IMG/VR virus record: IMGVR_UViG_3300035701_000016
Span: 11,104-75,103 of that record
From: a virus
Length of the DNA: 64,000 nt
Reading direction: 5' to 3' (one strand)
Positions 1 through 64,000 of the stretch are shown in pieces (positions within the stretch are counted from its first letter, which is position 1; the number at the start of each line of letters is the position of its first letter). A program made the translations under genes and the position numbers. The notes under the pieces were generated by a model. That model was given only the letters and a program-made list of their open reading frames with translations. It was not told where the DNA came from and did not search any database.

Positions 1-120
1 AGCCACTTCGGATACCTTGGGAATCTCCACGATGCCGTTGCTGAATATGGTTCTACCATCTTTGGTGTTGATCAGGTAGGTTATGAAATATCTTCTCTTA
101 TCTCCGTTATTGCTGCTCAT
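1..120 (-). CDS. hypothetical protein, truncated by window edge
   Basis: ATG at 120 overlaps the stop of the MazG-like gene (ATGA coupling); frame MSSNNGDKRRYFITYL... stays open to base 1. Confidence 0.6.
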   Translation of the reverse strand, partial: MSSNNGDKRRYFITYLINTKDGRTIFSNGIVEIPKVSEVA

Positions 121-578
121 GTTAGATCTATTTCTCCTGTTTTCTCCAAATATTCGATTATAAGATTCTCTGCTTCCAAAGCATTCTTTGGATACTTATT
201 TCCATTACCTACGGTACGACATTCGGCTAGAAGCTGCTTTACCTCCATCAGTACTTCCACTGAGGGATCCATCAAACCTGAACCAGGAGTCTTCAGCCAC
301 ATTTTCCATTTGAGAGAAGATATCGGATCACCATCCTCGGCTACACCTGCCATGATCAACATCATGATCGCATCACCCAGTTCTTCTTGAAGTTTTTTAT
401 TATTTACTTCTTTGTGATCATCAGGATTGTTACGAACCCATCCGCCCATCTGAGCTAATTTTATCTCATAAGCTTCTGCAATCTCGGTATGAGCCCACAT
501 CATAGCTTCCTGAAAATTGGGTTTCTTGAGTTGCCTCAACTCCCAGTACTTCTTAATCATTTCAGTTAAAGAATCCAT
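117..578 (-). CDS. MazG-like NTP pyrophosphohydrolase
   Basis: EIAE...EELGD (ExxE / EExxD) acidic motifs of the all-alpha NTP-PPase superfamily. Confidence 0.7.
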   Translation of the reverse strand: MDSLTEMIKKYWELRQLKKPNFQEAMMWAHTEIAEAYEIKLAQMGGWVRNNPDDHKEVNNKKLQEELGDAIMMLIMAGVAEDGDPISSLKWKMWLKTPGSGLMDPSVEVLMEVKQLLAECRTVGNGNKYPKNALEAENLIIEYLEKTGEIDLT

Positions 579-690
579 ATACTACTCCTATTAGCTTTAC
601 CACAGCCCAAACTATGAGAATGACTAATGCCCAAGATCCGATCAATCCGAATGACCAAACTAGACAAATATCCCAGCGAAAATTCTTCAT
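562..690 (-). CDS. small membrane protein (42 aa)
   Basis: Read manually: MKNFRWDICLVWSFGLIGSWALVILIVWAVVKLIGVVYGFFN; one hydrophobic span; fills the gap between genes. Confidence 0.5.
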   Translation of the reverse strand: MKNFRWDICLVWSFGLIGSWALVILIVWAVVKLIGVVYGFFN

Positions 691-836
691 GAAAACCTAC
701 CTTGCACCAACTAACAAAACCGAAGCAAAATAGGGTACTGTGGCATTCTAAATGCCCCTACGAGGCACTACAACGTTCGACAACAAACGCCCTACGTTTA
801 CCCATACTAGGTCGCCTTGGGCAAAGAATTACAGAA

Positions 837-1157
837 CTATAATAACCTTCTCATTTCCTTTGAAGACTTGATCTTAGACTTACTTTTCTTCTTGCCAGGA
901 TTTACGGGAATATGATGATAAGGATTGCAACAGACACTAGTCTCACAAGTATGCACAAGATCAAATCCATGAGGAATAGGTCCAACGGTAAGCTCATAAG
1001 CGAGTCTGTTACCCGCCATGAGCTTACCGTTGACTGCTACCGAGCCTATTCTGGTATGACTTCCACTCCAGGATATCCAAGGCCAACACTTGTCCTTATC
1101 CTGGACATAGATGTGTCTCCAAAATCTACGGATTTCCTGCTCGGTCATCTGGATCAT
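837..1157 (-). CDS. HNH homing endonuclease-like protein (His-Cys box type)
   Basis: RFW...CWPW...NRLAYEL.VGPIP...VHTCE..VCCNPYH; paralogous to 3367 and 5286 but shorter. Confidence 0.75.
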   Translation of the reverse strand: MIQMTEQEIRRFWRHIYVQDKDKCWPWISWSGSHTRIGSVAVNGKLMAGNRLAYELTVGPIPHGFDLVHTCETSVCCNPYHHIPVNPGKKKSKSKIKSSKEMRRLL

Positions 1158-1396
1158 TTTGCTACGGGATTTACCTCGATCAAAAACTTTTCCATAGATA
1201 TTTCATCATATCCAGGCTTGGATCTATTCCACATGAAGATCCTTTCTCCTACCGAGAGGAAGACTGGAATTACCAAAGCATAATTCCAACCTTCGTTGTT
1301 GGCAACGACTTCGATATGCTGGAGAAGATCCAGTACGGGATCGACTACTTCAACAATCTTATAATCTTTCTTTTCAGGAACTGGTGAATGATTCAT
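1154..1396 (-). CDS. hypothetical protein
   Basis: ORF translationally coupled to both neighbours. Confidence 0.55.
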   Translation of the reverse strand: MNHSPVPEKKDYKIVEVVDPVLDLLQHIEVVANNEGWNYALVIPVFLSVGERIFMWNRSKPGYDEISMEKFLIEVNPVAK

Positions 1397-1779
1397 TTCT
1401 TGTATCCTTTGGAGGAAAAATATCCTAGAATGATTATGAATATTACCATTAGACAGACTAATCCCAATGGTAGAAACCAGTCAGGAATGTAATACCAGAT
1501 GTTGGGATTTCCACCGCCAGTATCTGGTAAAGTTTCTACAGCATTACCGGCATCATCACCTTTCGGACCAGCTTTTCCTCCCTTACGAGGAGGAACCTTA
1601 ATGCCATCAATCACGGTAGGAGTGGTGACTGGTTCTACCGTATCCGTCGGAGATGGAGGAGAAACTGTATCTGTAGGAGGAATTGCTGTCTCTGTAGGTT
1701 CAGGTGGTGGAGGACAATTCACTACTGCCATGCCGAGCAAGGCTAAAACAAATATGAGTACAAATGAAACTCTTAACAT
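1393..1779 (-). CDS. Pro/Thr-rich surface protein with LPXTG sortase-type sorting signal
   Basis: N-terminal signal/TM (MLRVSFVLIFVLALLGMAVV), PT-rich stalk, LPDTG, hydrophobic helix, basic tail SKGYKK. Confidence 0.7.
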   Translation of the reverse strand: MLRVSFVLIFVLALLGMAVVNCPPPPEPTETAIPPTDTVSPPSPTDTVEPVTTPTVIDGIKVPPRKGGKAGPKGDDAGNAVETLPDTGGGNPNIWYYIPDWFLPLGLVCLMVIFIIILGYFSSKGYKK

Positions 1780-1780
1780 A

Positions 1781-2671
1781 TTACTTTCCCCATTCTGTGT
1801 GAAATACACACTCTTCTTTTCTTTTATCTTCTCTTAGCCAGCCACGTTTTTGATCAATGGCTGGATGACGTAAGGCTCCGGTAGAGAATCTTACCTTACC
1901 GTAGACTTTCATTACACGACCCATGAGCTGATCACGATTTGCCCAGACCCAGGCTCTCAAACCATCATCAAATCCACCTCCTACAGTACAGACTGGTGTT
2001 AAAGAACCGTTGATATAAAGACCGCCAATGATGGATCCCAGGGTTCCGTCAAGTCTATTCTTGCCTTCGTTAAATCCAATTATAACATAGTCCATGTCGA
2101 CTTCTTTCTTCATTCTACCGAGGGACATTCCTGGGGAAAGAAAGTCACTTTCCTTCTTCCAGACAATTCCTTCGAATCCATCCTCAATATTTACCATGGA
2201 ATTCCAGATCTCATCAAATTCCTCTAATTTCCAGTTGTTTATTGCCATAAAAATTTGACCGAGATTTTTGCCTTCTCTCTCAATGAAATCTGCTATCATA
2301 ATATTTCTAGCACTAAGACAGTGAATACTTACCACTATTCCATCAATCTCAAATGCATCAAATATTATAAATTTTCCTTTTCTACCAGGTTTCTGAGACC
2401 AGTTTGTTCCGTACATCCATTCGCACAAGAACAGAGATGTACCCCTATAGTCAACATTCTGAGCAAGACGAATGTCACCACCTGAGGTCATTACTCTCAT
2501 TATGCCATCGCAGAAATCAACAAGAGTAAACCAACCGTCATATTTGAGTTGAAATGTATCATAAGTAAGTGAGAGATGGATCAGATGCTGTATGGATACA
2601 TCTGGTTCTATATCTTGCATAGACATCTTGTATGTCCCCAACAGTTCTCTTAACTGATCTTCAGTTCTCAT
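1781..2671 (-). CDS. ATP-dependent DNA ligase
   Basis: KYDG adenylation motif I, IIFD, EGIVWK, RMK, OB domain with VGGGF...LRHP. Confidence 0.85.
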   Translation of the reverse strand: MRTEDQLRELLGTYKMSMQDIEPDVSIQHLIHLSLTYDTFQLKYDGWFTLVDFCDGIMRVMTSGGDIRLAQNVDYRGTSLFLCEWMYGTNWSQKPGRKGKFIIFDAFEIDGIVVSIHCLSARNIMIADFIEREGKNLGQIFMAINNWKLEEFDEIWNSMVNIEDGFEGIVWKKESDFLSPGMSLGRMKKEVDMDYVIIGFNEGKNRLDGTLGSIIGGLYINGSLTPVCTVGGGFDDGLRAWVWANRDQLMGRVMKVYGKVRFSTGALRHPAIDQKRGWLREDKRKEECVFHTEWGK

Positions 2672-3201
2672 TTTAGCATCTCCAGCATTCTCTTGAATAA
2701 CCTCATGGTAAGCATAGCATCAACATGAGCACCATGTAATTCATCTCTGCTATATTGTATTCTCAATGATTCGCAGGCATCTGATAGAGTTAACCATCTC
2801 TTTGATCCAGTAACGTATTGAAGATACTGCATTACGTCGATGACCAGGACAGGAGCCAGATATCTCTTCAACTCTTTGAATCTGTAGGAGGATTGGTTCA
2901 ATACCCTCAGATCAAAATGGACATTATATCCTAACACAATATTTTCTCCGACGAGCTTACCGGTTATATATGACCAGAAGTAGCGAATATCTCTGCATCT
3001 TACCACCATCTCATCGGTTATGTGGTGGATATGAGAGACCTCTTCCGATATAGGATCTACCGGTTTTATCAACTCATTGAAGATAAGTCTCTCATCCCAC
3101 GATACCACAGCCAATTGGATAACCTCAGCCTGAGAATCAATTCCGGTAGTCTCAGTGTCTATGAAAACTATTTTATCCGTATTGAGATAGAAAGGAATCA
3201 T
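2668..3201 (-). CDS. DEDDh 3'-5' exonuclease (DnaQ-like)
   Basis: IDTETTG, YNVHFD, HGAHVDA exonuclease motifs I-III. Confidence 0.9.
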   Translation of the reverse strand: MIPFYLNTDKIVFIDTETTGIDSQAEVIQLAVVSWDERLIFNELIKPVDPISEEVSHIHHITDEMVVRCRDIRYFWSYITGKLVGENIVLGYNVHFDLRVLNQSSYRFKELKRYLAPVLVIDVMQYLQYVTGSKRWLTLSDACESLRIQYSRDELHGAHVDAMLTMRLFKRMLEMLK

Positions 3202-3353
3202 TTGCCCTCCTTGCTAGGCGGGGCATTCGCATAAAGTGCTTTCTGTTGATCTTGTGCATCCTTACGAGTAGGATGAGTTCCATAAACTTTTCCGGTATCT
3301 GGATTATAGACTATCCATTTTCCTGTTTTTAATTTCTTAATATTATATGGCAT
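3198..3353 (-). CDS. small basic phage protein
   Basis: MPYNIKK...GKVYGTHPTRKDAQDQQKALYAN; start placed at MPY behind GAGGA. Confidence 0.55.
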   Translation of the reverse strand: MPYNIKKLKTGKWIVYNPDTGKVYGTHPTRKDAQDQQKALYANAPPSKEGK

Positions 3354-3366
3354 GATAATATCCTCG

Positions 3367-3867
3367 CTATAGGAATGAAAAATTATGAGGTGTGAGGTCA
3401 ACTGATCTTATCCATTCTCCGGTATTGCAAGAATATGCAATCATAGATCGGTATAATCCTGTACTGGTAGAAGCTTCATTTATAGAATTGAATATATCTC
3501 CTGTAACATTATCTAACACTTTCTTTCTTTTTCCTCCGTTATGATGAATTTTTCCTCTGGCTCTTCCTTTACTAACCATATCCTGACCATTATCTTTTTG
3601 GGTTCCCGGAAATAGGTGATTGGGATTAACACAACAAGGATTATCACATTTGTGAAGAATACCTTTTCTTTCTGGTATAATTCCTACATATATTTGATAT
3701 GATATTCTATGAGCATAATCTCTATAACCTCTGAAGTAGAATTGACCATATCCTGCTCTAGTTCTGCCACCAGACCATTCCCAGCACTCATCGTCATCTT
3801 TCCTCACAAATTTTTGCTCGAAATTCAAAACGTCAATAACTAAAATATCATACATTTTATTAGTCAT
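3367..3867 (-). CDS. HNH homing endonuclease with C-terminal NUMOD1-like DNA-binding motif
   Basis: CWEW...AHRISY...LHKCDNPCCVNPNHLFPGTQKDN; tail KVLDNVTGDIFNSINEAS. Confidence 0.9.
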   Translation of the reverse strand: MTNKMYDILVIDVLNFEQKFVRKDDDECWEWSGGRTRAGYGQFYFRGYRDYAHRISYQIYVGIIPERKGILHKCDNPCCVNPNHLFPGTQKDNGQDMVSKGRARGKIHHNGGKRKKVLDNVTGDIFNSINEASTSTGLYRSMIAYSCNTGEWIRSVDLTPHNFSFL

Positions 3868-4222
3868 TTCCTCCTTTATTCCCCATGTTTAGAGTTATCA
3901 TTGCCGAGAACTGTTCAGATGCAGATGAATTTTCATTGAAAGCTTTCATGACTATAGCCTGAAGATTTTCTACAGCCTCTGCTATATATTTCTGATCTGG
4001 CAATTCGGCTAGAAACAGGGCTTGAGCTATCATAGAGGCAATACCGATCATACAGATATTGCCATAGCAGTTGTCGGAAAGAAGTTGTACTCTCTCCAGA
4101 AGTATTTCTCTGGACTCAATAAATATATTCATGGATTTTACCATGTCTTCAGGAGATATTCCGAAGGAAGCTCCTGCATCTACCCATTCTTGCTCTAGAT
4201 TCTTTCTTTCGAATTCGTTCAT
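3860..4222 (-). CDS. hypothetical protein
   Basis: 120-aa ORF with AAGGAG Shine-Dalgarno. Confidence 0.65.
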   Translation of the reverse strand: MNEFERKNLEQEWVDAGASFGISPEDMVKSMNIFIESREILLERVQLLSDNCYGNICMIGIASMIAQALFLAELPDQKYIAEAVENLQAIVMKAFNENSSASEQFSAMITLNMGNKGGND

Positions 4223-4252
4223 TTTAACTCCTTACTAACAGATTTGTTACAG

Positions 4253-4326
4253 TGTCCCCGGTGAGACTCGAACTCACAACCTACAGATTAGAAGTCTGTT
4301 GATCTATCCAGTTGATCTACAAGGAC
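4253..4326 (-). tRNA. tRNA-Arg (anticodon UCU)
   Basis: GTCCTTG/CGGGGAC acceptor stem, D arm GATC-AACTGGATA-GATC, anticodon arm ACAGA-CTTCTAA-TCTGT, T arm GTGAG-TTCGAGT-CTCAC; CCA not encoded. Confidence 0.92.
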
Positions 4327-4385
4327 AAACCGGTTACTACGCACTTGACAGCCTATGCACCGGAAACAGTCAGTTGGGCATTAAC

Positions 4386-4973
4386 CTAAGTATTACACTT
4401 AGGATTTAACGAGTTAGGGCAGGCATCTGGAAACATCTGTATGTTGATAGAGTCCAGTATTTCCTGATTGAGATCATTGACATCAGTTATCGGTAGATAG
4501 AGAAGACTAATAAGACCAGGATTCTTGGTGACGGCAGCAAGACCTACAACTATAATCTTGTATCCATTTCCCGGAGATTGTAGAACCTCCTTGAATCTTT
4601 CTGCCAATTCATTGCTTACTCTGAAGGCATAACCTGAGGATCCTTCCTTTAGCAAATGTCCAGTGGAATTGGCAAACATTACCGTCTTCTGCCCCTGTCC
4701 AGACTCCCAGAAATAAGCCCATCTTCCTAGTACTTCGCTGCGCATGGCAAAGTTACCAGGAACTCCCGTTCTTATGGCTTCAACTGCTTGCTCAATTTCT
4801 GCCTGAGATACTGCTCCTCTGGACTCCAGAAGTGGCTTGATTATAGGAGCACCAGCTCTTTCGACTTGAGTAAGCCCCTGCGAGCTTTCCTGAATGGCGG
4901 CACAACCTGTCGAAAGTAACAGGGTGATTAGCAGAGCTAATCTGAATACAAATGACACGTATTGCTGAATCAT
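4386..4973 (-). CDS. putative lipoprotein
   Basis: MIQQYVSFVFRLALLITLLLSTG-C: hydrophobic signal plus lipobox; start behind GGGAG. Confidence 0.6.
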   Translation of the reverse strand: MIQQYVSFVFRLALLITLLLSTGCAAIQESSQGLTQVERAGAPIIKPLLESRGAVSQAEIEQAVEAIRTGVPGNFAMRSEVLGRWAYFWESGQGQKTVMFANSTGHLLKEGSSGYAFRVSNELAERFKEVLQSPGNGYKIIVVGLAAVTKNPGLISLLYLPITDVNDLNQEILDSINIQMFPDACPNSLNPKCNT

Positions 4974-4974
4974 A

Positions 4975-5184
4975 TTAAGTCTCCCTTTTGTTGCTTGGAA
5001 TTTTGAATACCCACCTTCGGAAATCATCAAGAGTTTCAAACCCATGTTGTTTTCCTTGGTATGATGCCACGAAATATCTTTTGCCGTCTTTTCCTGTAAC
5101 TCGGACAGGGTTGAATAGAACTTCTATACTTTCACAATATCTTTCCAACTGACGTTTTCCCAACCTTTTCTTATGACTCTTCAT
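4975..5184 (-). CDS. small basic hypothetical protein
   Basis: GGAG Shine-Dalgarno; first gene after a sigma70-type promoter. Confidence 0.6.
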   Translation of the reverse strand: MKSHKKRLGKRQLERYCESIEVLFNPVRVTGKDGKRYFVASYQGKQHGFETLDDFRRWVFKIPSNKRET

Positions 5185-5247
5185 TATGTCTCCATACCCT
5201 AGTCGTTTTTATCCGGTATTATTTCAAACCTGTTTGGCTACAATTTT

Positions 5248-5276
5248 AGTGTAGCACTAATGAAGGTATTTTGCAA
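5248..5276 (-). promoter_or_regulatory. sigma70-type promoter
   Basis: TTGCAA-17 nt-TACACT with TG extension, followed by AAAATT as in the promoter at 20438. Confidence 0.65.
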
Positions 5277-5285
5277 TCATTTGAG

Positions 5286-5747
5286 TTAATCAATTTTTGG
5301 TCGGTTTACATCTGGTCTCTTATCTTTATTTCTCATCATGAAACCTAGATATGAACTGCTAACTCCATACTTCTTTCCCAAAGTATAGTAACTAATTCCT
5401 CCCCTAGAATATTCTTCAAGAATTTTCTCCAGCAAATCTTTGGATAAGGTAATAGATCTAAATTTTCTGCTCATGTCATCCATGTTATCCTGGTCAGTTC
5501 CCTTAAATAGATGATTGGGATTACAGCAAGAGTGATTATCACATTTGTGAAGAACGCATAGATTATCATCTATATCCTCTACATACCATTCATATACTAT
5601 TCTATTGCATCTAGCCATTTTCCCGTTAACTCTGAATAATCCGTATCCGTCGGTATTAGTTCCTAACCAGTTCCAACAATCATCAATTCCCCTAATATCT
5701 ACTTTTCTCCAGAATCTATCCAGATCATTCTGAGTCATGTCTATCAT
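5286..5747 (-). CDS. HNH homing endonuclease
   Basis: RFWRKV...CWNW...VLHKCDNHSCCNPNHLFKGTDQDN plus C-terminal HTH-like segment. Confidence 0.9.
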   Translation of the reverse strand: MIDMTQNDLDRFWRKVDIRGIDDCWNWLGTNTDGYGLFRVNGKMARCNRIVYEWYVEDIDDNLCVLHKCDNHSCCNPNHLFKGTDQDNMDDMSRKFRSITLSKDLLEKILEEYSRGGISYYTLGKKYGVSSSYLGFMMRNKDKRPDVNRPKID

Positions 5748-5757
5748 ATCTAATCTC

Positions 5758-8262
5758 CTACATGCGTACTCTGAATCTAATTTTAGTCATATCTTTTCCA
5801 GTGCTGGCAGAGAACTTCTCATCGAATTCAGCGTTAAAATCCTGCTCGAGACGAGATCTGAGAGTAGATAGATGTCTACCGAGAGCAACTGCATTTCTCC
5901 ATTTAAAGTCATTTCTTTGTGCAGATGCTATGCCTTGCAAGTATTGATATAATTCTTGATATGTATGCCATTGTTCTGCCTCATCTGGTCTTATTGATAT
6001 CCATTCCTCAAGAAAAGTTATTGCCTGAGAAGATTCCTTCAGCTGTCTTAGCTGAGCATCCACCATGCTAAGAAGTCCAAGATTTAGTTTCTCTCCATCT
6101 ACTGCGGTAGATGTTCTTATTCTGGCGCAGAATACATTAAAGTCAACCAACCTACTCTTGGTGGGAGGAAGAACTACTCTATTTTTCTTCAGATTAACAA
6201 TTACATCATTCAGTTTACGCATGATATCCGCCCAGATAGCCGGACCGAATTCTCGTATCTTTCTCTGTATGATATGTTCGGCTATGGGATTTTGTAGCTG
6301 TGCCATTTCAAGAACCAACAATCTGGAGAACAAAGTTTCATCACTGAATGGCATATTGACTGCGGTACATGCCACAAAACATCTAGGAATGATTGTGTGT
6401 TTGGCATTAGTCTTATATAGTTCTCTCAGCTCTATATTATTTCCCGTGGCTAGTTTATTAAGAATATCTACCATCCACCAGGACCCTGACTTCTCAAGAT
6501 TGTCCAATACTAACAGTCTGTGAGATGCTATGCTGGCTCTGAAAGCATCCTGCTTATCGGTAGGAATACCCAATACATCGGCGTCGGGATTTTCAAATAT
6601 TCTAAGAACTCTTCGTATAGCTGTAGTCTTTCCGCTACCGGCAGCTCCTAACATGCTGAGAATAGGTTTCGTTGGCATCAATTCCTGGAAGAAGAATGCT
6701 AGAAGCCATGCCTTCAATAACTCACGTTGCTCCTCAGGCTGAGACGGGGCTTCTATAGAGGATGTAAATGACAGATCATTAACTAGATAATCCCACGCAT
6801 CTATACGAGGAGCTGTAAAATCTGGAACCATATACTTGCCATTTTCATTGGTTATGAACATATAACCACATTCACCGTTATGACTTATTTCTACCTCATC
6901 TCCATCTAAAATATATACCTCAGGTCCTCCAAGATTTATGAATAATTTTGCACTCTCATCACTCCAGTAGGATCTATTCTGAACAGGAATTATGGGAGCT
7001 TCTCTGACTATTCTTAATCTCAATTCAGTAGTTACCAGTCTACTAAAACTATCGCACGGATTCATACCGAACATGCCGTTTAGAATAGATTTCCAGAACT
7101 CTGTTCCTTCCTGAGTTACGGTAAAATCCTTAGAATTATACCAGTAAGCATCATTGAAGTCAGTCTGAAATAGTTTACTACCCTCATCATTAAGAATACT
7201 CCATATCGTATTGCTGGCTAATCTGGCATTATCCAGCGGAGACTTTCCTGACGTATATCTAATCTCATCTATTTGTGCTACCGTATCTGGAGTTCTCATG
7301 CTGGAGGCTAACTCGGTTAATCTCTGCATGGCACTTACGGGAAGCATTTCTCCTAGACCCTGTCTACCTCTTACACTTTTTCCTTCGCTCAATTTCTGAA
7401 ACGTAGAATTTACTGTTTCATCCCTATTGTAGGGATCATCATCTCCAGCGGCTACCACAATCTTAGCAACGAGTTCTCTTACAGCATCTACACCCCATCC
7501 CTCGTGAGCAAGAAAACCGCTGAGAAACAATGCCATCTCATGGCGATTTCCTGATTTCCAGAATGGAGTAAGTAGCTGAATTAGTTGATCTGCTGCGGTA
7601 GGACCGGCTTCCGATACTACGGTAAGAGAATCCAAGGATGCACGAGACTGAAGAGATAATATGGGATCAAATTCAGGACCCTCTTCCCAACCATTGAAGG
7701 GATCTACGAACTTAGATCTTCTCTCAGTTCTAGCATGTATGCCCAGAGGAATCTTTAGAAGACTTCCCTTAGGACGAGCTTTGGATAGTTTGTCCTGTTT
7801 AGGAAAACATTCCACATGAGAGTCACCGATAGAAGAGTGACCCTCACGTTCTCGTATAGCATCAACTATCTTCTTAGCTTTGAAAGCTGGAACAGGTATA
7901 TCAAGAAATACCAGAACGTGATATCCTTTTCCTCCAGAGAATTCTACAGAATAAGGAACACGATCCAAATGCTTTATAATTGATAGAACTATGGCTCTTG
8001 CAACAGTTATATCTGTGCTATCTACATCCCAACCTATCCATTTTACTGCATCAGATCCCATCAGTAACTGGTAGGATCCTAGAATTATATTTCCCTCAAG
8101 ATGATTATGTATGTCGTTTAGACTTAACGACACCTCAATGGGAGAGTAGTAAATATCTTTCTCATGCCTGTTGCATCGTGCATGATAAGGATTTCCTCCG
8201 AATATCTCGAGAAGTAACTCTTCAACCTTCTGTGTGTTGGTTATCATCAGGATCCTCTGCAA
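5758..8262 (-). CDS. primase-helicase (AEP primase + P-loop NTPase)
   Basis: WDVD and SGGKGYH AEP motifs, LKIPLG, PriCT-like middle region, Walker A GAAGSGKT and LVLDN. Confidence 0.85.
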   Translation of the reverse strand: MQRILMITNTQKVEELLLEIFGGNPYHARCNRHEKDIYYSPIEVSLSLNDIHNHLEGNIILGSYQLLMGSDAVKWIGWDVDSTDITVARAIVLSIIKHLDRVPYSVEFSGGKGYHVLVFLDIPVPAFKAKKIVDAIREREGHSSIGDSHVECFPKQDKLSKARPKGSLLKIPLGIHARTERRSKFVDPFNGWEEGPEFDPILSLQSRASLDSLTVVSEAGPTAADQLIQLLTPFWKSGNRHEMALFLSGFLAHEGWGVDAVRELVAKIVVAAGDDDPYNRDETVNSTFQKLSEGKSVRGRQGLGEMLPVSAMQRLTELASSMRTPDTVAQIDEIRYTSGKSPLDNARLASNTIWSILNDEGSKLFQTDFNDAYWYNSKDFTVTQEGTEFWKSILNGMFGMNPCDSFSRLVTTELRLRIVREAPIIPVQNRSYWSDESAKLFINLGGPEVYILDGDEVEISHNGECGYMFITNENGKYMVPDFTAPRIDAWDYLVNDLSFTSSIEAPSQPEEQRELLKAWLLAFFFQELMPTKPILSMLGAAGSGKTTAIRRVLRIFENPDADVLGIPTDKQDAFRASIASHRLLVLDNLEKSGSWWMVDILNKLATGNNIELRELYKTNAKHTIIPRCFVACTAVNMPFSDETLFSRLLVLEMAQLQNPIAEHIIQRKIREFGPAIWADIMRKLNDVIVNLKKNRVVLPPTKSRLVDFNVFCARIRTSTAVDGEKLNLGLLSMVDAQLRQLKESSQAITFLEEWISIRPDEAEQWHTYQELYQYLQGIASAQRNDFKWRNAVALGRHLSTLRSRLEQDFNAEFDEKFSASTGKDMTKIRFRVRM

Positions 8263-8404
8263 TCCAGAAAAGAAAAGATGTTGGCATTTTCTCGAAATAC
8301 TCCCCGAGAGATATTATCTGCCCCTCCATCCCACAATAGGGGCATCGGTCATCGGTAGGAATAGTAACAAAGATGGAGAAACAGAAGGTGCAGATTACCA
8401 TCAT
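8222..8404 (-). CDS. small zinc-ribbon protein
   Basis: CTFC...CPYC; ATGA-coupled to the polymerase stop. Confidence 0.5.
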   Translation of the reverse strand: MMVICTFCFSIFVTIPTDDRCPYCGMEGQIISLGEYFEKMPTSFLFWIAEDPDDNQHTEG

Positions 8405-9021
8405 TCCTCCGAGTCTTCGTCGTCTATATCCTCAAATTCTGCATCTATGATATCATCTTTTTCTTCTGGCTCTTTCAGCCCTGCCTGTTCATCATGAATG
8501 AATGCTTGGAGAGGAATCTCTTTATCCTCCAGCAATGACTCTTTTGGAATCTTAAACATTTCTCCGTAGGAAGGTCCAACCTTGGCATCAGTAGCGAACG
8601 GTATACCCACCAGATCAGGAACCTGCATAATGGTAGATATATTCTTCGCATTGTAGATTATCTTATCCCAAGGAATTTCGGTAATAGTTTCGTCGTGTAC
8701 AAGACTGACAAGAGATGATCCTGGACTGTTCCCTATAATCCAATCAGTAACTCGTATAGCCGCAATTGACAGAAGGTCTGCACAACCTCCCTGAATGAGA
8801 GCGTTACAACCCTTGTAGCAATCTATAGGATTATCCTCTCTCCATATACGACCACTCCAGTATTTGACATATCCATCCATCTTGCAAGAATTTATGACCT
8901 CTGACATCCAGGGCTTTATTCTAGGAAACTGCGCCCAATATTGATCAGTTACCCTTGAAGCCTGCATTCTGTTCATATTCAATTTGTACATTAAACTACC
9001 GATTGTCATTCCATATATTAG
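8401..9021 (-). CDS. polA: family A DNA polymerase, exon 2
   Basis: LIYG (end of motif B), NALIQGGCAD, LVHDE (motif C). Confidence 0.9.
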   Translation of the reverse strand, partial: LIYGMTIGSLMYKLNMNRMQASRVTDQYWAQFPRIKPWMSEVINSCKMDGYVKYWSGRIWREDNPIDCYKGCNALIQGGCADLLSIAAIRVTDWIIGNSPGSSLVSLVHDETITEIPWDKIIYNAKNISTIMQVPDLVGIPFATDAKVGPSYGEMFKIPKESLLEDKEIPLQAFIHDEQAGLKEPEEKDDIIDAEFEDIDDEDSEE

Positions 9022-9772
9022 CATGTTGTTCACATCTTTCGATGTGCATGGACTATACCTTCAATTTGGTAAATCTTCCACTAGAGTCTACGCAACTGTG
9101 ATTAAGTTGATGACAACTTTTGCACAAGAGAGTAAGATTGGAGACGTCGTTATTTGCATGATCTCCATCCTCATGATGAACACACCATAAGTTAGTCATC
9201 TCAGGATCTGCAATTATTTCAGTCAAATCCTTTCCACAATATTCGCAGTTGAACTTTTCCATGGAAGACAACTTTATTTCGCGGAACTTTGTTACTCCGC
9301 CTTTCCAGTTGTTGTTGAGTTCTCCTGACTGATATCTACCAGTCATTCCTGTATAGGAAGAATCCGTAATATATCGTGGAAGACTACAAGTTTTACAGAT
9401 AACTTGCCAATATCTTACTGGTTTGAATTCATTTCCGCATCTTGAGCAAATAGCTGACTCGGGAGCTTTCTGATGGACTACTCTGCAGTTAGGACAATTT
9501 TTCACAGTTTGATAAGAAGGTACGAACATCTTGCCACATTTTCTGCATGATATTTCAGGGAATTTTCCATCAGAATCTAGTTTCATAACTTACCTCATGC
9601 TCGCTTGGTTATACCGATTGGTATCCCAGACCGTAACCGTTCTGGTTACGCTGTGAGTCTCTGAACCATTTATTCTCATTCCTGAGAATTCTGGCTGCTG
9701 ATTGCCATGCGACTTGTCGTTTAGGTTTCCAGCAATTGAGCGAGTTTTATTTTGGCCTGACTTTACAGGTTG
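9022..9772 (-). mobile_element. group I self-splicing intron in the DNA polymerase gene
   Basis: 5' exon ends TTTGGT and pairs with GCCAAA (U.G at splice site); P AATTGCTGGAAA, Q AATCAGCAGC, R GGTTCAGAGACT, S AAGGTATAGTCC, P9 CACATC-GAAA-GATGTG, terminal G; splicing restores KTISFG|LIYG. Confidence 0.92.
9053..9586 (-). CDS. intron-encoded HNH homing endonuclease with N-terminal zinc fingers
   Basis: Multiple CxxC pairs, NNNWKGG, CEYCG...VHHEDGDHANNDVSNLTLLCKSCH; stop codon lies in the intron S element. Confidence 0.9.
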   Translation of the reverse strand: MKLDSDGKFPEISCRKCGKMFVPSYQTVKNCPNCRVVHQKAPESAICSRCGNEFKPVRYWQVICKTCSLPRYITDSSYTGMTGRYQSGELNNNWKGGVTKFREIKLSSMEKFNCEYCGKDLTEIIADPEMTNLWCVHHEDGDHANNDVSNLTLLCKSCHQLNHSCVDSSGRFTKLKV

Positions 9773-11194
9773 ACCAAAGCTTATCGTTTTAGACCACTCT
9801 CTGTGAACTTGATTCATGTCATAACCACAATCACCCCAGACCTTCAATGCAATTTCCAGATGGACATCTTTACCTGCCAACAAAGCATCCAACATGAAGG
9901 GATCTCTGGATAGAACTCCAAACATTCTCATTTCCATCTGCTTGTAATCTATGCTTAGGAATAGCATACCCTTTCTTGGGATGATAGCCTTTCTCATGTT
10001 ATACTCATCGGTTCTTTTCACCGAGCCGGTATATACTGATTGAGTAAACCTACCGCGAACATTAGAGGCTACATTCTGCAGATTTGGTTTGGAGGAACTT
10101 AGTCTACCGGTTCTTGTACCGGTGATATTGAAGCTGGTATGCAATACTTCATCGTCATCTATCTGATCTAACCATTTGAGATAATTACGTCTCAACTTAT
10201 CCGCTTCTCTTAGTGCAGATATCAATTCACCAAGGGGATGATGGATTTTTTCGGTGAGAATAAATGTAGCTGTGCAAGTTGACTTATACTTGCCAGCATC
10301 AGCAAATCTTGATCTATCCACACCATCTGCATCAGCAAATGGATTCTTGGGTTTGGGAATTCCTAGACCTGCATAGATTGCGTTACTAAGTTGCTGAGGA
10401 CTACGCCAGTTGAACTCGTTACCGCACGAATCCCATAGGGTTTCCTCCATGGTTTGAATATGTTCATGCAATCTGTGCTCAGCCCAATCTGTAAAATCTA
10501 CGTCGAGACTAACTCCATGTTCCTCTGCATCGTACAGAGTTTTTATGTAGTTCATATCCTTCCAGAATAAATCTTCCAAACCTATTTTGCATAAGGTGGG
10601 AAAAAGTTTTTCGGCAAGTTGATAGGTGACCATACAGTCATTGGCGCAGTACGCACTTACTAGATGAAGAGGCCAGTCCCATATTTTGGTTCTTGCAGGT
10701 CCTTGATCAACAAAAGATCTCTTGGATGACGATCCCAGAAATCTTGTTTCAGCATCTTTCAGATTCTTCTTATATCTACTGTCTAACAGATGGATCATAA
10801 CGGTAGTATCCATTATAGTCCAGCCACCCGCACGAGGATCCATCTTCATGAAGTGAAGATCGAATTTGGAATTGTGCATGAGTATGGTGGTATCAGATGA
10901 TAGACTGTTTACTGCATTGATTACATCTATTCTGTCTTTGTCATCAAGAGTGGGAATATATCCTATCTTACCGTTGGATTTGCAGAAGAATCCAACTCCT
11001 ATGATGTGATTTTGCCACGGATTGAGTCCCGTGGTTTCCGTATCCAGTGCAACCATTCTACCCTCACAGGACATCAAATCCTGGATGGTAGCAATATAAT
11101 TATGATCTACGCTTAGAACAGGATAATCGTCATCCTGTATTCGAGCCAGCTGAGTTATCGGGACAATTTCGTCCATCTGTAGTTTCCTCCACAT
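9773..11194 (-). CDS. polA: family A DNA polymerase, exon 1 (3'-5' exonuclease + N-terminal polymerase)
   Basis: LDTETTG, HNSKFD, YCAND; TRTGRLSSSKPNLQN; motif A IDYKQMEMR; motif B start REWSKTISFG. Confidence 0.92.
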
Positions 11195-11618
11195 GAGTTA
11201 TTATGACATCCACCTGAACTAATTTTGTTTCATGAAGTTCTATCTCACGACCACAATTTTCACAGGTGAATTGATGAAGTTTTCCTCCGCATATTATATG
11301 CTCGGAATCGCAATACCTACATTTCAAAACAATCATTATTTCGTCATCCTTTCTTAATCTGACATTATTCTTCAGCAGATTGTAGCTCATTTGCAACATT
11401 TTGACGGTCCATCCTAACTCATAATTTTCACGAGTATAGTCAGACAGTGCTTCTCTAACATTACCTATGGCGGATTCCAATTCTTTTATTTCCGTTTCTT
11501 TTCTATCAACCATATATATCAGATCTTGATAGGATTTTATAGCAGACTCAGGAATTTCTCTTCCGTCTGCCATCAATGCACAAGTATCGTGTATTGCTTC
11601 CTTCAGGTTTTCTTTCAT
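11130..11618 (-). CDS. coiled-coil protein with C-terminal zinc ribbon
   Basis: Heptad-like middle region; CRYC...CENC. Confidence 0.6.
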   Translation of the reverse strand: MKENLKEAIHDTCALMADGREIPESAIKSYQDLIYMVDRKETEIKELESAIGNVREALSDYTRENYELGWTVKMLQMSYNLLKNNVRLRKDDEIMIVLKCRYCDSEHIICGGKLHQFTCENCGREIELHETKLVQVDVIITHVEETTDGRNCPDNSAGSNTG

Positions 11619-12364
11619 TTCTTATTCTTCCATATACAGGGACGATCTGTTCTTGAATGATATCCACAATCCTCACCTCTTTCAAAAGGAGCTTCCAATA
11701 AGACTACACCGTATTGATTGGTCAGTAGATCTTTTATTTTTTTCATCACTACCTGCCACTCTCCTCTTTGGGCTTCGCAGCACATACGTTGAGCATACAT
11801 TCTTTGAAGTGTGCTGAGAGCTGCTCCAAAGAATACACTGGTCATAATATTGGTAGGAAGAATTCCTCTTGCCTCTTCAGATGAAACTCCTGCGTATAGC
11901 AATTCTTCATAGGCATCTATGGAGTCTATTACTGATTTTTTGTACTCTTCCAACCTTACCGGAATTGATGGGTCCAGGATTTCCTTCCCCACAAGAACTC
12001 TGTAGACATCTTTAGATCCCAGAAATCTCATAGATTGTTGTACGAAAGATGCTCCTACCCTAGTACGAACCAGTTGATGAGTAAATGCTCTGCTAACATT
12101 GGATATCAGGAATACGAAATACTGCATCTCGAATGGAGTTTGTAATTTCGTTGAGTTGAGATCCTTGATAGCCATAACAACTTCTTCGTCGGTAATATCG
12201 TCATTGGTGTAGATGCCACTATATCCACGAGTGACTTTACCGATGGTCTGTAGAGGTTGCATCGGTCCATCAATAAATTCAACGGTAGCACAAGGATTAG
12301 AATGAAGTTCAATGATGAACTTATGCTGTCCAACCTTCCATTTGATCTCCTCTATACAAGTCAT
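11615..12364 (-). CDS. thyX: ThyX-like flavin-dependent thymidylate synthase homologue (variant motif)
   Basis: TPFE, VSRAFTHQLVRTR-x8-SMR (RHR motif reads RTR), EEARGILP, R...AQ.EW. Confidence 0.8.
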   Translation of the reverse strand: MTCIEEIKWKVGQHKFIIELHSNPCATVEFIDGPMQPLQTIGKVTRGYSGIYTNDDITDEEVVMAIKDLNSTKLQTPFEMQYFVFLISNVSRAFTHQLVRTRVGASFVQQSMRFLGSKDVYRVLVGKEILDPSIPVRLEEYKKSVIDSIDAYEELLYAGVSSEEARGILPTNIMTSVFFGAALSTLQRMYAQRMCCEAQRGEWQVVMKKIKDLLTNQYGVVLLEAPFERGEDCGYHSRTDRPCIWKNKK

Positions 12365-12368
12365 AGTA

Positions 12369-12866
12369 TCATTCCTTATCTACGAATCTGAAGTTTGAAA
12401 TATGTCCAAGAGTTACGTTATCTCTTCTGCACGACATGGAGATGGCGGTACAACTTACTCCAGTAATAATTGAGGCTTCCTTTACAGATTCGAATATAAT
12501 TCCGGTATTCATGTCAAGAACTCTCTTTGCTCTGTTAGATTTCTTTCCAAGATGAGAAATACTCATTCTTTCTCTTGAGTCATCTGATATAATTTTTCCT
12601 ACCAACTCATTTCTTGTTTTTAAGGAATGATTAAAAGATATGAATCCTCCACTCTGAAGATTGAATCCATTCGGATGGAGTGAATTGTATTTTAATATGT
12701 AGAGTCTTTCCATCTCATCAAGATGATCATAAAATCTTACATCCTTAGCTATTAGTATATTTCTCGATAGAAGAGTATGAATTCTATTGCTCAATTTTGC
12801 TTGAGTTTGACCGATGTAAGACTTTCCTGTGCTAGTATTGTAGAATCTATATATTATTCTAGTCAT
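12369..12866 (-). CDS. GIY-YIG homing endonuclease with NUMOD3/NUMOD1-like motifs
   Basis: IIYRFYNTSTGKSYIGQT, E..YI..YNS..PNGFN, SRERMSISHLGK, RVLDMNTGIIFESVKEAS. Confidence 0.8.
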   Translation of the reverse strand: MTRIIYRFYNTSTGKSYIGQTQAKLSNRIHTLLSRNILIAKDVRFYDHLDEMERLYILKYNSLHPNGFNLQSGGFISFNHSLKTRNELVGKIISDDSRERMSISHLGKKSNRAKRVLDMNTGIIFESVKEASIITGVSCTAISMSCRRDNVTLGHISNFRFVDKE

Positions 12867-13648
12867 AATGTTCTTCCCCTACTGTCACTATATCCCAGAA
12901 CTTTTCCAAATCTTTTGATCGGATATTGTATCATTTTATTCCAATCATATCGGGTCGTGAAGGTTCTATTGGAACTTCCCATCGTTATTGAAGTGACGAT
13001 ATCACCATGAAGACTGGCAAACTCTACCAAAGCTTCATATAATCTTTCATCTCTACCGGACTTTTCTTGACCACCATCTGAGTTACCAGTACGAGCAATA
13101 AATGGATTATGGGTCAAATTAATATCAATTTGAAGATTACCTATTGCATAACCCGACTTCCATAGTCTTGCTCCAAATTCCCTATCCTCCAGATATTCTA
13201 GAGTCCATGGACCTATTTCTGCCATGACTGCAGTACGAGCCGCCCAGAGCTGCGCTCCGCATGGAGAAAGAACAAAATTCTTAGTTGACTGTAATTTCTC
13301 TGACCAATGGAAATATGCTCGTGATGAGCTGGCAATTGTACCGAGAGTTTGATTGTCAACAACTTCCTTTACCATAGCCTCAACAATCTCAGGACGGTAA
13401 GCAAGATCATCATCACTTTGAATTATGATATCGAAGTCATGGACAATAGCATACTGAGCAATACAGTTTCTAGCCGGAACTAGACCATAATTTACATTTC
13501 GCTCCAGTATCTTAACCTTGCTGGAGTTAGCATGAACTTCAGCACCCTGCGATACCACGATAACTTCATCGCAAACTTCAGCAAGAACGTCAGCAATCTT
13601 ACCGGATGTGTTACGCAGTCTGGTCGGTATACCGCCTAGAATTCTCAT
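12863..13648 (-). CDS. GT-A fold glycosyltransferase (candidate DNA base glycosyltransferase)
   Basis: IPTR..., GLVPARN, IIQSDDD (DxD), LEDREF; lies in the nucleotide-metabolism block. Confidence 0.75.
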   Translation of the reverse strand: MRILGGIPTRLRNTSGKIADVLAEVCDEVIVVSQGAEVHANSSKVKILERNVNYGLVPARNCIAQYAIVHDFDIIIQSDDDLAYRPEIVEAMVKEVVDNQTLGTIASSSRAYFHWSEKLQSTKNFVLSPCGAQLWAARTAVMAEIGPWTLEYLEDREFGARLWKSGYAIGNLQIDINLTHNPFIARTGNSDGGQEKSGRDERLYEALVEFASLHGDIVTSITMGSSNRTFTTRYDWNKMIQYPIKRFGKVLGYSDSRGRTL

Positions 13649-13938
13649 TCACGATCCTTTCCCAACCAGTTTTCTTCTTCCATCATCATGAGAGCAATAT
13701 TCGCATAATTATGCACATCCACGAATAGATTTCGTAAACTCTTAGGATCAGCACCCTTACCGCCATCTCCGGTAGATAATACCATCTGCCTCAGTCTGGC
13801 TATTGCTCCTACTAACTCTACGCTGGCTCCTAGAACACCAGTCTCAACTATAGCATCTCCATATTCCTGATTCTTCTTGACGAATACTGCTGTTGCTCTA
13901 CCGCATTCCATATTGAAGTGCATTCTTCTTTCGTCCAT
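13645..13938 (-). CDS. nucleotide-modification-associated all-alpha protein (DUF1599/Nmad1-like)
   Basis: KKNQEYGD...RL...DVHNYA pattern recalled for this family. Confidence 0.6.
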   Translation of the reverse strand: MDERRMHFNMECGRATAVFVKKNQEYGDAIVETGVLGASVELVGAIARLRQMVLSTGDGGKGADPKSLRNLFVDVHNYANIALMMMEEENWLGKDRE

Positions 13939-13940
13939 TT

Positions 13941-14876
13941 TTACTCCAGATATTTTTCCAGATCTATATCAGTGAATTTATTCACTATTTTCACATTGCC
14001 ATTCACAATGTTTTGATTATAGTTATGTCTTCTAACGAAAACTCTGAATCCTGAATTGGCTCCTCTGAGAATCAAACCAGGATCGTCCTCGAGAAGTATA
14101 ATCTTTTGATTGCTACCTTTTCTTAGTTTATCAGCTAACAATAATCTTGGTTCTGCTGTTATGATTAATTTATCTATACAAAGTTTGTTATCCTCTATCC
14201 ATTCCCATGTGTCAAGCCATATTCTCTTATACTTGTCCGCAGGTCTAGCGGTAACTGCTATGATATAGGCGTCCAAATCCTTCAAACTTTCCAAGAGAAG
14301 TGCTGCGTCAGGATATACCGGAATATTACGATATCCTCCACTTCGTTCAAATTCATCTTTAAGCTCATAATAGTCTGGGAATCTCATGGAAAGATCCGTG
14401 TCCATCGCCAAAGAAGTTTCGGGAATTTCGGTAAGAGCCGTAACTCCTTTGTTCATAATGAAATTCATGAAAGCCCATCTCCAGTTTCCAACAGTTCCAT
14501 CTAGATCAGTTATCACAACAGATCTATCTTTTGGAATCTCAGCAAATTCTTGATCATATCGTAATTTAAGAATGTCATTCTTTTGACCGACATAGAATAG
14601 TAAATCCTCTGCAGTGAAACCCCACAATTCCCACAGAGAAAAAGCGTATTTTGTCAGATCGGCCAACTCCATTGCCATGGAAACTTTGTCGAATCTTCTT
14701 GGAATATCAGATTTACGATGACGTTTCCAATTTATTTCCCGAAGAACCTCATCAACTTCTGCTATCATTCCTAGAAGATATTTTTCAGTCCAGTGATCCT
14801 TGTTCTCGAATCCTTTATTTCGTATTTCTTCATTGTACTCAATCTGCTCAGCAAAGATATCGTAGAGATTTTTCAT
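13941..14876 (-). CDS. MazG/dimeric dUTPase domain fused to HAD 5'-nucleotidase-like domain
   Basis: EVDEVLREINWKRH...ELAD; then DLDGTV (HAD motif I), VTAR, LEDD. Confidence 0.8.
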   Translation of the reverse strand: MKNLYDIFAEQIEYNEEIRNKGFENKDHWTEKYLLGMIAEVDEVLREINWKRHRKSDIPRRFDKVSMAMELADLTKYAFSLWELWGFTAEDLLFYVGQKNDILKLRYDQEFAEIPKDRSVVITDLDGTVGNWRWAFMNFIMNKGVTALTEIPETSLAMDTDLSMRFPDYYELKDEFERSGGYRNIPVYPDAALLLESLKDLDAYIIAVTARPADKYKRIWLDTWEWIEDNKLCIDKLIITAEPRLLLADKLRKGSNQKIILLEDDPGLILRGANSGFRVFVRRHNYNQNIVNGNVKIVNKFTDIDLEKYLE

Positions 14877-15709
14877 AATTCCCTCAATATTTCTTCTACC
14901 AGATAATAGGTATCATGAGCCAACACGGTACGATCAAACCTACCAAGTCTTCCTATAGGAATGATATTATAGGCAAGATATGGAACAGTATATGTAAGAT
15001 TGGTAGGTTTAAGATCATCTATGTATACTACATTGTCATGTTTAGAAAATTTATTAGTTTTAGCATCCAAATCTTTAGAGTCCATATAGTGAGCTGAATA
15101 TTCTGTAGATTTCTTTCCGAAGAGATAGGATACCCTTACCACCATATCCTTTTCCCTACCGTTATAGATCACACGATTACCCTGTTTGACATCATAGGTT
15201 GATACTGATACGGGAATCTTCGCCATCATATATCCCAAATGTTTTCTACCTAATTCAGAAGGAAAAGAATGAAATACCAACTCAGCTTGTTTCGATCTAG
15301 TTATTATTTCCTTATCCGTTAAGTTACCACAAGGAAAGTGTTCGAAATCGCATTTGGACAGAATGTAGGGAATGGTATGTTGAGGATTGTAACCATATTC
15401 TACATGCTCATATTCTGGAAATGATGACTTATATCCCCTAGGAAATTCTCCCCACTGTTTCTTGATGTAATTTTCTCTTTCCCCTACTCTGGTTACAACT
15501 ATTCTTTCCTGTTTTGATCCCTCAGCGAATCTTTCAGGTATTGAATGAAGCCACATGGCTCCGGGATTTAGATTGATACCAGAGGACAGAACGGTAGGAA
15601 CTATACCGTAATCATTACAAGCGACTATGGCATATACAGCAGACGGACCGCCTCCAATTATGGTTACTCTTTTGAGGGGCATAATAAATCCTTTTTCCAG
15701 GTTTTCCAA
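14873..15709 (-). CDS. FAD-dependent oxidoreductase, UDP-galactopyranose-mutase-like ends
   Basis: N-terminal VTIIGGGPSA dinucleotide-binding motif, GAMWLH, C-terminal IGRLGRF. Confidence 0.65.
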   Translation of the reverse strand: MENLEKGFIMPLKRVTIIGGGPSAVYAIVACNDYGIVPTVLSSGINLNPGAMWLHSIPERFAEGSKQERIVVTRVGERENYIKKQWGEFPRGYKSSFPEYEHVEYGYNPQHTIPYILSKCDFEHFPCGNLTDKEIITRSKQAELVFHSFPSELGRKHLGYMMAKIPVSVSTYDVKQGNRVIYNGREKDMVVRVSYLFGKKSTEYSAHYMDSKDLDAKTNKFSKHDNVVYIDDLKPTNLTYTVPYLAYNIIPIGRLGRFDRTVLAHDTYYLVEEILREL

Positions 15710-16080
15710 ATATAATATCGTAATAAAAGATAGGCATCAGATTCATGAACGGTAGAGGCCTCTTTGAAACTCCATTCTCTTGCCTTAGCCACAGGTTTCC
15801 ATTCAGAGGGAGCAACATATTTGAACTCAACACCTAGAACAGATATACTTATCAATATAGTTCTTTCAATAAGAACCATATCCTGACTTTTTTCTGCGGG
15901 AAGTCTCTCAAGAATTGCCAAATCACAGATAGTCAGTTCATCCGGAACTTTGAGTTCATGAGCTTTAACCGTTCTATGCGAGATGATATTTCCCGGATAG
16001 AAATATTCAAGATCCTCCGGAAATATTTCCGCACTTACTATTCCTGTTAACCATCCGGTATCAAACGCTACAATATTCAT
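15664..16080 (-). CDS. RuvC-like Holliday junction resolvase
   Basis: MNIVAFDTG..TG, AILE, PSEWK, HESDA. Confidence 0.7.
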   Translation of the reverse strand: MNIVAFDTGWLTGIVSAEIFPEDLEYFYPGNIISHRTVKAHELKVPDELTICDLAILERLPAEKSQDMVLIERTILISISVLGVEFKYVAPSEWKPVAKAREWSFKEASTVHESDAYLLLRYYIWKTWKKDLLCPSKE

Positions 16081-16093
16081 ATCTACTCCAACG

Positions 16094-16127
16094 ACTTTAG
16101 TCCCCATATTGCTATGGGGACTAAAGT
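16094..16127 (-). terminator. intergenic stem-loop after SSB gene
   Basis: Perfect 15-bp stem ACTTTAGTCCCCATA/TATGGGGACTAAAGT with GCAA loop on the minus strand. Confidence 0.6.
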
Positions 16128-16145
16128 AGTGTATTGAATACTATA

Positions 16146-16589
16146 CTAACCGCTGAAGGTTACTTTTCCTGGCTTGGAAGCATCAGCAGGAATACCAGTG
16201 TTTCCACCAGAAAGAGCAGGCTTCTGGGGAGCTTGAGCTCCTGGAGCAAGATAGCGATTGATTTCTGATCGTTCAGTTCCTTCGAACTGACCGGTGGTAA
16301 CTACTCCTCGGAAGGTTGATCCGACGAACTTCTCACAACTCCACTCACCCTTGCGGGGCGCACCGATCGCGTCGAGAAGAGCATCAACCTTGAATCTTGC
16401 CTGGGGAGTAAGAGATACAAACATGGTAATTGTTCTTCCCTGATCCTCACCTGCATCCTGGCAAGTGGCGGTAAGAACATACATCTCGTTACCTGTTCCG
16501 CTCAACTGCTCCTTGGAGGCTGTAATCTTGAAGGTATGAGTTCCTTCTGATACCAAACCTGACGTTCTATTGAGATCTAACTTAGGCAT
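16146..16589 (-). CDS. single-stranded DNA-binding protein (DUF669-like)
   Basis: EGTHTFKI...SGTGNEM pattern; follows AAA ATPase and nuclease in typical synteny. Confidence 0.7.
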   Translation of the reverse strand: MPKLDLNRTSGLVSEGTHTFKITASKEQLSGTGNEMYVLTATCQDAGEDQGRTITMFVSLTPQARFKVDALLDAIGAPRKGEWSCEKFVGSTFRGVVTTGQFEGTERSEINRYLAPGAQAPQKPALSGGNTGIPADASKPGKVTFSG

Positions 16590-16592
16590 AGT

Positions 16593-17342
16593 CTAACTCC
16601 TTATAGATGACTGACTCCAATACTTGTAGAGTTCCTCATAAGTCGGATCCTCTACGATTGGTGGAAGTAACCAAGAACGATCCTTGGTCACGTGGTTCAC
16701 TGCATCAAATGTCATAAATCTTGTCTTGCTGTTGTTTCCTCCTTCCGAACTATCCTTCTTGTCAAGATAGCCAATTTCATCCATCATTCGACTCAGATTA
16801 CGAGCTGTCTGCTTACCTGTGAGTTGAGGTTGTACGGGATCAGTTTCGTATGCTCTGGGAGCAACCTGAGCAATTAAGATGACATTCAAGGGAAGACTCT
16901 TCAAATCTCTTATCTTCTTCTCAAAGTCATCCATCATCTTCCCATAATCGGCCAAAGCTGGTAAACTATCATATGGTCTTCTAACCTGGAAGGTATTCAC
17001 CACATGTCTCATGGTAAGATACTGTAACTCATTAAGAGAATCCAACACAACAGTTTTAAACGGATGCTGTCCTGACATCAACCAATCTAAAGACTGAAGA
17101 AGAGATTCCCAAGAATCTATATCCAATCTGTGTACTGTTCTTCTTACCGAGGCCATACCATGATCTATATCCAGAAATACAGGCGTAGGCCATGTTGATG
17201 CGAATACTGTTTTACCCACACCACTTTCTCCATACACTAGGAATTTAACTTGCTCAGGATTGAATTTTCCTTCCATAACTGAGAACTTCTCTTCCAGAGA
17301 AACTGGAATTTCAAACGGATCCATCATATTAGGTTCTGCCAT
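16593..17342 (-). CDS. AAA_24/Sak4-like ATPase
   Basis: LVYGESGVGKT, LDID.G, TVVLDS, TKDR. Confidence 0.85.
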   Translation of the reverse strand: MAEPNMMDPFEIPVSLEEKFSVMEGKFNPEQVKFLVYGESGVGKTVFASTWPTPVFLDIDHGMASVRRTVHRLDIDSWESLLQSLDWLMSGQHPFKTVVLDSLNELQYLTMRHVVNTFQVRRPYDSLPALADYGKMMDDFEKKIRDLKSLPLNVILIAQVAPRAYETDPVQPQLTGKQTARNLSRMMDEIGYLDKKDSSEGGNNSKTRFMTFDAVNHVTKDRSWLLPPIVEDPTYEELYKYWSQSSIRS

Positions 17343-17344
17343 AG

Positions 17345-18187
17345 TTACTCCTCTGCCTTCTCTTGAATAGGCTCTTCCACTCTAGGAATTATTGGAAACT
17401 GCCTCAAAACAGGTTCCGGATTACCGTCATCATTTATTGCCAGACACGCTCCGTAGAAGGGACAATCCCAACTGCAATCCTTGGTTTCGTTACGGTAGAT
17501 GAAACCTCCATTGGTATGAAAGTTTGCCATTTCAGTAACCTGATTGGCTACTTCTCTTTCTATAGCAACCAGACCCTCTTGATTGCGATATACCTTGGTT
17601 CTCACTACCGGCTCTGTTGCAGCTATCCCACCTTCAGCAACCCTGATTACATTGAACAAAACTCCCCTGACGTCTATTCCCAACTTGTAGGCTGCCAACA
17701 GATACAGGCTCATTTGGGGATCCAGATCTATATGACCCAGGGAGACACGTTTATTGAACTTATGTTCCATAAGCCACAATGACTCGCCTACTCTGACGAC
17801 ACCATCAATGTAGCCTATGACTCGTTGACCACCGATTTCAACTTCGAATTTCTGCTCGAGAGATATAATCTCTTCAATACTCTCGTGCATCCTTGCCCAG
17901 TCAAAGTATCTTCGAATGATCAGCTCGGTAAGTTCCCAGTAATCGGAACAATCGTCTCCCGTATTTATTTCGTACTGATTGTAAACCTCAGCAGCAGATT
18001 TCATGGCAAGTTCGTCTGCTTCCTCGGTACAACCATTCCCGTACCAGGTCGCCAAAGCCGCATGACCGGCTGATCCACGATTCTGTCCAGGTCCTGAGAA
18101 GGGTGCATAGTTATCTACATACTGAAGCTTGTACTTATATCTGCAACGTCTCCATGTGTACATGGAAGAGTGCGAGAATGCTCTCAT
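17345..18187 (-). CDS. PD-(D/E)XK exonuclease (Cas4/AddB-like, probable Fe-S)
   Basis: SHSS...C near N terminus, GSAGH, GYIDG...MEHK, Q..LY, CSWDCPFYGAC. Confidence 0.85.
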   Translation of the reverse strand: MRAFSHSSMYTWRRCRYKYKLQYVDNYAPFSGPGQNRGSAGHAALATWYGNGCTEEADELAMKSAAEVYNQYEINTGDDCSDYWELTELIIRRYFDWARMHESIEEIISLEQKFEVEIGGQRVIGYIDGVVRVGESLWLMEHKFNKRVSLGHIDLDPQMSLYLLAAYKLGIDVRGVLFNVIRVAEGGIAATEPVVRTKVYRNQEGLVAIEREVANQVTEMANFHTNGGFIYRNETKDCSWDCPFYGACLAINDDGNPEPVLRQFPIIPRVEEPIQEKAEE

Positions 18188-18498
18188 TAGATATTCTCCA
18201 ATTCTATAAATTGATATTTTTCGTTACCGTATATTCCTACGGTTACTCCAATACTAGGAAACATTTTTCCAAGAACTACTCCGGTTACGAATGATACCAC
18301 AACTTTTCCCATAGGAATTATGGCATCACATGCCGGATCAAAGTCAGCTAAGGACTTGACTATAGTTTCCTCTATATCCTCAGATCTTTCGTCCCCTCTG
18401 GTTATCAACTTAATCTCTGACGTATGCTGTTTCAACTTTGACACGTCATGAGAAGGGTCGATCACAAATATTCTTCTGAACTGATCTACTCTATCCAT
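18187..18498 (-). CDS. hypothetical protein
   Basis: Coupled to neighbours; AGGAGG Shine-Dalgarno. Confidence 0.65.
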   Translation of the reverse strand: MDRVDQFRRIFVIDPSHDVSKLKQHTSEIKLITRGDERSEDIEETIVKSLADFDPACDAIIPMGKVVVSFVTGVVLGKMFPSIGVTVGIYGNEKYQFIELENI

Positions 18499-20407
18499 TT
18501 AGACCTCCTTTCTTTAGGACTTCTCTAACCAGAGAGGAAGTAATCTGAATCGCACTTTCTCTTCTGTAATCTAACACTTGATGAATTACATGATCTATAG
18601 TCTGTCCGCCATCTTCTCTGCAAGCCAGCAAGTGAATTACAGTTGGCGATTGAGTAGTACCTATTCTACGAATACGGTAGAGACTCTGATAATAGTCATC
18701 TCCGTTGAATGAGCGTTCAAGATAGACTGCAGTCCTTGCTTTTGTTAGCGTAAGACCGAACTTGCCTACTCCAGGATGTGCTACGATAACACTAAGCTCA
18801 CCATTCTGAAACATGTCCACTATGGTCTGTCTATCATCTGTTGAAGTGCTTCCGGTAAGAGCAGCCACCTTTATATTCTTTTCCTCAAGAATGGCAGCTA
18901 TGTAGTGTGCAGTCTTGATAAAGTTTGTCCATATTATGATGGGAAATTCTACCCACTGTAGCATTTCCTCCAAAGCCTTCCATTTAGCTCCATCGTTAGC
19001 TCCACCTATAAGAATGGGATTGCTGGCAATCTGTACCAACCTTAGCATCTGACTCAACACATTAGGAGAAAGAACTTCATCTCCATCTGGTAGGGACGCT
19101 ACAAATTCTCTTTCCATCTGAGCGTACAGTTCATCCTGTCCATTACCCATCTGTATTTCTATGTCCTGGAATATCCAGGGTGGAAGATCTAAGTCCTCCT
19201 CCCCAGGAATAGTAAAGTAGATATCCCTAAAGTTTTCCATGATGCGGCTATACGCATCTGGTTGATTTCCTACTACAGCTGTCCCCCACTGATTAGTTTC
19301 CAAAGAGCAATAGGATCTGGCAAATTTCCAGTAGGATGAAAATCTGCCGTGATCCAATATGTTGAGCTGAGCCCACATGTCGTCATAGAATTTGGTTATG
19401 GGACTACCGGATAGAAACCATACATATCTGGGATTCTTGCATACTTTCTTAATCTGCTTTACTCTGCTCGTATCCCTATTCTTGAGCAGAACAGATTCAT
19501 CGCATATTACTACATCAAAATTTTGATTGATGATATCTTCATAGTTATTGACAACTGTATTATAGTTCGTTACTACCCATCTGTCATATGAGTCCCAGGT
19601 ATTAACAGATCCATGCCAAATCACGGCTGGCCTACCGCACCACTTATTGATTTCTTTCTTCCAGTTGAGACAGAGAGAAAGAGGACAGATTACCAGGATT
19701 CTTTGAGCCTGTAAATCTTCTGCTGCCAGAATAGCTGCCGCTGATTTACCCCTTCCTGGTTTCAATCCGACTAATACTCTCTCGTAATGGGTCATGAAGG
19801 CTGAGCCTTTCTTTTGAAAGGCATATAATGGACTTTCCGCAACCACATCTGATAACTCCAACGGTTTTGATAGTGTGGCTAGATATTCATCCACGGTAGG
19901 ATCTGCCATCAAGTCGGAAAACATAGCCTTAACTCCGGATATATTCTCCAATGAGATCTTTCCTATCCAACCTACATCGTTTCCTCCCCATGTAAATCCT
20001 AACGTTTTTATCTGGGCAGATGGATAAACGTTAGGTTTGAAAAGTAACTTTCCATGTGCTACCCGCAACGTTCCAGAGCTCTTTGGTGCGGCATGACCAA
20101 TGCCCACTACCCGTAGGTCGTTTAATGTCGAATGTTGTAGGGGTTCGTATGGGGCTAAAGACTCTAGTTGGGATTTATATTTAATCAAAACTTGCTTTGC
20201 TACCCCCACCTGTTTCATGGTGATAAAATTCTTCTCAAGAATTTGTTCCGCGATACTGGACATGAATGGAGCATCAACAGCATTGAACCCAACTCCGTTC
20301 AATTCCCTAGTCGTTTCTGTATACTTTTCATCCTGGGTTTGTAGACCATAGAGGGTGAGAATCTTGAGTGCTACTTCTTTGGCATTTTCCAAATCGTCTT
20401 CTTGCAT
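18491..20407 (-). CDS. SNF2-family helicase
   Basis: PGRGKS, ICDES, LSGSP, GLTLT, QSLYRIRRIG. Confidence 0.88.
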   Translation of the reverse strand: MQEDDLENAKEVALKILTLYGLQTQDEKYTETTRELNGVGFNAVDAPFMSSIAEQILEKNFITMKQVGVAKQVLIKYKSQLESLAPYEPLQHSTLNDLRVVGIGHAAPKSSGTLRVAHGKLLFKPNVYPSAQIKTLGFTWGGNDVGWIGKISLENISGVKAMFSDLMADPTVDEYLATLSKPLELSDVVAESPLYAFQKKGSAFMTHYERVLVGLKPGRGKSAAAILAAEDLQAQRILVICPLSLCLNWKKEINKWCGRPAVIWHGSVNTWDSYDRWVVTNYNTVVNNYEDIINQNFDVVICDESVLLKNRDTSRVKQIKKVCKNPRYVWFLSGSPITKFYDDMWAQLNILDHGRFSSYWKFARSYCSLETNQWGTAVVGNQPDAYSRIMENFRDIYFTIPGEEDLDLPPWIFQDIEIQMGNGQDELYAQMEREFVASLPDGDEVLSPNVLSQMLRLVQIASNPILIGGANDGAKWKALEEMLQWVEFPIIIWTNFIKTAHYIAAILEEKNIKVAALTGSTSTDDRQTIVDMFQNGELSVIVAHPGVGKFGLTLTKARTAVYLERSFNGDDYYQSLYRIRRIGTTQSPTVIHLLACREDGGQTIDHVIHQVLDYRRESAIQITSSLVREVLKKGGLNG

Positions 20408-20437
20408 TCTTTAATCCTTATTTTAGGTTGTAATTTT

Positions 20438-20466
20438 ATTATAGCACAACGGAACCAATTGAACAA
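20438..20466 (-). promoter_or_regulatory. sigma70-type promoter for the replication operon
   Basis: TTGTTC-17 nt-TATAAT with TG extension. Confidence 0.75.
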
Positions 20467-20499
20467 CAGCCAATATGTATCAATTTACTTCCAGATGAA

Positions 20500-20527
20500 A
20501 GTAGGCGGAGGTTCGGCTCCGCCTACT
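20500..20527 (-). terminator. terminator-like hairpin ending the late operon
   Basis: AGTAGGCGGAG/CTCCGCCTACT stem followed by a short T run on the minus strand. Confidence 0.6.
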
Positions 20528-20557
20528 CAGGCTCTGTTGTTACCGATAAACTGAAAT

Positions 20558-20932
20558 CTATTTGAGAGCCTGCTTCCTAAGAGCCAGGGCTTTATCGTAT
20601 GAAAATGATTTACCTACCATAGGAATACCCTTAACGGCGAAATGCGTTACCTTAGAAACGAGCAGTTGGCTCACATAGGCAAGAATAAAGGTCGCTACGG
20701 TAGCAGCCTCAGCTGCGATAGGATTTAGGGTAGTGAAGTCAAACTCAGGTTTGAAAATCCGGAGTCCGTACATTACCAGAATACAAATCAAGTTGGCACC
20801 TCCAACCCAGAGCGGAGCTTGATCTTCTTTCACCAGATTGAAAATTTTGAGAATATTCACGACTACCGCAATAAGAGCGGAAAACCCTGCGAGGGCTGCG
20901 AACTGAGCAACAACATCTAGAAACATGGTCAT
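20558..20932 (-). CDS. holin-like membrane protein
   Basis: Three hydrophobic spans, basic C terminus, last gene of the late operon. Confidence 0.6.
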   Translation of the reverse strand: MTMFLDVVAQFAALAGFSALIAVVVNILKIFNLVKEDQAPLWVGGANLICILVMYGLRIFKPEFDFTTLNPIAAEAATVATFILAYVSQLLVSKVTHFAVKGIPMVGKSFSYDKALALRKQALK

Positions 20933-21438
20933 TCTCCTTTTAAGGGAGTTGTTATCTCCCCATCAACTAAAATCTGCTGAATTTTGGATTTTAGATTCCA
21001 GTCAGCAGCTAAACATTCGGAACATCCAGGAATATTATGAAGTTTTACCTGTCTTTCCTTAAGATAGTCGTCAATGGCTTTCACCAGTTGAGTTTGTCTA
21101 TTAGAATAAATTCTTAATTCTAATTTAGATCTTCCCAGTTCTAATCTTAGAGGATCCATCAATTCTTTTGCAGCATTCACAATGGAATCCATATCGGATC
21201 TACCGGAGTTTTTATTCTCCAATCTCAATCTTTCTTTATTCAAAATATCTTCATTCTTTCTGGCTTCTCTGGTGTTGACATATACAAGATATCCAAGAAT
21301 AAATGACGATACTATAGAAACTATAGCCGTTATTCCTGACCAGTCCATTTTAGTGTATTCCACCTTTTGGTCCAAAGTATATGATCCATGCTCTAGAAGC
21401 ACTAAGAACAGAATAGAGTAATACAATAGGTCTTCCAA
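20929..21438 (-). CDS. membrane-anchored coiled-coil protein (true start probably MDWSG)
   Basis: One TM segment then coiled coil; lysis-module position. Confidence 0.55.
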   Translation of the reverse strand: MEDLLYYSILFLVLLEHGSYTLDQKVEYTKMDWSGITAIVSIVSSFILGYLVYVNTREARKNEDILNKERLRLENKNSGRSDMDSIVNAAKELMDPLRLELGRSKLELRIYSNRQTQLVKAIDDYLKERQVKLHNIPGCSECLAADWNLKSKIQQILVDGEITTPLKGE

Positions 21439-21670
21439 GAATTCTTCCGATATCTGGAGGTGCGACGAAAGAATTTATTTGAGGTTGGAAAAATATATAG
21501 ATATAAACAATCATGGTGGCAAGATTTACTACGGTAGAAGCCACATAGAGAAAATTCCAATTATTGGGATAGGAGTTTCTTTTCATGATCATTGCGTATA
21601 TTATCGTAGATAGTGTAGAGAAGAATAATATCATTATAGTTATGATCGTACCAAGAATAGAATCTATCAT
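21350..21670 (-). CDS. membrane protein
   Basis: Three hydrophobic segments. Confidence 0.55.
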   Translation of the reverse strand: MIDSILGTIITIMILFFSTLSTIIYAMIMKRNSYPNNWNFLYVASTVVNLATMIVYIYIFFQPQINSFVAPPDIGRILGRPIVLLYSVLSASRAWIIYFGPKGGIH

Positions 21671-22749
21671 TTTGCTACTCCTGCTACCGTTCTTATGTCA
21701 GATGTCATATCCTCTTCCATAATATTGTGAATATCCGTAGATAAATACCAGTCTACATCAGAGACCTTTTTTATTATTCCTCCCCTTAATCCCGTATATA
21801 ATCTTCCGTTACGATAATCTATAACTACAAATTCTCCTGAAGCACTCATATCACAACCTCTCCAGGCTAGATCAATATTTCCAGCCGGTTGTGTTTCATA
21901 CCAATTAGATCCAGAATCTTCTGAGTAGTGAACTCTTCCACTATATATAGCATGGATTAAATTTACTCCCAACGCATCGCAACATATTATCTGATGATTC
22001 TCATCCTGAAATATACCCGTAGGAGCAATCTCTGTCCAATTAGCTCCTGAATCTGTAGATTTCCATGCTCTTCCTTGACTGGCAACTGCGAACATTTTAC
22101 TTCCATCTGCACTGACTGCAGCCTCTATCCAGTAACAATCTGTATCTCCAGCAGGTTGTCTTTCAGTCCAATTTGCTCCCGAATTAGATGAGGTATATAA
22201 TCTTCCAGATCCTGCAGATATACCATATTCACCTACTATGAGATTAGTTCCTGTAGAATCACATGCCAATAGAGACCAATTTCTCTCAACATTTCCTGCA
22301 GGTTGAGTTTCTGACCAGTTAGCTCCAGAATCAGTAGTAAGATATAGTCTAGCCAAAGCAGGAAGAATACGCTTGGCGATAGCCATCATGAAACTTGCAT
22401 CACTATCACAACATACTCCTACCCAGTCAAAAGTGGATCCCCATCCTGACGGATCAATTTGAGTCCATCCTGCTCCATAATTGCTTGATACATACAGTTT
22501 TCCCTGAGCTAGAGTATTCTGTTCTCCCAATATTATAAAAGATCCACTATCGGTACAATCTACCTGGAATGATCTATGATCTGCCGCAGGTTCTATTCCA
22601 CCCCAGTTAGCTCCTGAATTTACCGATATCTGTAAATCACTTCCAGGAACCGTAGCAACTATAGTAGATCCATCGTAATCGCAACATGGATGTTCCCATG
22701 CTTTGTTTATATCTCCAAATGGTCTTCTCTCAGTCCAATAGTAACCCAT
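21667..22749 (-). CDS. beta-propeller protein with Asp-box/BNR repeats (candidate receptor-binding protein)
   Basis: Repeated S.DSGANW.E.QPAG units of about 45 aa. Confidence 0.75.
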   Translation of the reverse strand: MGYYWTERRPFGDINKAWEHPCCDYDGSTIVATVPGSDLQISVNSGANWGGIEPAADHRSFQVDCTDSGSFIILGEQNTLAQGKLYVSSNYGAGWTQIDPSGWGSTFDWVGVCCDSDASFMMAIAKRILPALARLYLTTDSGANWSETQPAGNVERNWSLLACDSTGTNLIVGEYGISAGSGRLYTSSNSGANWTERQPAGDTDCYWIEAAVSADGSKMFAVASQGRAWKSTDSGANWTEIAPTGIFQDENHQIICCDALGVNLIHAIYSGRVHYSEDSGSNWYETQPAGNIDLAWRGCDMSASGEFVVIDYRNGRLYTGLRGGIIKKVSDVDWYLSTDIHNIMEEDMTSDIRTVAGVAK

Positions 22750-23687
22750 TATACATGCTCCACTTGGACTAGTTGAGGATTCCAGAATATTCTGGTAACA
22801 TCTATGGCAACCCCAAGAATTTGAATAACATCATCCGTACCTGAAGGTCTAACCTGGGTGAGAGTATTTCCTGTAGTTCCCACTACAGATAGATAGATCA
22901 AACCTCCTACAGTCCATGACCAACCAGAATCTCTAGCAAATCCATACAATAGATACAATCCAGGAGTGTCATGATCTATAGATTCCAATGCCAATCCAAA
23001 AGAACTGGAGGTAGCAATACCATTAGCATCAGCTATTGCCATCTCACCAGTAGAATTTATTCTGCAAGCATCTCCGAACCCTTGTACATCGTGAGCTGTA
23101 AAAGTTGCCGAGAGCCCACTGTAATCATGATCTGCAGGAGATGGATTCAATTCGATCTGATCTCCACCGACACCACCTGCGATTGTTACGACAGTCTCTC
23201 CAGCACCTCCATCATCAGTAACAGCTACCCCGGAACCTTCAAAATGAATAATGGCCTCATAAGGCATTAACGATCCACCTTCATCATAAATATCGTGAGG
23301 AGGAAGAATATCAACCGTAGTAAGAGTATTACCAGGATCATCAGCAACAGTAACTCCTGATCCACTAAAATTCAAAATGGGTTGTTGAGGAAAAGGAACA
23401 TAATTTCCCTCTATTATGTGACCTCCGCTAGAAGCATCAGCCCATTCTACTCCATTCGGAAGTGAAGAATTAACGGTAAGAACCTGAGCGTCTATACCCA
23501 ACGGAAGAACTACAGCCGTATTAAGACCAGTACCTACCGCAGTATCTCCCTTATTCTTCCAAATAAGATCATTGGCAATAGTAACTCTCGGAAGAGCCTC
23601 TATTGTTCTTATCCTTTTGGAAATAGCAACTAATGTTTCGGCAAGTTCTAGGAGAATATTCATTATGATGGACCGATTGCTAACCAA
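22749..23687 (-). CDS. tail fibre-like protein
   Basis: LPLGIDAQVLTV...W, repeated F.GSGV.V.DD, C-terminal WSWTVGGLIYLS...Q.LGVA domain. Confidence 0.6.
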   Translation of the reverse strand: MVSNRSIIMNILLELAETLVAISKRIRTIEALPRVTIANDLIWKNKGDTAVGTGLNTAVVLPLGIDAQVLTVNSSLPNGVEWADASSGGHIIEGNYVPFPQQPILNFSGSGVTVADDPGNTLTTVDILPPHDIYDEGGSLMPYEAIIHFEGSGVAVTDDGGAGETVVTIAGGVGGDQIELNPSPADHDYSGLSATFTAHDVQGFGDACRINSTGEMAIADANGIATSSSFGLALESIDHDTPGLYLLYGFARDSGWSWTVGGLIYLSVVGTTGNTLTQVRPSGTDDVIQILGVAIDVTRIFWNPQLVQVEHV

Positions 23688-24541
23688 CTGACTAATCTAG
23701 CTATTCTTATTCCAGATCCTGCTGGAGTAGATTCCCAACCCCAGACCTCCAATTCATTACCAGGAGTAAGGTCATGTCTTACCATTAGAAAACTATTGTA
23801 GTCATCACTCAGTATATCGTAGTCTCCGGTTATAAAACACAGAGGATCTCCGGAAAAATGCTCAGAAAATGCTGCATACGCATGAGTATACATATCTCCT
23901 GAACCCCCCTCATTGGTAACAAAATATCCGCACTGAATTTTCATTCCAGAAGGAGTATATGTAGTAACTCCGGTAGAACGCCAATCTGTAGAACTTCCTC
24001 CCTGTCTCTTTTCTACGAAGGATTTAAATGCAGCTATTGCTCCACTACTAATTGGAATCTGTCCCTCAGATCCTGCAGGTTTTATATCCTCAGCTTTTGG
24101 ACGATTGGAAAACTTACAGAATGTTCTCAGATCGGTTACGGTAGCAACTCCAGCAGCTACGGTAACAGAAGCTAACAAAACTTCCCATGTAACTCCTGGA
24201 GTTTGAACCAACGGTAGAGCATGAGCGGTTGCAGTAATAGTTTTTCCTGCATAATCTATTTTCAATACCACGATATAATTATTCAATACAGCTACAGGTT
24301 TTGATGCGGTATTGATGTATAATCTTCCATTCACCAGAGCTGATCCTGTATCTACCAGAACTTCAGATGAGGCTATTCCTCGGTCAGTTACAATAAGCTC
24401 ATTGGCTTTTCCAGTAAGAACGGAATCAAGAGTTATGTCATTGTTGAGAAGTCTAGCCATATTCTCAGCAAATGTATTGCTGTGATAACTACCGTGATCT
24501 CCATGAGTAACTCCTCCCCAGAAGAATGAAATTTCTGTCAT
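23663..24541 (-). CDS. baseplate/tail fibre protein, paralogue of 24545-25408
   Basis: G.ALVNG..Y.N, TWEV.LA.VTV, KRQGGSS..W, IQCG...F...P...SWLAIG. Confidence 0.7.
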   Translation of the reverse strand: MTEISFFWGGVTHGDHGSYHSNTFAENMARLLNNDITLDSVLTGKANELIVTDRGIASSEVLVDTGSALVNGRLYINTASKPVAVLNNYIVVLKIDYAGKTITATAHALPLVQTPGVTWEVLLASVTVAAGVATVTDLRTFCKFSNRPKAEDIKPAGSEGQIPISSGAIAAFKSFVEKRQGGSSTDWRSTGVTTYTPSGMKIQCGYFVTNEGGSGDMYTHAYAAFSEHFSGDPLCFITGDYDILSDDYNSFLMVRHDLTPGNELEVWGWESTPAGSGIRIARLVSWLAIGPS

Positions 24542-24544
24542 AAT

Positions 24545-25408
24545 TTACCTCGGACCGATAGCCATCCAGAATACGACTCTGTCAGTATCCACTGACTGTT
24601 TGATATCAATTACAAATGTAGTCGTAGTTATAGTATTCACTCCGAAAGAAACATGAGTAACGTCAGACGAAGCAAAATTTCCCACCGTAATCAAAACAAT
24701 GGGAGCAAAAGCAAATGCCTCCGGAAATGTTACAGTAGCAGTTCCCAAATGAGTTCCGTTATCTACAACAACTGCCTTGGATCCGCATTGAATTAGGCAT
24801 CCTACAGGAGTGTAGTCAGTATCTCCTTCAGTACTCCAAACGGTAGCAGATCCACCCTGTCTCTTGTCAATTATAGGAGCCCATGCAGAAGCTAAGCCGT
24901 CAGATTTTATGATCTGACCATTGGATCCTACGGGGCTTATATCTCCTACGGATACCTCGGTTGAGAAATTGCAGAAATCTCGAGCGTCTAGAGTCAAGGC
25001 ACGAACTCCGGCAGCAGTCACAGTAGCTCTAGCAATCTCAATCTCCCAAGTTGCTCCAGGAGTATGCGTAGTGGCTACATATCCTGCGGCATTCGTGAGA
25101 AGAGCGGCTCTTACCGTTTGAGTTCCAAAATCTTTTCTCAGAACTACTGTATGATAATATATTCCTACTGCCGGAGTAGTAAGAGCTACAGATAGAGGAG
25201 CATCATTCACATAGATCTTTCCGTCAACTAGAGCAACTCCACTCTGTATTACTATATTGGATCCTACCAGAGATGGTGCTAATTCATTTAGTTGACCTAC
25301 AAGAACTCCTTCTGTATCGAGATCTCGTTGAAACAGATATCTGAAGATATCTGAGAATTGATCGTCACTGTAAGCGGGTCCATTCCAATAGTATGATAAC
25401 TCAGCCAT
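24545..25408 (-). CDS. baseplate/tail fibre protein
   Basis: Same motifs as the downstream paralogue; C-terminal IQCG...VTFPEAF...FWMAIG fibre-tip domain. Confidence 0.7.
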   Translation of the reverse strand: MAELSYYWNGPAYSDDQFSDIFRYLFQRDLDTEGVLVGQLNELAPSLVGSNIVIQSGVALVDGKIYVNDAPLSVALTTPAVGIYYHTVVLRKDFGTQTVRAALLTNAAGYVATTHTPGATWEIEIARATVTAAGVRALTLDARDFCNFSTEVSVGDISPVGSNGQIIKSDGLASAWAPIIDKRQGGSATVWSTEGDTDYTPVGCLIQCGSKAVVVDNGTHLGTATVTFPEAFAFAPIVLITVGNFASSDVTHVSFGVNTITTTTFVIDIKQSVDTDRVVFWMAIGPR

Positions 25409-25417
25409 AATAATCTC

Positions 25418-26563
25418 CTACGTATTCATATCCGAGAATGTAACGGATAAACTATCAATAGATGATTTCACATCGTTACCGATCTCAACTACTCTCATGG
25501 TAACAGATTCTTCGTCATCTATCATAGTAATTTTATCTCCGAGAAAGAAATGTTTGCCATAACAACATGAAGGTTGCATAAGAGGAGTAAAAGTAACTTT
25601 CTTCTTCGGAGACTCCTCATTCAGGACACCATCTCCAAATGTTTCCATTTCTGATTCAAACCCATCCTGAGATCTAGATATTTCTATTCTATTCCACGGA
25701 GAGTCCAGTACAGAAGGTTTGTATCTTGCAATCTTTTCTCTGGTAGATTCATCCCCACTTCCCAGAACAGTAATGACATTATGTTCAGATATTCTGTCAT
25801 ATGTATTGTTAAGATCAGAGATATTTCCTCTGTCAAGAGAGAATATGACAGGAAAATTTCCTGCCGTATTCAAACCAGTGGTATGATCTAATCCTGAAGT
25901 AGTTCTATTTTCACCCAATTGATCTGTATAGGTTTGAAATACAAATTCGTTGGAAGTCCAATCGAAGTATACTGCAAAATCTATAGATGAGAAGTCGGCT
26001 ATTTCTGACACTACATCAAGCAGATTAGCGTAGGCTCTGTCACCTTCCCATACAATTCCAAGTCCGGTAGTAGGTTCTACACGAAAGTTAGGAAGAACAC
26101 CCGATATCACTCTACCATTTGCTACAGTAGCTGAAGGACCGCAGTTTTCTTCCACATACTCCTTCATAGCGGTCTCAGAATACTGGTATTTATAAGATCT
26201 AATGGTAGCGGCAGGATAATTTATAATTGTTCTAGCTAGTAAATCATTCAATCCTACCCCGGAACTCTCGAATGTAACCACTCCAGTACTACTCACATCT
26301 CTTGATCTTTTTCTATGGAATCCTAGAAATTCTTCGTAGAAATCAATACCAAGTCCCGGAAGAGATCTTAGTACTTGAATAGTACCATCTAGTTCGAATA
26401 GAAATCTTCTCTGATCATCTCCGGATATTTTGAAGGAATATGATCCAACGCCATTTACCTGCTTCTTGTACGAAAGATATTCCCAGGAATCAAATACAGC
26501 CACTACATTAAAGGACTGATTCCTGAGAACAACTTTGCATTTTGAAGCAATAGAATCCATCAT
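25418..26563 (-). CDS. siphovirus minor tail/baseplate hub protein (Gp37-like)
   Basis: Follows Dit; NGVGSYSF, YGKHFFLGD pattern. Confidence 0.7.
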   Translation of the reverse strand: MMDSIASKCKVVLRNQSFNVVAVFDSWEYLSYKKQVNGVGSYSFKISGDDQRRFLFELDGTIQVLRSLPGLGIDFYEEFLGFHRKRSRDVSSTGVVTFESSGVGLNDLLARTIINYPAATIRSYKYQYSETAMKEYVEENCGPSATVANGRVISGVLPNFRVEPTTGLGIVWEGDRAYANLLDVVSEIADFSSIDFAVYFDWTSNEFVFQTYTDQLGENRTTSGLDHTTGLNTAGNFPVIFSLDRGNISDLNNTYDRISEHNVITVLGSGDESTREKIARYKPSVLDSPWNRIEISRSQDGFESEMETFGDGVLNEESPKKKVTFTPLMQPSCCYGKHFFLGDKITMIDDEESVTMRVVEIGNDVKSSIDSLSVTFSDMNT

Positions 26564-27504
26564 ATTCCTATGTATCTAACGTAGTATTCAAGAGTGACGG
26601 TAGAAGTAATGGTTGTACCGGAACCCGATATGGTAAAATCGTTACGACCACCGGTAGAAGCTGGTAGTGGAGCCTCCGGATCCGGAGCTATGTGGAAAGT
26701 GGTTATACTACTTTCCTCAGTTATAGATCCCATAAGATTTATGCCGAGATCATTGACGACCGATTTGTTACCGTAGGGTAGATCAATATAAATAGTCTCT
26801 CCAGACATAATAGCATAATTCAACTCAATAAATTCACCTGTGGTAACGTTAGTGATCTTGAATCCAGTCATAGGTCCTGTGATTATTATCTTGGGATAAG
26901 ATAACCAGGATCCAGGATATATCACGTATTTTGAGTCAGAGTATGATTCTTCTGACAGAGTAAATGAGAAGGTGAAAGGAAGAATCCAGAATGATGACAA
27001 TGCCGGATCGTATAGTAATGACCATGACAGTCGGTCAATATCCGGATCAAAGAATACGGGATCATGAGCTACAAATCTTAGAGTCTCCGCATAACCGAAC
27101 TCATCCCATCGATCAAGATTTCTTGCATTGAATATTGGACCCTGCTCTATGAAAACATAAATATCTCTCATGGAACCGTCAGGAAATTTCTTTCTGAGAA
27201 CTCCTGTATTCATCTTATGGATAAGATTTCTGTTGGGTCTGATGGCGTTAAGTAGAGCAGTTCTATTGATCCAGAACTCATCTCGTGAACAACTATTCTG
27301 TCTTACCAGCATTTGTATTGTTCTCTTACCAAGTCTATAGTCTAGAACAGTTTCTCCATGCTGATATGGACCCTGTTGAGTAATATACTCAATAGGTGGC
27401 ATTCCCAAACCCTCTTCGGTAAGAAGGAATCTGGTACTGGTATCGAAGTGGTACTCCTTGCCGTCAGGAGATATGTATGAGGTAAATTCTAATACATCTG
27501 TCAT
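26560..27504 (-). CDS. distal tail protein (Dit)
   Basis: Directly after tape measure; GLGMPP...GPYQHG, F.AHDP.F, YPKIIITGP. Confidence 0.8.
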   Translation of the reverse strand: MTDVLEFTSYISPDGKEYHFDTSTRFLLTEEGLGMPPIEYITQQGPYQHGETVLDYRLGKRTIQMLVRQNSCSRDEFWINRTALLNAIRPNRNLIHKMNTGVLRKKFPDGSMRDIYVFIEQGPIFNARNLDRWDEFGYAETLRFVAHDPVFFDPDIDRLSWSLLYDPALSSFWILPFTFSFTLSEESYSDSKYVIYPGSWLSYPKIIITGPMTGFKITNVTTGEFIELNYAIMSGETIYIDLPYGNKSVVNDLGINLMGSITEESSITTFHIAPDPEAPLPASTGGRNDFTISGSGTTITSTVTLEYYVRYIGI

Positions 27505-30500
27505 TAAGACCTCGCTAATGCCAAAGCCGCTCTAACGTCATAATATACAGATGATGGAGATTGCATATTTTCGTAGTTGGCATTCATGCTGACAAATGTT
27601 CTATTGTCATTACTCACATTGGTGATCTGAGACATCACTCCACCTATGGCAGATATCGGAGAATAAGCATTGTCTCTAATTCCCTGATACATTCCTTCCA
27701 TTATGTTAGCACCTATGTCGTAGAATACTCTAGATGGAGATCCCATGTCTAGGATCTTATTTACTTGAGCTATAATTCCATGCCAGAAATCTGAAAGATT
27801 GGTAACAATCCAATCTTTAGCGGACAGTACTCCATCCCATAATCCATGAACCATATTCGCACCAGCATCAAAGAAACCTTTGATCCAGGTGGATATCGTA
27901 CCTTTATCTCCGAATAGATAATTAACAAATCCATCTATTACTAAACGTAATCCACCTTTTTCACCAAATAGGAAATCCCAATTTTCCCTGAATGTTTTTA
28001 CAAATTCCTCTACTTTCCACTTCAACTTATCAAACTCCATATACATAATTCCTCCCATATCCATTATGGTTCTCCACGCCTGAGGTCCTGCATTCTTAAT
28101 GGTATATACTAGAAGAATTATAGCTCCAACTAATGCTAGAACCTCGAAGGCAGCTCCGGCAATGAGCAAAACCCAAGGATTCATAGACAGGATTAATGCT
28201 GTGAAATCTATTCCAACGAATCCGCTCAAGAAATTCATGATGGATACAAATATGGTAGACTTTCCTATTATTTCAAATGCTTTCACAACGATCATAATCA
28301 AACCTGCAGTCTTCAGCATATCTCCGAATAACTTTCCTGCAGCTCCGAACAATGACTGAAGACCTCCGATGGCAAGAATAACTCCTATTATGGTGGGAGC
28401 ATTTTTTACGATATATCCTAGAAAATCCATGAGTGGAGGAATTGCTTTTATAACCAGATCCATGATGGCAGGAATCAACTTTTCAGTTACATTAGTTATG
28501 ACTCCTTTTATCATGGGAAAGAAATCCTCAGAGAAGAAATTTGTAATGGAATCAATAACAGAAACTATTCCATCCTTATTCTTACTCAGAGTTTCCCCGA
28601 AGGTTACGAATCCTTCAGCTAACAACTGAATCACACTTTTATCTCCCGGTTTAGTAAGAAACAAATTTTCAACTATAGTTCCTATTACTGCTCCAACTGA
28701 TTTAGCTATCCTACTTCCATCTTCCTCCCAGAATTTTCTGAGCTGAAGCATACCTTTTCCGATGGTATCTTTTAGAAGATCCCAGGAATACTGTAGTTTT
28801 GGAGTAAGATTTTTGAATGAATTTACGAGATTATCCCACAAACCTTTGAGAGGAGAAAATTTATCTCCTAACTGACCCCAGAATTCCTTAGCCTTATCAA
28901 GAACGTTATCCCATAGATCCTGCATGGCTTTCTGAATCTCTCCGGTCTTGTCCTTGATACCTTGAGTTATTCCGGTAACAATACTTTTTCCAGCCTTAAC
29001 ACCATAGTCTTCAAATCCCAGAGCTGACGCAGTAAGATCCTCATTGGCTCCAGCAGCTTTCTTGGCTTCCTTCTCTGCATCAGCTTTGGCTTTGTCGGCC
29101 AGATCTTTCTGTCTCTTTAGTTCATTATTCATGTCAATTTGAGCCTGCAAAGTCTGCTTCAACGCTTCTGCCTGAGCTTTAGCAGCATCTGCATTAGCCT
29201 GAGCAATCTCTTTTATCTGTTGTTTCTCTAACTCAACTCTTTCCTTCAGAGCCTTTTGTTCCTCTTGATATCCTTCTATCTTAGCCTTTATCATATCCAA
29301 AGCAGCTTCTTTTTCTAATTCTTTATCCCTAATCTGCCTCTCAACCATGATTTGGGCTCTTTCATTTATTAATCTTTCCTTTTCCTTCTCTGTAAGAATC
29401 TTAGTAGCCAAAGCATTATCTATATCCTGAACTCTAGTCATGTCAACTTGCTGATCTTTCAACTTTGTTAGTTGACCATTAAGTAGTCCAAGAATTGCAT
29501 CATACATGCTCATAGTACGATTCAATTCTGCCTGAGCAGCAGCAAGTTTCTTGTCAACGGCAGCCAGACGAAGAGAATCAGAGGCATAATTGGATATTAA
29601 ATTGGATAGACCACCAAACATAGAAGCTATATTTTTGATATCTCCGAATGATGATATTCCTTTTCCAAATACATTCACAGATCCGGAACCTGAGAATTTC
29701 AGCATGGAATTAACAGCCTCTAGGATATTGGCTGCTTTAGTGTACTGAACGGTAGCAAGTATGAAATTACTCATTTCCTGGGATGCGAATCCAGCGGCAT
29801 TCATAATGCCATTTATTGCTTCTACCGTTATGTTTCCGAAATGAGAAAACTGATCAACAGCTTGAGCTATAAGTTTTTCAGTTTTTATAATTCTACCGGA
29901 AATTTCTACATCGGTAAGAATGCTTCCCCATGATTTTATAGCTTTAGACATCATGTCAGATATATCAGTAAATACAGAGAAGTCCTGAACTTTCCATCCT
30001 TCCATGTAAGATGCCATAGCCTGCGTTCCCCATAAGGTAAGTTCAGGTAGAATCTTCGGAGGACTTCCTGCTTGAAGCCAATAAGTAATAGTATCAGCTA
30101 CTGATGTAAGAGCATCAACTACGAATATTAACGCATTAGCCATTCCATCGGCAAAAGCTAGAATAATATTCTCTCCCCAGGTGAACATATTCGTCGTAAG
30201 ATCAGTAAAGGAAGTTCCGAAGAATCCTAGGACATCTCCTATGAACTGGGTTACTCCGGACAATCCTGCGGATGCATTTTCTGCCAGAAGCTTTATGTTA
30301 GCCGCAAGAGTTAGAACAACCTTGGAGACATCATAGGTGGTAGGTCTACCTATACCTATCATAGCAAAAAATTCACCGAAGGCTGGAACTACTACGGATT
30401 GAACGGTAGCAGCCAATTTGTCGAATCCGAATAGCAGAGTCTGCCCCAAATTTCCGGCTATTGCATAGTTTTCCGGAGTTAAGACAGATTGCAACATATC

Positions 30501-31430
30501 CTGCATTGTTCCAGCAATTCTATCCGCTATAGGACCTAGAACTTCGTATCCTAACAAGGACTGGATTAGATCTTTGATATTATTCTGAACTGCTAGAAAT
30601 GTTCTTGACATTCTAGTCATAGCATTGGGAAAATCTTCGTCAACCATTTTCACGAATTCTGCCACGAATGCCTTCGCAGAAATCTTTCCGGTAGAGAACA
30701 TTTTGAGAATTTCTGCTCTTGCGACTCCCATTTGTTTTCCAAATCTGTCGGCAATAGTTCCTATTGGAACGAAACTGTTGGACAGGTCACGCAACTCACG
30801 ACCGGTTGGCTTTCCCTGAGCTACCATCTGACCCATATTATAGATAATTCTTCTAAGAACCTCATCTCCTAGACCCATAGCCGCAGTGAAGTTACCTACA
30901 GATTCAGTAAGTTTCTTAGATTCAGGAACAGTAAATCCATATGCTTGTGCAAGAGCCAGAACATGACCTACATCCTCTACGGAGAAAGGAGTAGTGACAG
31001 CTAATTGCCTGACCCAATACAGTAAGTCCTGAGCTTGACCTGCCGTTTCTCTTAGAGCAGTTGCGATGGGAACTCCGAATTGTCTGGCATAGTCTCTAGC
31101 TGCAAGAGTATCAAACTGAATTTTCATAGTTTGAAATACAGATACAGCAGCAACAGCCTCGTTCGCAACTCCTACTATAGCTTTCTCTATATCTCTAAAA
31201 GTATCAGCCACTAGAATACTGAAAGTTACGTCACGAATTCTCTTCAGAGCAGAATCGAGACCTCCCATACTAGCTCCGGCATTCGTCATGCCTTTAGACA
31301 CGGAGTCAGCAAAGGATTTGGTTACAGTGTACATTCCAGATAGTATAGAATTATAGTTCTTAGAATTTTGCTGGACATTAGTTATGTCCATCATAGCTTT
31401 AAGAACGGTTGCTACTTCCTCAATAGCCAT
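27504..31430 (-). CDS. tape measure protein
   Basis: 1308 aa; LAVTTPF tape-measure motif, long coiled coil, aromatic periodicity, C-terminal SPSRVF. Confidence 0.92.
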   Translation of the reverse strand: MAIEEVATVLKAMMDITNVQQNSKNYNSILSGMYTVTKSFADSVSKGMTNAGASMGGLDSALKRIRDVTFSILVADTFRDIEKAIVGVANEAVAAVSVFQTMKIQFDTLAARDYARQFGVPIATALRETAGQAQDLLYWVRQLAVTTPFSVEDVGHVLALAQAYGFTVPESKKLTESVGNFTAAMGLGDEVLRRIIYNMGQMVAQGKPTGRELRDLSNSFVPIGTIADRFGKQMGVARAEILKMFSTGKISAKAFVAEFVKMVDEDFPNAMTRMSRTFLAVQNNIKDLIQSLLGYEVLGPIADRIAGTMQDMLQSVLTPENYAIAGNLGQTLLFGFDKLAATVQSVVVPAFGEFFAMIGIGRPTTYDVSKVVLTLAANIKLLAENASAGLSGVTQFIGDVLGFFGTSFTDLTTNMFTWGENIILAFADGMANALIFVVDALTSVADTITYWLQAGSPPKILPELTLWGTQAMASYMEGWKVQDFSVFTDISDMMSKAIKSWGSILTDVEISGRIIKTEKLIAQAVDQFSHFGNITVEAINGIMNAAGFASQEMSNFILATVQYTKAANILEAVNSMLKFSGSGSVNVFGKGISSFGDIKNIASMFGGLSNLISNYASDSLRLAAVDKKLAAAQAELNRTMSMYDAILGLLNGQLTKLKDQQVDMTRVQDIDNALATKILTEKEKERLINERAQIMVERQIRDKELEKEAALDMIKAKIEGYQEEQKALKERVELEKQQIKEIAQANADAAKAQAEALKQTLQAQIDMNNELKRQKDLADKAKADAEKEAKKAAGANEDLTASALGFEDYGVKAGKSIVTGITQGIKDKTGEIQKAMQDLWDNVLDKAKEFWGQLGDKFSPLKGLWDNLVNSFKNLTPKLQYSWDLLKDTIGKGMLQLRKFWEEDGSRIAKSVGAVIGTIVENLFLTKPGDKSVIQLLAEGFVTFGETLSKNKDGIVSVIDSITNFFSEDFFPMIKGVITNVTEKLIPAIMDLVIKAIPPLMDFLGYIVKNAPTIIGVILAIGGLQSLFGAAGKLFGDMLKTAGLIMIVVKAFEIIGKSTIFVSIMNFLSGFVGIDFTALILSMNPWVLLIAGAAFEVLALVGAIILLVYTIKNAGPQAWRTIMDMGGIMYMEFDKLKWKVEEFVKTFRENWDFLFGEKGGLRLVIDGFVNYLFGDKGTISTWIKGFFDAGANMVHGLWDGVLSAKDWIVTNLSDFWHGIIAQVNKILDMGSPSRVFYDIGANIMEGMYQGIRDNAYSPISAIGGVMSQITNVSNDNRTFVSMNANYENMQSPSSVYYDVRAALALARS

Positions 31431-31436
31431 ATAATC

Positions 31437-31622
31437 CTACTTCTTTACTTCCATCTCAAAACCTTGCATCATTCCTGATGCTTCAGTCTCAGCTATAAGA
31501 AGTTCCCTGAAGAACTTCGGAAGATTCCAAAACATTCTCGGGTCATGTATTCCCCAAGATTTCATAACCTCGAGATCCCTGAATAGTTCAGAGTATTCCC
31601 AGGATCCATTCTTTATCTTCAA
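31437..31622 (-). CDS. tail assembly chaperone, frameshift-extension part
   Basis: Between chaperone and tape measure; weak TTG start; +1 frame is open back to TCC TTT C at 31683-31677. Confidence 0.65.
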   Translation of the reverse strand: MKIKNGSWEYSELFRDLEVMKSWGIHDPRMFWNLPKFFRELLIAETEASGMMQGFEMEVKK

Positions 31623-31656
31623 ATTTTCTAACTTAGTTCCCTTACCAGCCTGATGC

Positions 31657-32217
31657 TCAGGATTCCATTCTATCCTGAAAGGAGTTCTTAATCTTGTTCA
31701 GATCCTCCCGATTAACTCCGGTAAGACCTAAAACCAACTCCATTATCTTTGCCATGTCATCAGGATTGCCCAGAAGTTCAGTTTTCTTATACATGAGAAG
31801 TCTATCCTCTGGATCCTCGGGAACGGTGATACCCATCAGGGACATCTTTTTGAGCCATCTATTCTCGTCAGGAATCTCAACATCAACTCCATCAATGAGA
31901 ACGATGGTCATAAGTTGTTCCGATGCTTTTGAAGCGGCAGCGTTTACCTTCTCCGTATATTCAATCCACGTAGCCTGCTCCTCCGGAGAGGATTGAGCTA
32001 TAGACGCTTCGTCATGCTTATGAACCTCTATGCCTCCACCCTCGGTTTGTACGGTATAGGTAGGAGGCTCGGGCATTTCAAATGACGATGATGTCATCTG
32101 GATCAAATAGGGAGGAATTGGTCTTAACTTGATCTCAATTCCTCTTGATGTGATATAGGTACTGTTTGAACTTCCATCAATTCTTCGATGAAGTTCATCG
32201 ACATCTTTTCTAGACAT
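31657..32217 (-). CDS. tail assembly chaperone
   Basis: Position between tail tube and tape measure; GGAG Shine-Dalgarno. Confidence 0.7.
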   Translation of the reverse strand: MSRKDVDELHRRIDGSSNSTYITSRGIEIKLRPIPPYLIQMTSSSFEMPEPPTYTVQTEGGGIEVHKHDEASIAQSSPEEQATWIEYTEKVNAAASKASEQLMTIVLIDGVDVEIPDENRWLKKMSLMGITVPEDPEDRLLMYKKTELLGNPDDMAKIMELVLGLTGVNREDLNKIKNSFQDRMES

Positions 32218-32231
32218 AACTAATCTCCCCG

Positions 32232-32285
32232 AGTCTCGAATTCATGGGGGATCGGGGAGTAATCCTTATCCATGAATTCGAGACT
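32232..32285. terminator. 16-bp inverted repeat after the tail tube gene
   Basis: AGTCTCGAATTCATGG / CCATGAATTCGAGACT. Confidence 0.55.
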
Positions 32286-32312
32286 ATTGAAATGTTTAAA
32301 AGATCTCCCCAA

Positions 32313-33776
32313 TTAGGATACTGGTTGGACTTTCCCAATGAAGCCAGTACCGCCAGAAATTTTTCCGACAACATAAGCCAGTTTGGATGAAACTACCTTG
32401 ACGTCCAGAAATCCTGCATTAGTAATGGCAGGAAGAGCCATCCAGGAATATCCACCATCAATGGTCATCCAGATAGGAGCACTAGCTGCTGAACCAGCCG
32501 CAACTCCGAATAACTCTCCGTAGAAATCTATAGCAGCTACCACATTGGAGTTACGTTTTGTCCAGACGTCACCACCGTCCAGAGTGCAGAACATTCCATC
32601 CGTACCCACCACGAAGGCATCCAACGAGGAGGTCATCTTGACATCCATAGCAACTGCGGAACCGGAAACAGCTCCGGCAGCTGACCAGGAAGTTCCATCC
32701 GAGGTTACAGCAACCTGACCACCGGTATAGACAGCCATACCGTTGTATTCGTCATACATGCTGATGCCCTTGATAGCTGTCGCTGAGATAACTGCGGCTT
32801 CTTGCAAAGTCCAGGTTTCTCCAGCATCAGACGAGAAGTAAATCCTTCCCATATTGCTTCCGACCCAGATATGATAGCGATCAAGAGCAAACAAGGAATG
32901 AGCTGACGAAACAAATTCCGTATTAACACTTCCAACAGCTACAAGACTCCAGGTTACTCCACCATTGTCTGAATAGGCAATATCCAGAGGACCAGCATCG
33001 GTAGTACCACGAGCTACGATGATTCGGGTATCGTCTCTGCTCAACTTAAAGCAGACAACACCCTGAATATCCATGGCAGCAGCAAATGGATCAGCAGCAG
33101 CAGAAGCCCATGCACCTTCGTACAAGGAACGAAGAACATTGGCTTTGTTAGACGTGCTGCCTACCAGGAACTTGGATGAAGCCCACAAAGAATCTTCAGG
33201 ACTCTGCTCTGCACCGCAGGAACCTTCGCAACGATCCTCTCCGCAGGTGGAGATACCCGTGATGTCTTCCGTATCCGAAATGGAGATTCTGGAGCACTCC
33301 ATGTTGAATACACGAAGAACTTCCTGGACAGATACTGCAAAGGACTGGGTTGATTCGCCCTCATCGGTAGGATTGCGGGATGCAAGTTTCGCAAGAGTGG
33401 CGGTAGTAATTTCAACACCGCCGAGCACGAAGGACCGATCAAAGTTGGTAAACACATCTCTACGACCGCAACTTACCTTGTGTACGAACAAGGTAAACGG
33501 ACACCCCTTGGCAGCAAGATCCTCGAGGTAGTCTGCGGTTGCACGAAGGTCGGTTTCAATGGTGGTTGTGATAGTTCCCGGAGCTCCCTTGAAGCTGTTC
33601 TTGACCTTGAACTTGCCTACCTGGGAAGGATCGGGACAATATAGGAGAGTTGAATCTCCCTTGGGTTCAGCAATATCGGCAACACTGTGACAGCCTAGAT
33701 ACCGAGTAATAGAGTTAGGACCGTTAGGCTGAACCCATAAAGACGCTTGACCTGCTAAGAAATTAACATCGGACAT
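32313..33776 (-). CDS. major tail (tube) protein with C-terminal BNR beta-propeller
   Basis: Position before chaperones and TMP; ~160-aa beta-rich N domain then Asp-boxes SDNGGVTW, SSDAGETW, TLDGGDVW, TIDGGYSW. Confidence 0.7.
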   Translation of the reverse strand: MSDVNFLAGQASLWVQPNGPNSITRYLGCHSVADIAEPKGDSTLLYCPDPSQVGKFKVKNSFKGAPGTITTTIETDLRATADYLEDLAAKGCPFTLFVHKVSCGRRDVFTNFDRSFVLGGVEITTATLAKLASRNPTDEGESTQSFAVSVQEVLRVFNMECSRISISDTEDITGISTCGEDRCEGSCGAEQSPEDSLWASSKFLVGSTSNKANVLRSLYEGAWASAAADPFAAAMDIQGVVCFKLSRDDTRIIVARGTTDAGPLDIAYSDNGGVTWSLVAVGSVNTEFVSSAHSLFALDRYHIWVGSNMGRIYFSSDAGETWTLQEAAVISATAIKGISMYDEYNGMAVYTGGQVAVTSDGTSWSAAGAVSGSAVAMDVKMTSSLDAFVVGTDGMFCTLDGGDVWTKRNSNVVAAIDFYGELFGVAAGSAASAPIWMTIDGGYSWMALPAITNAGFLDVKVVSSKLAYVVGKISGGTGFIGKVQPVS

Positions 33777-33778
33777 GG

Positions 33779-34168
33779 TTATTTCTCCTTCTTGCTGAAC
33801 TCGTTAGCCAAAGCAAGTAAATCAGATAAAGATATTCCAAAAGCTGACATTAAAGAGGATATTACAGCTTGCTGATTCCTCAGTATATCCTCTGAAATCC
33901 ATATACCATTTCTATGAAGAGCATTGGCAACATCCATGGGAGTTACCGTATGCTCTCTCAATCTATACTCAAAAGGAATACCATAAGATATTCCCAGTTC
34001 AAAATCTGAGAGTGAAATTTTTGCTCTGGTATCATCACCATACGGGATAACAGATTCGGTAGGAACTGACTTACGAACAGGATTTCCCTCCGGATCTGTG
34101 AACTCCACGAGAGTTGCAGAACCTTTTCCAAATATGATTGACACGTCTATAAGATTGGATTTTGCCAT
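33779..34168 (-). CDS. hypothetical protein (neck region)
   Basis: GAGG Shine-Dalgarno; synteny. Confidence 0.55.
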   Translation of the reverse strand: MAKSNLIDVSIIFGKGSATLVEFTDPEGNPVRKSVPTESVIPYGDDTRAKISLSDFELGISYGIPFEYRLREHTVTPMDVANALHRNGIWISEDILRNQQAVISSLMSAFGISLSDLLALANEFSKKEK

Positions 34169-34177
34169 AATTTCCTC

Positions 34178-34771
34178 TTAACTGAAGAACTTTAGAGTCT
34201 GACTGTCTTCAGCTTTCTTTAATTCCTCATTAATCTGATCTGCAAGAGATTTTTCTTCCTCTAGTTTAGTTTGTATTGACGTAGAAAAATCTCTAGCTTC
34301 AATTCCCGGCCAGTTTATATCCTGATTGAGGCTAAGATAGAACTCTCTAAATTTACTCTGCGAAGAAACCACCGTCAAAGAACCAGGACTGGATCCAGCT
34401 TTGAATGAGGCGTCTATACCATGCTTGAATTTCCATTGCGTTCCAGATTTCCTGGCATCTGCTCTCATCTTACCAGTAACGAAAGGTTTCTTAGACTTTA
34501 TTACGTGTGCTGGAACACCTTTGTCAACATAATGAAATACAGGATCTTCCGTTCTTACTGTTACCATTACATATTCAGATCCTGCTCCAGTTCCCGATAA
34601 TTCAAAAGTAAATTGAGGTTTGTTTGTTGTATTCCAAGGTTTTACAATCTTTTCAAATTCTCTAACGGAACGAACTCCATACTTTCTCATTCCCTGAAGC
34701 ATATAGAGTCTTCCATTCTCGATCTTAAAGCTAGGAGGTTTGTATGATATGAAACTAATAAGGGAAGCCAT
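34178..34771 (-). CDS. putative neck/tail completion protein
   Basis: YVDKGVPAH.I...WPGIEARDF resembles HK97 gp10-like neck proteins. Confidence 0.55.
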   Translation of the reverse strand: MASLISFISYKPPSFKIENGRLYMLQGMRKYGVRSVREFEKIVKPWNTTNKPQFTFELSGTGAGSEYVMVTVRTEDPVFHYVDKGVPAHVIKSKKPFVTGKMRADARKSGTQWKFKHGIDASFKAGSSPGSLTVVSSQSKFREFYLSLNQDINWPGIEARDFSTSIQTKLEEEKSLADQINEELKKAEDSQTLKFFS

Positions 34772-35804
34772 GATAAGGTCCTATCAGAGCAGACATTCTA
34801 ACCAGAGCCATGCCACAAGCCCACTTCCAAGCAATCCATGCTCCGTCAGATAAACCAAACGGACAATTCAATCTCTCAGCTGTAAGTATCTGAGGAGTAG
34901 TGTTGTCTCTTCTCCACATACTCTTAACAATATCACAACCACATGGTTCAGACGGCATCTTGGTATGAGCCAATCTTACTATGGTCATTTCAGCCTGTCG
35001 GGTCAATTTAGTTAGTCCCGAGTAATAATTCAATAACGAATGAGAATAATTTCTGCAACACGAACTAGAATTTGAATGAATTCCCACTTTTCCAATCTCT
35101 GCATCTTCTATTCTGATACAACCTGAATCATAGTCCGTGAGACAAAAGGATGTACAGTTATCTGAATTGAAATACACAAATTTTGCCTGAACAGAATCAT
35201 CATTGTGAATCCAGTGAACATCCACGGTATCCTGGAAGTTGGCATTATCACTGTAGTCTAAACCTTCTGGAGGATTATCCTGTAGCAGATAGTCTACCAA
35301 TCTACACTTAGGAATTGTGATCACAAGATTACCGCCAGCATAGGTTATATTCTTTACCGTAATCTCCTGATCAGTACCAGGATAGAATACATGAACTTCG
35401 CTCAAATCTGAAGGTACGGAGGCGGTAGCGATAGTAATTGTGCAGGGATCAGTAGCAAGACTGACGGCAGCACCATTTGAGATCACCTCCTCTTTCTGAA
35501 CTCCGGCAGATATAAGTTTGCCCCACTTCGTAATAGCTGGAAAATTCAAACCTGATTGTTCATCAGTTGTCCACCTGGGCTTCAGAAAATATCCTAGAAT
35601 TTCTTCAATTTCATCCTGAGCCTCAGAAAGATAATACTGAGCATCATCTCTTTGCTTCTTAGTCCATATTTCTCTACAGGCATACTGAATATTGGAGGGG
35701 TGAGAAACGCCGAAGAAGGCACACTCAGTATATCCTATGATCTGAGAATACCTTACTAATGATACAGCACCAGAAATTACTTCCTCACCAAATATATCAG
35801 TCAT
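34755..35804 (-). CDS. putative head-tail adaptor, Cys-rich
   Basis: AQDEIEEILGY pattern; position after capsid. Confidence 0.55.
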   Translation of the reverse strand: MTDIFGEEVISGAVSLVRYSQIIGYTECAFFGVSHPSNIQYACREIWTKKQRDDAQYYLSEAQDEIEEILGYFLKPRWTTDEQSGLNFPAITKWGKLISAGVQKEEVISNGAAVSLATDPCTITIATASVPSDLSEVHVFYPGTDQEITVKNITYAGGNLVITIPKCRLVDYLLQDNPPEGLDYSDNANFQDTVDVHWIHNDDSVQAKFVYFNSDNCTSFCLTDYDSGCIRIEDAEIGKVGIHSNSSSCCRNYSHSLLNYYSGLTKLTRQAEMTIVRLAHTKMPSEPCGCDIVKSMWRRDNTTPQILTAERLNCPFGLSDGAWIAWKWACGMALVRMSALIGPYHGFPY

Positions 35805-36117
35805 TTCTATTACCTGATCTTGACTCCAAAAAGCACTGAATCCCAGTTATTGCAAAGAATCCTAGGATCACATCTCCAACAACAGAAGGTACAAACACTA
35901 GATAACATAACGGTATCGCAAACCATATTCCCAAGCAGAATGGACAGTTTATAAGTTTTGCGAAACTTACGATGAATCTGTTATCACTAACAGATGCATG
36001 TCTTCCAGATACTATCCTGAGATTACTGAATATGTCAATCGGTCCTTCATCCAAACTTATCAACTCAGCCAAACGGTAGCAAGCGAGACCAGCAAGAATT
36101 ATTCTTACTATATCCAT
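35797..36117 (-). CDS. DUF1360-like membrane protein
   Basis: LACYRLAELI..D.GP..IF..LR and CPFCLGIW. Confidence 0.7.
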   Translation of the reverse strand: MDIVRIILAGLACYRLAELISLDEGPIDIFSNLRIVSGRHASVSDNRFIVSFAKLINCPFCLGIWFAIPLCYLVFVPSVVGDVILGFFAITGIQCFLESRSGNRND

Positions 36118-36118
36118 T

Positions 36119-37432
36119 CTACTCTGTTAATGCCTTCTTTATATCCTCAATCTTGGACTCGGTCATGCCAGTAGTAACGGATAGAAATAAATTATCGGTT
36201 GACATGAATTTCTCCCAGGTATCAATTCCTGTAAATTTCAACTTATCAACTGATTTCTTTCCTACTCCTTCTACATCACCTGGATTAATCGGATGAGCCA
36301 CAATATCTTCCACCGGTTTTTCTACAGGTTTCAGAGGAGTCTCCTTGACATTGGATTGAGCAGGAACAGGAACAGGAGCGGGACTCGACATATGTCTTTC
36401 CTGAATCTCAAATAAAGGTTTCTGATACTGCATAAGATCCATGATTCCTGTGTTCTTGTTTGTACTCAGATCCCTGTTGTCAATATTTCCTAGATTCTTG
36501 CTCTTACTGAATGTATAAGCAGCTCCGGTAACAGCACCGAAGAAAGTTTGCTTTCCGTCATTCTCTCCCATGTATCTTACAAGAGTCATTCCCTGAGATC
36601 CGGCTAACCTCATAGGAGAATTCGCATCATACGATGACGGATTGCTACCGGAACTATTTCTGCTTCTTGCTCTACCACCACAGCAACTCATACTAAACCT
36701 CCCCGAATAAAGATCAGGAAATTCCTCACGCATTAGAAGATGAAATCTTTCCTGCCATTCTGGCGATGTGTTCGTCAGAGTTCTATTCTGTTTCTCTCTA
36801 CGGTAGAGATAACCCGCACCTTCTATGTGCAAACCACAGCAACCGACTGATCCTAGTGCTACATTGAATGACCAGTCATCTCTACCAATTCCAAACTTTT
36901 CTCGATAACCGCCACAAAGTTCCCATGCTTTTCTGGGAAACATTATTCCTGAATGTATTATATTTCTCTCCAAAAGCATGTAAAAGTCATAGTCATGAAA
37001 TTTCCATTCCTTCTCTACTCTTGCTCCATCATGAAATACTCTCATGTTGTCATAGATTAGATTGGTAGGATTTTTTGACTGTTCCTCATACATCCTTTCA
37101 AGAGACCACCATTCTCTCATGTCATCTGCATCTATTCTGGCTATAAATTCACATTGTGTATTCTGTATCGCCAGATTGCAGGCGGCAGCAGATCCCGAGT
37201 TTACTGGAGTTCTCAGATATTTTACTGAAGAATATTTCTTGACTATTTCCTCAGTATTGTCAGTTGAACAGTCGTCAACAACTATGACTTCCGTGGGTAA
37301 CAGATTTTGTACCGGAAGATCACCCAGGGAAGATACCCCACCAAACAATGATGCAAACAAATCTGGAAGATAGATTGCATGATTGTATGACGGAACTATA
37401 ACGGCTAGGGACACATCCATGAGAAATTCCAC
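36119..37432 (-). CDS. GT2 glycosyltransferase fused to a C-terminal domain ending in an HhH-like motif
   Basis: VIVPSYN, VVDDCSTD, IDADD, RDDW; then MSCCGG domain and EGVGKKSVDKL. Confidence 0.85.
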   Translation of the reverse strand: MEFLMDVSLAVIVPSYNHAIYLPDLFASLFGGVSSLGDLPVQNLLPTEVIVVDDCSTDNTEEIVKKYSSVKYLRTPVNSGSAAACNLAIQNTQCEFIARIDADDMREWWSLERMYEEQSKNPTNLIYDNMRVFHDGARVEKEWKFHDYDFYMLLERNIIHSGIMFPRKAWELCGGYREKFGIGRDDWSFNVALGSVGCCGLHIEGAGYLYRREKQNRTLTNTSPEWQERFHLLMREEFPDLYSGRFSMSCCGGRARSRNSSGSNPSSYDANSPMRLAGSQGMTLVRYMGENDGKQTFFGAVTGAAYTFSKSKNLGNIDNRDLSTNKNTGIMDLMQYQKPLFEIQERHMSSPAPVPVPAQSNVKETPLKPVEKPVEDIVAHPINPGDVEGVGKKSVDKLKFTGIDTWEKFMSTDNLFLSVTTGMTESKIEDIKKALTE

Positions 37433-37435
37433 CTT

Positions 37436-37464
37436 ATGAGTGGGATAACTAATATCCCACTCAT
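37436..37464 (-). terminator. hairpin after major capsid gene
   Basis: ATGAGTGGGATA/TATCCCACTCAT. Confidence 0.5.
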
Positions 37465-37486
37465 ATAAGGAGGAGACTATGGAACT

Positions 37487-38848
37487 CTATGATCCTAATC
37501 CGGCATAGTGATAATCCGGAGAATCTTCATCACACGTAATTGTGCAGAAGCTGGTCTCTGGATAGAAGCTGGTAGCCCAAGGATCAGGGCTCAGAATCTT
37601 TCCGATAACATCGCAACCAACGTCCATAAATCTTGCTTGAGCCCAAGGAGCCCACATCAAGAGACGAGGTTGCATTTCAACTTCTCGGGAAACGCAGGTC
37701 TGAGTTCTGTTGAGCCAGGTGAGCAGACGACCGCCATCAGTATATGAGTACGCAGCTTCCGGATAACTGGCCGGAACACCGGTAAGATCAAGATACTGAC
37801 CGGAGATGGTTTTGACGTTGCCAACTCTACCGGTAAGGACATATAGATCGCCATGTCCAGTGACGGCATTGATCATATTCCACTCATATGCTACGAGAGG
37901 AATTTCAAAACCGTCGATGAAGATCTTTCCGTCTCCAAACATACCGCCCATGATGGAGTCACGGAATCGACGACCTTCGTACGAATTCAGAGTAACGAGA
38001 AGATTACCGCTGCTGAAATCTCCAGGACAAACACTCCAGCAGGTGTAAGCATCCAAGAGGCATCGCAGAAGATGCTGAGGAGCCATAATGATGATATCAC
38101 CAACTGACAGAGGCTGTGCAGCCAGAGCAGGAGCCATGCGAATTCTGTCTTTAATCTGACGAACAACCGCGATCAGAACATCAACAAAACCGTAAGTATT
38201 TCCTACCGGCTTACCGTTCCAAGTAATACCAGCACCGCCAGAAAAATCACGATCATTCCAGTCAATGACGATTGAATCCATTGACCGACAGTGATGTCCC
38301 TTTGAACTATGGTATCCAGTCTTTACCAGAGCCTGGAGTCCGTCGAATTGACCGGTAGTTAGAATACTACCATCAATTAGTTCACGTTTCAGATCCTGAA
38401 GAATGGCTTCGGTAGCAAGCCGCATATCAAACTCAACATCGCTGACGATGGGAGTACCGTCAAGACGATAACGAGGCTGGATCTCACAGAGTTTCAAACC
38501 TGATCCGGTTCTGGTGGCATTTCGTTCTGGACCGTGACGCCTCAGAAGACCGAAGTCCTCCAGAGTAAAGTCGCAGAAACCCCACTCTACACCATTGGAT
38601 TCACCGCACGGATCTGCAATATAGCCGTGTGAACGACCATGCTGAGCAGTTTCCTCTGGCCGGATCCAGGTAATGAAATTCTTTTTGATGATACAAACGT
38701 TGGTTCTTTCCCATCCTATCCAGTCCATAAACTTGCTGGTTCCCTCGAATGAGAGACTCATCAGGTCCTGGTCTGAGCAGAGATCGAAAAGACCGCAGCA
38801 ACCATAGATGGTTGGCAGGGTAGATAAGGTGGTGATTTCGTCGGTCAT
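37487..38848 (-). CDS. major capsid protein (Cys-rich)
   Basis: Follows protease/scaffold; LIDG...GQFDGL..L HK97-type motif; start set at MTDEI behind GAGGAG. Confidence 0.8.
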   Translation of the reverse strand: MTDEITTLSTLPTIYGCCGLFDLCSDQDLMSLSFEGTSKFMDWIGWERTNVCIIKKNFITWIRPEETAQHGRSHGYIADPCGESNGVEWGFCDFTLEDFGLLRRHGPERNATRTGSGLKLCEIQPRYRLDGTPIVSDVEFDMRLATEAILQDLKRELIDGSILTTGQFDGLQALVKTGYHSSKGHHCRSMDSIVIDWNDRDFSGGAGITWNGKPVGNTYGFVDVLIAVVRQIKDRIRMAPALAAQPLSVGDIIIMAPQHLLRCLLDAYTCWSVCPGDFSSGNLLVTLNSYEGRRFRDSIMGGMFGDGKIFIDGFEIPLVAYEWNMINAVTGHGDLYVLTGRVGNVKTISGQYLDLTGVPASYPEAAYSYTDGGRLLTWLNRTQTCVSREVEMQPRLLMWAPWAQARFMDVGCDVIGKILSPDPWATSFYPETSFCTITCDEDSPDYHYAGLGS

Positions 38849-38900
38849 TGGTTCTCCTCTACTATTTAAATAAGCACGATTAATTGGTTTCATAGCAAAC

Positions 38901-40286
38901 CTACTTTATTCTTGACAGGGTATCTTCTGCAATATCATTAAGAGCAGGTTTCTCACCATCATCAGATGTCAATACTGCCGTTCCTGTTTGACGAGGACGA
39001 TACTGAACTCTGGTAACGGGACGACGTGGCATATCATTTTCTACTTCTTTCTTATCCTGTTCCTGAGTTTTCTTGATCTGATCAACAGTTTCGTTGAACT
39101 TGTTACTAGCAGCTTGACTGGCAGCTCTGAAATCATTGAACTCTTGGTGAAGATCATTCATCATCTTGAGTGCATCATTGAACTGCTCAATCAACGGAGC
39201 AAGTGCCGCAGTAATCTTTCCAGTAACGTCAGCTTTCTCAACTACAGCTGAAACTACTTCCTCATCAATAATCACCGAGTGTTCTTCTTGAACCGGTTCT
39301 ACAACCTGCTCAACAATAGGTTCGGTGGGAGGAGTAACGGATTCGATAGCAGCAGGAGCCGGTGTCTCTGTGGCAGTCCTTCTCACCATATCCTGCTGGA
39401 TAATCTCATCATTGACTCCGTCGGCCAGGGCAATGAATCGATCAGCCAATTCCGTGTCATCTCCTGCTAACTTTTTGATTGCATCCTTTACTCTTTGATC
39501 CATATTGATAATCCTCTCTTTTGACTGAAGTGCAGTCAATATACAACAAGCGATTTCTTTCGGAGCTATAGTTATTTCTTCAAATTCTCCATCTGTATAG
39601 ACGGGAACTACCACATCTTTAGCAATTTCTTCCATATGACCTTCAAGAGGCCAGAATGAAATGGAAGCTCCCCAATAATTAGGATCTGCAGCATAAGCTC
39701 TCTGCATGGCATCTCCTAACTCTGAATTATCATACATACCAGATGCTAACAGAACGAATCCATCCCTGGCAACCCAATCAACCGTTCCCATCTTCAGATT
39801 GTGTTGATGACAGAAGGCAAGATAGGGAAGTTTTTTATCTTCTTCTGTATGACGAATTAGGTTATCATACAACTGAGTAGAGTCAATTGCCCCGTTTCTG
39901 TTAATCACGGCAGTAGATGAAATCATGAACCATCTTGAGCTGCCGTCTTCCATACGTTTGACCATGAATCTGTTTGCCACTGGTTGGAAGACCTCTTGTA
40001 CCTGAATAAATGCCCCTATCGTTATTCCAGACGGATCGACAAGGACATCTGCTTTGTACAGAAGACCATCTTTGGCTACTACGCAGTATATCTGCTTAGT
40101 AGAATCATCAACGTAGGCATCAATCAACCAATACCATTCATCCATTTCTTGAAGTTTGGATGAAATTTGCTGATAAATCATGGGCATACTGATTTGTTCC
40201 TGAGGACGAATACTTTTCCAGATCTCGTTGAGAGATCTTTTTATGAACAAACTAAGCTTCGTAAATATTTCCATGTCCTTATCCAT
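38901..40286 (-). CDS. prohead protease-scaffold fusion
   Basis: F.H...G...SG, GASISF, EIT protease-like motifs; acidic coiled-coil C half; possible internal start MDQRVK at 39503. Confidence 0.7.
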   Translation of the reverse strand: MDKDMEIFTKLSLFIKRSLNEIWKSIRPQEQISMPMIYQQISSKLQEMDEWYWLIDAYVDDSTKQIYCVVAKDGLLYKADVLVDPSGITIGAFIQVQEVFQPVANRFMVKRMEDGSSRWFMISSTAVINRNGAIDSTQLYDNLIRHTEEDKKLPYLAFCHQHNLKMGTVDWVARDGFVLLASGMYDNSELGDAMQRAYAADPNYWGASISFWPLEGHMEEIAKDVVVPVYTDGEFEEITIAPKEIACCILTALQSKERIINMDQRVKDAIKKLAGDDTELADRFIALADGVNDEIIQQDMVRRTATETPAPAAIESVTPPTEPIVEQVVEPVQEEHSVIIDEEVVSAVVEKADVTGKITAALAPLIEQFNDALKMMNDLHQEFNDFRAASQAASNKFNETVDQIKKTQEQDKKEVENDMPRRPVTRVQYRPRQTGTAVLTSDDGEKPALNDIAEDTLSRIK

Positions 40287-40309
40287 AGTTTACTCCTATT
40301 TATACCTAC

Positions 40310-40318
40310 ATTATACCA
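40310..40318 (-). promoter_or_regulatory. extended -10 promoter before protease/capsid
   Basis: GTGGTATAAT in the intergenic gap. Confidence 0.6.
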
Positions 40319-40340
40319 CTTCAGTATGATACAGACTAGC

Positions 40341-42053
40341 TCAACTTTTTTCCTTTTTGTATTCGTCTATCATGATCTGAAGTTCCTCGACCCTTCTCTT
40401 GAAGGAATGATTATCATCCGTAAATCTTTTTCCTTGTCTTGCTATTATTTCTCGCTCTCTTTCTTTGGGAAGCCACTCTCTGATCTTTTCACCCAGATCA
40501 TCAAAATCTTCCCATACTACCAGATGAACTCCATCTTCAAAACCCATGAAATATTCCATTCCTTCTATCTTTTGTTGGAATACAAAAGCTCCTGCATGAA
40601 GCATTTGGAATAATCTATTAGACACATAACCTATCGATTTTGGAAATAAATTGTCACCTATAGCAATCTTGGAAGAACGGTAGAGAACGTCTCCTGCAGA
40701 GAAGTCATATATGGTATTTCCGTCTGATCCTATATGAGAAGGCCACTGACCGAATAGACCTACCTTCAGATCCTTTTGTCTTCTCAACAATTCAGCCATC
40801 TTCTGTCTTCTAGGGTCATAACAATTCCCTAAAAATACAATGTCATATCTGTTCTTATTTATTTCTGAATCGGGAACCCTATTGTAATCCTCATATCCTA
40901 TCTGCCAGTATTTATAGTTGATGCCATAATCGACATAATCTTTGGCTATGTCGCCTATGGCAAATGATGCAAGATCGAACATTTTGCATATTTCTTTGTA
41001 CTCTTTAGATCCATGAACATTCTCATGATAATCACCGCTCCATGACATGAATATTGTATTCTTATATTCATCTTTCATTCTCATCATGAAGTCATAAGTA
41101 AATATCTTGGGATGTTGGAATTGAACCAAGCAAATATCAGGATTGAAATTATCAATATCATATTCCAATAAATCCAAATGACCCTGATAATTTATTTCAG
41201 ATACCAAATATTTCTCTGACAAAGCTTTTCTCAATCCAATCTTGGTTTTTAGCTGATGAGGAAATACTTTATCTTCGTACAGTGGAGCATAGGTAATTCT
41301 TGGAATTCTTTTGCATGGATTGGTAACGGTAGGAGAAAACTTGATGACTGGACCCAGAACACCATTCCTTGTCCATTTATTTCTCCACTTAGCAGAATCA
41401 GGATGACCTCCGGTAAGATGGTCAACAGGATTATTTAATTTTCTAAGGTCGTCATCTATCTGGAAATCATTAATACAAGCGCAAGGAATTCCTTCAACCT
41501 TAAATCCCATCTCTAGAACCTGACAGCTTAAATCTGAATCTCCACCATAGGATACATAATCATTCCATCCGCCACATTTTGTGAGTAACCATCTTGGAAT
41601 GATACATACTTGACCATATACTGTAGAAACCTTCTTACCGTTCCTAATAGCTGGCATACTGTCAAGGGTATATTCAGCAGAATGTCTATTTTGATAGAAA
41701 CAACCAATTCCTACATCCAGATGATCGTCCATGTAGGCTATGGCAAGTCTTATCCCCTCAAATCTGAACTCAACATCGTCATTCGGCATAATGACATATT
41801 TGCCCCTTGACCTATTGAATCCAACATTATATGCCTGAATTAGTCCTAACAAAGCACCCTGCTCTATTAGAACTATGTCATCTTGTTCTCTCATCCACTC
41901 CAAACTTCCGTCATTGCTTCCACCATCTACCATAACAATCTCGTACGGTATTCCTATACCGACGGATGATCTAACACTATAGATCATTCTCTTAAGAGAT
42001 TCAAATCTGTTATATGTTCCTGATACTATTGACACGTATGGATTTTCAATCAT
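40341..42053 (-). CDS. bifunctional glycosyltransferase (GT2 + CgeB-like GT-B domain)
   Basis: SIVSGTYNR, VDGGSNDG, PNDD, GGDSD; then DIVFLGN...SNRLF...HSFKRRV. Confidence 0.85.
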   Translation of the reverse strand: MIENPYVSIVSGTYNRFESLKRMIYSVRSSVGIGIPYEIVMVDGGSNDGSLEWMREQDDIVLIEQGALLGLIQAYNVGFNRSRGKYVIMPNDDVEFRFEGIRLAIAYMDDHLDVGIGCFYQNRHSAEYTLDSMPAIRNGKKVSTVYGQVCIIPRWLLTKCGGWNDYVSYGGDSDLSCQVLEMGFKVEGIPCACINDFQIDDDLRKLNNPVDHLTGGHPDSAKWRNKWTRNGVLGPVIKFSPTVTNPCKRIPRITYAPLYEDKVFPHQLKTKIGLRKALSEKYLVSEINYQGHLDLLEYDIDNFNPDICLVQFQHPKIFTYDFMMRMKDEYKNTIFMSWSGDYHENVHGSKEYKEICKMFDLASFAIGDIAKDYVDYGINYKYWQIGYEDYNRVPDSEINKNRYDIVFLGNCYDPRRQKMAELLRRQKDLKVGLFGQWPSHIGSDGNTIYDFSAGDVLYRSSKIAIGDNLFPKSIGYVSNRLFQMLHAGAFVFQQKIEGMEYFMGFEDGVHLVVWEDFDDLGEKIREWLPKEREREIIARQGKRFTDDNHSFKRRVEELQIMIDEYKKEKS

Positions 42054-42847
42054 GGAAGCTCCCTCTCTTCATCATGCTTAGGTCCGGTAAGAAAATCACG
42101 ATATCTTGTAGTAAGAATTGGAATATTTTTGACCCAACTTTCCTGTGCTATATTCCCACTATTGGTTCTGTGAGAAGTACCCCACTCCCATCTTGAGAAA
42201 TTTGGAAGACAATACAAACCTGACAACCAACCATGATTAATATATCCCTTTATGCACAAATCAACTTCCTCAGTATTTAGTGGAGCATATATCTCGTCAA
42301 AATAACCCAAAGTTTCCACCATGCTATGTCTCCACATCAAAGGTCCACGATTTACTGCATCTTTTATGTAGAATATATTTCTCTCGGCATCTTGTCTTTC
42401 AATCAATGATTTTCTCCATCCTATCATACCGTTATCTTCCAAATAGAAATTGAAACATGCCTGAGCAGATACGGCAAGAACTTCACTCCATCTAATGAAT
42501 GGTTTAAGTAATCTTTCATCAAAATTTTCCTCCACAGCAATCATATCATCTTGCATGTTGAGTATGAACGGTTCTCTGCATACCCTGTATCCAAGATTGC
42601 ACGCTTTATTCTCGAAAACTCCGTTGGATACTAAGATATTGTAATTGAATTTCTTTTCCGTAGATTCTATGAATTCCCCGGTAATTTCCTGAGATCTATC
42701 CGTACATCCGTCAAATACTATAACTAATTCTTTAACCAATGGAGAACAGTTATAGTATATTCCATTAAGAACATTTAAAATAATGTCCTCATGATTGAAA
42801 ACTGTTAGAACAATGCTAATCATAGATAGTGTTTGCCAAGAGAGCAT
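42050..42847 (-). CDS. GT2 glycosyltransferase
   Basis: SIVLTVFN, VFDGCTDRS, MQDD, EEVDLC. Confidence 0.85.
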   Translation of the reverse strand: MLSWQTLSMISIVLTVFNHEDIILNVLNGIYYNCSPLVKELVIVFDGCTDRSQEITGEFIESTEKKFNYNILVSNGVFENKACNLGYRVCREPFILNMQDDMIAVEENFDERLLKPFIRWSEVLAVSAQACFNFYLEDNGMIGWRKSLIERQDAERNIFYIKDAVNRGPLMWRHSMVETLGYFDEIYAPLNTEEVDLCIKGYINHGWLSGLYCLPNFSRWEWGTSHRTNSGNIAQESWVKNIPILTTRYRDFLTGPKHDEERELP

Positions 42848-43451
42848 CTCCGCAGACGCCCCCAGGATAGTCCTCTACCACTCTAAATGACGGTAGTAGC
42901 TCAAGAATTCTAGGGAGGGTACAGAATCCTTTGTATAGCTCAACATTCTCATATTCCGTGAAGAAACCCTTTACCTTGGTTCTGAATATCTCGAGACCTC
43001 CCATAATCATACGTTCTTCAGCCCCTTGTATGTCAGACCATACAAAGTCTATCACGTCAATTCTATGCAAAGCACAAAATGTGTCCAATCGTATAGTTGG
43101 AACTACATATTCTTCAACAAATGGAATCTGATCGAATACAGTTTTATGCAGCATGGGAACTTGAATAGATCCGGAAGCATCTCCATATCTATTAGGATTG
43201 GAAGATAATCCACCTGCAACATAAAAAGTAGCTTCACCATCCTCATCAGATATTGCTCCCTCGAATAGTGTAGCTTTAAGATTTAGAGCTCTAATCTTTT
43301 TTATGTTCTCTCTATCAGGCTCGAATAGATACAAATGAACATTAGGCCACATAAGGGAGAAATGTTGTGAATCCTCACCATAATGAGAACCAGCTTCTAC
43401 TATGGTAGGATCTGATCTCTTTACAAATTGACGAATCAAATCTTTGTTCAT
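42816..43451 (-). CDS. FkbM-family methyltransferase
   Basis: VEAGSHYG, FEP, TIRLD, DIQGAE, LYKG. Confidence 0.88.
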   Translation of the reverse strand: MNKDLIRQFVKRSDPTIVEAGSHYGEDSQHFSLMWPNVHLYLFEPDRENIKKIRALNLKATLFEGAISDEDGEATFYVAGGLSSNPNRYGDASGSIQVPMLHKTVFDQIPFVEEYVVPTIRLDTFCALHRIDVIDFVWSDIQGAEERMIMGGLEIFRTKVKGFFTEYENVELYKGFCTLPRILELLPSFRVVEDYPGGVCGDALLANTIYD

Positions 43452-44089
43452 AGTTTATCCGTTATGTAGATGGCATTCACTCCATCATTTTGAATCATAT
43501 CGTACAAATGAGATTTAGTCCAATTTGTAATCCAATCAAAATTGAATGCAGATTCAATGATCATCATCTTTGGTCTCCAGATATCTGCATTGAATCCCGA
43601 AAGAACAGAAGGTTCACCACCCTCAACATCTATAACGATTAGATCCAGATTGGCTGGAACTTTATGCTGACAAAGTATGGTATCCAATTTCATACCATAA
43701 GCCTCTATAAATTTTTCTGGAGAATATTTCCAACCCCATCCTCTGGCAAGTTCATTGGCAGCTATACTTTCATTCAGAGTGCAAGCATCATAGAAATCTG
43801 CGTCACTAAGCCAGAGTTTCACCATTCCTTCGTGATCGGTAGCGGCACATTCAAGAACGATAACTTTATTATTCTTGTGCATTTCTTTGCAATCTTCCGC
43901 CAACTGATGTATGGGCTCAATATAGATACCGTTCCAACCAGCCTCAGCCAATCCCCAAGTATTAGACCAGTTGAAACCATTATGAGCTCCGATCTCCACG
44001 AAATATCCATCAACCTTATCATTGAAATATTTCGTGTAGAGTTCAAAAAGATTCGTTATCTGACAATCTTTGGCAGATTTATAGCTCAT
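43448..44089 (-). CDS. FkbM-family methyltransferase
   Basis: FVEIGAHNG...SNT, WNGIYIEP, IDVEGGE. Confidence 0.88.
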   Translation of the reverse strand: MSYKSAKDCQITNLFELYTKYFNDKVDGYFVEIGAHNGFNWSNTWGLAEAGWNGIYIEPIHQLAEDCKEMHKNNKVIVLECAATDHEGMVKLWLSDADFYDACTLNESIAANELARGWGWKYSPEKFIEAYGMKLDTILCQHKVPANLDLIVIDVEGGEPSVLSGFNADIWRPKMMIIESAFNFDWITNWTKSHLYDMIQNDGVNAIYITDKL

Positions 44090-44619
44090 AGCAGATCCTC
44101 ACGGTAGGCAACAAATAGATCTCTGGGCTCGGCATGTTCGTTATTCTCCAGAATAATTTTGAACAGTGGATCGATTTCATGGACAGCTTCTATGATATCG
44201 TCTACCGTAACATCTACCCAATGTTGAAATCCCATCAGACGCATATCATCTGCAAGAATTGTTACTGGAAATCTATGGAGATCTCTGATTGCTCCTATCT
44301 CTTCAAGTATAGGAGTACCGGCAGTCCAATGTCCCTCATGAGCATCTAACCAGAACATAGTAGGATACTCTAGATAAGGAATTAGCTCCATTAGAACTGA
44401 AACAGAATCTCCGGTCAGAAGAGTTACCTGGGGATAATCTTTCAATCTATCCAGGGCAAATTGATGCCATTCTGTACTGATATCGATAGAGTAGATTGTG
44501 TCAAATCCTGCATCAACGGCGGTTTGTACCGTATTTCCGGTCTCTGTTCCAGTTTCCACAAAAATCTTGGACTGCCCTTTATATTTCAACAAAATATCCA
44601 GAGGAAGACTTGCTGACAT
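44086..44619 (-). CDS. class I SAM-dependent methyltransferase-like protein
   Basis: FVETGT..G, GDS, FWLDAH, PILEEI, ILADD. Confidence 0.75.
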   Translation of the reverse strand: MSASLPLDILLKYKGQSKIFVETGTETGNTVQTAVDAGFDTIYSIDISTEWHQFALDRLKDYPQVTLLTGDSVSVLMELIPYLEYPTMFWLDAHEGHWTAGTPILEEIGAIRDLHRFPVTILADDMRLMGFQHWVDVTVDDIIEAVHEIDPLFKIILENNEHAEPRDLFVAYREDLL

Positions 44620-44675
44620 TTTATTTCTCCCCGTACTGGTCGGCCTGGATAGACCGACCAGTACATATATCCCGA

Positions 44676-45002
44676 CTAAACCGGAGGTTCCACCGGAGGA
44701 GGAACAGGATTGGCTAAAACAGCAGCCTGAATAGCGGCACTTTTCTTATCCAGATCGTCAGCAAGTTTCAGCATCAAGATAGGATCGTAGGCATTGTTCT
44801 TGATGTAAATTGACAGATCTGTAACGAGAGTGATGATACTATCAGCAGCACCCTCAATTGCCGTAACACGAGTAACTAGAAGATCTACTTCACCAGCCAT
44901 TTTTCTAATCTCCTTTGCCATAAAAGAAATATTGGTTTCAATTCGATCCAATTCATTGAGGATCTTACGAATCTTTTCGTACAACCATATTTTCATCATC
45001 AC
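44676..45002 (-). CDS. coiled-coil hypothetical protein
   Basis: AGGAGG Shine-Dalgarno; followed by hairpin at 44633-44664. Confidence 0.6.
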   Translation of the reverse strand: MMMKIWLYEKIRKILNELDRIETNISFMAKEIRKMAGEVDLLVTRVTAIEGAADSIITLVTDLSIYIKNNAYDPILMLKLADDLDKKSAAIQAAVLANPVPPPVEPPV

Positions 45003-45009
45003 CTCCTGT

Positions 45010-45126
45010 TCAATCAGGTTCTACATTATCATCCTCAAACTGATCATCACCACAGTAATCATCATTCTCGGAGTCTACGGTAGAACACTCGTCAAGATCA
45101 GTCTGGGAAGAATCATTCGGACCCAT
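45010..45126 (-). CDS. 38-aa acidic peptide
   Basis: Read manually: MGPNDSSQTDLDECSTVDSENDDYCGDDQFEDDNVEPD; GGAG upstream; fills the gap exactly. Confidence 0.45.
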   Translation of the reverse strand: MGPNDSSQTDLDECSTVDSENDDYCGDDQFEDDNVEPD

Positions 45127-45128
45127 AG

Positions 45129-48095
45129 CTACTCCCATAAATTTGCCGAGATTAGTAATACTTCTTCATCATCATTTCTTCTCTTCTTCTTCTCCCACCA
45201 GAATGGTTCCGCATGTCCAGGAGTTACTGCTACGATAGGAGCAGAAGGTGAAGGAGATGCGCTCATGGAAGAAGATATGGACGGTGATGCACTGACACTA
45301 GCAGAGATGGATGAACTTATCGATGGAGATGCACTTACCGAAGCACTCTTAGAAGAAGATATGGATGGAGAGGCAGAAATTGAAGCACTAATGGAAGCAC
45401 TAACAGAAGCACTCTTAGAGGCACTAATTGATACACTTACAGAAGCACTAATAGAAGCACTCAGAGAAGCACTGACAGAAGCACTTATGCTAGGTGAGGC
45501 AGATATTGAGGCAGACATGCTAGCTGATTTGGAAGCACTTATCGATGCACTTACAGAAACAGAAATGCTAGCAGAAATACTAGAAGAAATACTTTCAGAA
45601 ATACTAGGTGAAGCACTAACAGATGCAGAAATAGAAGGACTAGCTGAAATTGAAGAAGATAAACTAGCTGAAACAGAGGCTGAAATAGATGGACTAGCAG
45701 ATATACTCGCAGATATACTTGCACTTATTGATACTGAAACTGAAGCTGACTCTGATGCTGATACACTAGCACTAATAGATGCACTTTCACTGGTGGATAC
45801 AGAAGCAGAAACCGATGCGGAAATAGAAGCACTAATTGAGGGTGATGCAGAAATTGAAGCCGATTCACTAGACGATACACTGGCTGAGACACTAGCACCA
45901 ATACTAGGTGAAGAACTAACACTAGAAGAAATACTAGGAGAAGCAGATACACTAGCAGAAATAGAGGCACTTATACTCGCAGATACCGAAGCACTAATAC
46001 TTGGTGAAGCCGAGATAGATGCTGAAACAGAAGCACTTACAGAAGCTGAAATACTAAGACTCGCACTAACTGATGAAGATACACTGGCACTAACACTAGC
46101 AGACTTAGATGATGATACAGAAGAGGATATTGAGGGAGAAGCACTAAGTGAAGCACTTAGTGATGCTGATACGGAAGCTGATATACTAAGACTAGCTGAA
46201 ACAGAAGAAGAAATAGAAGCGCTTACTGAAGCACTTATACTCAGACTTGCAGAGATAGATGTACTGACCGAAGCGGATATACTAGCACTTATACTGGGAG
46301 AAGCGGATATACTAGCACTAAGAGAAGCACTAACAGAAGAGGATATAGAAGGAGATGATGATACTGATGAACTAACAGAGGAACTCACACTAGCAGAAAT
46401 AGAGGGTGAGGCTGATACGGAAGCACTAACACTAGCACTTGTGGAAGCACTTATTGATGGAGAAGCTGAAACTGATCCAGAAACAGACGATGAAATACTA
46501 GCTGATAAAGATGCAGATACAGATGCACTGATTGAAGGAGATGCAGATACTGATGCACTAATTGATGGACTTGCACTGATACTTGCACTGATGCTAGGAC
46601 TAGCTGAAATACTTGCACTCTCAGAAGCACTTTCGGAAGCTGAGATAGAAGGAGATGCACTGATACTAGCAGAGACGGATGCAGATATGGAAGCAGATAT
46701 ACTAGCACTTTTCGAAGCTGATATAGAAGCCGAAATTGAAGCACTTTCTGATGCACTGATTGATGGGGAAGCCGAAATAGATGCGCTCTCACTTGCTGAT
46801 ACTGAAGCGGATATACTGGGACTAGCACTTATTGATGCGCTTTCACTTGCAGATATAGAAGAACTTATACTAGGACTTGCTGACACTGAAGCTGAGATGG
46901 AAGCACTTACTGAGGCGCTTATACTTGGAGATGCTGAGATACTGGCGCTTTCAGAAGCAGAAATAGAAGCACTAATTGAAAGTGAAGCAGAAATACTGGC
47001 CGAGACTGATGCACTTACGCTGGACGAGATACTTGGGCTGGCACTGATACTTGCAGAAATAGATGCACTAATACTTGCACTTATAGATAGACTAGCACTA
47101 ACACTAGCAGATACTGACGCTGATATTGAAGCACTTATACTAGCCGAAATACTCGGACTTGCCGATACACTAGCACTCACTGAAGCACTAACTGACGCCG
47201 AGATGGAAGGACTTGCACTTACTGACGCCGATTTCGAAGAAGAAACTGAGGAAGATATACTAGGAGAAGCAGAAATTGAAGAGGATACCGAAGAACTTAT
47301 TGAAGGTGATGAAGATACAGATGATGAAACTGAAGCACTAATACTAGGAGATGCACTTACGGATTTACTTTCACTTGCTGATACTGAAGATGATGCACTT
47401 CCCACCACTCCCTTGAATGACTTCTTCATCATGTGGGGGAAGAATATCCTAGGATGGCTGGCAATCGGAACAGTCCCCTGCTCAACCATCTTAGCCCCGT
47501 TCATCAGATCGGGTTCATCCCCACTACTATCCCCACGAATTAGGGGATAGTAGGCGACCAGACTTTCGGGTTTGACAAATAGCGGAGAGTAACCTACTGC
47601 TAGTTGCTTAATATCCGCCAAGGTTAAAGCCACATTCCAGAAACCGACTTCGGCCAAAATCGCTTCTGCCGCCACTTTCCAATGAGAAGAGGTCGAATAC
47701 AACATAGTACCAAGTGTAGTTCTGCTTACAGTTGTGGCCGGAACTCGACTGGTAGTTTCATCCCCACCGCCTACTCCATTTGTATAACCAGTTCGTAAAG
47801 TAGCAGAGCTAAATACTGCGGCTGCATGATTCCACGCATTAACATTTGTAGCAGGCCCATAAGACGAACTGCTCGCACCTGCCGCCCAAGTTGTCGCTCC
47901 TACTGTTCCCGTTGTTGTTATAAGTCTAAGGCCAAACCCATCAGGGGCAGCATTTGTCGAAGTCAGATATACCAAGGACTGTTCTTGTGTGAATCCTGAT
48001 GGATATACCCAACACGCCATAGTCAGCGGCGTGGCTGTAATTAAGCCAGTCGCATTAAGAAAATAATTCGAGGTACTATGAACACCTCGTGCCAT
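45129..48095 (-). CDS. LamG/concanavalin-like domain + serine-rich repeat (SRR) protein
   Basis: TMACWVYP...WNHAAAV...Y.NG...[10 protein letters not shown] LamG signature; ~720 aa of (S-X)n SASIS/SASPS/SASVS; short charged C-terminal tail. Confidence 0.88.
45243..47400 (-). repeat. degenerate 6-bp-period coding repeat (Ser-X dipeptides)
   Basis: Recurrent gcact/gaagca/atacta units on +; synonymous codons vary throughout. Confidence 0.9.
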
Positions 48096-48595
48096 TATGT
48101 TTCCTTGACTTCTACTGCAAGCAATTCGGCATCCGTAGTTACGTCATCCGTACCTGCTGACCCATCCGCATCCCGGCGAACTTTCAGGCGGAACATTTCA
48201 CCAGCCGCCAAACTATCCATTTGTGCCCCATTGGTGAATGTGATTGTTACGAGAGTTGTAACTCCACTTGTTCCGTTTGGATTACCTGCCGCACTCTGAA
48301 CTGCGGCAAAACTATCCGCATCCATATCCAGAGAAGCATCATCCATACGCTCAATAGATACCGACCAATAGGCGCTGCCCGATGTGGCCGATGAGAACAT
48401 GACATGCAAGTAGACTGTCAGTCCTCCACCCGCATAATTACGTGGCAGGATACCGGAGAAAACCGCTTCTTCGTCCGCCGCACCATCAAAGTCAAGAACT
48501 GGATGATAGTTACGTAAATCCAGTGTGGCATAGATAGTTGCCGGAGGTTCATTACAATAAGGATTAAATACTGCTAAAGTATCACCGCTTGCCAT
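48095..48595 (-). CDS. hypothetical beta-rich virion-associated protein
   Basis: Coupled to SRR gene; FRLKVRRDA...DD jelly-roll-like pattern. Confidence 0.6.
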
Positions 48596-48882
48596 TAGTC
48601 TACCTCCCCGAATACCTGTTTGAGGATATTCAGATTAAAACGCATGAGAATTACCGCTACCAACAACAGCGACTTTTGAGAAGTAGTTGCAACGGTACGA
48701 AATGGGGTTGGAAGAGTGTTATTATAACTGACTGAGTTGGCATCCACCCAGGCATCCGCCGCCACAATCGCCGCCGTGAATTGGGTCTTTGTAAATGCTC
48801 CAGTCTGTTCGCGCAGGTTGGACCAATAACGTGAAAGACCTCGTTTTATTCTATCAATATCCACAGTTGATAATGTTGCCAT
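48595..48882 (-). CDS. hypothetical protein
   Basis: Start MATLST behind GGAG; coupled to next gene. Confidence 0.6.
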   Translation of the reverse strand: MATLSTVDIDRIKRGLSRYWSNLREQTGAFTKTQFTAAIVAADAWVDANSVSYNNTLPTPFRTVATTSQKSLLLVAVILMRFNLNILKQVFGEVD

Positions 48883-49024
48883 TGTATCATCTCCATATGC
48901 TGATTGAACGACTTCTTGAAGTGTGTCTCCACGAGTATGACAATCCAAGTATAAGATATTAATTACCGATGTTTGTTCTGGACGATAATATCCAGTTTTC
49001 CAATAATGATCCCAACTGAACCTC

Positions 49025-49939
49025 CTATGGAATAGATTCCCATCCAGGAACAGGCCAGAACTTCTCTACCAACCATGATAGAGAATGAATTTGTTTATCC
49101 CATTTTCCTTCGAAAAATAATTCTCTACATTGTTTCTTCGAGCGATTTACCTGTTTCTGCGACATATCGTACGGAAAACTGAAGTCTCCACCTTGAGTTC
49201 TAAACAGATGAGCATAATATGTTTTGTGATCAACCATGACCCTTCCACCACTAAGCCACGTCTTAGCAGCTACTTCTATGCCCTGAGATCCCCATGATCC
49301 AAAACCTTCATCACATATATTCAAATCAAACCACTTATCTTTTGTCAACATAAAACATGATCCCTGAAGAGACATGGTCTCGGTAAGATCTCCTTGTCCC
49401 TCAGGTCTCTTTTTAAAATCATTAAAGTACTGGAAATGCGGTTCTGAATCGAAACAATACGAAGTAGACTGAGGATTCTCTTTAGCCTTCCAAATAATCT
49501 TTCTGTAAAGATTTGTACCACCACAAACTTCACACTTCTCAGGGGTAGGACCCTGATATGTTCTTTTTCCACATTTCCTACACTTCCAGTCGAAAGCCCA
49601 TAAGTTACGCATGATCGGAACTATTGTCCAATCATCCTGTATATCCTCTAACAATACTCTATCAAAACCCTGGGCAAACGAGCAATGAGCATCAGCTTTC
49701 ATGATATATTTGGAATCAGCCAACTTAACTCCATCGTTACAGGCTGCTCTCTGTCCTATAGATACGGGATGAAAGAGTACGGTAACATCAGCATTCTGAT
49801 CGATAGGAGGATCCGCCCATTGTCCATCCAGAACTACTATCACTTCAGTATTGGCTTCCTTGTGCTGAAGGATATCCTGAACAGTTTTAGCCACAAACAT
49901 TTCGTTTCTGGACGGAATAACTACACTCAAATCATGCAT
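49025..49939 (-). CDS. GT2 glycosyltransferase (paralogue of 53473-54375)
   Basis: SVVIPSRNE, VVLDG, KADAHC, QGSCF, WLSGGR, YAH, F.PVPGW; DxH and WLxGG resemble polypeptide-GalNAc-transferase-like GT-A. Confidence 0.85.
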   Translation of the reverse strand: MHDLSVVIPSRNEMFVAKTVQDILQHKEANTEVIVVLDGQWADPPIDQNADVTVLFHPVSIGQRAACNDGVKLADSKYIMKADAHCSFAQGFDRVLLEDIQDDWTIVPIMRNLWAFDWKCRKCGKRTYQGPTPEKCEVCGGTNLYRKIIWKAKENPQSTSYCFDSEPHFQYFNDFKKRPEGQGDLTETMSLQGSCFMLTKDKWFDLNICDEGFGSWGSQGIEVAAKTWLSGGRVMVDHKTYYAHLFRTQGGDFSFPYDMSQKQVNRSKKQCRELFFEGKWDKQIHSLSWLVEKFWPVPGWESIP

Positions 49940-50537
49940 CTTTCCTCAGTTTGGAAATGATAACTTTTCCGGGATAATCTTCTGTAACATAATTTGTGAA
50001 TTTTTCGAATAACGGATCAATAAGCGTAGCATGTCTACTCCATATGAAAAACATACCTCCTGAGATGGGAGATATATTCCATCTATGTTCATTAGCATAG
50101 TTATGAAGTTTACCGTTATCTACATAGTGTCTAAGATATATCCAACCTCCAACTTTGCAAACTCTATACATTTCTCTAATAGCCAGAAGAGGATTTCCAC
50201 AATGATCCAGAGAATTTACGCAATGAACTATGTCAAATTGTTCATTATCATACGTCAATAGTCTCATATCCTGCTTCTCTATCCTAATCTCAGGAATAAC
50301 TCCCTTTTCAACCAGCATAGAATTATATTCATCTGCTAGAAGATCGGATGGATACAGATGAATTTCTGTCTCAGGCCAAGTTGATCCAGTAGTAGAAAAC
50401 ATACCAGCTCCAAGATCAGCAATATCTACTATCTTCTTATTTCCTATCATCTCCCCGAAATAATAGTCCAACTGAAATATTTTATTGAATTGCTTCTCTT
50501 TGTAAGGAAGCTTATTTCTGTAGAATCTTAAGGTCAT
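49932..50537 (-). CDS. class I SAM-dependent methyltransferase
   Basis: IADLGAG, FDIVHCVNSLDH, EMYRVCKVGG. Confidence 0.85.
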   Translation of the reverse strand: MTLRFYRNKLPYKEKQFNKIFQLDYYFGEMIGNKKIVDIADLGAGMFSTTGSTWPETEIHLYPSDLLADEYNSMLVEKGVIPEIRIEKQDMRLLTYDNEQFDIVHCVNSLDHCGNPLLAIREMYRVCKVGGWIYLRHYVDNGKLHNYANEHRWNISPISGGMFFIWSRHATLIDPLFEKFTNYVTEDYPGKVIISKLRKDA

Positions 50538-51021
50538 TCAAGAACTCCAGAGAACACATCTTACTTATGACAGTGGTATGAGGATTGAATATATTATAGT
50601 CAAATCTATATTTAAATCTTGAGTATATTCCGGAATAATGATAGAAATTATCTTCCTTAGGATTGGAATCATGCAGAACTATGTAATCTACCAAGTCTTC
50701 TATCCTTACAGCTAGATAGGATCTAAATTCCATAGGATTTACATCTATAATTCCTATATCAAAATGTCTACTAAGATCAATAGTTGTCCAATCAGCGATT
50801 AAATGAGTTTCATGATGAGTATTATTATTTTTTCCGAATAAATTTAAGTATTTCTCATAATTCTCATATGAAACCAAATCCCTATCCTGAGAAACACAAG
50901 CCCAGAATAGAAGTGGTGTACTATATAATCCCATACCTAATTCAAGAACATTTCCAGTAGTATGCTCTAGAAGTTTTAAAAGAACGGGTATGTGAGAACC
51001 CCACCTCATTGTAATTTTCAT
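50512..51021 (-). CDS. SAM-dependent methyltransferase-like protein
   Basis: VLELGMGLYST, SYEN, IID, VLHD. Confidence 0.7.
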   Translation of the reverse strand: MKITMRWGSHIPVLLKLLEHTTGNVLELGMGLYSTPLLFWACVSQDRDLVSYENYEKYLNLFGKNNNTHHETHLIADWTTIDLSRHFDIGIIDVNPMEFRSYLAVRIEDLVDYIVLHDSNPKEDNFYHYSGIYSRFKYRFDYNIFNPHTTVISKMCSLEFLNDLKILQK

Positions 51022-51692
51022 ACTAGACCTAACTTTGTTCTAACAACTCTGGTCGTGCCCCAATACGGTAGGGATCTGGTGGTTTCACCCGCGATAGTCA
51101 GAGTATTGGCTCGCAATCCCAGTCCAGTCTTTATACTCACTACGGGAATATCCGTACCATACCAATTCCAATTCTGATTCAAATTCCTGAAAGGATTGGT
51201 AGGATAATGTCCATTCAACCACAGAGGCTTTCCTTCCAATTCCTTTTCCAACAGATCCAAATAGTATTCTCTGCCTATAATTTGAGCTCCTTCACACCAT
51301 CTCTTCTTGAAGAAGTATCCTCTATGATGCTTCAGAATCCAAACATTACTATATCTATATATTGAATCTAGTTTGCTTGGTTCTATGTCAAAATAGTCTC
51401 TGGGATAAAGATTGTCTGCCTCTGCTGATATAACAAATGGAGTAAATATACTTTGACAGGCTATCTGAATTTGTCTGTATAGATTATGATCATTGGCTCC
51501 AACATCTCCCACACAGATATTTTCTCCGAAATCAATCTGTTTCTGAGATACTGACAGAATAGGAAATCCGGGATTCATTCTCATGAGAACTTTTTGTATT
51601 TTTTTCTCGAAATTTTCATCCTCTCTGTTGGATGTATAGTAGATAATAGTTGCGTCGTTCTTATTCATATAGAGTGACCGCAATAAGGACAC
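51018..51692 (-). CDS. GT-A fold glycosyltransferase-like protein
   Basis: TIIYYTSN, SVS.K.IDFGENICVGD.G, AEADNLYP; paralogue of next gene. Confidence 0.7.
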   Translation of the reverse strand: MSLLRSLYMNKNDATIIYYTSNREDENFEKKIQKVLMRMNPGFPILSVSQKQIDFGENICVGDVGANDHNLYRQIQIACQSIFTPFVISAEADNLYPRDYFDIEPSKLDSIYRYSNVWILKHHRGYFFKKRWCEGAQIIGREYYLDLLEKELEGKPLWLNGHYPTNPFRNLNQNWNWYGTDIPVVSIKTGLGLRANTLTIAGETTRSLPYWGTTRVVRTKLGLV

Positions 51693-52423
51693 TGATTGAC
51701 CATATGATTTTCATCATATAATTTCATAACCTGATCAGCTGTACCCCACGGAACCAACTCAGTTCCTCTCAACGGACCGAGAGCCTTATTTTCACCAACC
51801 GGATGCTCTCTACCTACCGGAGTAGATACATATCCAAGAGCAAGTGGATGAGAGAAGACAACCATTGGTCGTCCACCCCAACCTTCCTCGGTAGAAATTG
51901 GTTTCAATCCTAACTTTCTATCGTATCGTCCTGGTTCTCCACAGAATTGGGTGTCATAGGCAGGAAATTTTTCAAGACGTTCAGTTAGAGATCTTACCAA
52001 AAGATCTCTGGTACATATTAGACTAAATATTATCATTCTGTGTCGCCATGAGAATACCATAGGTTTTGACCATGTGAATATACTCCACTTATTCATATCG
52101 TACCATAAAGTATCGTCACTGATTGGTCTTCCCTGAAAATGCTGTCTAGGATATAGAACATCATCTTCAGCCATAGCCACATATTTCGTTTTTGCAGCAA
52201 TCGCACCTGTAAGGATCTGCCAGTAGATATTGCGATTGGATCTACCGATATCTCCTACGCAGATGTTTTCTCCGAAATCCATAGGTTTATGAGATACAGA
52301 TATCAAAGGAGTATCCTGTATAGCTTCCTTTAGAACCCTTTTAGTATTATCTACAAAGTAGGGATTGTGTTCATCCAGATAATTACTGGTATAATATATG
52401 ATTGTTAGATCAGTATGTATCAT
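51665..52423 (-). CDS. GT-A fold glycosyltransferase-like protein
   Basis: TIIYYTSN, DFGENICVGDIG, TKYVAMAEDDVLYP. Confidence 0.72.
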   Translation of the reverse strand: MIHTDLTIIYYTSNYLDEHNPYFVDNTKRVLKEAIQDTPLISVSHKPMDFGENICVGDIGRSNRNIYWQILTGAIAAKTKYVAMAEDDVLYPRQHFQGRPISDDTLWYDMNKWSIFTWSKPMVFSWRHRMIIFSLICTRDLLVRSLTERLEKFPAYDTQFCGEPGRYDRKLGLKPISTEEGWGGRPMVVFSHPLALGYVSTPVGREHPVGENKALGPLRGTELVPWGTADQVMKLYDENHMVNQCPYCGHSI

Positions 52424-52953
52424 AATTTAATCCAGAACCAACTTGGAACTCTTTCCTTCGTAAGATACCAGGGATCAATTCTGTGTTCCTTGACATAGGC
52501 ATCCACAGCAGTTATTACTCCAAATTCCTGTCTATTGAAGTAGTCATGTCCAGACACTATTCCACCAGATCTTACTTTCCTATTCCATTGAATGATATCT
52601 GTAACAGCATAGTCAAACGTATGATTGGCATCTATGTAAACAAAATCTAAACTACCATCCTCAAACTCAGGAATGGCATCCATGCTACTACATTTCATGA
52701 AAGTAACGTTATGATGTCTAAGTAACTTCCTAGCCTGATGAAAATGCTCATCATGAAAACCACTGTAGTCCCAGGGATCATTTTCGTCATCTTCCCACAA
52801 ATCTATACAATACAATTTAACTCCTGGTACACTATCGCAAATATATCGTGAGAATTTACCTTTGGCTACACCAATCTCAACTCCAGTCTTGTATCCCAGA
52901 GTATTGAATAATCCTGCCAGATCGAATCTTGTATCAACTCCGAAGTAATTCAT
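52420..52953 (-). CDS. Methyltransf_24-type O-methyltransferase
   Basis: GVEIGVAKG, IDLW, LDFVYIDANH, KVRSGGIVSGHDY. Confidence 0.88.
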   Translation of the reverse strand: MNYFGVDTRFDLAGLFNTLGYKTGVEIGVAKGKFSRYICDSVPGVKLYCIDLWEDDENDPWDYSGFHDEHFHQARKLLRHHNVTFMKCSSMDAIPEFEDGSLDFVYIDANHTFDYAVTDIIQWNRKVRSGGIVSGHDYFNRQEFGVITAVDAYVKEHRIDPWYLTKERVPSWFWIKL

Positions 52954-53498
52954 GGCTTGAACCAGAACCAGGAAGTTTCTCTATCCAGTGTAAGATAAAC
53001 TTGTGGAATCTTGTGAACAGAGACATAACAATCTACAGCTTGCACAACACCACCATCTCCTGCAGGGAAATGGAAATAATCATGACCGGAAACAATTCCT
53101 CCCGACTTTACTTTCTTACTCCATTCAATGATATCTTCCATGACATAATCAAAATCATGATTGCCATCTATATAGACGAAATCTAAACTCTTATCGTTTA
53201 TACATTTTACAGCATCCATACTCATCATCTTAAGAAATTCTACTCCGAAAAATCCCCAAAGATTACTTCTGGCTATCTCGTAAAATTCCTGCTGATGATT
53301 CTTTGAAGCTTTTACATCATATCCTGGATACATATCCCATATATCCACACAGTATAACCTAAGATTAGGAATAGCCTTGCATAATTTCAGAGAGTATTCT
53401 CCCTTCATAACTCCTATCTCAGCCCCTACTCGAAATCCTCTATCCATGAAGAATTTCGGCAAATCATCTCGTTTATTCACATTGGGATATTTCATCAC
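52950..53498 (-). CDS. Methyltransf_24-type O-methyltransferase
   Basis: GAEIGVMKG, VDIW, LDFVYIDGNH, KVKSGGIVSGHDY; tandem paralogue. Confidence 0.88.
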   Translation of the reverse strand: MMKYPNVNKRDDLPKFFMDRGFRVGAEIGVMKGEYSLKLCKAIPNLRLYCVDIWDMYPGYDVKASKNHQQEFYEIARSNLWGFFGVEFLKMMSMDAVKCINDKSLDFVYIDGNHDFDYVMEDIIEWSKKVKSGGIVSGHDYFHFPAGDGGVVQAVDCYVSVHKIPQVYLTLDRETSWFWFKP

Positions 53499-54375
53499 CT
53501 ATCTCCGATTTCTCTGCCCATCCAGGGACAGGTGAAAATTTTTCAATCAACCATTCCAAGGGCAAAGTCTGTTTAGGCCATGCCTCTTGAAAGTTCAACC
53601 ATTTCATGGTATAATTCCTAGGTACATAGACATCTTGATGAAGTGAATATCCACGATGCTTTCCTTTATACCAGTGAGCATACCATGTTTTCTTATTCCT
53701 AACAATTCTACCACCTGACAACCAACACTTCAAAGCGATTTCTTGAAACTCGGCAAAGAATGTACCATAATTAATGTCATCCAATAATTCCAACTCTTTA
53801 TAGTATGACCTGTGCATGAACCAGCATGATCCCTGAGCAGCCATCAGATCAACAATTAAATCATCCTTCAGAGACTTATCCTTATTCTTCTCGTCCCAGA
53901 TTAAACCATGCAATCCTACCAATTCACCCTTACGGTAGGGATAACACATATATTCATAATCGATATCCGGTCTGCCATCTTCTAGAATTGACCAGGTATC
54001 CGGTAGAAGTCTCTTTCGTCTGGGAACAGATATCCAGTTATCCTCACAGTCAGCAACCAGTTTTGTATCGTATCCTACGTCAAACATGCAGTGAGCATCA
54101 CATTTCAATATGTGCTCTCCTCTTGCTATCTCTACTGCCGAATTGATTGCCGGTCTCATTCCTCTCGCCAGTCCTCTATGAAGTATGATTACTTTCTTGG
54201 AAGGTGGATCCAAGGGAGTCTCTCCATACGGTAGGGGAATGGTTGGCATAGGATCAGGCCAATATCCGTCAAGAACAACTATGATCTCAATCTCACCCTG
54301 AGCTTTGGCAAGAAGATCATCAACAGTCTTAACTAGATACGGTTCATTCCTGGCAGGGATAATGATACTAATCAT
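53473..54375 (-). CDS. GT2 glycosyltransferase
   Basis: SIIIPARNE, VVLDG, KCDAHC, QGSCW, WLSGGR, WYAH; coupled to the portal stop. Confidence 0.85.
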   Translation of the reverse strand: MISIIIPARNEPYLVKTVDDLLAKAQGEIEIIVVLDGYWPDPMPTIPLPYGETPLDPPSKKVIILHRGLARGMRPAINSAVEIARGEHILKCDAHCMFDVGYDTKLVADCEDNWISVPRRKRLLPDTWSILEDGRPDIDYEYMCYPYRKGELVGLHGLIWDEKNKDKSLKDDLIVDLMAAQGSCWFMHRSYYKELELLDDINYGTFFAEFQEIALKCWLSGGRIVRNKKTWYAHWYKGKHRGYSLHQDVYVPRNYTMKWLNFQEAWPKQTLPLEWLIEKFSPVPGWAEKSEIGDEISQCE

Positions 54376-56513
54376 TAATTCTTTACCATCTTGGTGATTA
54401 GACCCTCACTATCCCTGGTCACAGTAATGACATCTCTTGTCTTTTCCGGCATGGTTATGGTATTATCTACCGTAACCGGAGTTGGAGAAACATTGACAAT
54501 GACTTCTGCCGGAGGTACGGTGATATTGATTACCGGAGGTAAATCCGTTTGTCTTTCCACAGGTTCCGAAAGACGCTGGGTTATTCTTTCCAAAGTCTGC
54601 ATTATAGCCAACGCAACTTTATCATCCATATCAATCTCCTTTCTCATCTGCTCTATTGTATTCTGAGCAGCTAATAGATCCTCATTGCTTGACTCCAAGG
54701 ATAGACTTATAACTTGCAGTGAAGAAACTACGTCCATGATTTTCTTCTCTAGATTAACAGTACCTGATCTCATGGATATGGATAGAATCTCCATATTATC
54801 CTGCAAAGTCCTCATTCTGGATTCCATGTCATCTTTAGCCTTCAATTCAGATTCATAGTCAAACCCTGCAGAAGACCAGATACGTTTAGCAAGCATCTCG
54901 TCACCACTACGCCACAGAACCAACTGGCTATTCGTTTTTGAGAAATATCTGACCACGGGATCTCGTGGATATCGTTCAGCCGCCAATCTAACCCTGGGAG
55001 AGTCTCGTAACTCTTCGCAGATTAGATTTTTCTTATCTCTCATCCACAAAGCCATCTCCTTCATCTGGGCTGTAGGTGAAGCTGCTGACTTATTCTTAGC
55101 GGTCGGTTTTCCATCTGAATTGGTAGAAGCCCCATCGTTATTAGCCGTAGGATTCTCCTGAGAAGTGTCTGGAGGATTTGGGCTATCCTCTTCGGTATCG
55201 ATCTCGTCAATGTCAGTAGAATGAACCTCAGCGGTAGGACTCCAGGTGGACGGAATTACGTCATACTGCGCCAGCAAAACTCTGGACTCCTCATTGGTGA
55301 TCATAGGTATGCCATTGACGACTGTCTTATACATAGTCGCAGCAACATTTGTCCATGCTTGATCGACTTGAGCGTGGAGGAGATCTCCCTGTTCATCCCT
55401 CTGATCGAAAGCCATGTCAATAGAGGCCGGCAGGACTTCAAGCAACTTCTCCTGAAAGCCAAGTACAAAATCAAGTCTTCCCTTACCAGTTGCCTTTTCA
55501 TGCTGTATCTGTGTTTCATTTCCTCTCCCCAGAGCTCCATATTGAACAGGCCAGAACTCACTGGCATCATAACCTAGACAGAGCGAATATCCATACAAAA
55601 GCATATCCATCCAGTCACGTAGATTGAAACTGGTAGGCAACTCCGATAGAGCTACCATCTTGGCATCCACGGTAGTAGCCGCAGAAGCCAGCACCGCTAC
55701 AGCCTGAAAATACTTCATATTAGCTGCATCTAGATTGGCATCCCTGACTTTCATGGCATCGTCCCACTGTTTACGCTGAATACCTGAAAGCATCAGCAAC
55801 CCACGTGGAGCACGAGCCAAAAGACGTTCCTCATCATGCCTGAAGAGAGCAATCATCAGTTTGGCAAGCCGGATCATCTTGCTGACTGCACACCAACCCA
55901 ATCCATTGAATTCTTCCTTCAAACCGGGATCCGATACAATTCTGAAGAAAGATCCGTCAGGCCATTTCTGAATCTTCTGAGATTTTTGCGGATGATACTT
56001 TATGGGAAAGTCTTCAACACCGGTTAGATTGAATTTGGAGGGATCAGCGCAGTATAACTGACGCACTGGTCCACCAATAAAATCTGATCCCAATTCCACG
56101 ATTGTTCCGATATCTGCGGCTCTGAAGGAATAACTTGAGTAAGCAAGAGCGGAACGCCAGCCATACAGACCGGGAGCGCATTGGAAGTTATGCAGCATAT
56201 CGGTAATTCTATTAACTTGATTTCGTCCACCTGTTACCGTCCATCCACGATTCTTATCAATACTAGTGACACTGTTGAGTACACCCGACAGATGAGGTTC
56301 CTTCTTTGAGAATTCAATCAACCACGAGTCGCGTACCCTGGAATCTGCCTTGTATTCAGGTTCTGTTAGTTCAGCATCTTCTACCATGTTCATAGTTGAC
56401 AGAAAGAAAGATTCAGGACTTTGATCGGTTACATTTCCGAATCTGGGCTGTCTACTCTTAGGTTCCGCAGGAGCAATATTCTCAATAAGACTATCCTGTA
56501 TAAATTCATCCAT
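54375..56513 (-). CDS. portal protein with long C-terminal extension
   Basis: Directly after terminase; NGLGWCAVS, PRGLLML, ITNEESR; extension of more than 250 aa. Confidence 0.8.
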   Translation of the reverse strand: MDEFIQDSLIENIAPAEPKSRQPRFGNVTDQSPESFFLSTMNMVEDAELTEPEYKADSRVRDSWLIEFSKKEPHLSGVLNSVTSIDKNRGWTVTGGRNQVNRITDMLHNFQCAPGLYGWRSALAYSSYSFRAADIGTIVELGSDFIGGPVRQLYCADPSKFNLTGVEDFPIKYHPQKSQKIQKWPDGSFFRIVSDPGLKEEFNGLGWCAVSKMIRLAKLMIALFRHDEERLLARAPRGLLMLSGIQRKQWDDAMKVRDANLDAANMKYFQAVAVLASAATTVDAKMVALSELPTSFNLRDWMDMLLYGYSLCLGYDASEFWPVQYGALGRGNETQIQHEKATGKGRLDFVLGFQEKLLEVLPASIDMAFDQRDEQGDLLHAQVDQAWTNVAATMYKTVVNGIPMITNEESRVLLAQYDVIPSTWSPTAEVHSTDIDEIDTEEDSPNPPDTSQENPTANNDGASTNSDGKPTAKNKSAASPTAQMKEMALWMRDKKNLICEELRDSPRVRLAAERYPRDPVVRYFSKTNSQLVLWRSGDEMLAKRIWSSAGFDYESELKAKDDMESRMRTLQDNMEILSISMRSGTVNLEKKIMDVVSSLQVISLSLESSNEDLLAAQNTIEQMRKEIDMDDKVALAIMQTLERITQRLSEPVERQTDLPPVINITVPPAEVIVNVSPTPVTVDNTITMPEKTRDVITVTRDSEGLITKMVKN

Positions 56514-56522
56514 ACTATACCT

Positions 56523-57863
56523 CTATCCCATCCCCACGGACCATGAGTCACTGTAATTCGCAAGGTGCATGGCTAGATACCGTGTGGTGTCCATACCGTG
56601 ATCGTCTACCTTGCGAGGAGTTTCTTTCTTTTCCTGATTTTCCCACTCGTACCCATCGTATTCTTGTTCTGATGAATACGGTCTCATCTCCTCTATGAGA
56701 GAAGTATCAGGCTCAAGTACAGAGTCACGAAGATACATCAATCCAGGTTTTCCATCTTCTACCGGACGTAGTTTGGACATTACTGTATGGATACCAGACA
56801 ATACATCTTTCACCGCCGGTACAGTCTCAACATTCATGTGTCTTTCAAACGTAGCCCTATCCTCAGCATCCCAGTCGCATATCGTTACGATCGGATCTGG
56901 TTCCTCGTTCTCTATCTTCCAAGCCTTGATGATAGCAACAGCATCCTCAACAAGTAAATTTCTCTGATAGATTTCAGCGAAGCGGTAGGCGTGACCATGA
57001 TCATCAGAAGCCCATGCTTGCCATACGAAAGGATTAGTGTAACCGAAATCAATAACCCAATATCTCGCCCAATTTCTGGGGATCGGGAATCTTGGGATCA
57101 GATGAATATCTGGATTCCAAGTTGTATAGATCATTCCCTCAGCAGCCGCCCAAACTCCCTCGTAGAAACGTTTTAGACGTACACCGGATAGACCTTGTAG
57201 CTTTGACAAATAAGCCAATCCTCTCGGAGTCCAAGTCTGAGTTAGCGGATCAAAGTAGGCAGGATTATCCTGATGAACGGACGATACAAGATTGATCTCT
57301 TTCTTGTCTCCCTTTCGCTTGATCCAATGTGATGGATAACTAGGATTGCAATCACCAACGAGTTGCTGATACGGTACAACACCGTGACGACATCGTATAT
57401 AAAGCGTCTCCCAGTCCTCTTCCGTCAGCTCGGTAGCCTCCTGAGCGTAGATCCAATCATACTCTGATGACATTACCTTGATAGCTTTATCCATACCGCC
57501 TATGGCGACAACCGACCCGTTGGAGTAGCGATACTCCTGCTCTCCCGTGCGCCAGTGGACTGATTCGTCATCTACCATGACAAACTTCTCATAAGTTACC
57601 AGAGCTGACTGAGTCAATGATGCTCTTGTCTTTCTCACTATTAGAGAACGCATACCAGGATACTTCATGGACATAAGATGCATCTTCTCCAACGCCGCTC
57701 GTGACTTGCCCGTACCGGAGGGACCGCACAGAACGATCTGATCAGAGTGGTCATAGAAGAAGTCTTTGAAATGACCATAGGGTTGATAAACTTTGTTCCT
57801 GGGATCTCGACGAGGATCTGCCTCGGCGGTAACAGTCCTGGCGGGAGAGTCTACGGCAACCAT
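56523..57863 (-). CDS. terL: terminase large subunit (PBSX-like)
   Basis: GPSGTGKS, IVRKT, QEATE, DCNP, VIDFG, DDHGMD..RY. Confidence 0.93.
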   Translation of the reverse strand: MVAVDSPARTVTAEADPRRDPRNKVYQPYGHFKDFFYDHSDQIVLCGPSGTGKSRAALEKMHLMSMKYPGMRSLIVRKTRASLTQSALVTYEKFVMVDDESVHWRTGEQEYRYSNGSVVAIGGMDKAIKVMSSEYDWIYAQEATELTEEDWETLYIRCRHGVVPYQQLVGDCNPSYPSHWIKRKGDKKEINLVSSVHQDNPAYFDPLTQTWTPRGLAYLSKLQGLSGVRLKRFYEGVWAAAEGMIYTTWNPDIHLIPRFPIPRNWARYWVIDFGYTNPFVWQAWASDDHGHAYRFAEIYQRNLLVEDAVAIIKAWKIENEEPDPIVTICDWDAEDRATFERHMNVETVPAVKDVLSGIHTVMSKLRPVEDGKPGLMYLRDSVLEPDTSLIEEMRPYSSEQEYDGYEWENQEKKETPRKVDDHGMDTTRYLAMHLANYSDSWSVGMG

Positions 57864-58057
57864 TAGACTAACTTATCCTCACCCAAGACGGGTTTATCCA
57901 ACGCCACCACTATCTGATCCACTATTTTCCTCAATTCATCAAGACTGATTGCTTGAAGGACATCTATCTCCATACTCACGGGATCTCCCAATGGATCAAA
58001 CGTAACCTTAGCAACGGTAAGAAGGCAACCCGTATCAATAACCCGGATCTCTAGCAC
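57863..58057 (-). CDS. hypothetical protein
   Basis: GGAGG Shine-Dalgarno, coupled to terL. Confidence 0.5.
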   Translation of the reverse strand: MLEIRVIDTGCLLTVAKVTFDPLGDPVSMEIDVLQAISLDELRKIVDQIVVALDKPVLGEDKLV

Positions 58058-58138
58058 TTTCCTCCACCTGCAGGCATCTTCGGAGGTTTCGGCTTCTTGG
58101 GTTTCTTCTTGTCATTATTCTTAGCCATCATCATTCTC

Positions 58139-58507
58139 CTAGATTCTGTCGTCATCAATACCGGCGTAGACTTTGAAGATGTTGACGCCCTGGAAGGTGT
58201 TAGTCTGTACCGGACCATCCAGATGGGAAGCAATGAACTTAACGGTATCCAACCAGATCTTGACATCATCAATTCTGAGATCCACGGTAGTACCATCCGC
58301 GAACATGATAGTCCCTTCCGTAACTGCATCCCAGATCATCAGCGCAAGATAGTCAGCGTAGCTGATATTCTTGTTGACACTCTCAGCAAAGAACTCCTTC
58401 ACCCCGACTCTTCTCATGGCTTCCGCCACCAGTCGTTTCGAGATCTCATTCGGGGTCACAATCTGGTTAGGATTCTTGGGGTCGATTATAGATATTTCAC
58501 CACTCAT
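58139..58507 (-). CDS. putative terminase small subunit
   Basis: First gene of the late operon; HLDGPVQ tail; ATG 6 nt after TGGTATACT, possibly leaderless. Confidence 0.5.
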   Translation of the reverse strand: MSGEISIIDPKNPNQIVTPNEISKRLVAEAMRRVGVKEFFAESVNKNISYADYLALMIWDAVTEGTIMFADGTTVDLRIDDVKIWLDTVKFIASHLDGPVQTNTFQGVNIFKVYAGIDDDRI

Positions 58508-58513
58508 ACCCAT

Positions 58514-58522
58514 AGTATACCA
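58514..58522 (-). promoter_or_regulatory. extended -10 promoter of the packaging operon
   Basis: GTGGTATACT, same form as the promoter at 40310. Confidence 0.6.
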
Positions 58523-58750
58523 CAAAAGCCGAAAAGGGAATAGTGCAACTTTCTTCCCGCTCCTCCCTTCGGGGAGACGGAGTTGGTGTTGGCGGTCGGG
58601 GCAATAATCTGGGTCTGGGTCTGGGTCTGAGTCTATGTCGGGTCGGTCATCTAATTTTTTCGTCCGCTATTTTGGGGAGGGGTTGTACCCCTAGGGTGCA
58701 AGTATTGGCCTGTTTTGGGATATTGCATGTTACAAACACGTAAAACGGCC

Positions 58751-58756
58751 TATAAT
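58751..58756 (+). promoter_or_regulatory. -10 box of first rightward early promoter
   Basis: TATAAT about 130 nt upstream of 58887; -35 weak. Confidence 0.5.
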
Positions 58757-58886
58757 AGTAGATAGAGAACCTTACTAATTGAATAAGCAAACCGAACGCA
58801 GTGACCTTGCGAGTGTGGTAAGACGAGGGCTGTACAGTTGGACGGTGCAAGGAAGGTTACAAGTATAGCCTACATGGAGGTGTATT

Positions 58887-59300
58887 GTGGCCAAAAAAGT
58901 AGTACTGCCCGTTGAACACAAGTTTGCCGCTATAAGCGGTAAATGTGCAATTTGCGGTAAGCCAACACCCCTGAACGTGGCGGGGGAAATTGGTGCAACG
59001 TGTAAAGCGCATGAAGGCAAGATTGGCAAGTATTACCGCCAATTACCGAAGAACGCAAACCTGGAGGGTGAGTACGTGAAGCTAAGTGTACTGTGCCGTA
59101 GAGCAGAGCAGGCGGGAAAAACTGCCGGATTTGTTGTGGGGTTGACCGGAAAGGATGGGGGAACGCAACCCCCGTACAACCCCATATGGCAAGTTTACAC
59201 CCTGCAACATGGCACGCAGGTGCGCAAGTTTTTGGAGCTTGAAGCGAAGGCCGAGCTTGAGAAACTACTTACTGGCAAACCCGAAAGCGTAAGCAAATAG
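58887..59300 (+). CDS. early hypothetical protein with N-terminal zinc finger
   Basis: GGAGG Shine-Dalgarno; CAICGKP...IGATCKAH (DUF6011-like). Confidence 0.75.
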   Translation: MAKKVVLPVEHKFAAISGKCAICGKPTPLNVAGEIGATCKAHEGKIGKYYRQLPKNANLEGEYVKLSVLCRRAEQAGKTAGFVVGLTGKDGGTQPPYNPIWQVYTLQHGTQVRKFLELEAKAELEKLLTGKPESVSK

Positions 59301-59358
59301 GGATAATAAACAGGCCTGTATGAAAGTACGGGCCTGTTAGTAAAGCGGAGGTATTACA

Positions 59359-59625
59359 ATGGTGGATAAAGTAATGGATAACATGGTACATGACTTTGGT
59401 GGGGACGAACAAGTGTACCAACTGGACGTGATTGTGAACCAGGGTAACGTTTACGTGGTTGACGGAAGCAACACAAGTGAGGTACTTATTGACGGTACTG
59501 ATACAATGGTACTTGTGTATGCTTTATTGGGCTGGGACGCTGACGGTATACATGTGCCCGTACAATTGACAAAGTTTTACAATGCACTAAACTTTGCGCA
59601 AGCGTGGTACGAGCGCAACAAGTAA
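59359..59625 (+). CDS. early acidic hypothetical protein
   Basis: GGAGG Shine-Dalgarno; flanked by hairpins. Confidence 0.75.
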   Translation: MVDKVMDNMVHDFGGDEQVYQLDVIVNQGNVYVVDGSNTSEVLIDGTDTMVLVYALLGWDADGIHVPVQLTKFYNALNFAQAWYERNK

Positions 59626-59681
59626 GCGGACAAAAAGTGGCCTGTACGCAAGTACAGGCCTAGTTGAAAGCTGAGGATGGA

Positions 59682-59831
59682 ATGCACAGTGAATATGGCG
59701 GGAAGTTACACGCACGCTACAGGCCAGAACAAGCGGTTTGTAATAATGGTAGTAGCACTTTGGTTGTGCTACTTTGCGGCATAGCAATTATTGCACTTGT
59801 AGCAATTGCTGCATATGTGATTTTGCTGTAA
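59682..59831 (+). CDS. small membrane protein (49 aa)
   Basis: Read manually: MHSEYGGKLHARYRPEQAVCNNGSSTLVVLLCGIAIIALVAIAAYVILL; GAGG upstream; followed by terminator hairpin. Confidence 0.6.
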   Translation: MHSEYGGKLHARYRPEQAVCNNGSSTLVVLLCGIAIIALVAIAAYVILL

Positions 59832-59890
59832 GTTTGCACAGGCCCGTACGCAAGTACGGGCCATTTTTTGGCGCGTGAATAAGACAATGG

Positions 59891-60001
59891 GGGTAGTTTT
59901 GGTGGTATTTAGGTAGGCAGATAATTTGGGTAGTTATGGTGGTACTTAGGTAAGTGGGTAATTTGGGTAGTTATGGTGGTATTTGGGCAAGTAAGCAAGT
60001 A
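59891..60001 (+). repeat. three tandem 37-bp GT-rich repeats
   Basis: GGGTAGTTWTGGTGGTAYTT... starting at 59891, 59928 and 59965. Confidence 0.85.
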
Positions 60002-60058
60002 AATTGCAAGTACAGCCAGCAACCCTGATCCTGAAGATCTGATGCTGATCTTGAAAGC

Positions 60059-60169
60059 GATACCACGATCTTCCCGCGATACCACGACCCTGAATCTTCC
60101 AGAGATACCACGAAACTGACTGCCTATCTTCCCACGATACCACGCTGAAATATCTTCCCACGATACCAC
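60059..60169 (+). repeat. GATACCAC motif array 1 (5 copies)
   Basis: Copies at 60059, 60078, 60104, 60136, 60162. Confidence 0.85.
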
Positions 60170-60209
60170 AAACTGATGCGAAATTGATTGGTGCAAATGG
60201 CGTCATTTG

Positions 60210-60226
60210 TGCTACAATATAAGTAG
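60210..60226 (+). promoter_or_regulatory. extended -10 early promoter
   Basis: TGCTACAAT followed by ATAAGTAG, shared with the promoter at 61010. Confidence 0.6.
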
Positions 60227-60283
60227 AACCCGTAATACGGCGGGTCAAATGGGCAGCCAGCCCACACTTCAAAGGAGGTTCAA

Positions 60284-60529
60284 ATGTCAAATGGGAAATT
60301 GGTTTCACCGATAGAGCTTCACAAAGCAGCGTGTGATTCAATGTTGTTCGGTGATTCTCCGGTAACACTCAACGACTGGGTCCTAATCGTTAACTTCTAT
60401 GCAGTCAATATCGCCAAAGAAGTTCAACCATCTGCAACTCTGCTTCTGTGCAAAATCATGGATTGTCCACTTCGGGAAGATTTCATAGCGGATGTCGTTA
60501 ATTTCCAACTCAAGCAACCCGTCAAGTAA
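60284..60529 (+). CDS. early hypothetical protein
   Basis: AAGGAGG Shine-Dalgarno; followed by hairpin GGGCGGG-TGAAAG-CCCGCCC. Confidence 0.7.
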   Translation: MSNGKLVSPIELHKAACDSMLFGDSPVTLNDWVLIVNFYAVNIAKEVQPSATLLLCKIMDCPLREDFIADVVNFQLKQPVK

Positions 60530-60584
60530 CTTCAACCAGGGCGGGTGAAAGCCCGCCCACCAGATCTCAAAATGGAGGTGTCAC

Positions 60585-60791
60585 ATGTTATTCAAGGTTA
60601 CTCGCAAAGTTCTCGTAACTGGTCCAATCGCAGCGAAATACAATCTCCGTACCGGGAAATTGATTTCCAAAGAAGCAGAGTTCGTGCTTCCCAGCATTGA
60701 AACGGTATCCACCGACCTCACCTTTGCTCAGGCCAAGGAAATACGGGGTCACGACCACTCAATGAACATCGTGCCTCTGTCACGAAGCTAG
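60585..60791 (+). CDS. early hypothetical protein
   Basis: GGAGG Shine-Dalgarno; followed by terminator-like hairpin at about 60803-60838. Confidence 0.7.
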   Translation: MLFKVTRKVLVTGPIAAKYNLRTGKLISKEAEFVLPSIETVSTDLTFAQAKEIRGHDHSMNIVPLSRS

Positions 60792-60902
60792 ACATCAGTT
60801 CAGCAAGGGCTCCGGTAGAGATACCGGAGCTTCTTGTTGGATAGGGTGGAGCTGACCCTGACTTGAGGCTGACCCTGAGCCTGACTTGGCGGATCTTCGC
60901 TC

Positions 60903-60978
60903 GATACCACGAGAGAATCTGAAGCTGATACCACGTCCGTCTTCACCCGATACCACGATCATCTTCACGAGATACCAC
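60903..60978 (+). repeat. GATACCAC motif array 2 (4 copies)
   Basis: Copies at 60903, 60927, 60949, 60971. Confidence 0.85.
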
Positions 60979-61009
60979 AATCAATTTGCCATCAGTTGCC
61001 TTTCCCTAC

Positions 61010-61038
61010 TTGTATTGTGAACCAAATGAAGTTATACT
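61010..61038 (+). promoter_or_regulatory. sigma70-type early promoter
   Basis: TTGTAT-17 nt-TATACT then ATAAGTAG. Confidence 0.7.
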
Positions 61039-61081
61039 ATAAGTAGCGGTAAACCGCAAACTTTCAAAGTGGAGGTTCAAC

Positions 61082-61369
61082 ATGCATCAACAGTTCAGCG
61101 TTTGTCTCAATATGGGTCCAGAATTGGTCAAGCACCAACTCGTGGACGAGTCAGCATTATTTCAAACTTTTGCTGACTTAATGGCTTCCGGGCTCGGGGA
61201 TGAAATTACAGCCGGCTCCGCACAACTCAACTACTGGTTAGTCCTTGATTATCTGGATCATTGGGAAATCGGGTGCAGTTTCCAAGGTATTCCGGATTGC
61301 TCGGCACATTTCCCAATGCTTCTGGAAGTCGGGGTACTTAATCCAGACGGCTCCCAACACTACTCATAG
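61082..61369 (+). CDS. early hypothetical protein
   Basis: GGAGG Shine-Dalgarno. Confidence 0.7.
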   Translation: MHQQFSVCLNMGPELVKHQLVDESALFQTFADLMASGLGDEITAGSAQLNYWLVLDYLDHWEIGCSFQGIPDCSAHFPMLLEVGVLNPDGSQHYS

Positions 61370-61377
61370 GAGTTCAC

Positions 61378-61668
61378 ATGGCAAAACCAATCAAGTATCA
61401 GCGCACATGGGTCAGCACAGCTAACCCCAGTCAGGACAGCCTCGGCGGGGAAGCCGAAGTGTCCAGCGGGCGAGGTGGTTGCTTACCTCCGGCTGTTCTC
61501 CGCAAGATTGCGAAAAACAGCTCATCCGGTGGTCGTGCAACTTGTTTCGTATGTCACGAAACCTTCGCCATGTATTTTATCAAACTCTGCAAAGTAGCTC
61601 CATTTCGGCAGGAGCACGTGTGTCAGGACTGTCGGGGTCAGCACAAAGAGTTTCAGGTTATCAGGTAA
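61378..61668 (+). CDS. early zinc-finger protein
   Basis: AGGAG Shine-Dalgarno; CFVC...CQDC. Confidence 0.65.
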   Translation: MAKPIKYQRTWVSTANPSQDSLGGEAEVSSGRGGCLPPAVLRKIAKNSSSGGRATCFVCHETFAMYFIKLCKVAPFRQEHVCQDCRGQHKEFQVIR

Positions 61669-61693
61669 GCATCATGGCTACCCGCTCTCATGG

Positions 61694-61876
61694 GTGAACC
61701 TTAAGGAGAAACGACTAATGACCCAACATCAATTTGAAACCGCAGTAAGGTTCATACTGATCCTGATGGCAATTACCTTTTTGGTGACGCTGATCCTGAT
61801 CAATCCTTTGCTCGCTGCCACGATCGTTATTGCCATCGTCGGCGGGACATTGATTGGCTACTTCTGGCTGAAATGA
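61694..61876 (+). CDS. small membrane protein (start probably MTQHQ)
   Basis: Two TM segments; AAGGAG upstream of the internal ATG. Confidence 0.6.
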   Translation: MNLKEKRLMTQHQFETAVRFILILMAITFLVTLILINPLLAATIVIAIVGGTLIGYFWLK

Positions 61877-62210
61877 CCTACCGCATCTGCCTGCGATACC
61901 ACGATACCGAGATCCGCTGATCGCGAAGCTGAGATTTGATCAGTGTTGCGAAAAGGTTGCTCAAATTCTGGCTGACGGCGATGCCACTGATGCCATTATT
62001 ATCGCCGTCCTCGTTGACGCCAACGGTAACGAGTCCAACTTGTTGGGGGAAGGGTCCCCTTTCTAATATTGGGCATTTTGGTCAAAGGGGGAAGGGTCCT
62101 CTCAAAAATGCCCTAAAATGGTTCGTATGGGGGAATGGTCCCTCAGATAGACGAATGATACGAAAAGAAATAATCAATGAAAGGAACGAAAAGAATTAAT
62201 GAAGGGAAAG

Positions 62211-62409
62211 AAAACAGGGCAAAAATGAAATGAAACCAGCGTTATATGCCATAAACCTAGTCATTGTCTATAGACCACTAAGTTAAAAAAATGGGCAATT
62301 TGAATTCAAAAATGTTCAGTTTAGGCGTAAAAAAATAAGTTACAAACCATAGACAATGACCAGGTATTTGGCATATAACGCTGGTTTCTCTTCATTTTAG
62401 GCCTGTTTT
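62211..62409. repeat. long imperfect inverted repeat (about 60-bp arms)
   Basis: GAAACCAGCGTTATATGCCA...GTCATTGTCTAT mirrored by ATAGACAATGAC...TGGCATATAACGCTGGTTTC. Confidence 0.85.
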
Positions 62410-62625
62410 TGCATAGCTACACGCATAAAATGAACACTTTTTACATTCGTATCATTAATTGTTGGGAAACCAAAAGGTGTCCCATTCCCCCATTTCGACG
62501 GCTTTTTGGGGTGGACCATTCCCCCAATGACCATTATTGCCATTATTGTCCTGACCACGAGCGTTAAATCCACCTCCGGGGCTTCGCCCCAGGAGGAGGT
62601 GCAAGAAAATTTAAAGGAGTTCTGT

Positions 62626-62973
62626 ATGAAAAGAAATGAAGTATTAGTCAAACTGAAGAAAGCCAACAGAGTGTATGCTCTCAAGGTAGTTCGTAACGTT
62701 GAGCGGTTTACCCGCGAATTCATATTTGACGAGTCACATCAGAAAGCAGACAACAACGTCTTATGGTATCGTACGGATGTGGGTAAGCGTCCCAATCTTA
62801 TTGAGATAAGGCTTACCGGACTGCAAGTTACTACCGAGATGCGAGAGCGATGGGCTGAAGATATGGGGATTCATCTTGTCTCACTTACAGGCTCCTGCTC
62901 CTTTTCGGAAAGGTCGTCAATATACATTCTGTACAAGAATCTGCGTGATGAGTACAAAGACATCAATGGTTAA
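62626..62973 (+). CDS. hypothetical protein
   Basis: Start reset to MKRNEV behind AAGGAG. Confidence 0.6.
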   Translation: MKRNEVLVKLKKANRVYALKVVRNVERFTREFIFDESHQKADNNVLWYRTDVGKRPNLIEIRLTGLQVTTEMRERWAEDMGIHLVSLTGSCSFSERSSIYILYKNLRDEYKDING

Positions 62974-63087
62974 TCTTCCGCATCAATTTGCGCACGCTGG
63001 CGTCCAATATGCTATACTAAATTAGGCCAGCTTTGGCCTGATAAACCGTAGTTCAAAACGACTACACAACTCATAAAGGAGGTTACA

Positions 63088-63462
63088 ATGTCAGATAATG
63101 AATACGCAATCGTAAAGCTTCCGGAGTCCGTGGTAATGGATTTCACTACCGTAAAGGCCGAAGCCGAACACTATTGGGCTAATATGGATAACCCAAGTGA
63201 ATGGCTAAAGGACTCAGCTTTCAGAATCAACCCAGCCTACCTTCACCACTACGTTGCACATCAAACTGAAATGGTAAAGGGCATCTGGACAGAAGGTGAA
63301 ACGGTAACAATCAAAGTTGATGCGTGCCAGCAGGATGGTTGCATGGATTGGTTGGCAGGTGTCCATGAGGTTCAAATTGCCAAGGTTGGTGATTATGATT
63401 CTCTAATGGACATCATTAACGAACCAATTACTGATGCGTGGCAGTTATCAATGTACATTTAG
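63088..63462 (+). CDS. hypothetical protein
   Basis: AAGGAGG Shine-Dalgarno; TGCTATACT promoter at 63010-63018; hairpin at about 63482-63511. Confidence 0.7.
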   Translation: MSDNEYAIVKLPESVVMDFTTVKAEAEHYWANMDNPSEWLKDSAFRINPAYLHHYVAHQTEMVKGIWTEGETVTIKVDACQQDGCMDWLAGVHEVQIAKVGDYDSLMDIINEPITDAWQLSMYI

Positions 63463-63582
63463 CCACACAACAGGTGTTTCAAGGGGCTACTACGAAGTCG
63501 TAGCAGCCCCTACACGCTTCGTAAGAAGCATGGTGGTACATAAGTACCCCGTAAAAGCGTTTCATTTTAAAAAGGAGCAAAT

Positions 63583-63762
63583 ATGAAATCACATGCAGGG
63601 TTCATTAAAAGCCCGTCACCCAAAACTCCAACCGAGGGTTGGTACGTCCCACGGCAGATTCCAGTATGCACCTTCAAGTACGGAACGGTAAAGGAAGGTT
63701 TGCACACAGGACACAGCACACGCTTCGCCGCCAAGGGTGTGTCAATCGGTATCTACCGTTAG
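63583..63762 (+). CDS. small hypothetical protein (59 aa)
   Basis: AAGGAG Shine-Dalgarno; MKSHAGFIKSP...GIYR read manually. Confidence 0.55.
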   Translation: MKSHAGFIKSPSPKTPTEGWYVPRQIPVCTFKYGTVKEGLHTGHSTRFAAKGVSIGIYR

Positions 63763-63849
63763 GTTTTCCTTTGCATCCTGCTCCCTACCGTAACAAGTGG
63801 GGATCAGGCTAGAGTGGGAAACCACTACTTTTCATAAAGGAGGTTCATA

Positions 63850-64000
63850 ATGGACGATGAGGAAAATGAATTCAAAGTTTGGAAACAGCAGGTAAACTCA
63901 ATTATTGAGGATACTATAGGTCTCAGCTGTGATGACCTGGAAGATTGCTGTTACCGTGACTGGTTTGATGACGGCGTGTCTCCCAAGACTGCTGCCAAGC
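63850..64000 (+). CDS. hypothetical protein, truncated by window edge
   Basis: AAGGAGG Shine-Dalgarno; MDDEENEFKVWKQQV... open to the end. Confidence 0.6.
   Translation, partial: MDDEENEFKVWKQQVNSIIEDTIGLSCDDLEDCCYRDWFDDGVSPKTAAK

Follow-up and report, generated by a model that had tools for sequence, protein, structure and literature searches.

What do the sugar enzymes of a phage late operon modify when they surround a protein built largely of serine dipeptides, and where would that protein go? We address this for an uncultured phage from sediment, whose genome is a complete 75,103-bp IMG/VR virus record with terminal repeats. Positions refer to the window, the 64,000-nucleotide stretch of that record that was analysed. 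The region of interest is 14 kb long with every gene on the minus strand, and lies between the following late genes.

56523..57863, minus strand: large terminase (Pfam Terminase_3, E = 8.9e-10; PHROG terminase large subunit)
54375..56513, minus strand: putative portal, 712 aa, labelled from position and lineage-wide conservation
38901..40286, minus strand: putative scaffold/prohead protease, 461 aa, labelled on the same basis
37487..38893, minus strand: major capsid protein, HK97 fold (AlphaFold model, pLDDT 76)

The terminase gene marks the start of the late (virion) operon. A Foldseek search with the capsid model gave 274 matches at E ≤ 0.001, of which those listed are phage capsids and encapsulins. 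The first-pass annotation had named the flanking genes portal and prohead protease. Their positions and conservation agree with this, but neither protein has a Pfam, PHROG or PDB sequence match. The putative portal follows the terminase in all relatives (31-56% identity), while the putative protease precedes the capsid gene across the lineage, has a coiled-coil C-terminal half and contains invariant His160 and Ser208.

The enzyme genes are chained by overlaps within the late operon, and the portal stop codon and the start of the first glycosyltransferase (GT) overlap as TAATG, so that the two genes are coupled as had been proposed. The region divides into module A (48.9-54.4 kb) and module B (44086-40341), and six GT genes (seven domains) and seven methyltransferase-fold genes surround the repeat gene.

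The LamG/Ser-repeat protein

The central gene and its immediate neighbours are as follows.

48595..48948, minus strand: unk117, small protein; overlaps the gene after it as TAATG; 10 LamG loci have homologues
48095..48595, minus strand: unk166, small LamG partner; highly conserved (up to 86% identity), in viral-only Atlas clusters
45129-48095, minus strand: 988-aa LamG and Ser-repeat protein (open reading frame and Pfam)
47421..48095, minus strand: its N-terminal LamG domain (Laminin_G_3, residues 9-163; E = 7.7e-11; 42.8 bits, cut-off 27.6)
45243..47402, minus strand: its array of (X-S) dipeptides (residues about 232-951), which would serve as O-glycosylation acceptor and fibre shaft
45132..45242, minus strand: its C-terminal tail, which runs from a Pro-rich through a basic stretch to an acidic patch and an amphipathic end (15 residues)
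44676..45002, minus strand: unk108, small and probably coiled-coil (weak Pfam coiled-coil matches), 3' of the repeat gene

The predicted architecture of an N-terminal LamG domain and long Ser repeats is thus confirmed. The strict array extends over about 718 residues, with serine at 358 of the 359 register positions, and is the sole Ser/Thr-rich tract within the window. The alternating residue X is mostly Ala (128), Ile (80), Val (58), Pro (31) or Ser (26), with Glu and Leu (11 each) and Lys (7), and the prolines recur mostly every 10, 14 or 18 residues. All six serine codons occur (AGT 128, TCT 110, TCA 86, and the others) and exact DNA repeats all fall short of 24 nt, which indicates that the pattern is maintained as protein sequence and did not come from a simple expansion of DNA. 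The array also gives a weak Bactofilin-like Pfam match. P0004, P0005 and L004's Ser-repeat protein end in tails resembling that of the 988-aa protein, and unk108 has a single homologue, in L048.

The genes for unk117, unk166 and the LamG protein form a coupled trio, with unk117 first, and a homologue of unk166 lies immediately upstream of 61 of 82 LamG open reading frames in metagenome loci. The LamG domain has at least 398 metagenomic relatives and is 45-62% identical regardless of what comes after it. Relatives with the same head carry Leu-rich or other 20-residue repeats in place of the Ser tract, and one LamG relative lacking Ser repeats has the same C-terminal motif. Judged from these sequences, the Ser tract is an interchangeable shaft.

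Docking ends are usually marked by their conservation and by a small, conserved partner gene that precedes them. LamG is the conserved end here and follows unk166, so a docking role, with unk166 or by way of it, is more likely for it than that of a free lectin tip; the tip orientation in the first-pass annotation is accordingly doubtful. Mounting on the head had been proposed from gene position alone. In other phages the unk166-LamG pair sits among virion genes at differing positions, so that the head is a possible rather than an established site.

The enzymes

Module A comprises eight genes. Counts of homologues refer to 80 viral loci found with the GT profile.

53473..54375, minus strand: GT2_a, soluble ppGalNAc-T-like (GT27-like) GT-A glycosyltransferase (Pfam GT2; PDB profile)
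52950..53498, minus strand: Methyltransf_24 methyltransferase a (Pfam E = 4.7e-15); homologues in 28/80
52420..52953, minus strand: Methyltransf_24 methyltransferase b (Pfam E = 1.2e-19); homologues in 25/80
51665..52423, minus strand: unk252, GT-A-fold glycosyltransferase (AlphaFold model from 63 sequences, pLDDT 93); homologues in 45/80
51018..51692, minus strand: unk224, paralogue of unk252 (31% identity and common motifs); homologues in 20/80
50512..51021, minus strand: unk169, methyltransferase-fold protein (Atlas model, pTM 0.91); homologues in 22/80
49932..50537, minus strand: class I SAM methyltransferase of Methyltransf_11 type (Pfam E = 8.9e-10); homologues in 11/80
49025..49939, minus strand: GT2_b, second ppGalNAc-T-like glycosyltransferase, with an inserted CxxC...CxxC ribbon (Pfam GT2; alignment; PDB profile); homologues in 53/80

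A profile of GT2_a and GT2_b matches ppGalNAc-T1 (PDB 1xhb) with E = 2.7e-12 over 250 of 291 positions, covering nearly the whole catalytic domain, and at the profile level the polypeptide GalNAc-transferases are the closest solved relatives of both enzymes. The DAHC motif aligns with DAHCE of 1xhb, as does the Gal/GalNAc-T motif region with its counterpart, and the third histidine is kept; D93, H95 and H234 are invariant in the alignment, so that the metal ligands are conserved. The profile also matches CgT, a GT of the Fap1 pathway (PMC5063993). GT2_a, which has at least 369 viral relatives, is a candidate initiating enzyme of module A, though features of GT27 type in a sequence are no proof that the acceptor is a polypeptide.

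Neither unk252 nor unk224 matches a Pfam family. A Foldseek search with the unk252 model found SpsA, AvpGT and WrtF with probability 1.0, and its E86 and D88 are invariant. The Atlas model of unk169 resembles Methyltransf_24 and Methyltransf_3 clusters (TM 0.73-0.82), but Pfam, PDB-profile and hhalign searches gave no support for its identity as a methyltransferase.

The genes of module B and those beyond the capsid gene are the following.

44086..44619, minus strand: unk177, O-methyltransferase-like, lineage core (profile match to YrrM, 5zw3, E = 1.8e-5)
43448..44089, minus strand: FkbM methyltransferase a (Pfam Methyltransf_21, E = 2.7e-14)
42816..43451, minus strand: FkbM methyltransferase b (Pfam Methyltransf_21, E = 4.4e-14)
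42050..42847, minus strand: GT2_c glycosyltransferase (Pfam GT2, E = 3.4e-9)
40341..42053, minus strand: two-domain glycosyltransferase (GT2 + Glyco_trans_1_2; Pfam), lineage core
36119..37432, minus strand: post-capsid GT2 (Pfam GT2, E = 6.3e-24); its CCGG motif is invariant and its end weakly HhH-like
35797..36117, minus strand: DUF1360 membrane protein (Pfam), conserved beside the post-capsid GT

The HMM and structure searches therefore placed the enzymes in GT and methyltransferase families or folds, largely as first annotated. Four of the six GT genes were found by Pfam and the paralogues at 51665 and 51018 through the fold model; the further GT2 after the capsid gene also stands. Five of the seven methyltransferases were found by Pfam, and the evidence is weaker for unk177 (YrrM profile) and unk169 (Atlas model). 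The post-capsid GT profile matches K4CP (7.6e-38) and CgT (5hea; 4e-28).

Among the 28 head-module genes checked (31.6-57.9 kb of the window), a clear hydrophobic segment was found only in the DUF1360 protein (KD 2.14), and none of the GT or methyltransferase enzymes has a membrane segment. The 988-aa protein has neither a signal peptide nor LPXTG, as had been noted, and with soluble enzymes this makes modification in the cytoplasm reasonable.

Linkage of enzymes to Ser-x tracts, and other readings

In the 80 viral GT loci we scored as a hit any protein with at least 20 in-register serines. A Ser-x-repeat protein lies within 10 kb of the GT in 67 of them and within 1.5 kb in 62, kinship being ignored; when the GTs were clustered at 70% identity, 50 of 58 clusters included a Ser-repeat locus. 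The control, the capsid lineage of this phage, has such a protein in 2 of 43 loci. Module A travels as a set across the GT loci. L048 keeps the window's order from portal to GT2_b, followed by a Ser-repeat protein, and the Methyltransf_11-type gene adjoins GT2_b in L130 and L168. In L130 the order is as in the window (methyltransferase, GT2_b, unk117, unk166, LamG-Ser-repeat protein), whereas L128, whose LamG protein has Leu-rich repeats, has different genes upstream.

The same linkage is seen within two families. In the capsid lineage a single relative (L004/L010) has a Ser-repeat protein in this slot, and it alone also has homologues of GT2_a/GT2_b, Methyltransf_24 and unk252. Within the LamG family the module A enzymes are limited to Ser-repeat members: among loci of at least 5 kb, four have both, one the Ser repeat alone, none the enzymes alone and 29 neither (Fisher p = 1e-4, kinship ignored), although the co-occurrence in the two families reflects no more than one to three events that are independent. 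Among prokaryote genomes, most of them CPR bins, a strict Ser-x protein lies within 8 kb in 14 of 78 loci with the same GT, so the enzymes can exist without a nearby strict Ser-x tract.

The pairing of GT and Ser-x protein is widespread in uncultured phages. The first-pass annotation knew of no described phage system of this kind; our literature search likewise found no paper describing a phage Ser-repeat protein with a glycosylation cassette, but the arrangement is not unique to this phage. Taken together, these genomic associations support the view that the GTs at 53473 and 49025 are functionally linked to the Ser-x tract. We think it fairly probable that the 988-aa protein is a fibre-like late protein, borne on the virion, whose Ser tract is glycosylated by module A.

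A different picture emerges for module B, and the claim that the whole cassette is one system dedicated to the Ser-repeat protein fails. The two-domain GT is 43-60% identical in seven relatives (L004-L007, L011, L012, L018), six of them without a Ser-repeat protein; the post-capsid GT follows the capsid gene in most of the 43 related loci and is thus nearly lineage-wide; GT2_c has no homologue in any of the 80 GT loci. Since unk177, the two-domain GT and the post-capsid GT all occur in close relatives lacking a Ser-repeat protein, where they flank scaffold and capsid genes, they must have another acceptor there. The enzymes of our phage might then glycosylate other virion proteins (capsid, tail tube or neck), with the Ser-repeat protein an unmodified flexible fibre that shares the slot, a slot that across the lineage is full of glycan enzymes (sulfotransferases, epimerases, GTs) without Ser-x proteins. 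We consider this unlikely, given that the capsid and remaining window proteins have no Ser/Thr-rich tails and that module A, not module B, tracks Ser-x proteins closely in both the viral loci and the LamG family.

The Ser-repeat protein could instead be glycosylated yet act off the particle, released on lysis or active within the cell, for example as a sink for host sugar nucleotides, a decoy or a factor in matrix or adhesion. No recognisable capsid- or tail-binding domain was found in the 988-aa protein, and relatives carry non-structural cargo in this slot. However, the gene is translationally coupled inside the virion operon, the unk166-LamG pair keeps company with virion genes elsewhere, and other phages have their Ser-x tracts in fibre-like proteins or in ones encoded immediately behind the major head protein. 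This makes an off-particle role quite unlikely, and the protein is probably carried on the virion.

Glucosylation of DNA and O-antigen conversion are common activities of phage GTs, and the enzymes might act on phage DNA bases or host envelope polysaccharide with the Ser tract an unglycosylated spacer. The post-capsid GT is 'GtrB-like' by PHROG, and its weak HhH-like end, together with a separate candidate DNA-modification block at 11.6-15.7 kb, means that some GTs could act on DNA. Yet the genes lie in the late virion operon away from replication genes, they lack the membrane segments needed for lipid-linked envelope modification, and the structures they most resemble are of enzymes that act on polypeptides; nor would this reading account for the tight linkage to Ser-x tracts. 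We regard this as very unlikely. Most improbable is a sugar-free shaft in which the array folds by itself as regular beta-structure with Ala, Ile and Val inside and Ser outside, for while the strict alternation, the proline spacing, the Bactofilin-like match and the 20-residue hydrophobic repeats at the same place in relatives would suit it, it leaves unexplained why GT27-like enzymes follow such tracts, and the Pro-rich (SPSxS) tracts of other phages fit a regular beta-solenoid poorly.

Proposed mechanism and known systems

For a glycosylated, virion-borne fibre, the Ser tract would be the substrate of module A's soluble enzymes, late in infection and in the cytoplasm of the host. The ppGalNAc-T-like GTs (53473, 49025) would place the first sugar on the serine hydroxyls, the GT-A paralogues (51665, 51018) would extend the glycan, and the four methyltransferase-fold proteins of module A would O-methylate the sugars. 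This would yield a shaft resembling a stiff, mucin-like bottle brush. In our phage, module B and the post-capsid GT may lengthen this glycan or modify another virion component. We infer the sugars on the tract, their identity and methylation, and the incorporation of the protein into the virion and its site.

The nearest phage parallel is the modification of mycobacteriophage capsid and tail tube by phage-encoded GTs in Che8, Corndog/cluster O and Myrna, with an O-methyltransferase added in cluster O (Freeman et al. 2023, Cell Host Microbe, as cited in PMC11600133 and PMC12619734). They share with our phage soluble GTs encoded among virion genes, in cluster O a methyltransferase, and cytoplasmic modification and a glycan-bearing particle, the last two being proposed from genes in our case. 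Their acceptors are short C-terminal extensions of capsid and tail-tube subunits; extensions of this kind are absent from the capsid here, where the candidate is instead a dedicated Ser-x tract of 718 residues belonging to a separate LamG protein. Our phage also encodes far more enzymes (seven GT domains, seven methyltransferases), the first of them GT27-like.

The SRR glycoproteins found in Gram-positive bacteria (Fap1, with its (E/V/I)S repeat, GspB, PsrP and SraP) are encoded with GT clusters and an accessory Sec system (PMC6973325, PMC5063993). They too have hundreds of Ser-x dipeptides, glycosylated stepwise in the cytoplasm by several clustered GTs, as we propose here, and CgT is among the PDB matches of the phage GTs. 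The phage carrier differs in being a phage protein with a LamG head and neither signal peptide nor LPXTG; the phage genes scanned include no GT-B initiating pair of GtfA/GtfB type, and methyltransferases stand in place of an O-acetyltransferase.

With eukaryotic GT27 enzymes (PDB 1xhb, 4d0t) the phage GTs share the GT-A domain, DxH, the Gal/GalNAc-T motif region and the third histidine. The natural acceptors of GT27 are Ser/Thr-rich mucin repeats, and the Ser-rich phage tract is a candidate acceptor. The phage enzymes are smaller (about 300 aa) and soluble, without membrane anchor or ricin-type lectin domain, GT2_b has its inserted Cys4 ribbon, and with low identity the match is one at the profile level.

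Phage tail and head fibres generally combine a conserved N-terminal attachment domain with swappable distal parts. We know of no characterised phage fibre described as having a LamG anchor and a glycosylated Ser-x shaft. The logic of the phage fibre is nevertheless the same here: what varies between relatives is the shaft and the C-terminal modules, and what stays conserved is the N-terminal LamG domain together with unk166.

The serine-repeat protein and its phage

The ORF at 45129–48095 on the minus strand encodes a protein of 988 residues. Residues 9–163 match Laminin_G_3 with 42.8 bits (Pfam gathering cut-off 27.6), and these are followed by a tract of ~718 residues (about 232–951) in which serine occupies 358 of the 359 register positions, the alternate position being mostly Ala, Ile, Val or Pro. 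All six serine codons are used, with AGT and TCN mixed, and no stretch of DNA of 24 nt or longer is exactly repeated. The periodicity is therefore kept by protein-level selection, not by slippage. The short tail runs from a basic through an acidic patch into an amphipathic stretch and ends in ...LLISANLWE. No other tract among the window ORFs is Ser/Thr-rich. There is neither signal peptide nor LPXTG motif; the N-terminus belongs to the conserved LamG domain, and hydropathy over 19 residues peaks at 1.46. Thus the description in the first-pass annotation, an N-terminal LamG domain with ~720 aa of serine repeats, stands, and sequence end and hydropathy agree with its statement that signal peptide and LPXTG are lacking.

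A 906-aa ORF on the plus strand (44830–47550) is not a gene, being the antisense of the repeat and a by-product of its codon make-up. Apparent 'joints' within the repeat gene in the contig overlay were discarded as short low-identity cross-matches from other Ser-repeat genes or from the array itself. Mimicry of a scaffold C-terminus by the tail, as a targeting signal to the capsid interior, was dropped because the resemblance is too weak. Just before the window (genome 9876–11021, minus strand, L286) lies the gene for a 381-aa protein with a 27-residue Ser-x linker and then a short C-terminal helix; judged by eye, its N-terminal region looks like a GH25-type lysozyme. This protein might possibly be a second, minor acceptor.

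The IMG/VR record is a complete virus of 75,103 bp with direct terminal repeats, the window being bases 11104–75103, and all long ORFs of the window are on the minus strand. The phage is of siphovirus type.

Packaging and tail genes of the window named by Pfam and PHROGs
56523–57863, minus strand, large terminase
27504–31430, minus strand, tape measure
26560–27504, minus strand, Dit-type tail protein

The DNA comes from a sediment metagenome and the phage is uncultured. Identical short contigs, pieces of the repeat gene included, are present in a second sediment sample of another study; no RNA run is listed among the sequencing runs containing phage DNA. Neither blastn nor tblastn found a close relative among deposited phage genomes, and the sole blastn match of the terminase/portal region to phage genomes is 96 nt of terminase.

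Sequence searches with the capsid protein (37487–38893) found no match in the PDB nor, by tblastn, in INPHARED phages, and it is therefore identified by its fold. This is the HK97 fold: Foldseek matches phage capsids and encapsulins at probability 1.0, and gives 274 hits at E ≤ 0.001. The protein is unusually rich in cysteine, C96, C285, C289 and C400 being invariant and C39 and C136 nearly so in an alignment with 29 relatives (A8). The portal (54375) and the scaffold/protease (38901) gave no match in Pfam, PHROGs (as single sequences and with 15–16 relatives each) or PDB profiles, and 'portal' and 'prohead protease' are putative labels resting on position and conservation only. In the scaffold-like protein (38901–40286; alignment A7) His160 and Ser208 are invariant and lie 48 residues apart in the N-terminal half, a spacing that may resemble that of the His-Ser pair of HK97-type prohead proteases; the C-terminal half is coiled-coil. 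A long portal was rejected as a sign of a cassette-bearing phage, since cassette-free relatives have long portals too.

Glycosyltransferases and methyltransferases

Glycosyltransferase (GT) genes are found on the stretch that separates the terminase/portal genes from the capsid gene, and another comes immediately behind the capsid gene. Module A (48.9–54.4 kb) comprises GT2_a (53473), two Methyltransf_24 genes, unk252 (51665), unk224 (51018), unk169 (50512), the methyltransferase MT11 (49932) and GT2_b (49025). Module B comprises unk177 (44086), two FkbM genes, GT2_c (42050) and a GT2+GT1 gene (40341). Overlaps of 1–32 nt chain three runs of genes: portal to GT2_b; the small genes unk117 and unk166 with the LamG gene; and unk177 to the GT2+GT1 gene at 40341. 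No GT or methyltransferase protein of the cassette has a membrane segment, nor does the post-capsid GT.

Five methyltransferases of the region have Pfam assignments, as do four GT genes, of which one has two domains; the GT2 that immediately follows the capsid gene is assigned as well. No Pfam family covers the two paralogues at 51665 and 51018. A model made from 63 relatives (pLDDT 93) has a GT-A fold and matches SpsA, AvpGT and WrtF; the sequence-based routes for the unk252 family, namely hhalign with GT2 and a profile search of the PDB, were both negative. This family has an acidic DxD-like motif, with E86 and D88 invariant in 63 sequences. The unk177 family (44086) matches the O-methyltransferase YrrM in a profile search, and is not significant against Methyltransf_24 by hhalign. 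For unk169 (50512) a structure comparison, in which the Atlas model matches O-methyltransferase clusters, is the sole support for a methyltransferase fold; nothing came from PDB profiles, from hhalign with two methyltransferase profiles or from Pfam run on 21 relatives. With the HMM and structure searches proposed at first pass now run, Pfam, profiles and models assign each enzyme as GT or methyltransferase. The original numbers are upheld, namely six GT genes that hold seven domains, and seven methyltransferases, of which unk177 and unk169 have weaker evidence.

A profile built from GT2_a, GT2_b and their two homologues from one related phage finds polypeptide GalNAc-transferases as its best solved relatives (1xhb, E 2.7e-12). 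These are the enzymes that start mucin-type O-glycosylation, by moving GalNAc from UDP-GalNAc onto Ser/Thr of a polypeptide. The 1xhb alignment covers positions 4–253, nearly the full catalytic domain, with DAHC on the DxH motif and the Gal/GalNAc-T motif region aligned; the third metal-binding His is also aligned to 1xhb and is invariant in enzymes of the GT2_a/GT2_b type. GT27 enzymes have a ricin-type lectin domain and a type II membrane anchor, whereas GT2_a and GT2_b are 300–304 aa long, lack both and have no further Pfam domain. Their sequences thus resemble the GT27 catalytic core, yet they are not GT27 members in the full sense. The matches of the profile also include CgT, a GT-A enzyme of the Fap1 serine-rich-repeat pathway (PMC5063993).

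Enzymes of the GT2_b type (49025–49939 in the window; L010:5401–6321) have a CxxC...CxxC insert within the GT-A domain, which is likely to be a zinc ribbon; the GT2_a type lacks it. The post-capsid GT (36119–37432) has an invariant ...CCGG... motif (alignment A13) and is near lineage-wide, always accompanied by a DUF1360 membrane protein. Its closest solved relative is the chondroitin polymerase K4CP (E 7.6e-38), and most relatives have a longer form of ~600 aa, the window copy being without their additional GT-like domain at the N-terminus.

Three comparisons of gene neighbourhoods

With the capsid protein as query we obtained 43 related viral loci; a viral-contig scan with the portal alone gave no matches. 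The common gene order in this lineage is terminase, portal, variable slot, scaffold-like gene, capsid, GT2 and DUF1360. The portal-to-scaffold slot (L004–L047) is hypervariable, from −3 bp (no gene) to >8 kb, and across the lineage it abounds in glycan enzymes, namely sulfotransferases, GTs, methyltransferases and sugar epimerases/dehydratases. Of 97 ORFs in the slot that are 150 aa or longer, eight match Sulfotransfer_3 and four Sulfotransfer_1. Other slot ORFs encode NDP-sugar epimerases/dehydratases, UDP-glucose dehydrogenase, a hexapeptide acyltransferase, Mu F-like proteins and a collagen-repeat protein.

The GT2+GT1 gene is present in the closest relatives (L005, L006, L007, L011, L012, L018), unk177 in all of them except L005, and the post-capsid GT in L005, L007, L011 and L012, those whose fetched DNA extends beyond the capsid gene. 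None of these relatives has a Ser-repeat protein, and their module B genes and post-capsid GT must thus have another acceptor. A Ser-repeat protein occupies the slot in one relative only, L004/L010 (68% capsid identity); it has 1213 aa, a different N-terminus, four SPSxS-type repeat blocks and a similar acidic/amphipathic end. Within the lineage, homologues of GT2_a, GT2_b, a Methyltransf_24 and unk252 are found in L004/L010 alone.

In this relative an additional gene of 431 aa stands between the scaffold-like and capsid genes (L004:8663–9958); its N-terminus is lysozyme-like by eye, with no significant Pfam hit. In a distant relative, L038, genes for two Ser-x-repeat proteins are found on the downstream side of the capsid gene (13937–15892 and 16587–18785); the fetched part has no GT2_a/b homologue, and the contig ends within the second Ser-x gene. 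In L007 the slot holds a 644-aa fibre-like protein (5219–7153) that has no Ser repeats, behind a 123-aa gene. The slot may thus generally house accessory fibres.

The second comparison began from the enzymes. Searched against viral contigs, the GT2_a/GT2_b profile brings up at least 369 relatives, and we counted proteins with at least 20 in-register serines around the best 80 of these loci, with no phylogenetic correction. A Ser-repeat protein lies within 10 kb in 67 of the 80, and within 1.5 kb of the GT in 62, against 2 of the 43 capsid-lineage loci as control. Clustering at 70% GT identity leaves 58 clusters, 50 of them with a Ser-repeat locus. Partners in the same 80 loci are GT2_b (53), unk252 (45), unk224 (20), Methyltransf_24 (28 and 25), unk169 (22) and MT11 (11); module B genes do not accompany the GT2_a/GT2_b relatives there. 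One locus (L048) keeps the window order from portal to GT2_b, followed by a Ser-repeat protein, and in a common group of ~40–45-kb phages a Ser-repeat protein of ~300 aa separates the GT from the major head protein. The window cassette has the largest methyltransferase complement within these comparisons. Prokaryote genomes that carry the GT are for the most part CPR/Patescibacteria bins, and the partner enzymes there are the ones seen in the viral loci; this hints at host range. A strict Ser-x protein lies within 8 kb of the GT in only 14 of 78 prokaryote loci, and the linkage is therefore not absolute.

The third comparison followed the LamG domain, which has at least 398 metagenomic relatives, most of ~220–250 aa. 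A viral-contig scan with the domain alone gave two distant loci only; the contigs of the relatives P0002–P0005 were reached via a metagenome scan. Of 82 LamG ORFs (L128–L207), 61 have an unk166 homologue as their immediate upstream neighbour; unk166 is the better conserved of the pair, with up to 86% identity. The two form a conserved two-gene unit on hundreds of metagenomic contigs, mostly phage; an Atlas search with unk166 found unnamed viral clusters only.

Some LamG family members are extended by quite different repeats. Of the LamG loci that span 5 kb or more, 4 of the 5 with Ser-x repeats have module A enzymes vs 0 of the 29 without (Fisher p = 1e-4, uncorrected for phylogeny, the four positives belonging to two or three phage types). 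The Ser-x locus L130 (60% LamG identity) has MT11, GT2_b, unk117, unk166 and LamG ordered as in the window, and the upstream genes of L128, which has Leu-rich repeats (56% LamG identity), are unrelated. L175, with Ser-x repeats, and P0002, with Leu-rich 20-residue repeats, have the LamG head and a C-terminal motif in common. The serine tract thus behaves as an interchangeable shaft.

Interpretation and relation to known systems

Three tests agree, at the level of sequence comparison, in pointing to module A as a portable cassette tied to Ser-x tracts and to the 988-aa protein as its candidate acceptor in this phage. The first-pass annotation had taken all the enzymes as a single serine-rich-repeat (SRR) cassette. 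That is retained for module A, which follows Ser-x tracts, and given up for module B and the post-capsid GT, which are lineage genes and not SRR-specific. The mechanism that fits best for the 988-aa protein is one in which the serine tract would be O-glycosylated stepwise in the cytoplasm and the sugars would then be methylated. Two further proposals are also revised. Mounting on the head is only a possibility read from gene position, and in L154 the unk166–LamG pair lies ~2.8 kb downstream of the major head protein, behind four small genes; the supposed free lectin tip, the conserved LamG-plus-unk166 end, looks more like a docking end.

It is a serious possibility, short of a probable one, that many uncultured phages, probably of CPR/Patescibacteria and other sediment/groundwater hosts, build mucin-like glycoprotein fibres. 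Portable soluble GalNAc-transferase relatives, GT-A enzymes and sugar methyltransferases would decorate Ser-x shafts spliced into varied virion proteins in place of folded repeat shafts. Here the product would be a LamG fibre in the head block, with a programmable methylated glycan coat for adhesion or shielding. If true, there would be a much larger and more elaborate form of virion glycosylation, with a dedicated mucin-like acceptor and relatives of the animal mucin-initiating transferases, and with at least 369 viral GT loci it would be common among environmental phages. Protein O-glycosylation would then be a general tool of particle design, for host adhesion, protection from proteases and defences, and colloidal behaviour in sediments. 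Small soluble polypeptide GTs and sugar methyltransferases with a simple repeat acceptor would be attractive for glyco-engineering, and would help to show how far the GT27-like catalytic domain extends, in evolution, beyond eukaryotes.

To our knowledge, experimental proof of virion glycosylation is restricted to mycobacteriophages, on short tails of capsid and tail-tube proteins. Gram-positive bacteria have Ser-x repeat glycoproteins accompanied by GT clusters (PMC6973325, PMC5063993). The 988-aa protein shares their long Ser-x region (~718 residues) but lacks their extended signal peptide and LPXTG anchor. The bacterial system begins with the GlcNAc-transferase pair GtfA/GtfB (GT4 and DUF1975), whereas the GT domains that Pfam finds in the 23 scanned genes of the window are only GT2 and one Glyco_trans_1_2, with no DUF1975; SecA2, SecY2 and Asp export genes are absent among the genes scanned by HMM at 31.6–57.9 kb. 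We found no paper joining phage, serine-rich repeat, glycosyltransferase and virion, and no description of phage Ser-x acceptor proteins with GT27-like enzymes. The window contributes a LamG/unk166 carrier, a location in the portal-to-capsid slot, a clean split between portable and lineage modules, evidence for shaft swapping and the methyltransferase complement noted above. Mycobacteriophages encode virion glycosylation, cluster O having an O-methyltransferase and three GTs (Freeman et al. 2023, as cited in PMC11600133 and PMC12619734). Their GT genes lie within the virion/late block, as do those of the window. Their acceptors are C-terminal extensions of capsid and tail-tube subunits, whereas in the window the Ser/Thr-rich segment is in the 988-aa protein only.

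What the first reader, a model, noticed from the sequence alone, without database searches (positions are those of the whole stretch)
58665..60028. 1.36 kb with no TC dinucleotide on the + strand
Seen: reading base by base, the last TC is at 58663-58664 and the next at 60029-60030, leaving 1364 nt without TC where several tens are expected; TC is abundant everywhere else. The gap covers a promoter, three genes (Ser only AGY, Phe only TTT, no ATC/GTC/CTC, no NNT-CNN junctions), three hairpins and untranscribed flanks. GA on the same strand is common, so the avoidance is strand-specific. It begins at the divergence point upstream of the terminase operon, a likely packaging end, and stops abruptly at a GATC-dense stretch. 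Inference: this may be a first-injected or transiently single-stranded leader purged of a target motif. Candidates are a TC-context ssDNA enzyme (DarT-type ADP-ribosyltransferase, cytidine deaminase), a UC-cutting RNase, or the phage's own context-specific base modification, kept off DNA that host RNA polymerase must read first. The three genes are candidate anti-defence or takeover factors.
Basis: partly seen in the sequence, partly recalled or inferred. Interest (0 to 1): 0.9.

Follow-up and report, generated by a model that had tools for sequence, protein, structure and literature searches.

The report
Phage early gene cassette without TC
An uncultured 75-kb sediment phage and seven relatives keep the first early gene unit, next to the terminase genes, completely free of the two-letter DNA word TC. 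Most of them even drop aspartate and glutamate from the encoded regulator, so something in the infected cell must read or mark exactly that word.

Summary
Window 58665-60028 (1364 nt) has no 5'-TC-3' on the + strand. About 57 are expected from its own base content, 103 from flanking density, and 32 in the three ORFs alone under a synonymous-codon null.

It is not an assembly artefact. Seven related uncultured phages have the same island beside terS, giving 8,454 nt in total with 0 TC against about 609 expected. In six of them GA (TC on the other strand) is also nearly or wholly gone, and the only GA left in the main gene is often the codon for a family-invariant Asp. Paralogues outside the islands and an island-less relative use TC normally.

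The island is the first transcription unit of the early arm. It holds a sigma-70-type promoter, a Zn-ribbon plus winged-helix DNA-binding regulator, small genes, GNRA-loop hairpins, a terminator and repeat DNA. Arrays of GATACCAC-type repeats follow it directly.

Best reading (about 0.38): a cassette kept free of the phage's own TC-context DNA modification, so that naive host polymerase can read it first. The main rival (about 0.28) is escape from a host TC-directed DNA enzyme.

No responsible enzyme was found. The scan had already noted such islands elsewhere, including the sister phage's island.

The parts
58665..60028 (+). TC-free island: 1364 nt with no 5'-TC-3' on the + strand and no GATC, TCGA or TTAA
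58640..58690 (.). Conserved left-edge element (TTT-n-GTC-n-TATTTTT, then TTTAGCC-like). It is present in all 8 phages between terS and the island. It is a candidate late promoter or pac/cos-related site.
   Evidence: eight flanks side by side; function inferred
58729..58756 (+). Sigma-70-type promoter GTTACA-16-TATAAT of the island unit
   Evidence: equivalent TATAAT or extended -10 boxes in relatives
58887..59300 (+). ORF1, 137 aa. An N-terminal Zn-ribbon (C20, C23, C39, H42) is followed by a C-terminal winged helix. It belongs to an unnamed 27-member family and is the only island gene conserved across the clade.
   Evidence: no Pfam or PHROG family
59309..59338 (+). Hairpin 1: 13-bp stem closing a GAAA loop, -21.5 kcal/mol
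59359..59625 (+). ORF2, 88 aa, with no family and no homologue in the sister phage
59639..59660 (+). Hairpin 2: 9-bp stem with a GCAA loop, -17.8 kcal/mol
59664..59831 (+). ORF3, 55 aa, with a hydrophobic C-terminal helix. Small membrane-type ORFs lie at the same place in L040 and L055.
59841..59870 (+). Intrinsic terminator: 9-bp stem, GCAA loop and T-run
59881..59990 (+). Three direct repeats about 37 nt apart, each carrying GTGGTAYT. This is the inverse of the downstream ATACCAC motif, written without the TC that a perfect inverse would hold. The repeats lie past the terminator but are still TC-free.
60055..60175 (+). Array of five GATACCAC(G) repeats directly after the island. It lies outside the island and is TC-rich. 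It sits upstream of the next early promoter and ORF 60284-60529.
   Evidence: analogous arrays follow every related island
58139..58525 (-). Conserved 128-aa gene just upstream of TerL, a small-terminase candidate, divergent from the island
   Evidence: role inferred from position only (no Pfam or PHROG hit)
56523..57863 (-). Terminase large subunit

Best explanation
The island is the immediate-early master-switch cassette of the phage, kept by selection as ordinary, unmarked DNA.

Inferred: virion DNA of this clade carries a post-replicative base modification installed at 5'-TC-3', which reads GA on the other strand.

Shown: one 0.8-1.4 kb unit at the head of the early arm has been rewritten without TC. 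It holds a consensus host-type promoter, the gene of a Zn-ribbon/winged-helix DNA-binding regulator, small genes, terminators and repeat-bearing control DNA. The rewriting is total on the coding strand, where it costs only synonymous changes. On the other strand it goes as far as the protein allows, which means loss of nearly all Asp and Glu in six of eight phages.

Inferred: on entry, unmodified host RNA polymerase can use this stretch at once. Its regulator then binds the GATACCAC-type arrays in front of the next early promoters and opens the modified remainder of the genome.
For: 1. The purge is conserved and selected. There are eight islands beside terS totalling 8,454 nt, with 0 TC against about 609 expected. 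ORF1 homologues are only about 43% identical.
2. Both strands are under pressure. GA o/e in the eight islands is 0.62, 0.54, 0.54, 0.16, 0.11, 0.08, 0.07 and 0. The 0.54 of L050 comes almost entirely from its repeat flank: 33 of its 34 GA lie beyond the terminator. The main proteins have 0-3 Asp+Glu in six phages. In L042 and L050 the only GA in the gene is the codon of the family-invariant Asp of the GGD motif, and in L040 and L046 even that Asp is lost.
3. The purged zone is a block of DNA with sharp edges, not just a transcript. It extends 10-252 nt beyond the T-run terminator (887 nt in total, about 65 TC expected). It also extends 49-86 nt upstream of the -10 box in the five other phages measured, against about 5 nt in L050.
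4. Controls use TC normally. Paralogues outside the island have 33 TC in 459 nt and 33 in 603 nt. The island-less relative G004 has an ORF1-family gene beside terS with normal TC/GA and many Asp/Glu.
5. The only clade-wide island gene is a DNA-binding regulator (AF2 pLDDT 88). Its winged helix matches MerR/Xis/BldC/Par-type domains at Z 3.5-4.9. Repeat arrays follow each island.
6. Dinucleotide-specific phage DNA marks have precedent. The T-dioxygenase 5mYOX97 prefers NTC (PMC13229309). The DpdA of phage iggy has a strict GA motif (PMC10484667). In iggy's relative PBPA162 the 1-kb divergent control region has TC o/e 0.28 and GA 0.23 against 0.78 genome-wide.
7. The genome carries a cluster suggestive of non-canonical pyrimidine metabolism: a divergent ThyX, a MazG plus HAD 5'-nucleotidase fusion, a viral FAD oxidoreductase and a GT2.
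Against: - No enzyme that could set a TC-context mark was found. There is no Tet/JBP, TGT/DpdA or QueC in G000 or G001. Pfam searches of the replication-arm, head-module and most early ORFs showed no DNA methyltransferase or deaminase.
- The ThyX/MazG-HAD/FAD cluster is also present in island-less G004, and the GT2 is absent from island-bearing G002. No gene tracks the island.
- In this phage and its sister the template strand keeps 72 and 42 TC, also in non-coding parts, while the coding strand has none. If a mark blocked the polymerase, the template strand should matter most.
- CAjan, another GA-modifying phage, has no exempt region.
- Modification of this phage's DNA is not shown at all.
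Confidence: 0.38

Rival explanations
1. Escape from a TC-directed DNA enzyme that is not the phage's own mark. This could be a host immune or toxin enzyme, or a nuclease brought or induced by the phage, that attacks 5'-TC-3' in DNA. Candidate types are a DddA/SsdA/APOBEC-type cytidine deaminase, a T4 endonuclease IV-like T^C ssDNA nuclease, or a frequent nickase. The cassette is the first DNA to be used, and by analogy with lambda and T5 the first to enter. It must therefore survive before counter-measures exist. The always-clean strand is the non-template strand that is unpaired in transcription bubbles.
For: - The fully clean strand is always the coding (non-template) strand. This holds in L051 too, where the island is inverted relative to terS.
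- In the flanks of G000, G001, L050 and L055 taken as non-transcribed, 584 nt hold 0 TC but 47 GA. That asymmetry cannot come from coding cost.
- No phage gene tracks the island, and close relatives lack it, as expected if the pressure comes from the host.
- By lambda/SPP1-type logic, DNA on the far side of terS is packaged last and injected first (established knowledge, inferred here).
- T5's first-step-transfer DNA lacking EcoRI sites is a precedent for site-free leader DNA (from my own knowledge, not checked here).
Against: - Six of eight phages also purge the template strand at the price of Asp and Glu. An enzyme limited to the displaced strand would not demand that.
- The zone has sharp edges and includes DNA beyond promoter and terminator.
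- The one conserved island product is a DNA-binding regulator, not an obvious inhibitor, and the other 70 kb stay TC-rich.
- There is no deaminase-type signature. TT is not raised more than TA or TG, nor AC more than GC or CC.
- DarT's TNTC motif cannot explain the loss of every TC.
Confidence: 0.28
2. An mRNA-level purge. The immediate-early transcript lacks UC, and in most relatives GA as well, so that it survives an endoribonuclease of that specificity. The analogy is ACA-less messages that survive MazF. The RNase would be active at the start of infection, either as host abortive-infection defence or as phage host shut-off.
For: - The clean strand equals the message in all eight phages, including the inverted L051.
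- In L050 the TC-free stretch begins only about 5-8 nt upstream of the -10 box.
- Avoidance is independent of reading frame and also covers the UTRs.
Against: - TC-free DNA continues 59-252 nt past a strong terminator in six of seven phages and about 50-85 nt upstream of the -10 box.
- The GA purge would need a second specificity.
- I know of no RNase with UC dinucleotide specificity in phage-host conflict. The nearest case is a collateral-cleavage preference of some Cas13b enzymes (own knowledge).
- All other phage messages are UC-rich.
Confidence: 0.06
3. The island is a physical genome feature whose strands pass through a special state during annealing, nicking or strand displacement. It could be a direct terminal repeat, a first-step-transfer segment bounded by an injection-stop array, or a replication origin with iterons. 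TC is then excluded because the phage's own terminase, primase or nuclease acts at TC there.
For: - The size (0.8-1.4 kb), sharp edges and position beside terS fit such a feature. So do the iteron-like direct repeats inside the 3' part and the arrays of inverted-sense repeats just outside.
- Phage iggy has a 1091-bp terminal repeat, and its relative has a TC/GA-poor 1-kb divergent region of that size.
- Assemblies of both runs break in the terS-island spacer.
Against: - Nothing shows where the ends are, because only contigs were available.
- The interior of the island is inverted in L051 without loss of the feature.
- No enzyme with TC preference is known for these steps.
Confidence: 0.1

Closest known systems
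Sequence-context-specific phage DNA hypermodification: T-dioxygenase 5mYOX97 (NTC; PMC13229309) and the dPreQ0 transglycosylase of phage iggy (strict GA; PMC10484667)
   Same: These are phage enzymes that mark DNA at exactly this dinucleotide step, after replication. In iggy's relative PBPA162 the 1-kb divergent control region is threefold depleted of TC and GA.
   Different: No Tet/JBP, DpdA or Que gene is present here. No paper read here reports a modification-free gene cassette. Here the depletion is absolute, covers genes and reshapes proteins.
Site-free first-entering DNA: T5 first-step-transfer region without EcoRI sites, and the T7 early region / strand-biased EcoP15I sites (own knowledge)
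   Same: A leader or early segment lacks a target motif that is common in the rest of the genome, and one-strand bias can disarm an enzyme.
   Different: Those motifs are 5-6 bp restriction sites. Here the motif is a dinucleotide, expected about 100 times, and removing it from the second strand costs all acidic residues. Entry order is unknown here.
Restriction-site (palindrome) avoidance in phage genomes
   Same: Selection removes short words from phage DNA. The rest of this genome strongly avoids CGCG, GCGC, GGCC and TTAA.
   Different: The island does the opposite for those palindromes: GCGC and GGCC are 11-fold denser than elsewhere. What it bans is a non-palindromic 2-mer, and only locally.
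Motif-less messages that resist mRNA interferases (ACA-less mRNAs and MazF) (own knowledge)
   Same: A whole coding unit is respelled synonymously to lack a nuclease's word.
   Different: Here non-transcribed flanks are purged too, and the complementary word is purged in most relatives.
APOBEC3-type TC footprints in animal viruses; bacterial TC-preferring deaminase toxins (DddA, SsdA) (own knowledge)
   Same: The preferred context is TC, and the non-template strand is the exposed one.
   Different: Those footprints are mild, genome-wide depletions. Here the loss is total and local, with no TT excess.

Membership tests
Context-specific phage DNA hypermodification system (5mYOX / DpdA type) | Gene for the context-specific enzyme (Tet_JBP dioxygenase, or TGT-like DpdA with preQ0 genes) | tested here: not met
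   PF12851, PF01702 and PF06508 give no match in G000 or G001, and PF12851 gives none in G002-G004 either. Controls rang for TGT and QueC.
Context-specific phage DNA hypermodification system (5mYOX / DpdA type) | The target motif equals the depleted word | tested here: met
   NTC preference of 5mYOX97 and strict GA motif of iggy DpdA, compared with TC/GA absent from the islands.
Context-specific phage DNA hypermodification system (5mYOX / DpdA type) | Non-canonical bases present in virion DNA | not testable with these tools
   Only assembled contigs of two sediment metagenome runs were available.
Context-specific phage DNA hypermodification system (5mYOX / DpdA type) | Accessory genes of pyrimidine replacement or hypermodification | tested here: inconclusive
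   A divergent ThyX, a MazG+HAD nucleotidase fusion, a viral FAD oxidoreductase and a GT2 lie next to PolA. The cluster (without the GT2) is also found in island-less G004. No 5-hmdU DNA kinase or amino-acid:DNA transferase turned up in the general Pfam/PHROG scans, but their own profiles were not run.
Site-free first-injected leader (T5 FST type) | Motif absent from the segment and common elsewhere | tested here: met
Site-free first-injected leader (T5 FST type) | The segment is at a physical genome end and enters first | not testable with these tools
   No raw reads were available. The position beside terS is only suggestive.
DarT-type ssDNA ADP-ribosylation target avoidance | Avoidance limited to the TNTC-type four-base motif | tested here: not met
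   Every TC is missing, whatever its context.
TC-context cytidine deaminase footprint | TC replaced mainly by TT (and GA by AA) | tested here: inconclusive
   TT and AA are raised, but so are TA, TG, AC, GC and CC. The ORFs are intact with synonymous respelling.
Interferase-resistant (motif-less) mRNA | The motif-free zone coincides with the transcript | tested here: not met
   The zone extends 887 nt in total beyond the terminators of seven phages, and 49-86 nt upstream of the -10 box in five of the six phages measured (about 5 nt in L050). Promoters and terminators are predictions.
MerR/Xis/BldC-type winged-helix DNA-binding proteins (ORF1) | Winged-helix fold of the C-terminal domain | tested here: inconclusive
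   The AF2 model has pLDDT 88 with H-E-H-H-E-E-H order. VIA-align Z is 3.5-4.9 to many such domains over residues about 60-135. Foldseek found nothing at E<=0.001.

The most novel reading that the evidence does not exclude
Phages use the presence or absence of a dinucleotide-context DNA mark as a temporal switch. The whole genome is chemically marked at TC and is unreadable, or protected, at entry. One purged cassette, holding the master regulator and its control DNA, is the only ordinary DNA. Similar TC/GA-free cassettes noted by this scan in unrelated phages would then be footprints of a widespread, undescribed epigenetic gene-timing system, or of a widespread TC-directed immunity, and they would point directly to each phage's first-acting gene.
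Probability: 0.3. Interest if true: 0.9.

Novelty: new variant of a known kind. Interest (0 to 1): 0.8.

Why it matters
Removing a word expected about 100 times per kilobase-scale cassette, and giving up aspartate and glutamate to do so, is among the strongest nucleic-acid-level constraints seen on a protein-coding gene. It implies an activity with dinucleotide specificity, either a DNA mark or an attacking enzyme, that decides the fate of incoming phage DNA.

The islands are easy to find by computation. They flag the first gene a phage needs. They also give a ready experimental handle: put TC back and see what breaks. That handle could lead to a new DNA modification or a new immune enzyme in uncultured phage-host systems.

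Tried and rejected
- No similar DNA exists in the phage collection. ORF1 used as a single query found no viral loci.
- The three island ORFs and seven neighbours have no Pfam or PHROG family. No Rfam family reaches threshold.
- Sequencing runs: only two sediment DNA runs hold the stretch, both as contigs. No RNA holder is listed. Laying them gave one SNP and no information on termini or coverage.
- The 7-deazaguanine idea is rejected for this phage, which has no TGT or QueC. Tet/JBP is absent too.
- The gene-versus-island presence table (G000-G005) found no gene that tracks the island.
- CAjan, taken as a second positive control, showed no exempt region.
- The thymidine-hypermodification paper PMC8989533 gives no sequence context.
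- Literature searches for dinucleotide-free phage regions found nothing.
- Considered and dropped: UV photoproduct avoidance (TT is abundant); Rho rut avoidance (CC is normal or high); CRISPR PAM avoidance (it would need the whole genome to be purged, not one 1-kb island); GATC-only or other restriction-site avoidance (all TC is gone, while GGCC, GCGC and GTAC are enriched); tRNA or codon-level causes (avoidance is frame-independent and extends to non-coding DNA); GCAAG as a Chi-like signal (it flips with the inverted island).
Full report
**Observation.** On the + strand the last TC before the gap is at 58663-58664 and the next is at 60029-60030.
- The next-longest TC gap in the window is 202 nt, and no other dinucleotide has a gap above 541 nt.
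- The window is bases 11104-75103 of a 75,103-bp single-contig virus record whose ends overlap by 127 bp. The gap is unique in that genome.
- The 1364 nt hold 328 T and 239 C, so 57.5 TC are expected from composition. Flanking density predicts 103.
- Recoding the three ORFs with genome codon usage gives 32.2 TC on average, and none of 5000 recodings of any ORF had zero.
- Serine is AGY only, Phe is TTT only, and no ATC, GTC or CTC occurs, although these codons are common in the genome.
- GA on the same strand occurs 72 times, in all three frames and in non-coding DNA, at o/e 0.62 against 1.26 window-wide.
- A second sediment run holds the same sequence with one SNP.

**Anatomy.**
- Almost all genes from window 117 to 58525 lie on the - strand: lysis and replication genes, then tail, head, portal, TerL (56523-57863) and a conserved 128-aa terS candidate (58139-58525).
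- From the island onwards genes lie on the + strand. This early arm wraps around to about genome position 7000. The island is therefore the first unit of the early arm, divergent from the terminase operon.
- In order, the island contains a GTTACA-16-TATAAT promoter (58729-58756), ORF1 (137 aa), a hairpin, ORF2 (88 aa), a hairpin, ORF3 (55 aa, hydrophobic tail), and a terminator with a T-run (59841-59870).
- The three stems close GAAA, GCAA and GCAA loops and fold at -21.5, -17.8 and -19.8 kcal/mol.
- Another 158 TC-free nucleotides follow the terminator. They hold three direct repeats with GTGGTAYT.
- Immediately after the edge come five forward copies of GATACCAC(G) in TC-rich spacers, upstream of the next promoter and gene. 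A second array of four copies precedes the next gene.

**Relatives.**
- The closest TerL relative (63% identity; a 70-kb IMG/VR contig, L001/G001) has a 1007-nt stretch with no TC on the strand opposite TerL, at the same place. It holds a homologue of ORF1 (43% identity), a different small ORF, and two GCAA-loop hairpins.
- Profile searches with the ORF1 family and with the terS candidate brought six more independent contigs: L040, L042, L046, L050, L051 and L055. Each has a TC-free island of 797-1420 nt beside terS.
- Together the eight islands are 8,454 nt with 0 TC against about 609 expected.
- More distant terS relatives (L052/G004, L056, L057/G005) have none. The 41-kb G004 contig has no TC or GA gap above 179 nt. 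It carries an ORF1-family gene next to terS with ordinary TC/GA and many acidic residues.
- Each island phage with enough sequence on hand also has ORF1 paralogues outside the island that use TC normally. In this genome they have 33 TC in 459 nt and 33 in 603 nt.
- The purge is therefore a local, inherited, selected property and not a property of the gene family.

**The other strand.**
- This phage and its sister are the exceptions. In the other six islands GA is nearly or wholly gone from the gene-bearing part.
- Across the eight islands GA o/e is 0.62, 0.54, 0.54, 0.16, 0.11, 0.08, 0.07 and 0. The 0.54 of L050 is due to its post-terminator flank, which holds 33 of its 34 GA.
- The main island proteins of those six have 0-3 Asp+Glu. 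In L042 and L050 the single GA inside the gene is the codon of the family-invariant Asp of the GGD motif. L040 and L046 have lost even that Asp.
- The remaining GA in L040 and L050 lie in the repeat arrays (ACCACGA / GACAACACGA) at the 3' edge.
- TC is therefore disfavoured on both strands. It is removed completely where removal is synonymous, and on the other strand as far as function allows.
- In G000 and G001, however, GA persists in non-coding parts too, while TC is absent. In the flanks of G000, G001, L050 and L055 taken as non-transcribed, 584 nt hold 0 TC and 47 GA. A genuine strand preference exists there.
- In L051 the island's interior is inverted, with a 235-aa ORF co-directional with terS. 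The fully clean strand is again the coding strand.

**Extent.**
- The TC-free zone runs past the predicted terminator by 158, 59, 72, 141, 252, 195 and 10 nt in seven phages, 887 nt in total where about 65 TC would be expected.
- It starts 49-86 nt upstream of the -10 box in the five other phages measured, but only about 5 nt upstream in L050.
- The post-terminator parts hold direct repeats in every case. Beyond the edge, TC density is at once normal or high.
- This argues for a constraint on a block of DNA rather than on a message, with the caveat that promoters and terminators are predictions.

**Gene content.**
- ORF1 belongs to an unnamed family of 27 metagenomic proteins with the pattern CxxCGKP...G.TC..H.GK ... 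GGD.
- The AlphaFold model (pLDDT 88) shows a Zn-ribbon-like N-terminus and a winged-helix C-terminal domain.
- The unbiased structural scan returns MerR, Xis, BldC, RacA and plasmid Par DNA-binding domains at Z 3.5-4.9. Foldseek gave nothing significant.
- It is the only island gene conserved across the clade, and L042 and L050 carry it alone.
- Together with the repeat arrays in front of the following early promoters, this suggests a master early DNA-binding regulator. That is an inference.

**Mechanism.** Three kinds of actor could read TC.

(a) *The phage's own DNA mark.*
- Published phage enzymes do have this resolution. The T-dioxygenase 5mYOX97 oxidises T in NTC after replication (PMC13229309). 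The DpdA of phage iggy places dPreQ0 strictly at GA (PMC10484667).
- In iggy's relative PBPA162, the 1-kb divergent non-coding region has TC o/e 0.28 and GA 0.23 against 0.78-0.79 genome-wide, with the longest TC gap of the first 50 kb of the record. CAjan shows no such region.
- The present genome has, next to its split PolA, a divergent ThyX, a GT2, a MazG-type pyrophosphatase fused to a HAD 5'-nucleotidase (DxDGT motif) and a viral FAD oxidoreductase. These hint at a non-canonical pyrimidine.
- However, there is no Tet/JBP, DpdA or QueC. The cluster also occurs in island-less G004, and the GT2 is missing from island-bearing G002.

(b) *A host, or phage-borne, TC-directed DNA enzyme.*
- This explains why the coding (non-template) strand is always clean, why no phage gene tracks the island, and why close relatives differ.
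- It does not easily explain the costly purge of the template strand in six phages, the sharp edges, or how a regulator would protect the remaining TC-rich 70 kb.
- No deaminase-like TT excess is seen.

(c) *A UC-specific RNase.* This fits the strand but not the flanks or the GA purge.

I rank (a) at 0.38, (b) at 0.28, a physical-end or origin explanation at 0.10, and (c) at 0.06. The rest is unassigned.

**Shown.** The purge itself, its conservation, its cost to the proteins, its position and its contents.

**Inferred.** Immediate-early status, first entry, the regulator's targets, and any modification.

**Known or new.**
- Motif avoidance in phages is well known, including site-free leader DNA in T5 and strand-biased sites in T7 (own knowledge).
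- A total, local ban on a dinucleotide that rewrites proteins was not found in my literature searches.
- This scan has noted the phenomenon before on other DNA. One note is the sister phage's island itself (e1-5344246). Others describe TC/GA-free cassettes with Asp/Glu-less proteins in unrelated phages, and one describes a lineage with a TC-purged coding strand. I did not test those beyond the sister island.
- I class the finding as a new variant of a known kind (motif avoidance) with an unknown agent.

Noticed in passing
window 60060-60170, 60904-60980, 61896; genome 1210-1445: There are forward-only arrays of (G)ATACCAC spaced about 19-32 nt apart in intergenic DNA of the early arm, each upstream of a + strand gene. 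Related islands are followed by analogous arrays: TACCACGA, GAGATACCACA, GAT(A/G)CCACGA, GACAACACGA and GCRTACAT. They are probably operator or activator sites.
   Followed up: partly
window 58590-58640: A (GGGTCT)n-like tandem repeat lies in the terS-island spacer. Contigs of both sediment runs break or vary here, and short high-depth contigs pile up (depth 42 against 14.6).
   Followed up: no
window 8401-11194: The family-A DNA polymerase is split into a 534-aa and a 209-aa ORF, with an HNH-type ORF (9053-9586) between them. At least four more HNH-type or homing-endonuclease ORFs lie in the replication arm (genome 7995-8477; window 3367-3867, 5286-5747, 12369-12866).
   Followed up: no
window 11615-15709: This cluster holds a divergent ThyX, a homing endonuclease, a GT2, a 97-aa ORF, a MazG plus HAD 5'-nucleotidase fusion and a viral FAD oxidoreductase. 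All except the homing endonuclease are conserved in G001. In G002 and G004 the same set recurs without the GT2. It is a candidate non-canonical pyrimidine pathway.
   Followed up: partly
window 36119-54375: The head module is interleaved with six GT2-type glycosyltransferases and five Pfam-supported methyltransferases (two FkbM, two Methyltransf_24, one class I), around a 988-aa serine-repeat protein.
   Followed up: partly
whole genome G000: Outside the island the genome strongly avoids CGCG, GCGC, GGCC and TTAA and has zero copies of ten 6-bp palindromes. TC/GA-containing palindromes (GGATCC, AGATCT, GATATC, TCCGGA) are 2-2.5-fold over-represented. The island is 11-fold denser in GCGC and GGCC.
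   Followed up: partly
L063 (PBPA162, MK816297) 42700-43700: The 1-kb divergent non-coding region of this Iggyvirus (a genus with GA-specific dPreQ0) is threefold depleted of TC and GA only. It holds the longest TC gap (299 nt) of the first 50 kb of the record.
   Followed up: partly
L050 reverse strand, about 5159-5353 in the coordinates: The post-terminator flank has 33 GA and 0 TC in 195 nt. This is an extreme one-strand bias within a repeat array (GACGCTGA / GACAACACGA).
   Followed up: no
genome 1791-3311 (L058): An early 506-aa protein has a GHKL ATPase domain and weak RIIA-like PHROG hits. It is conserved in G001, G002, G003 and G004.
   Followed up: no
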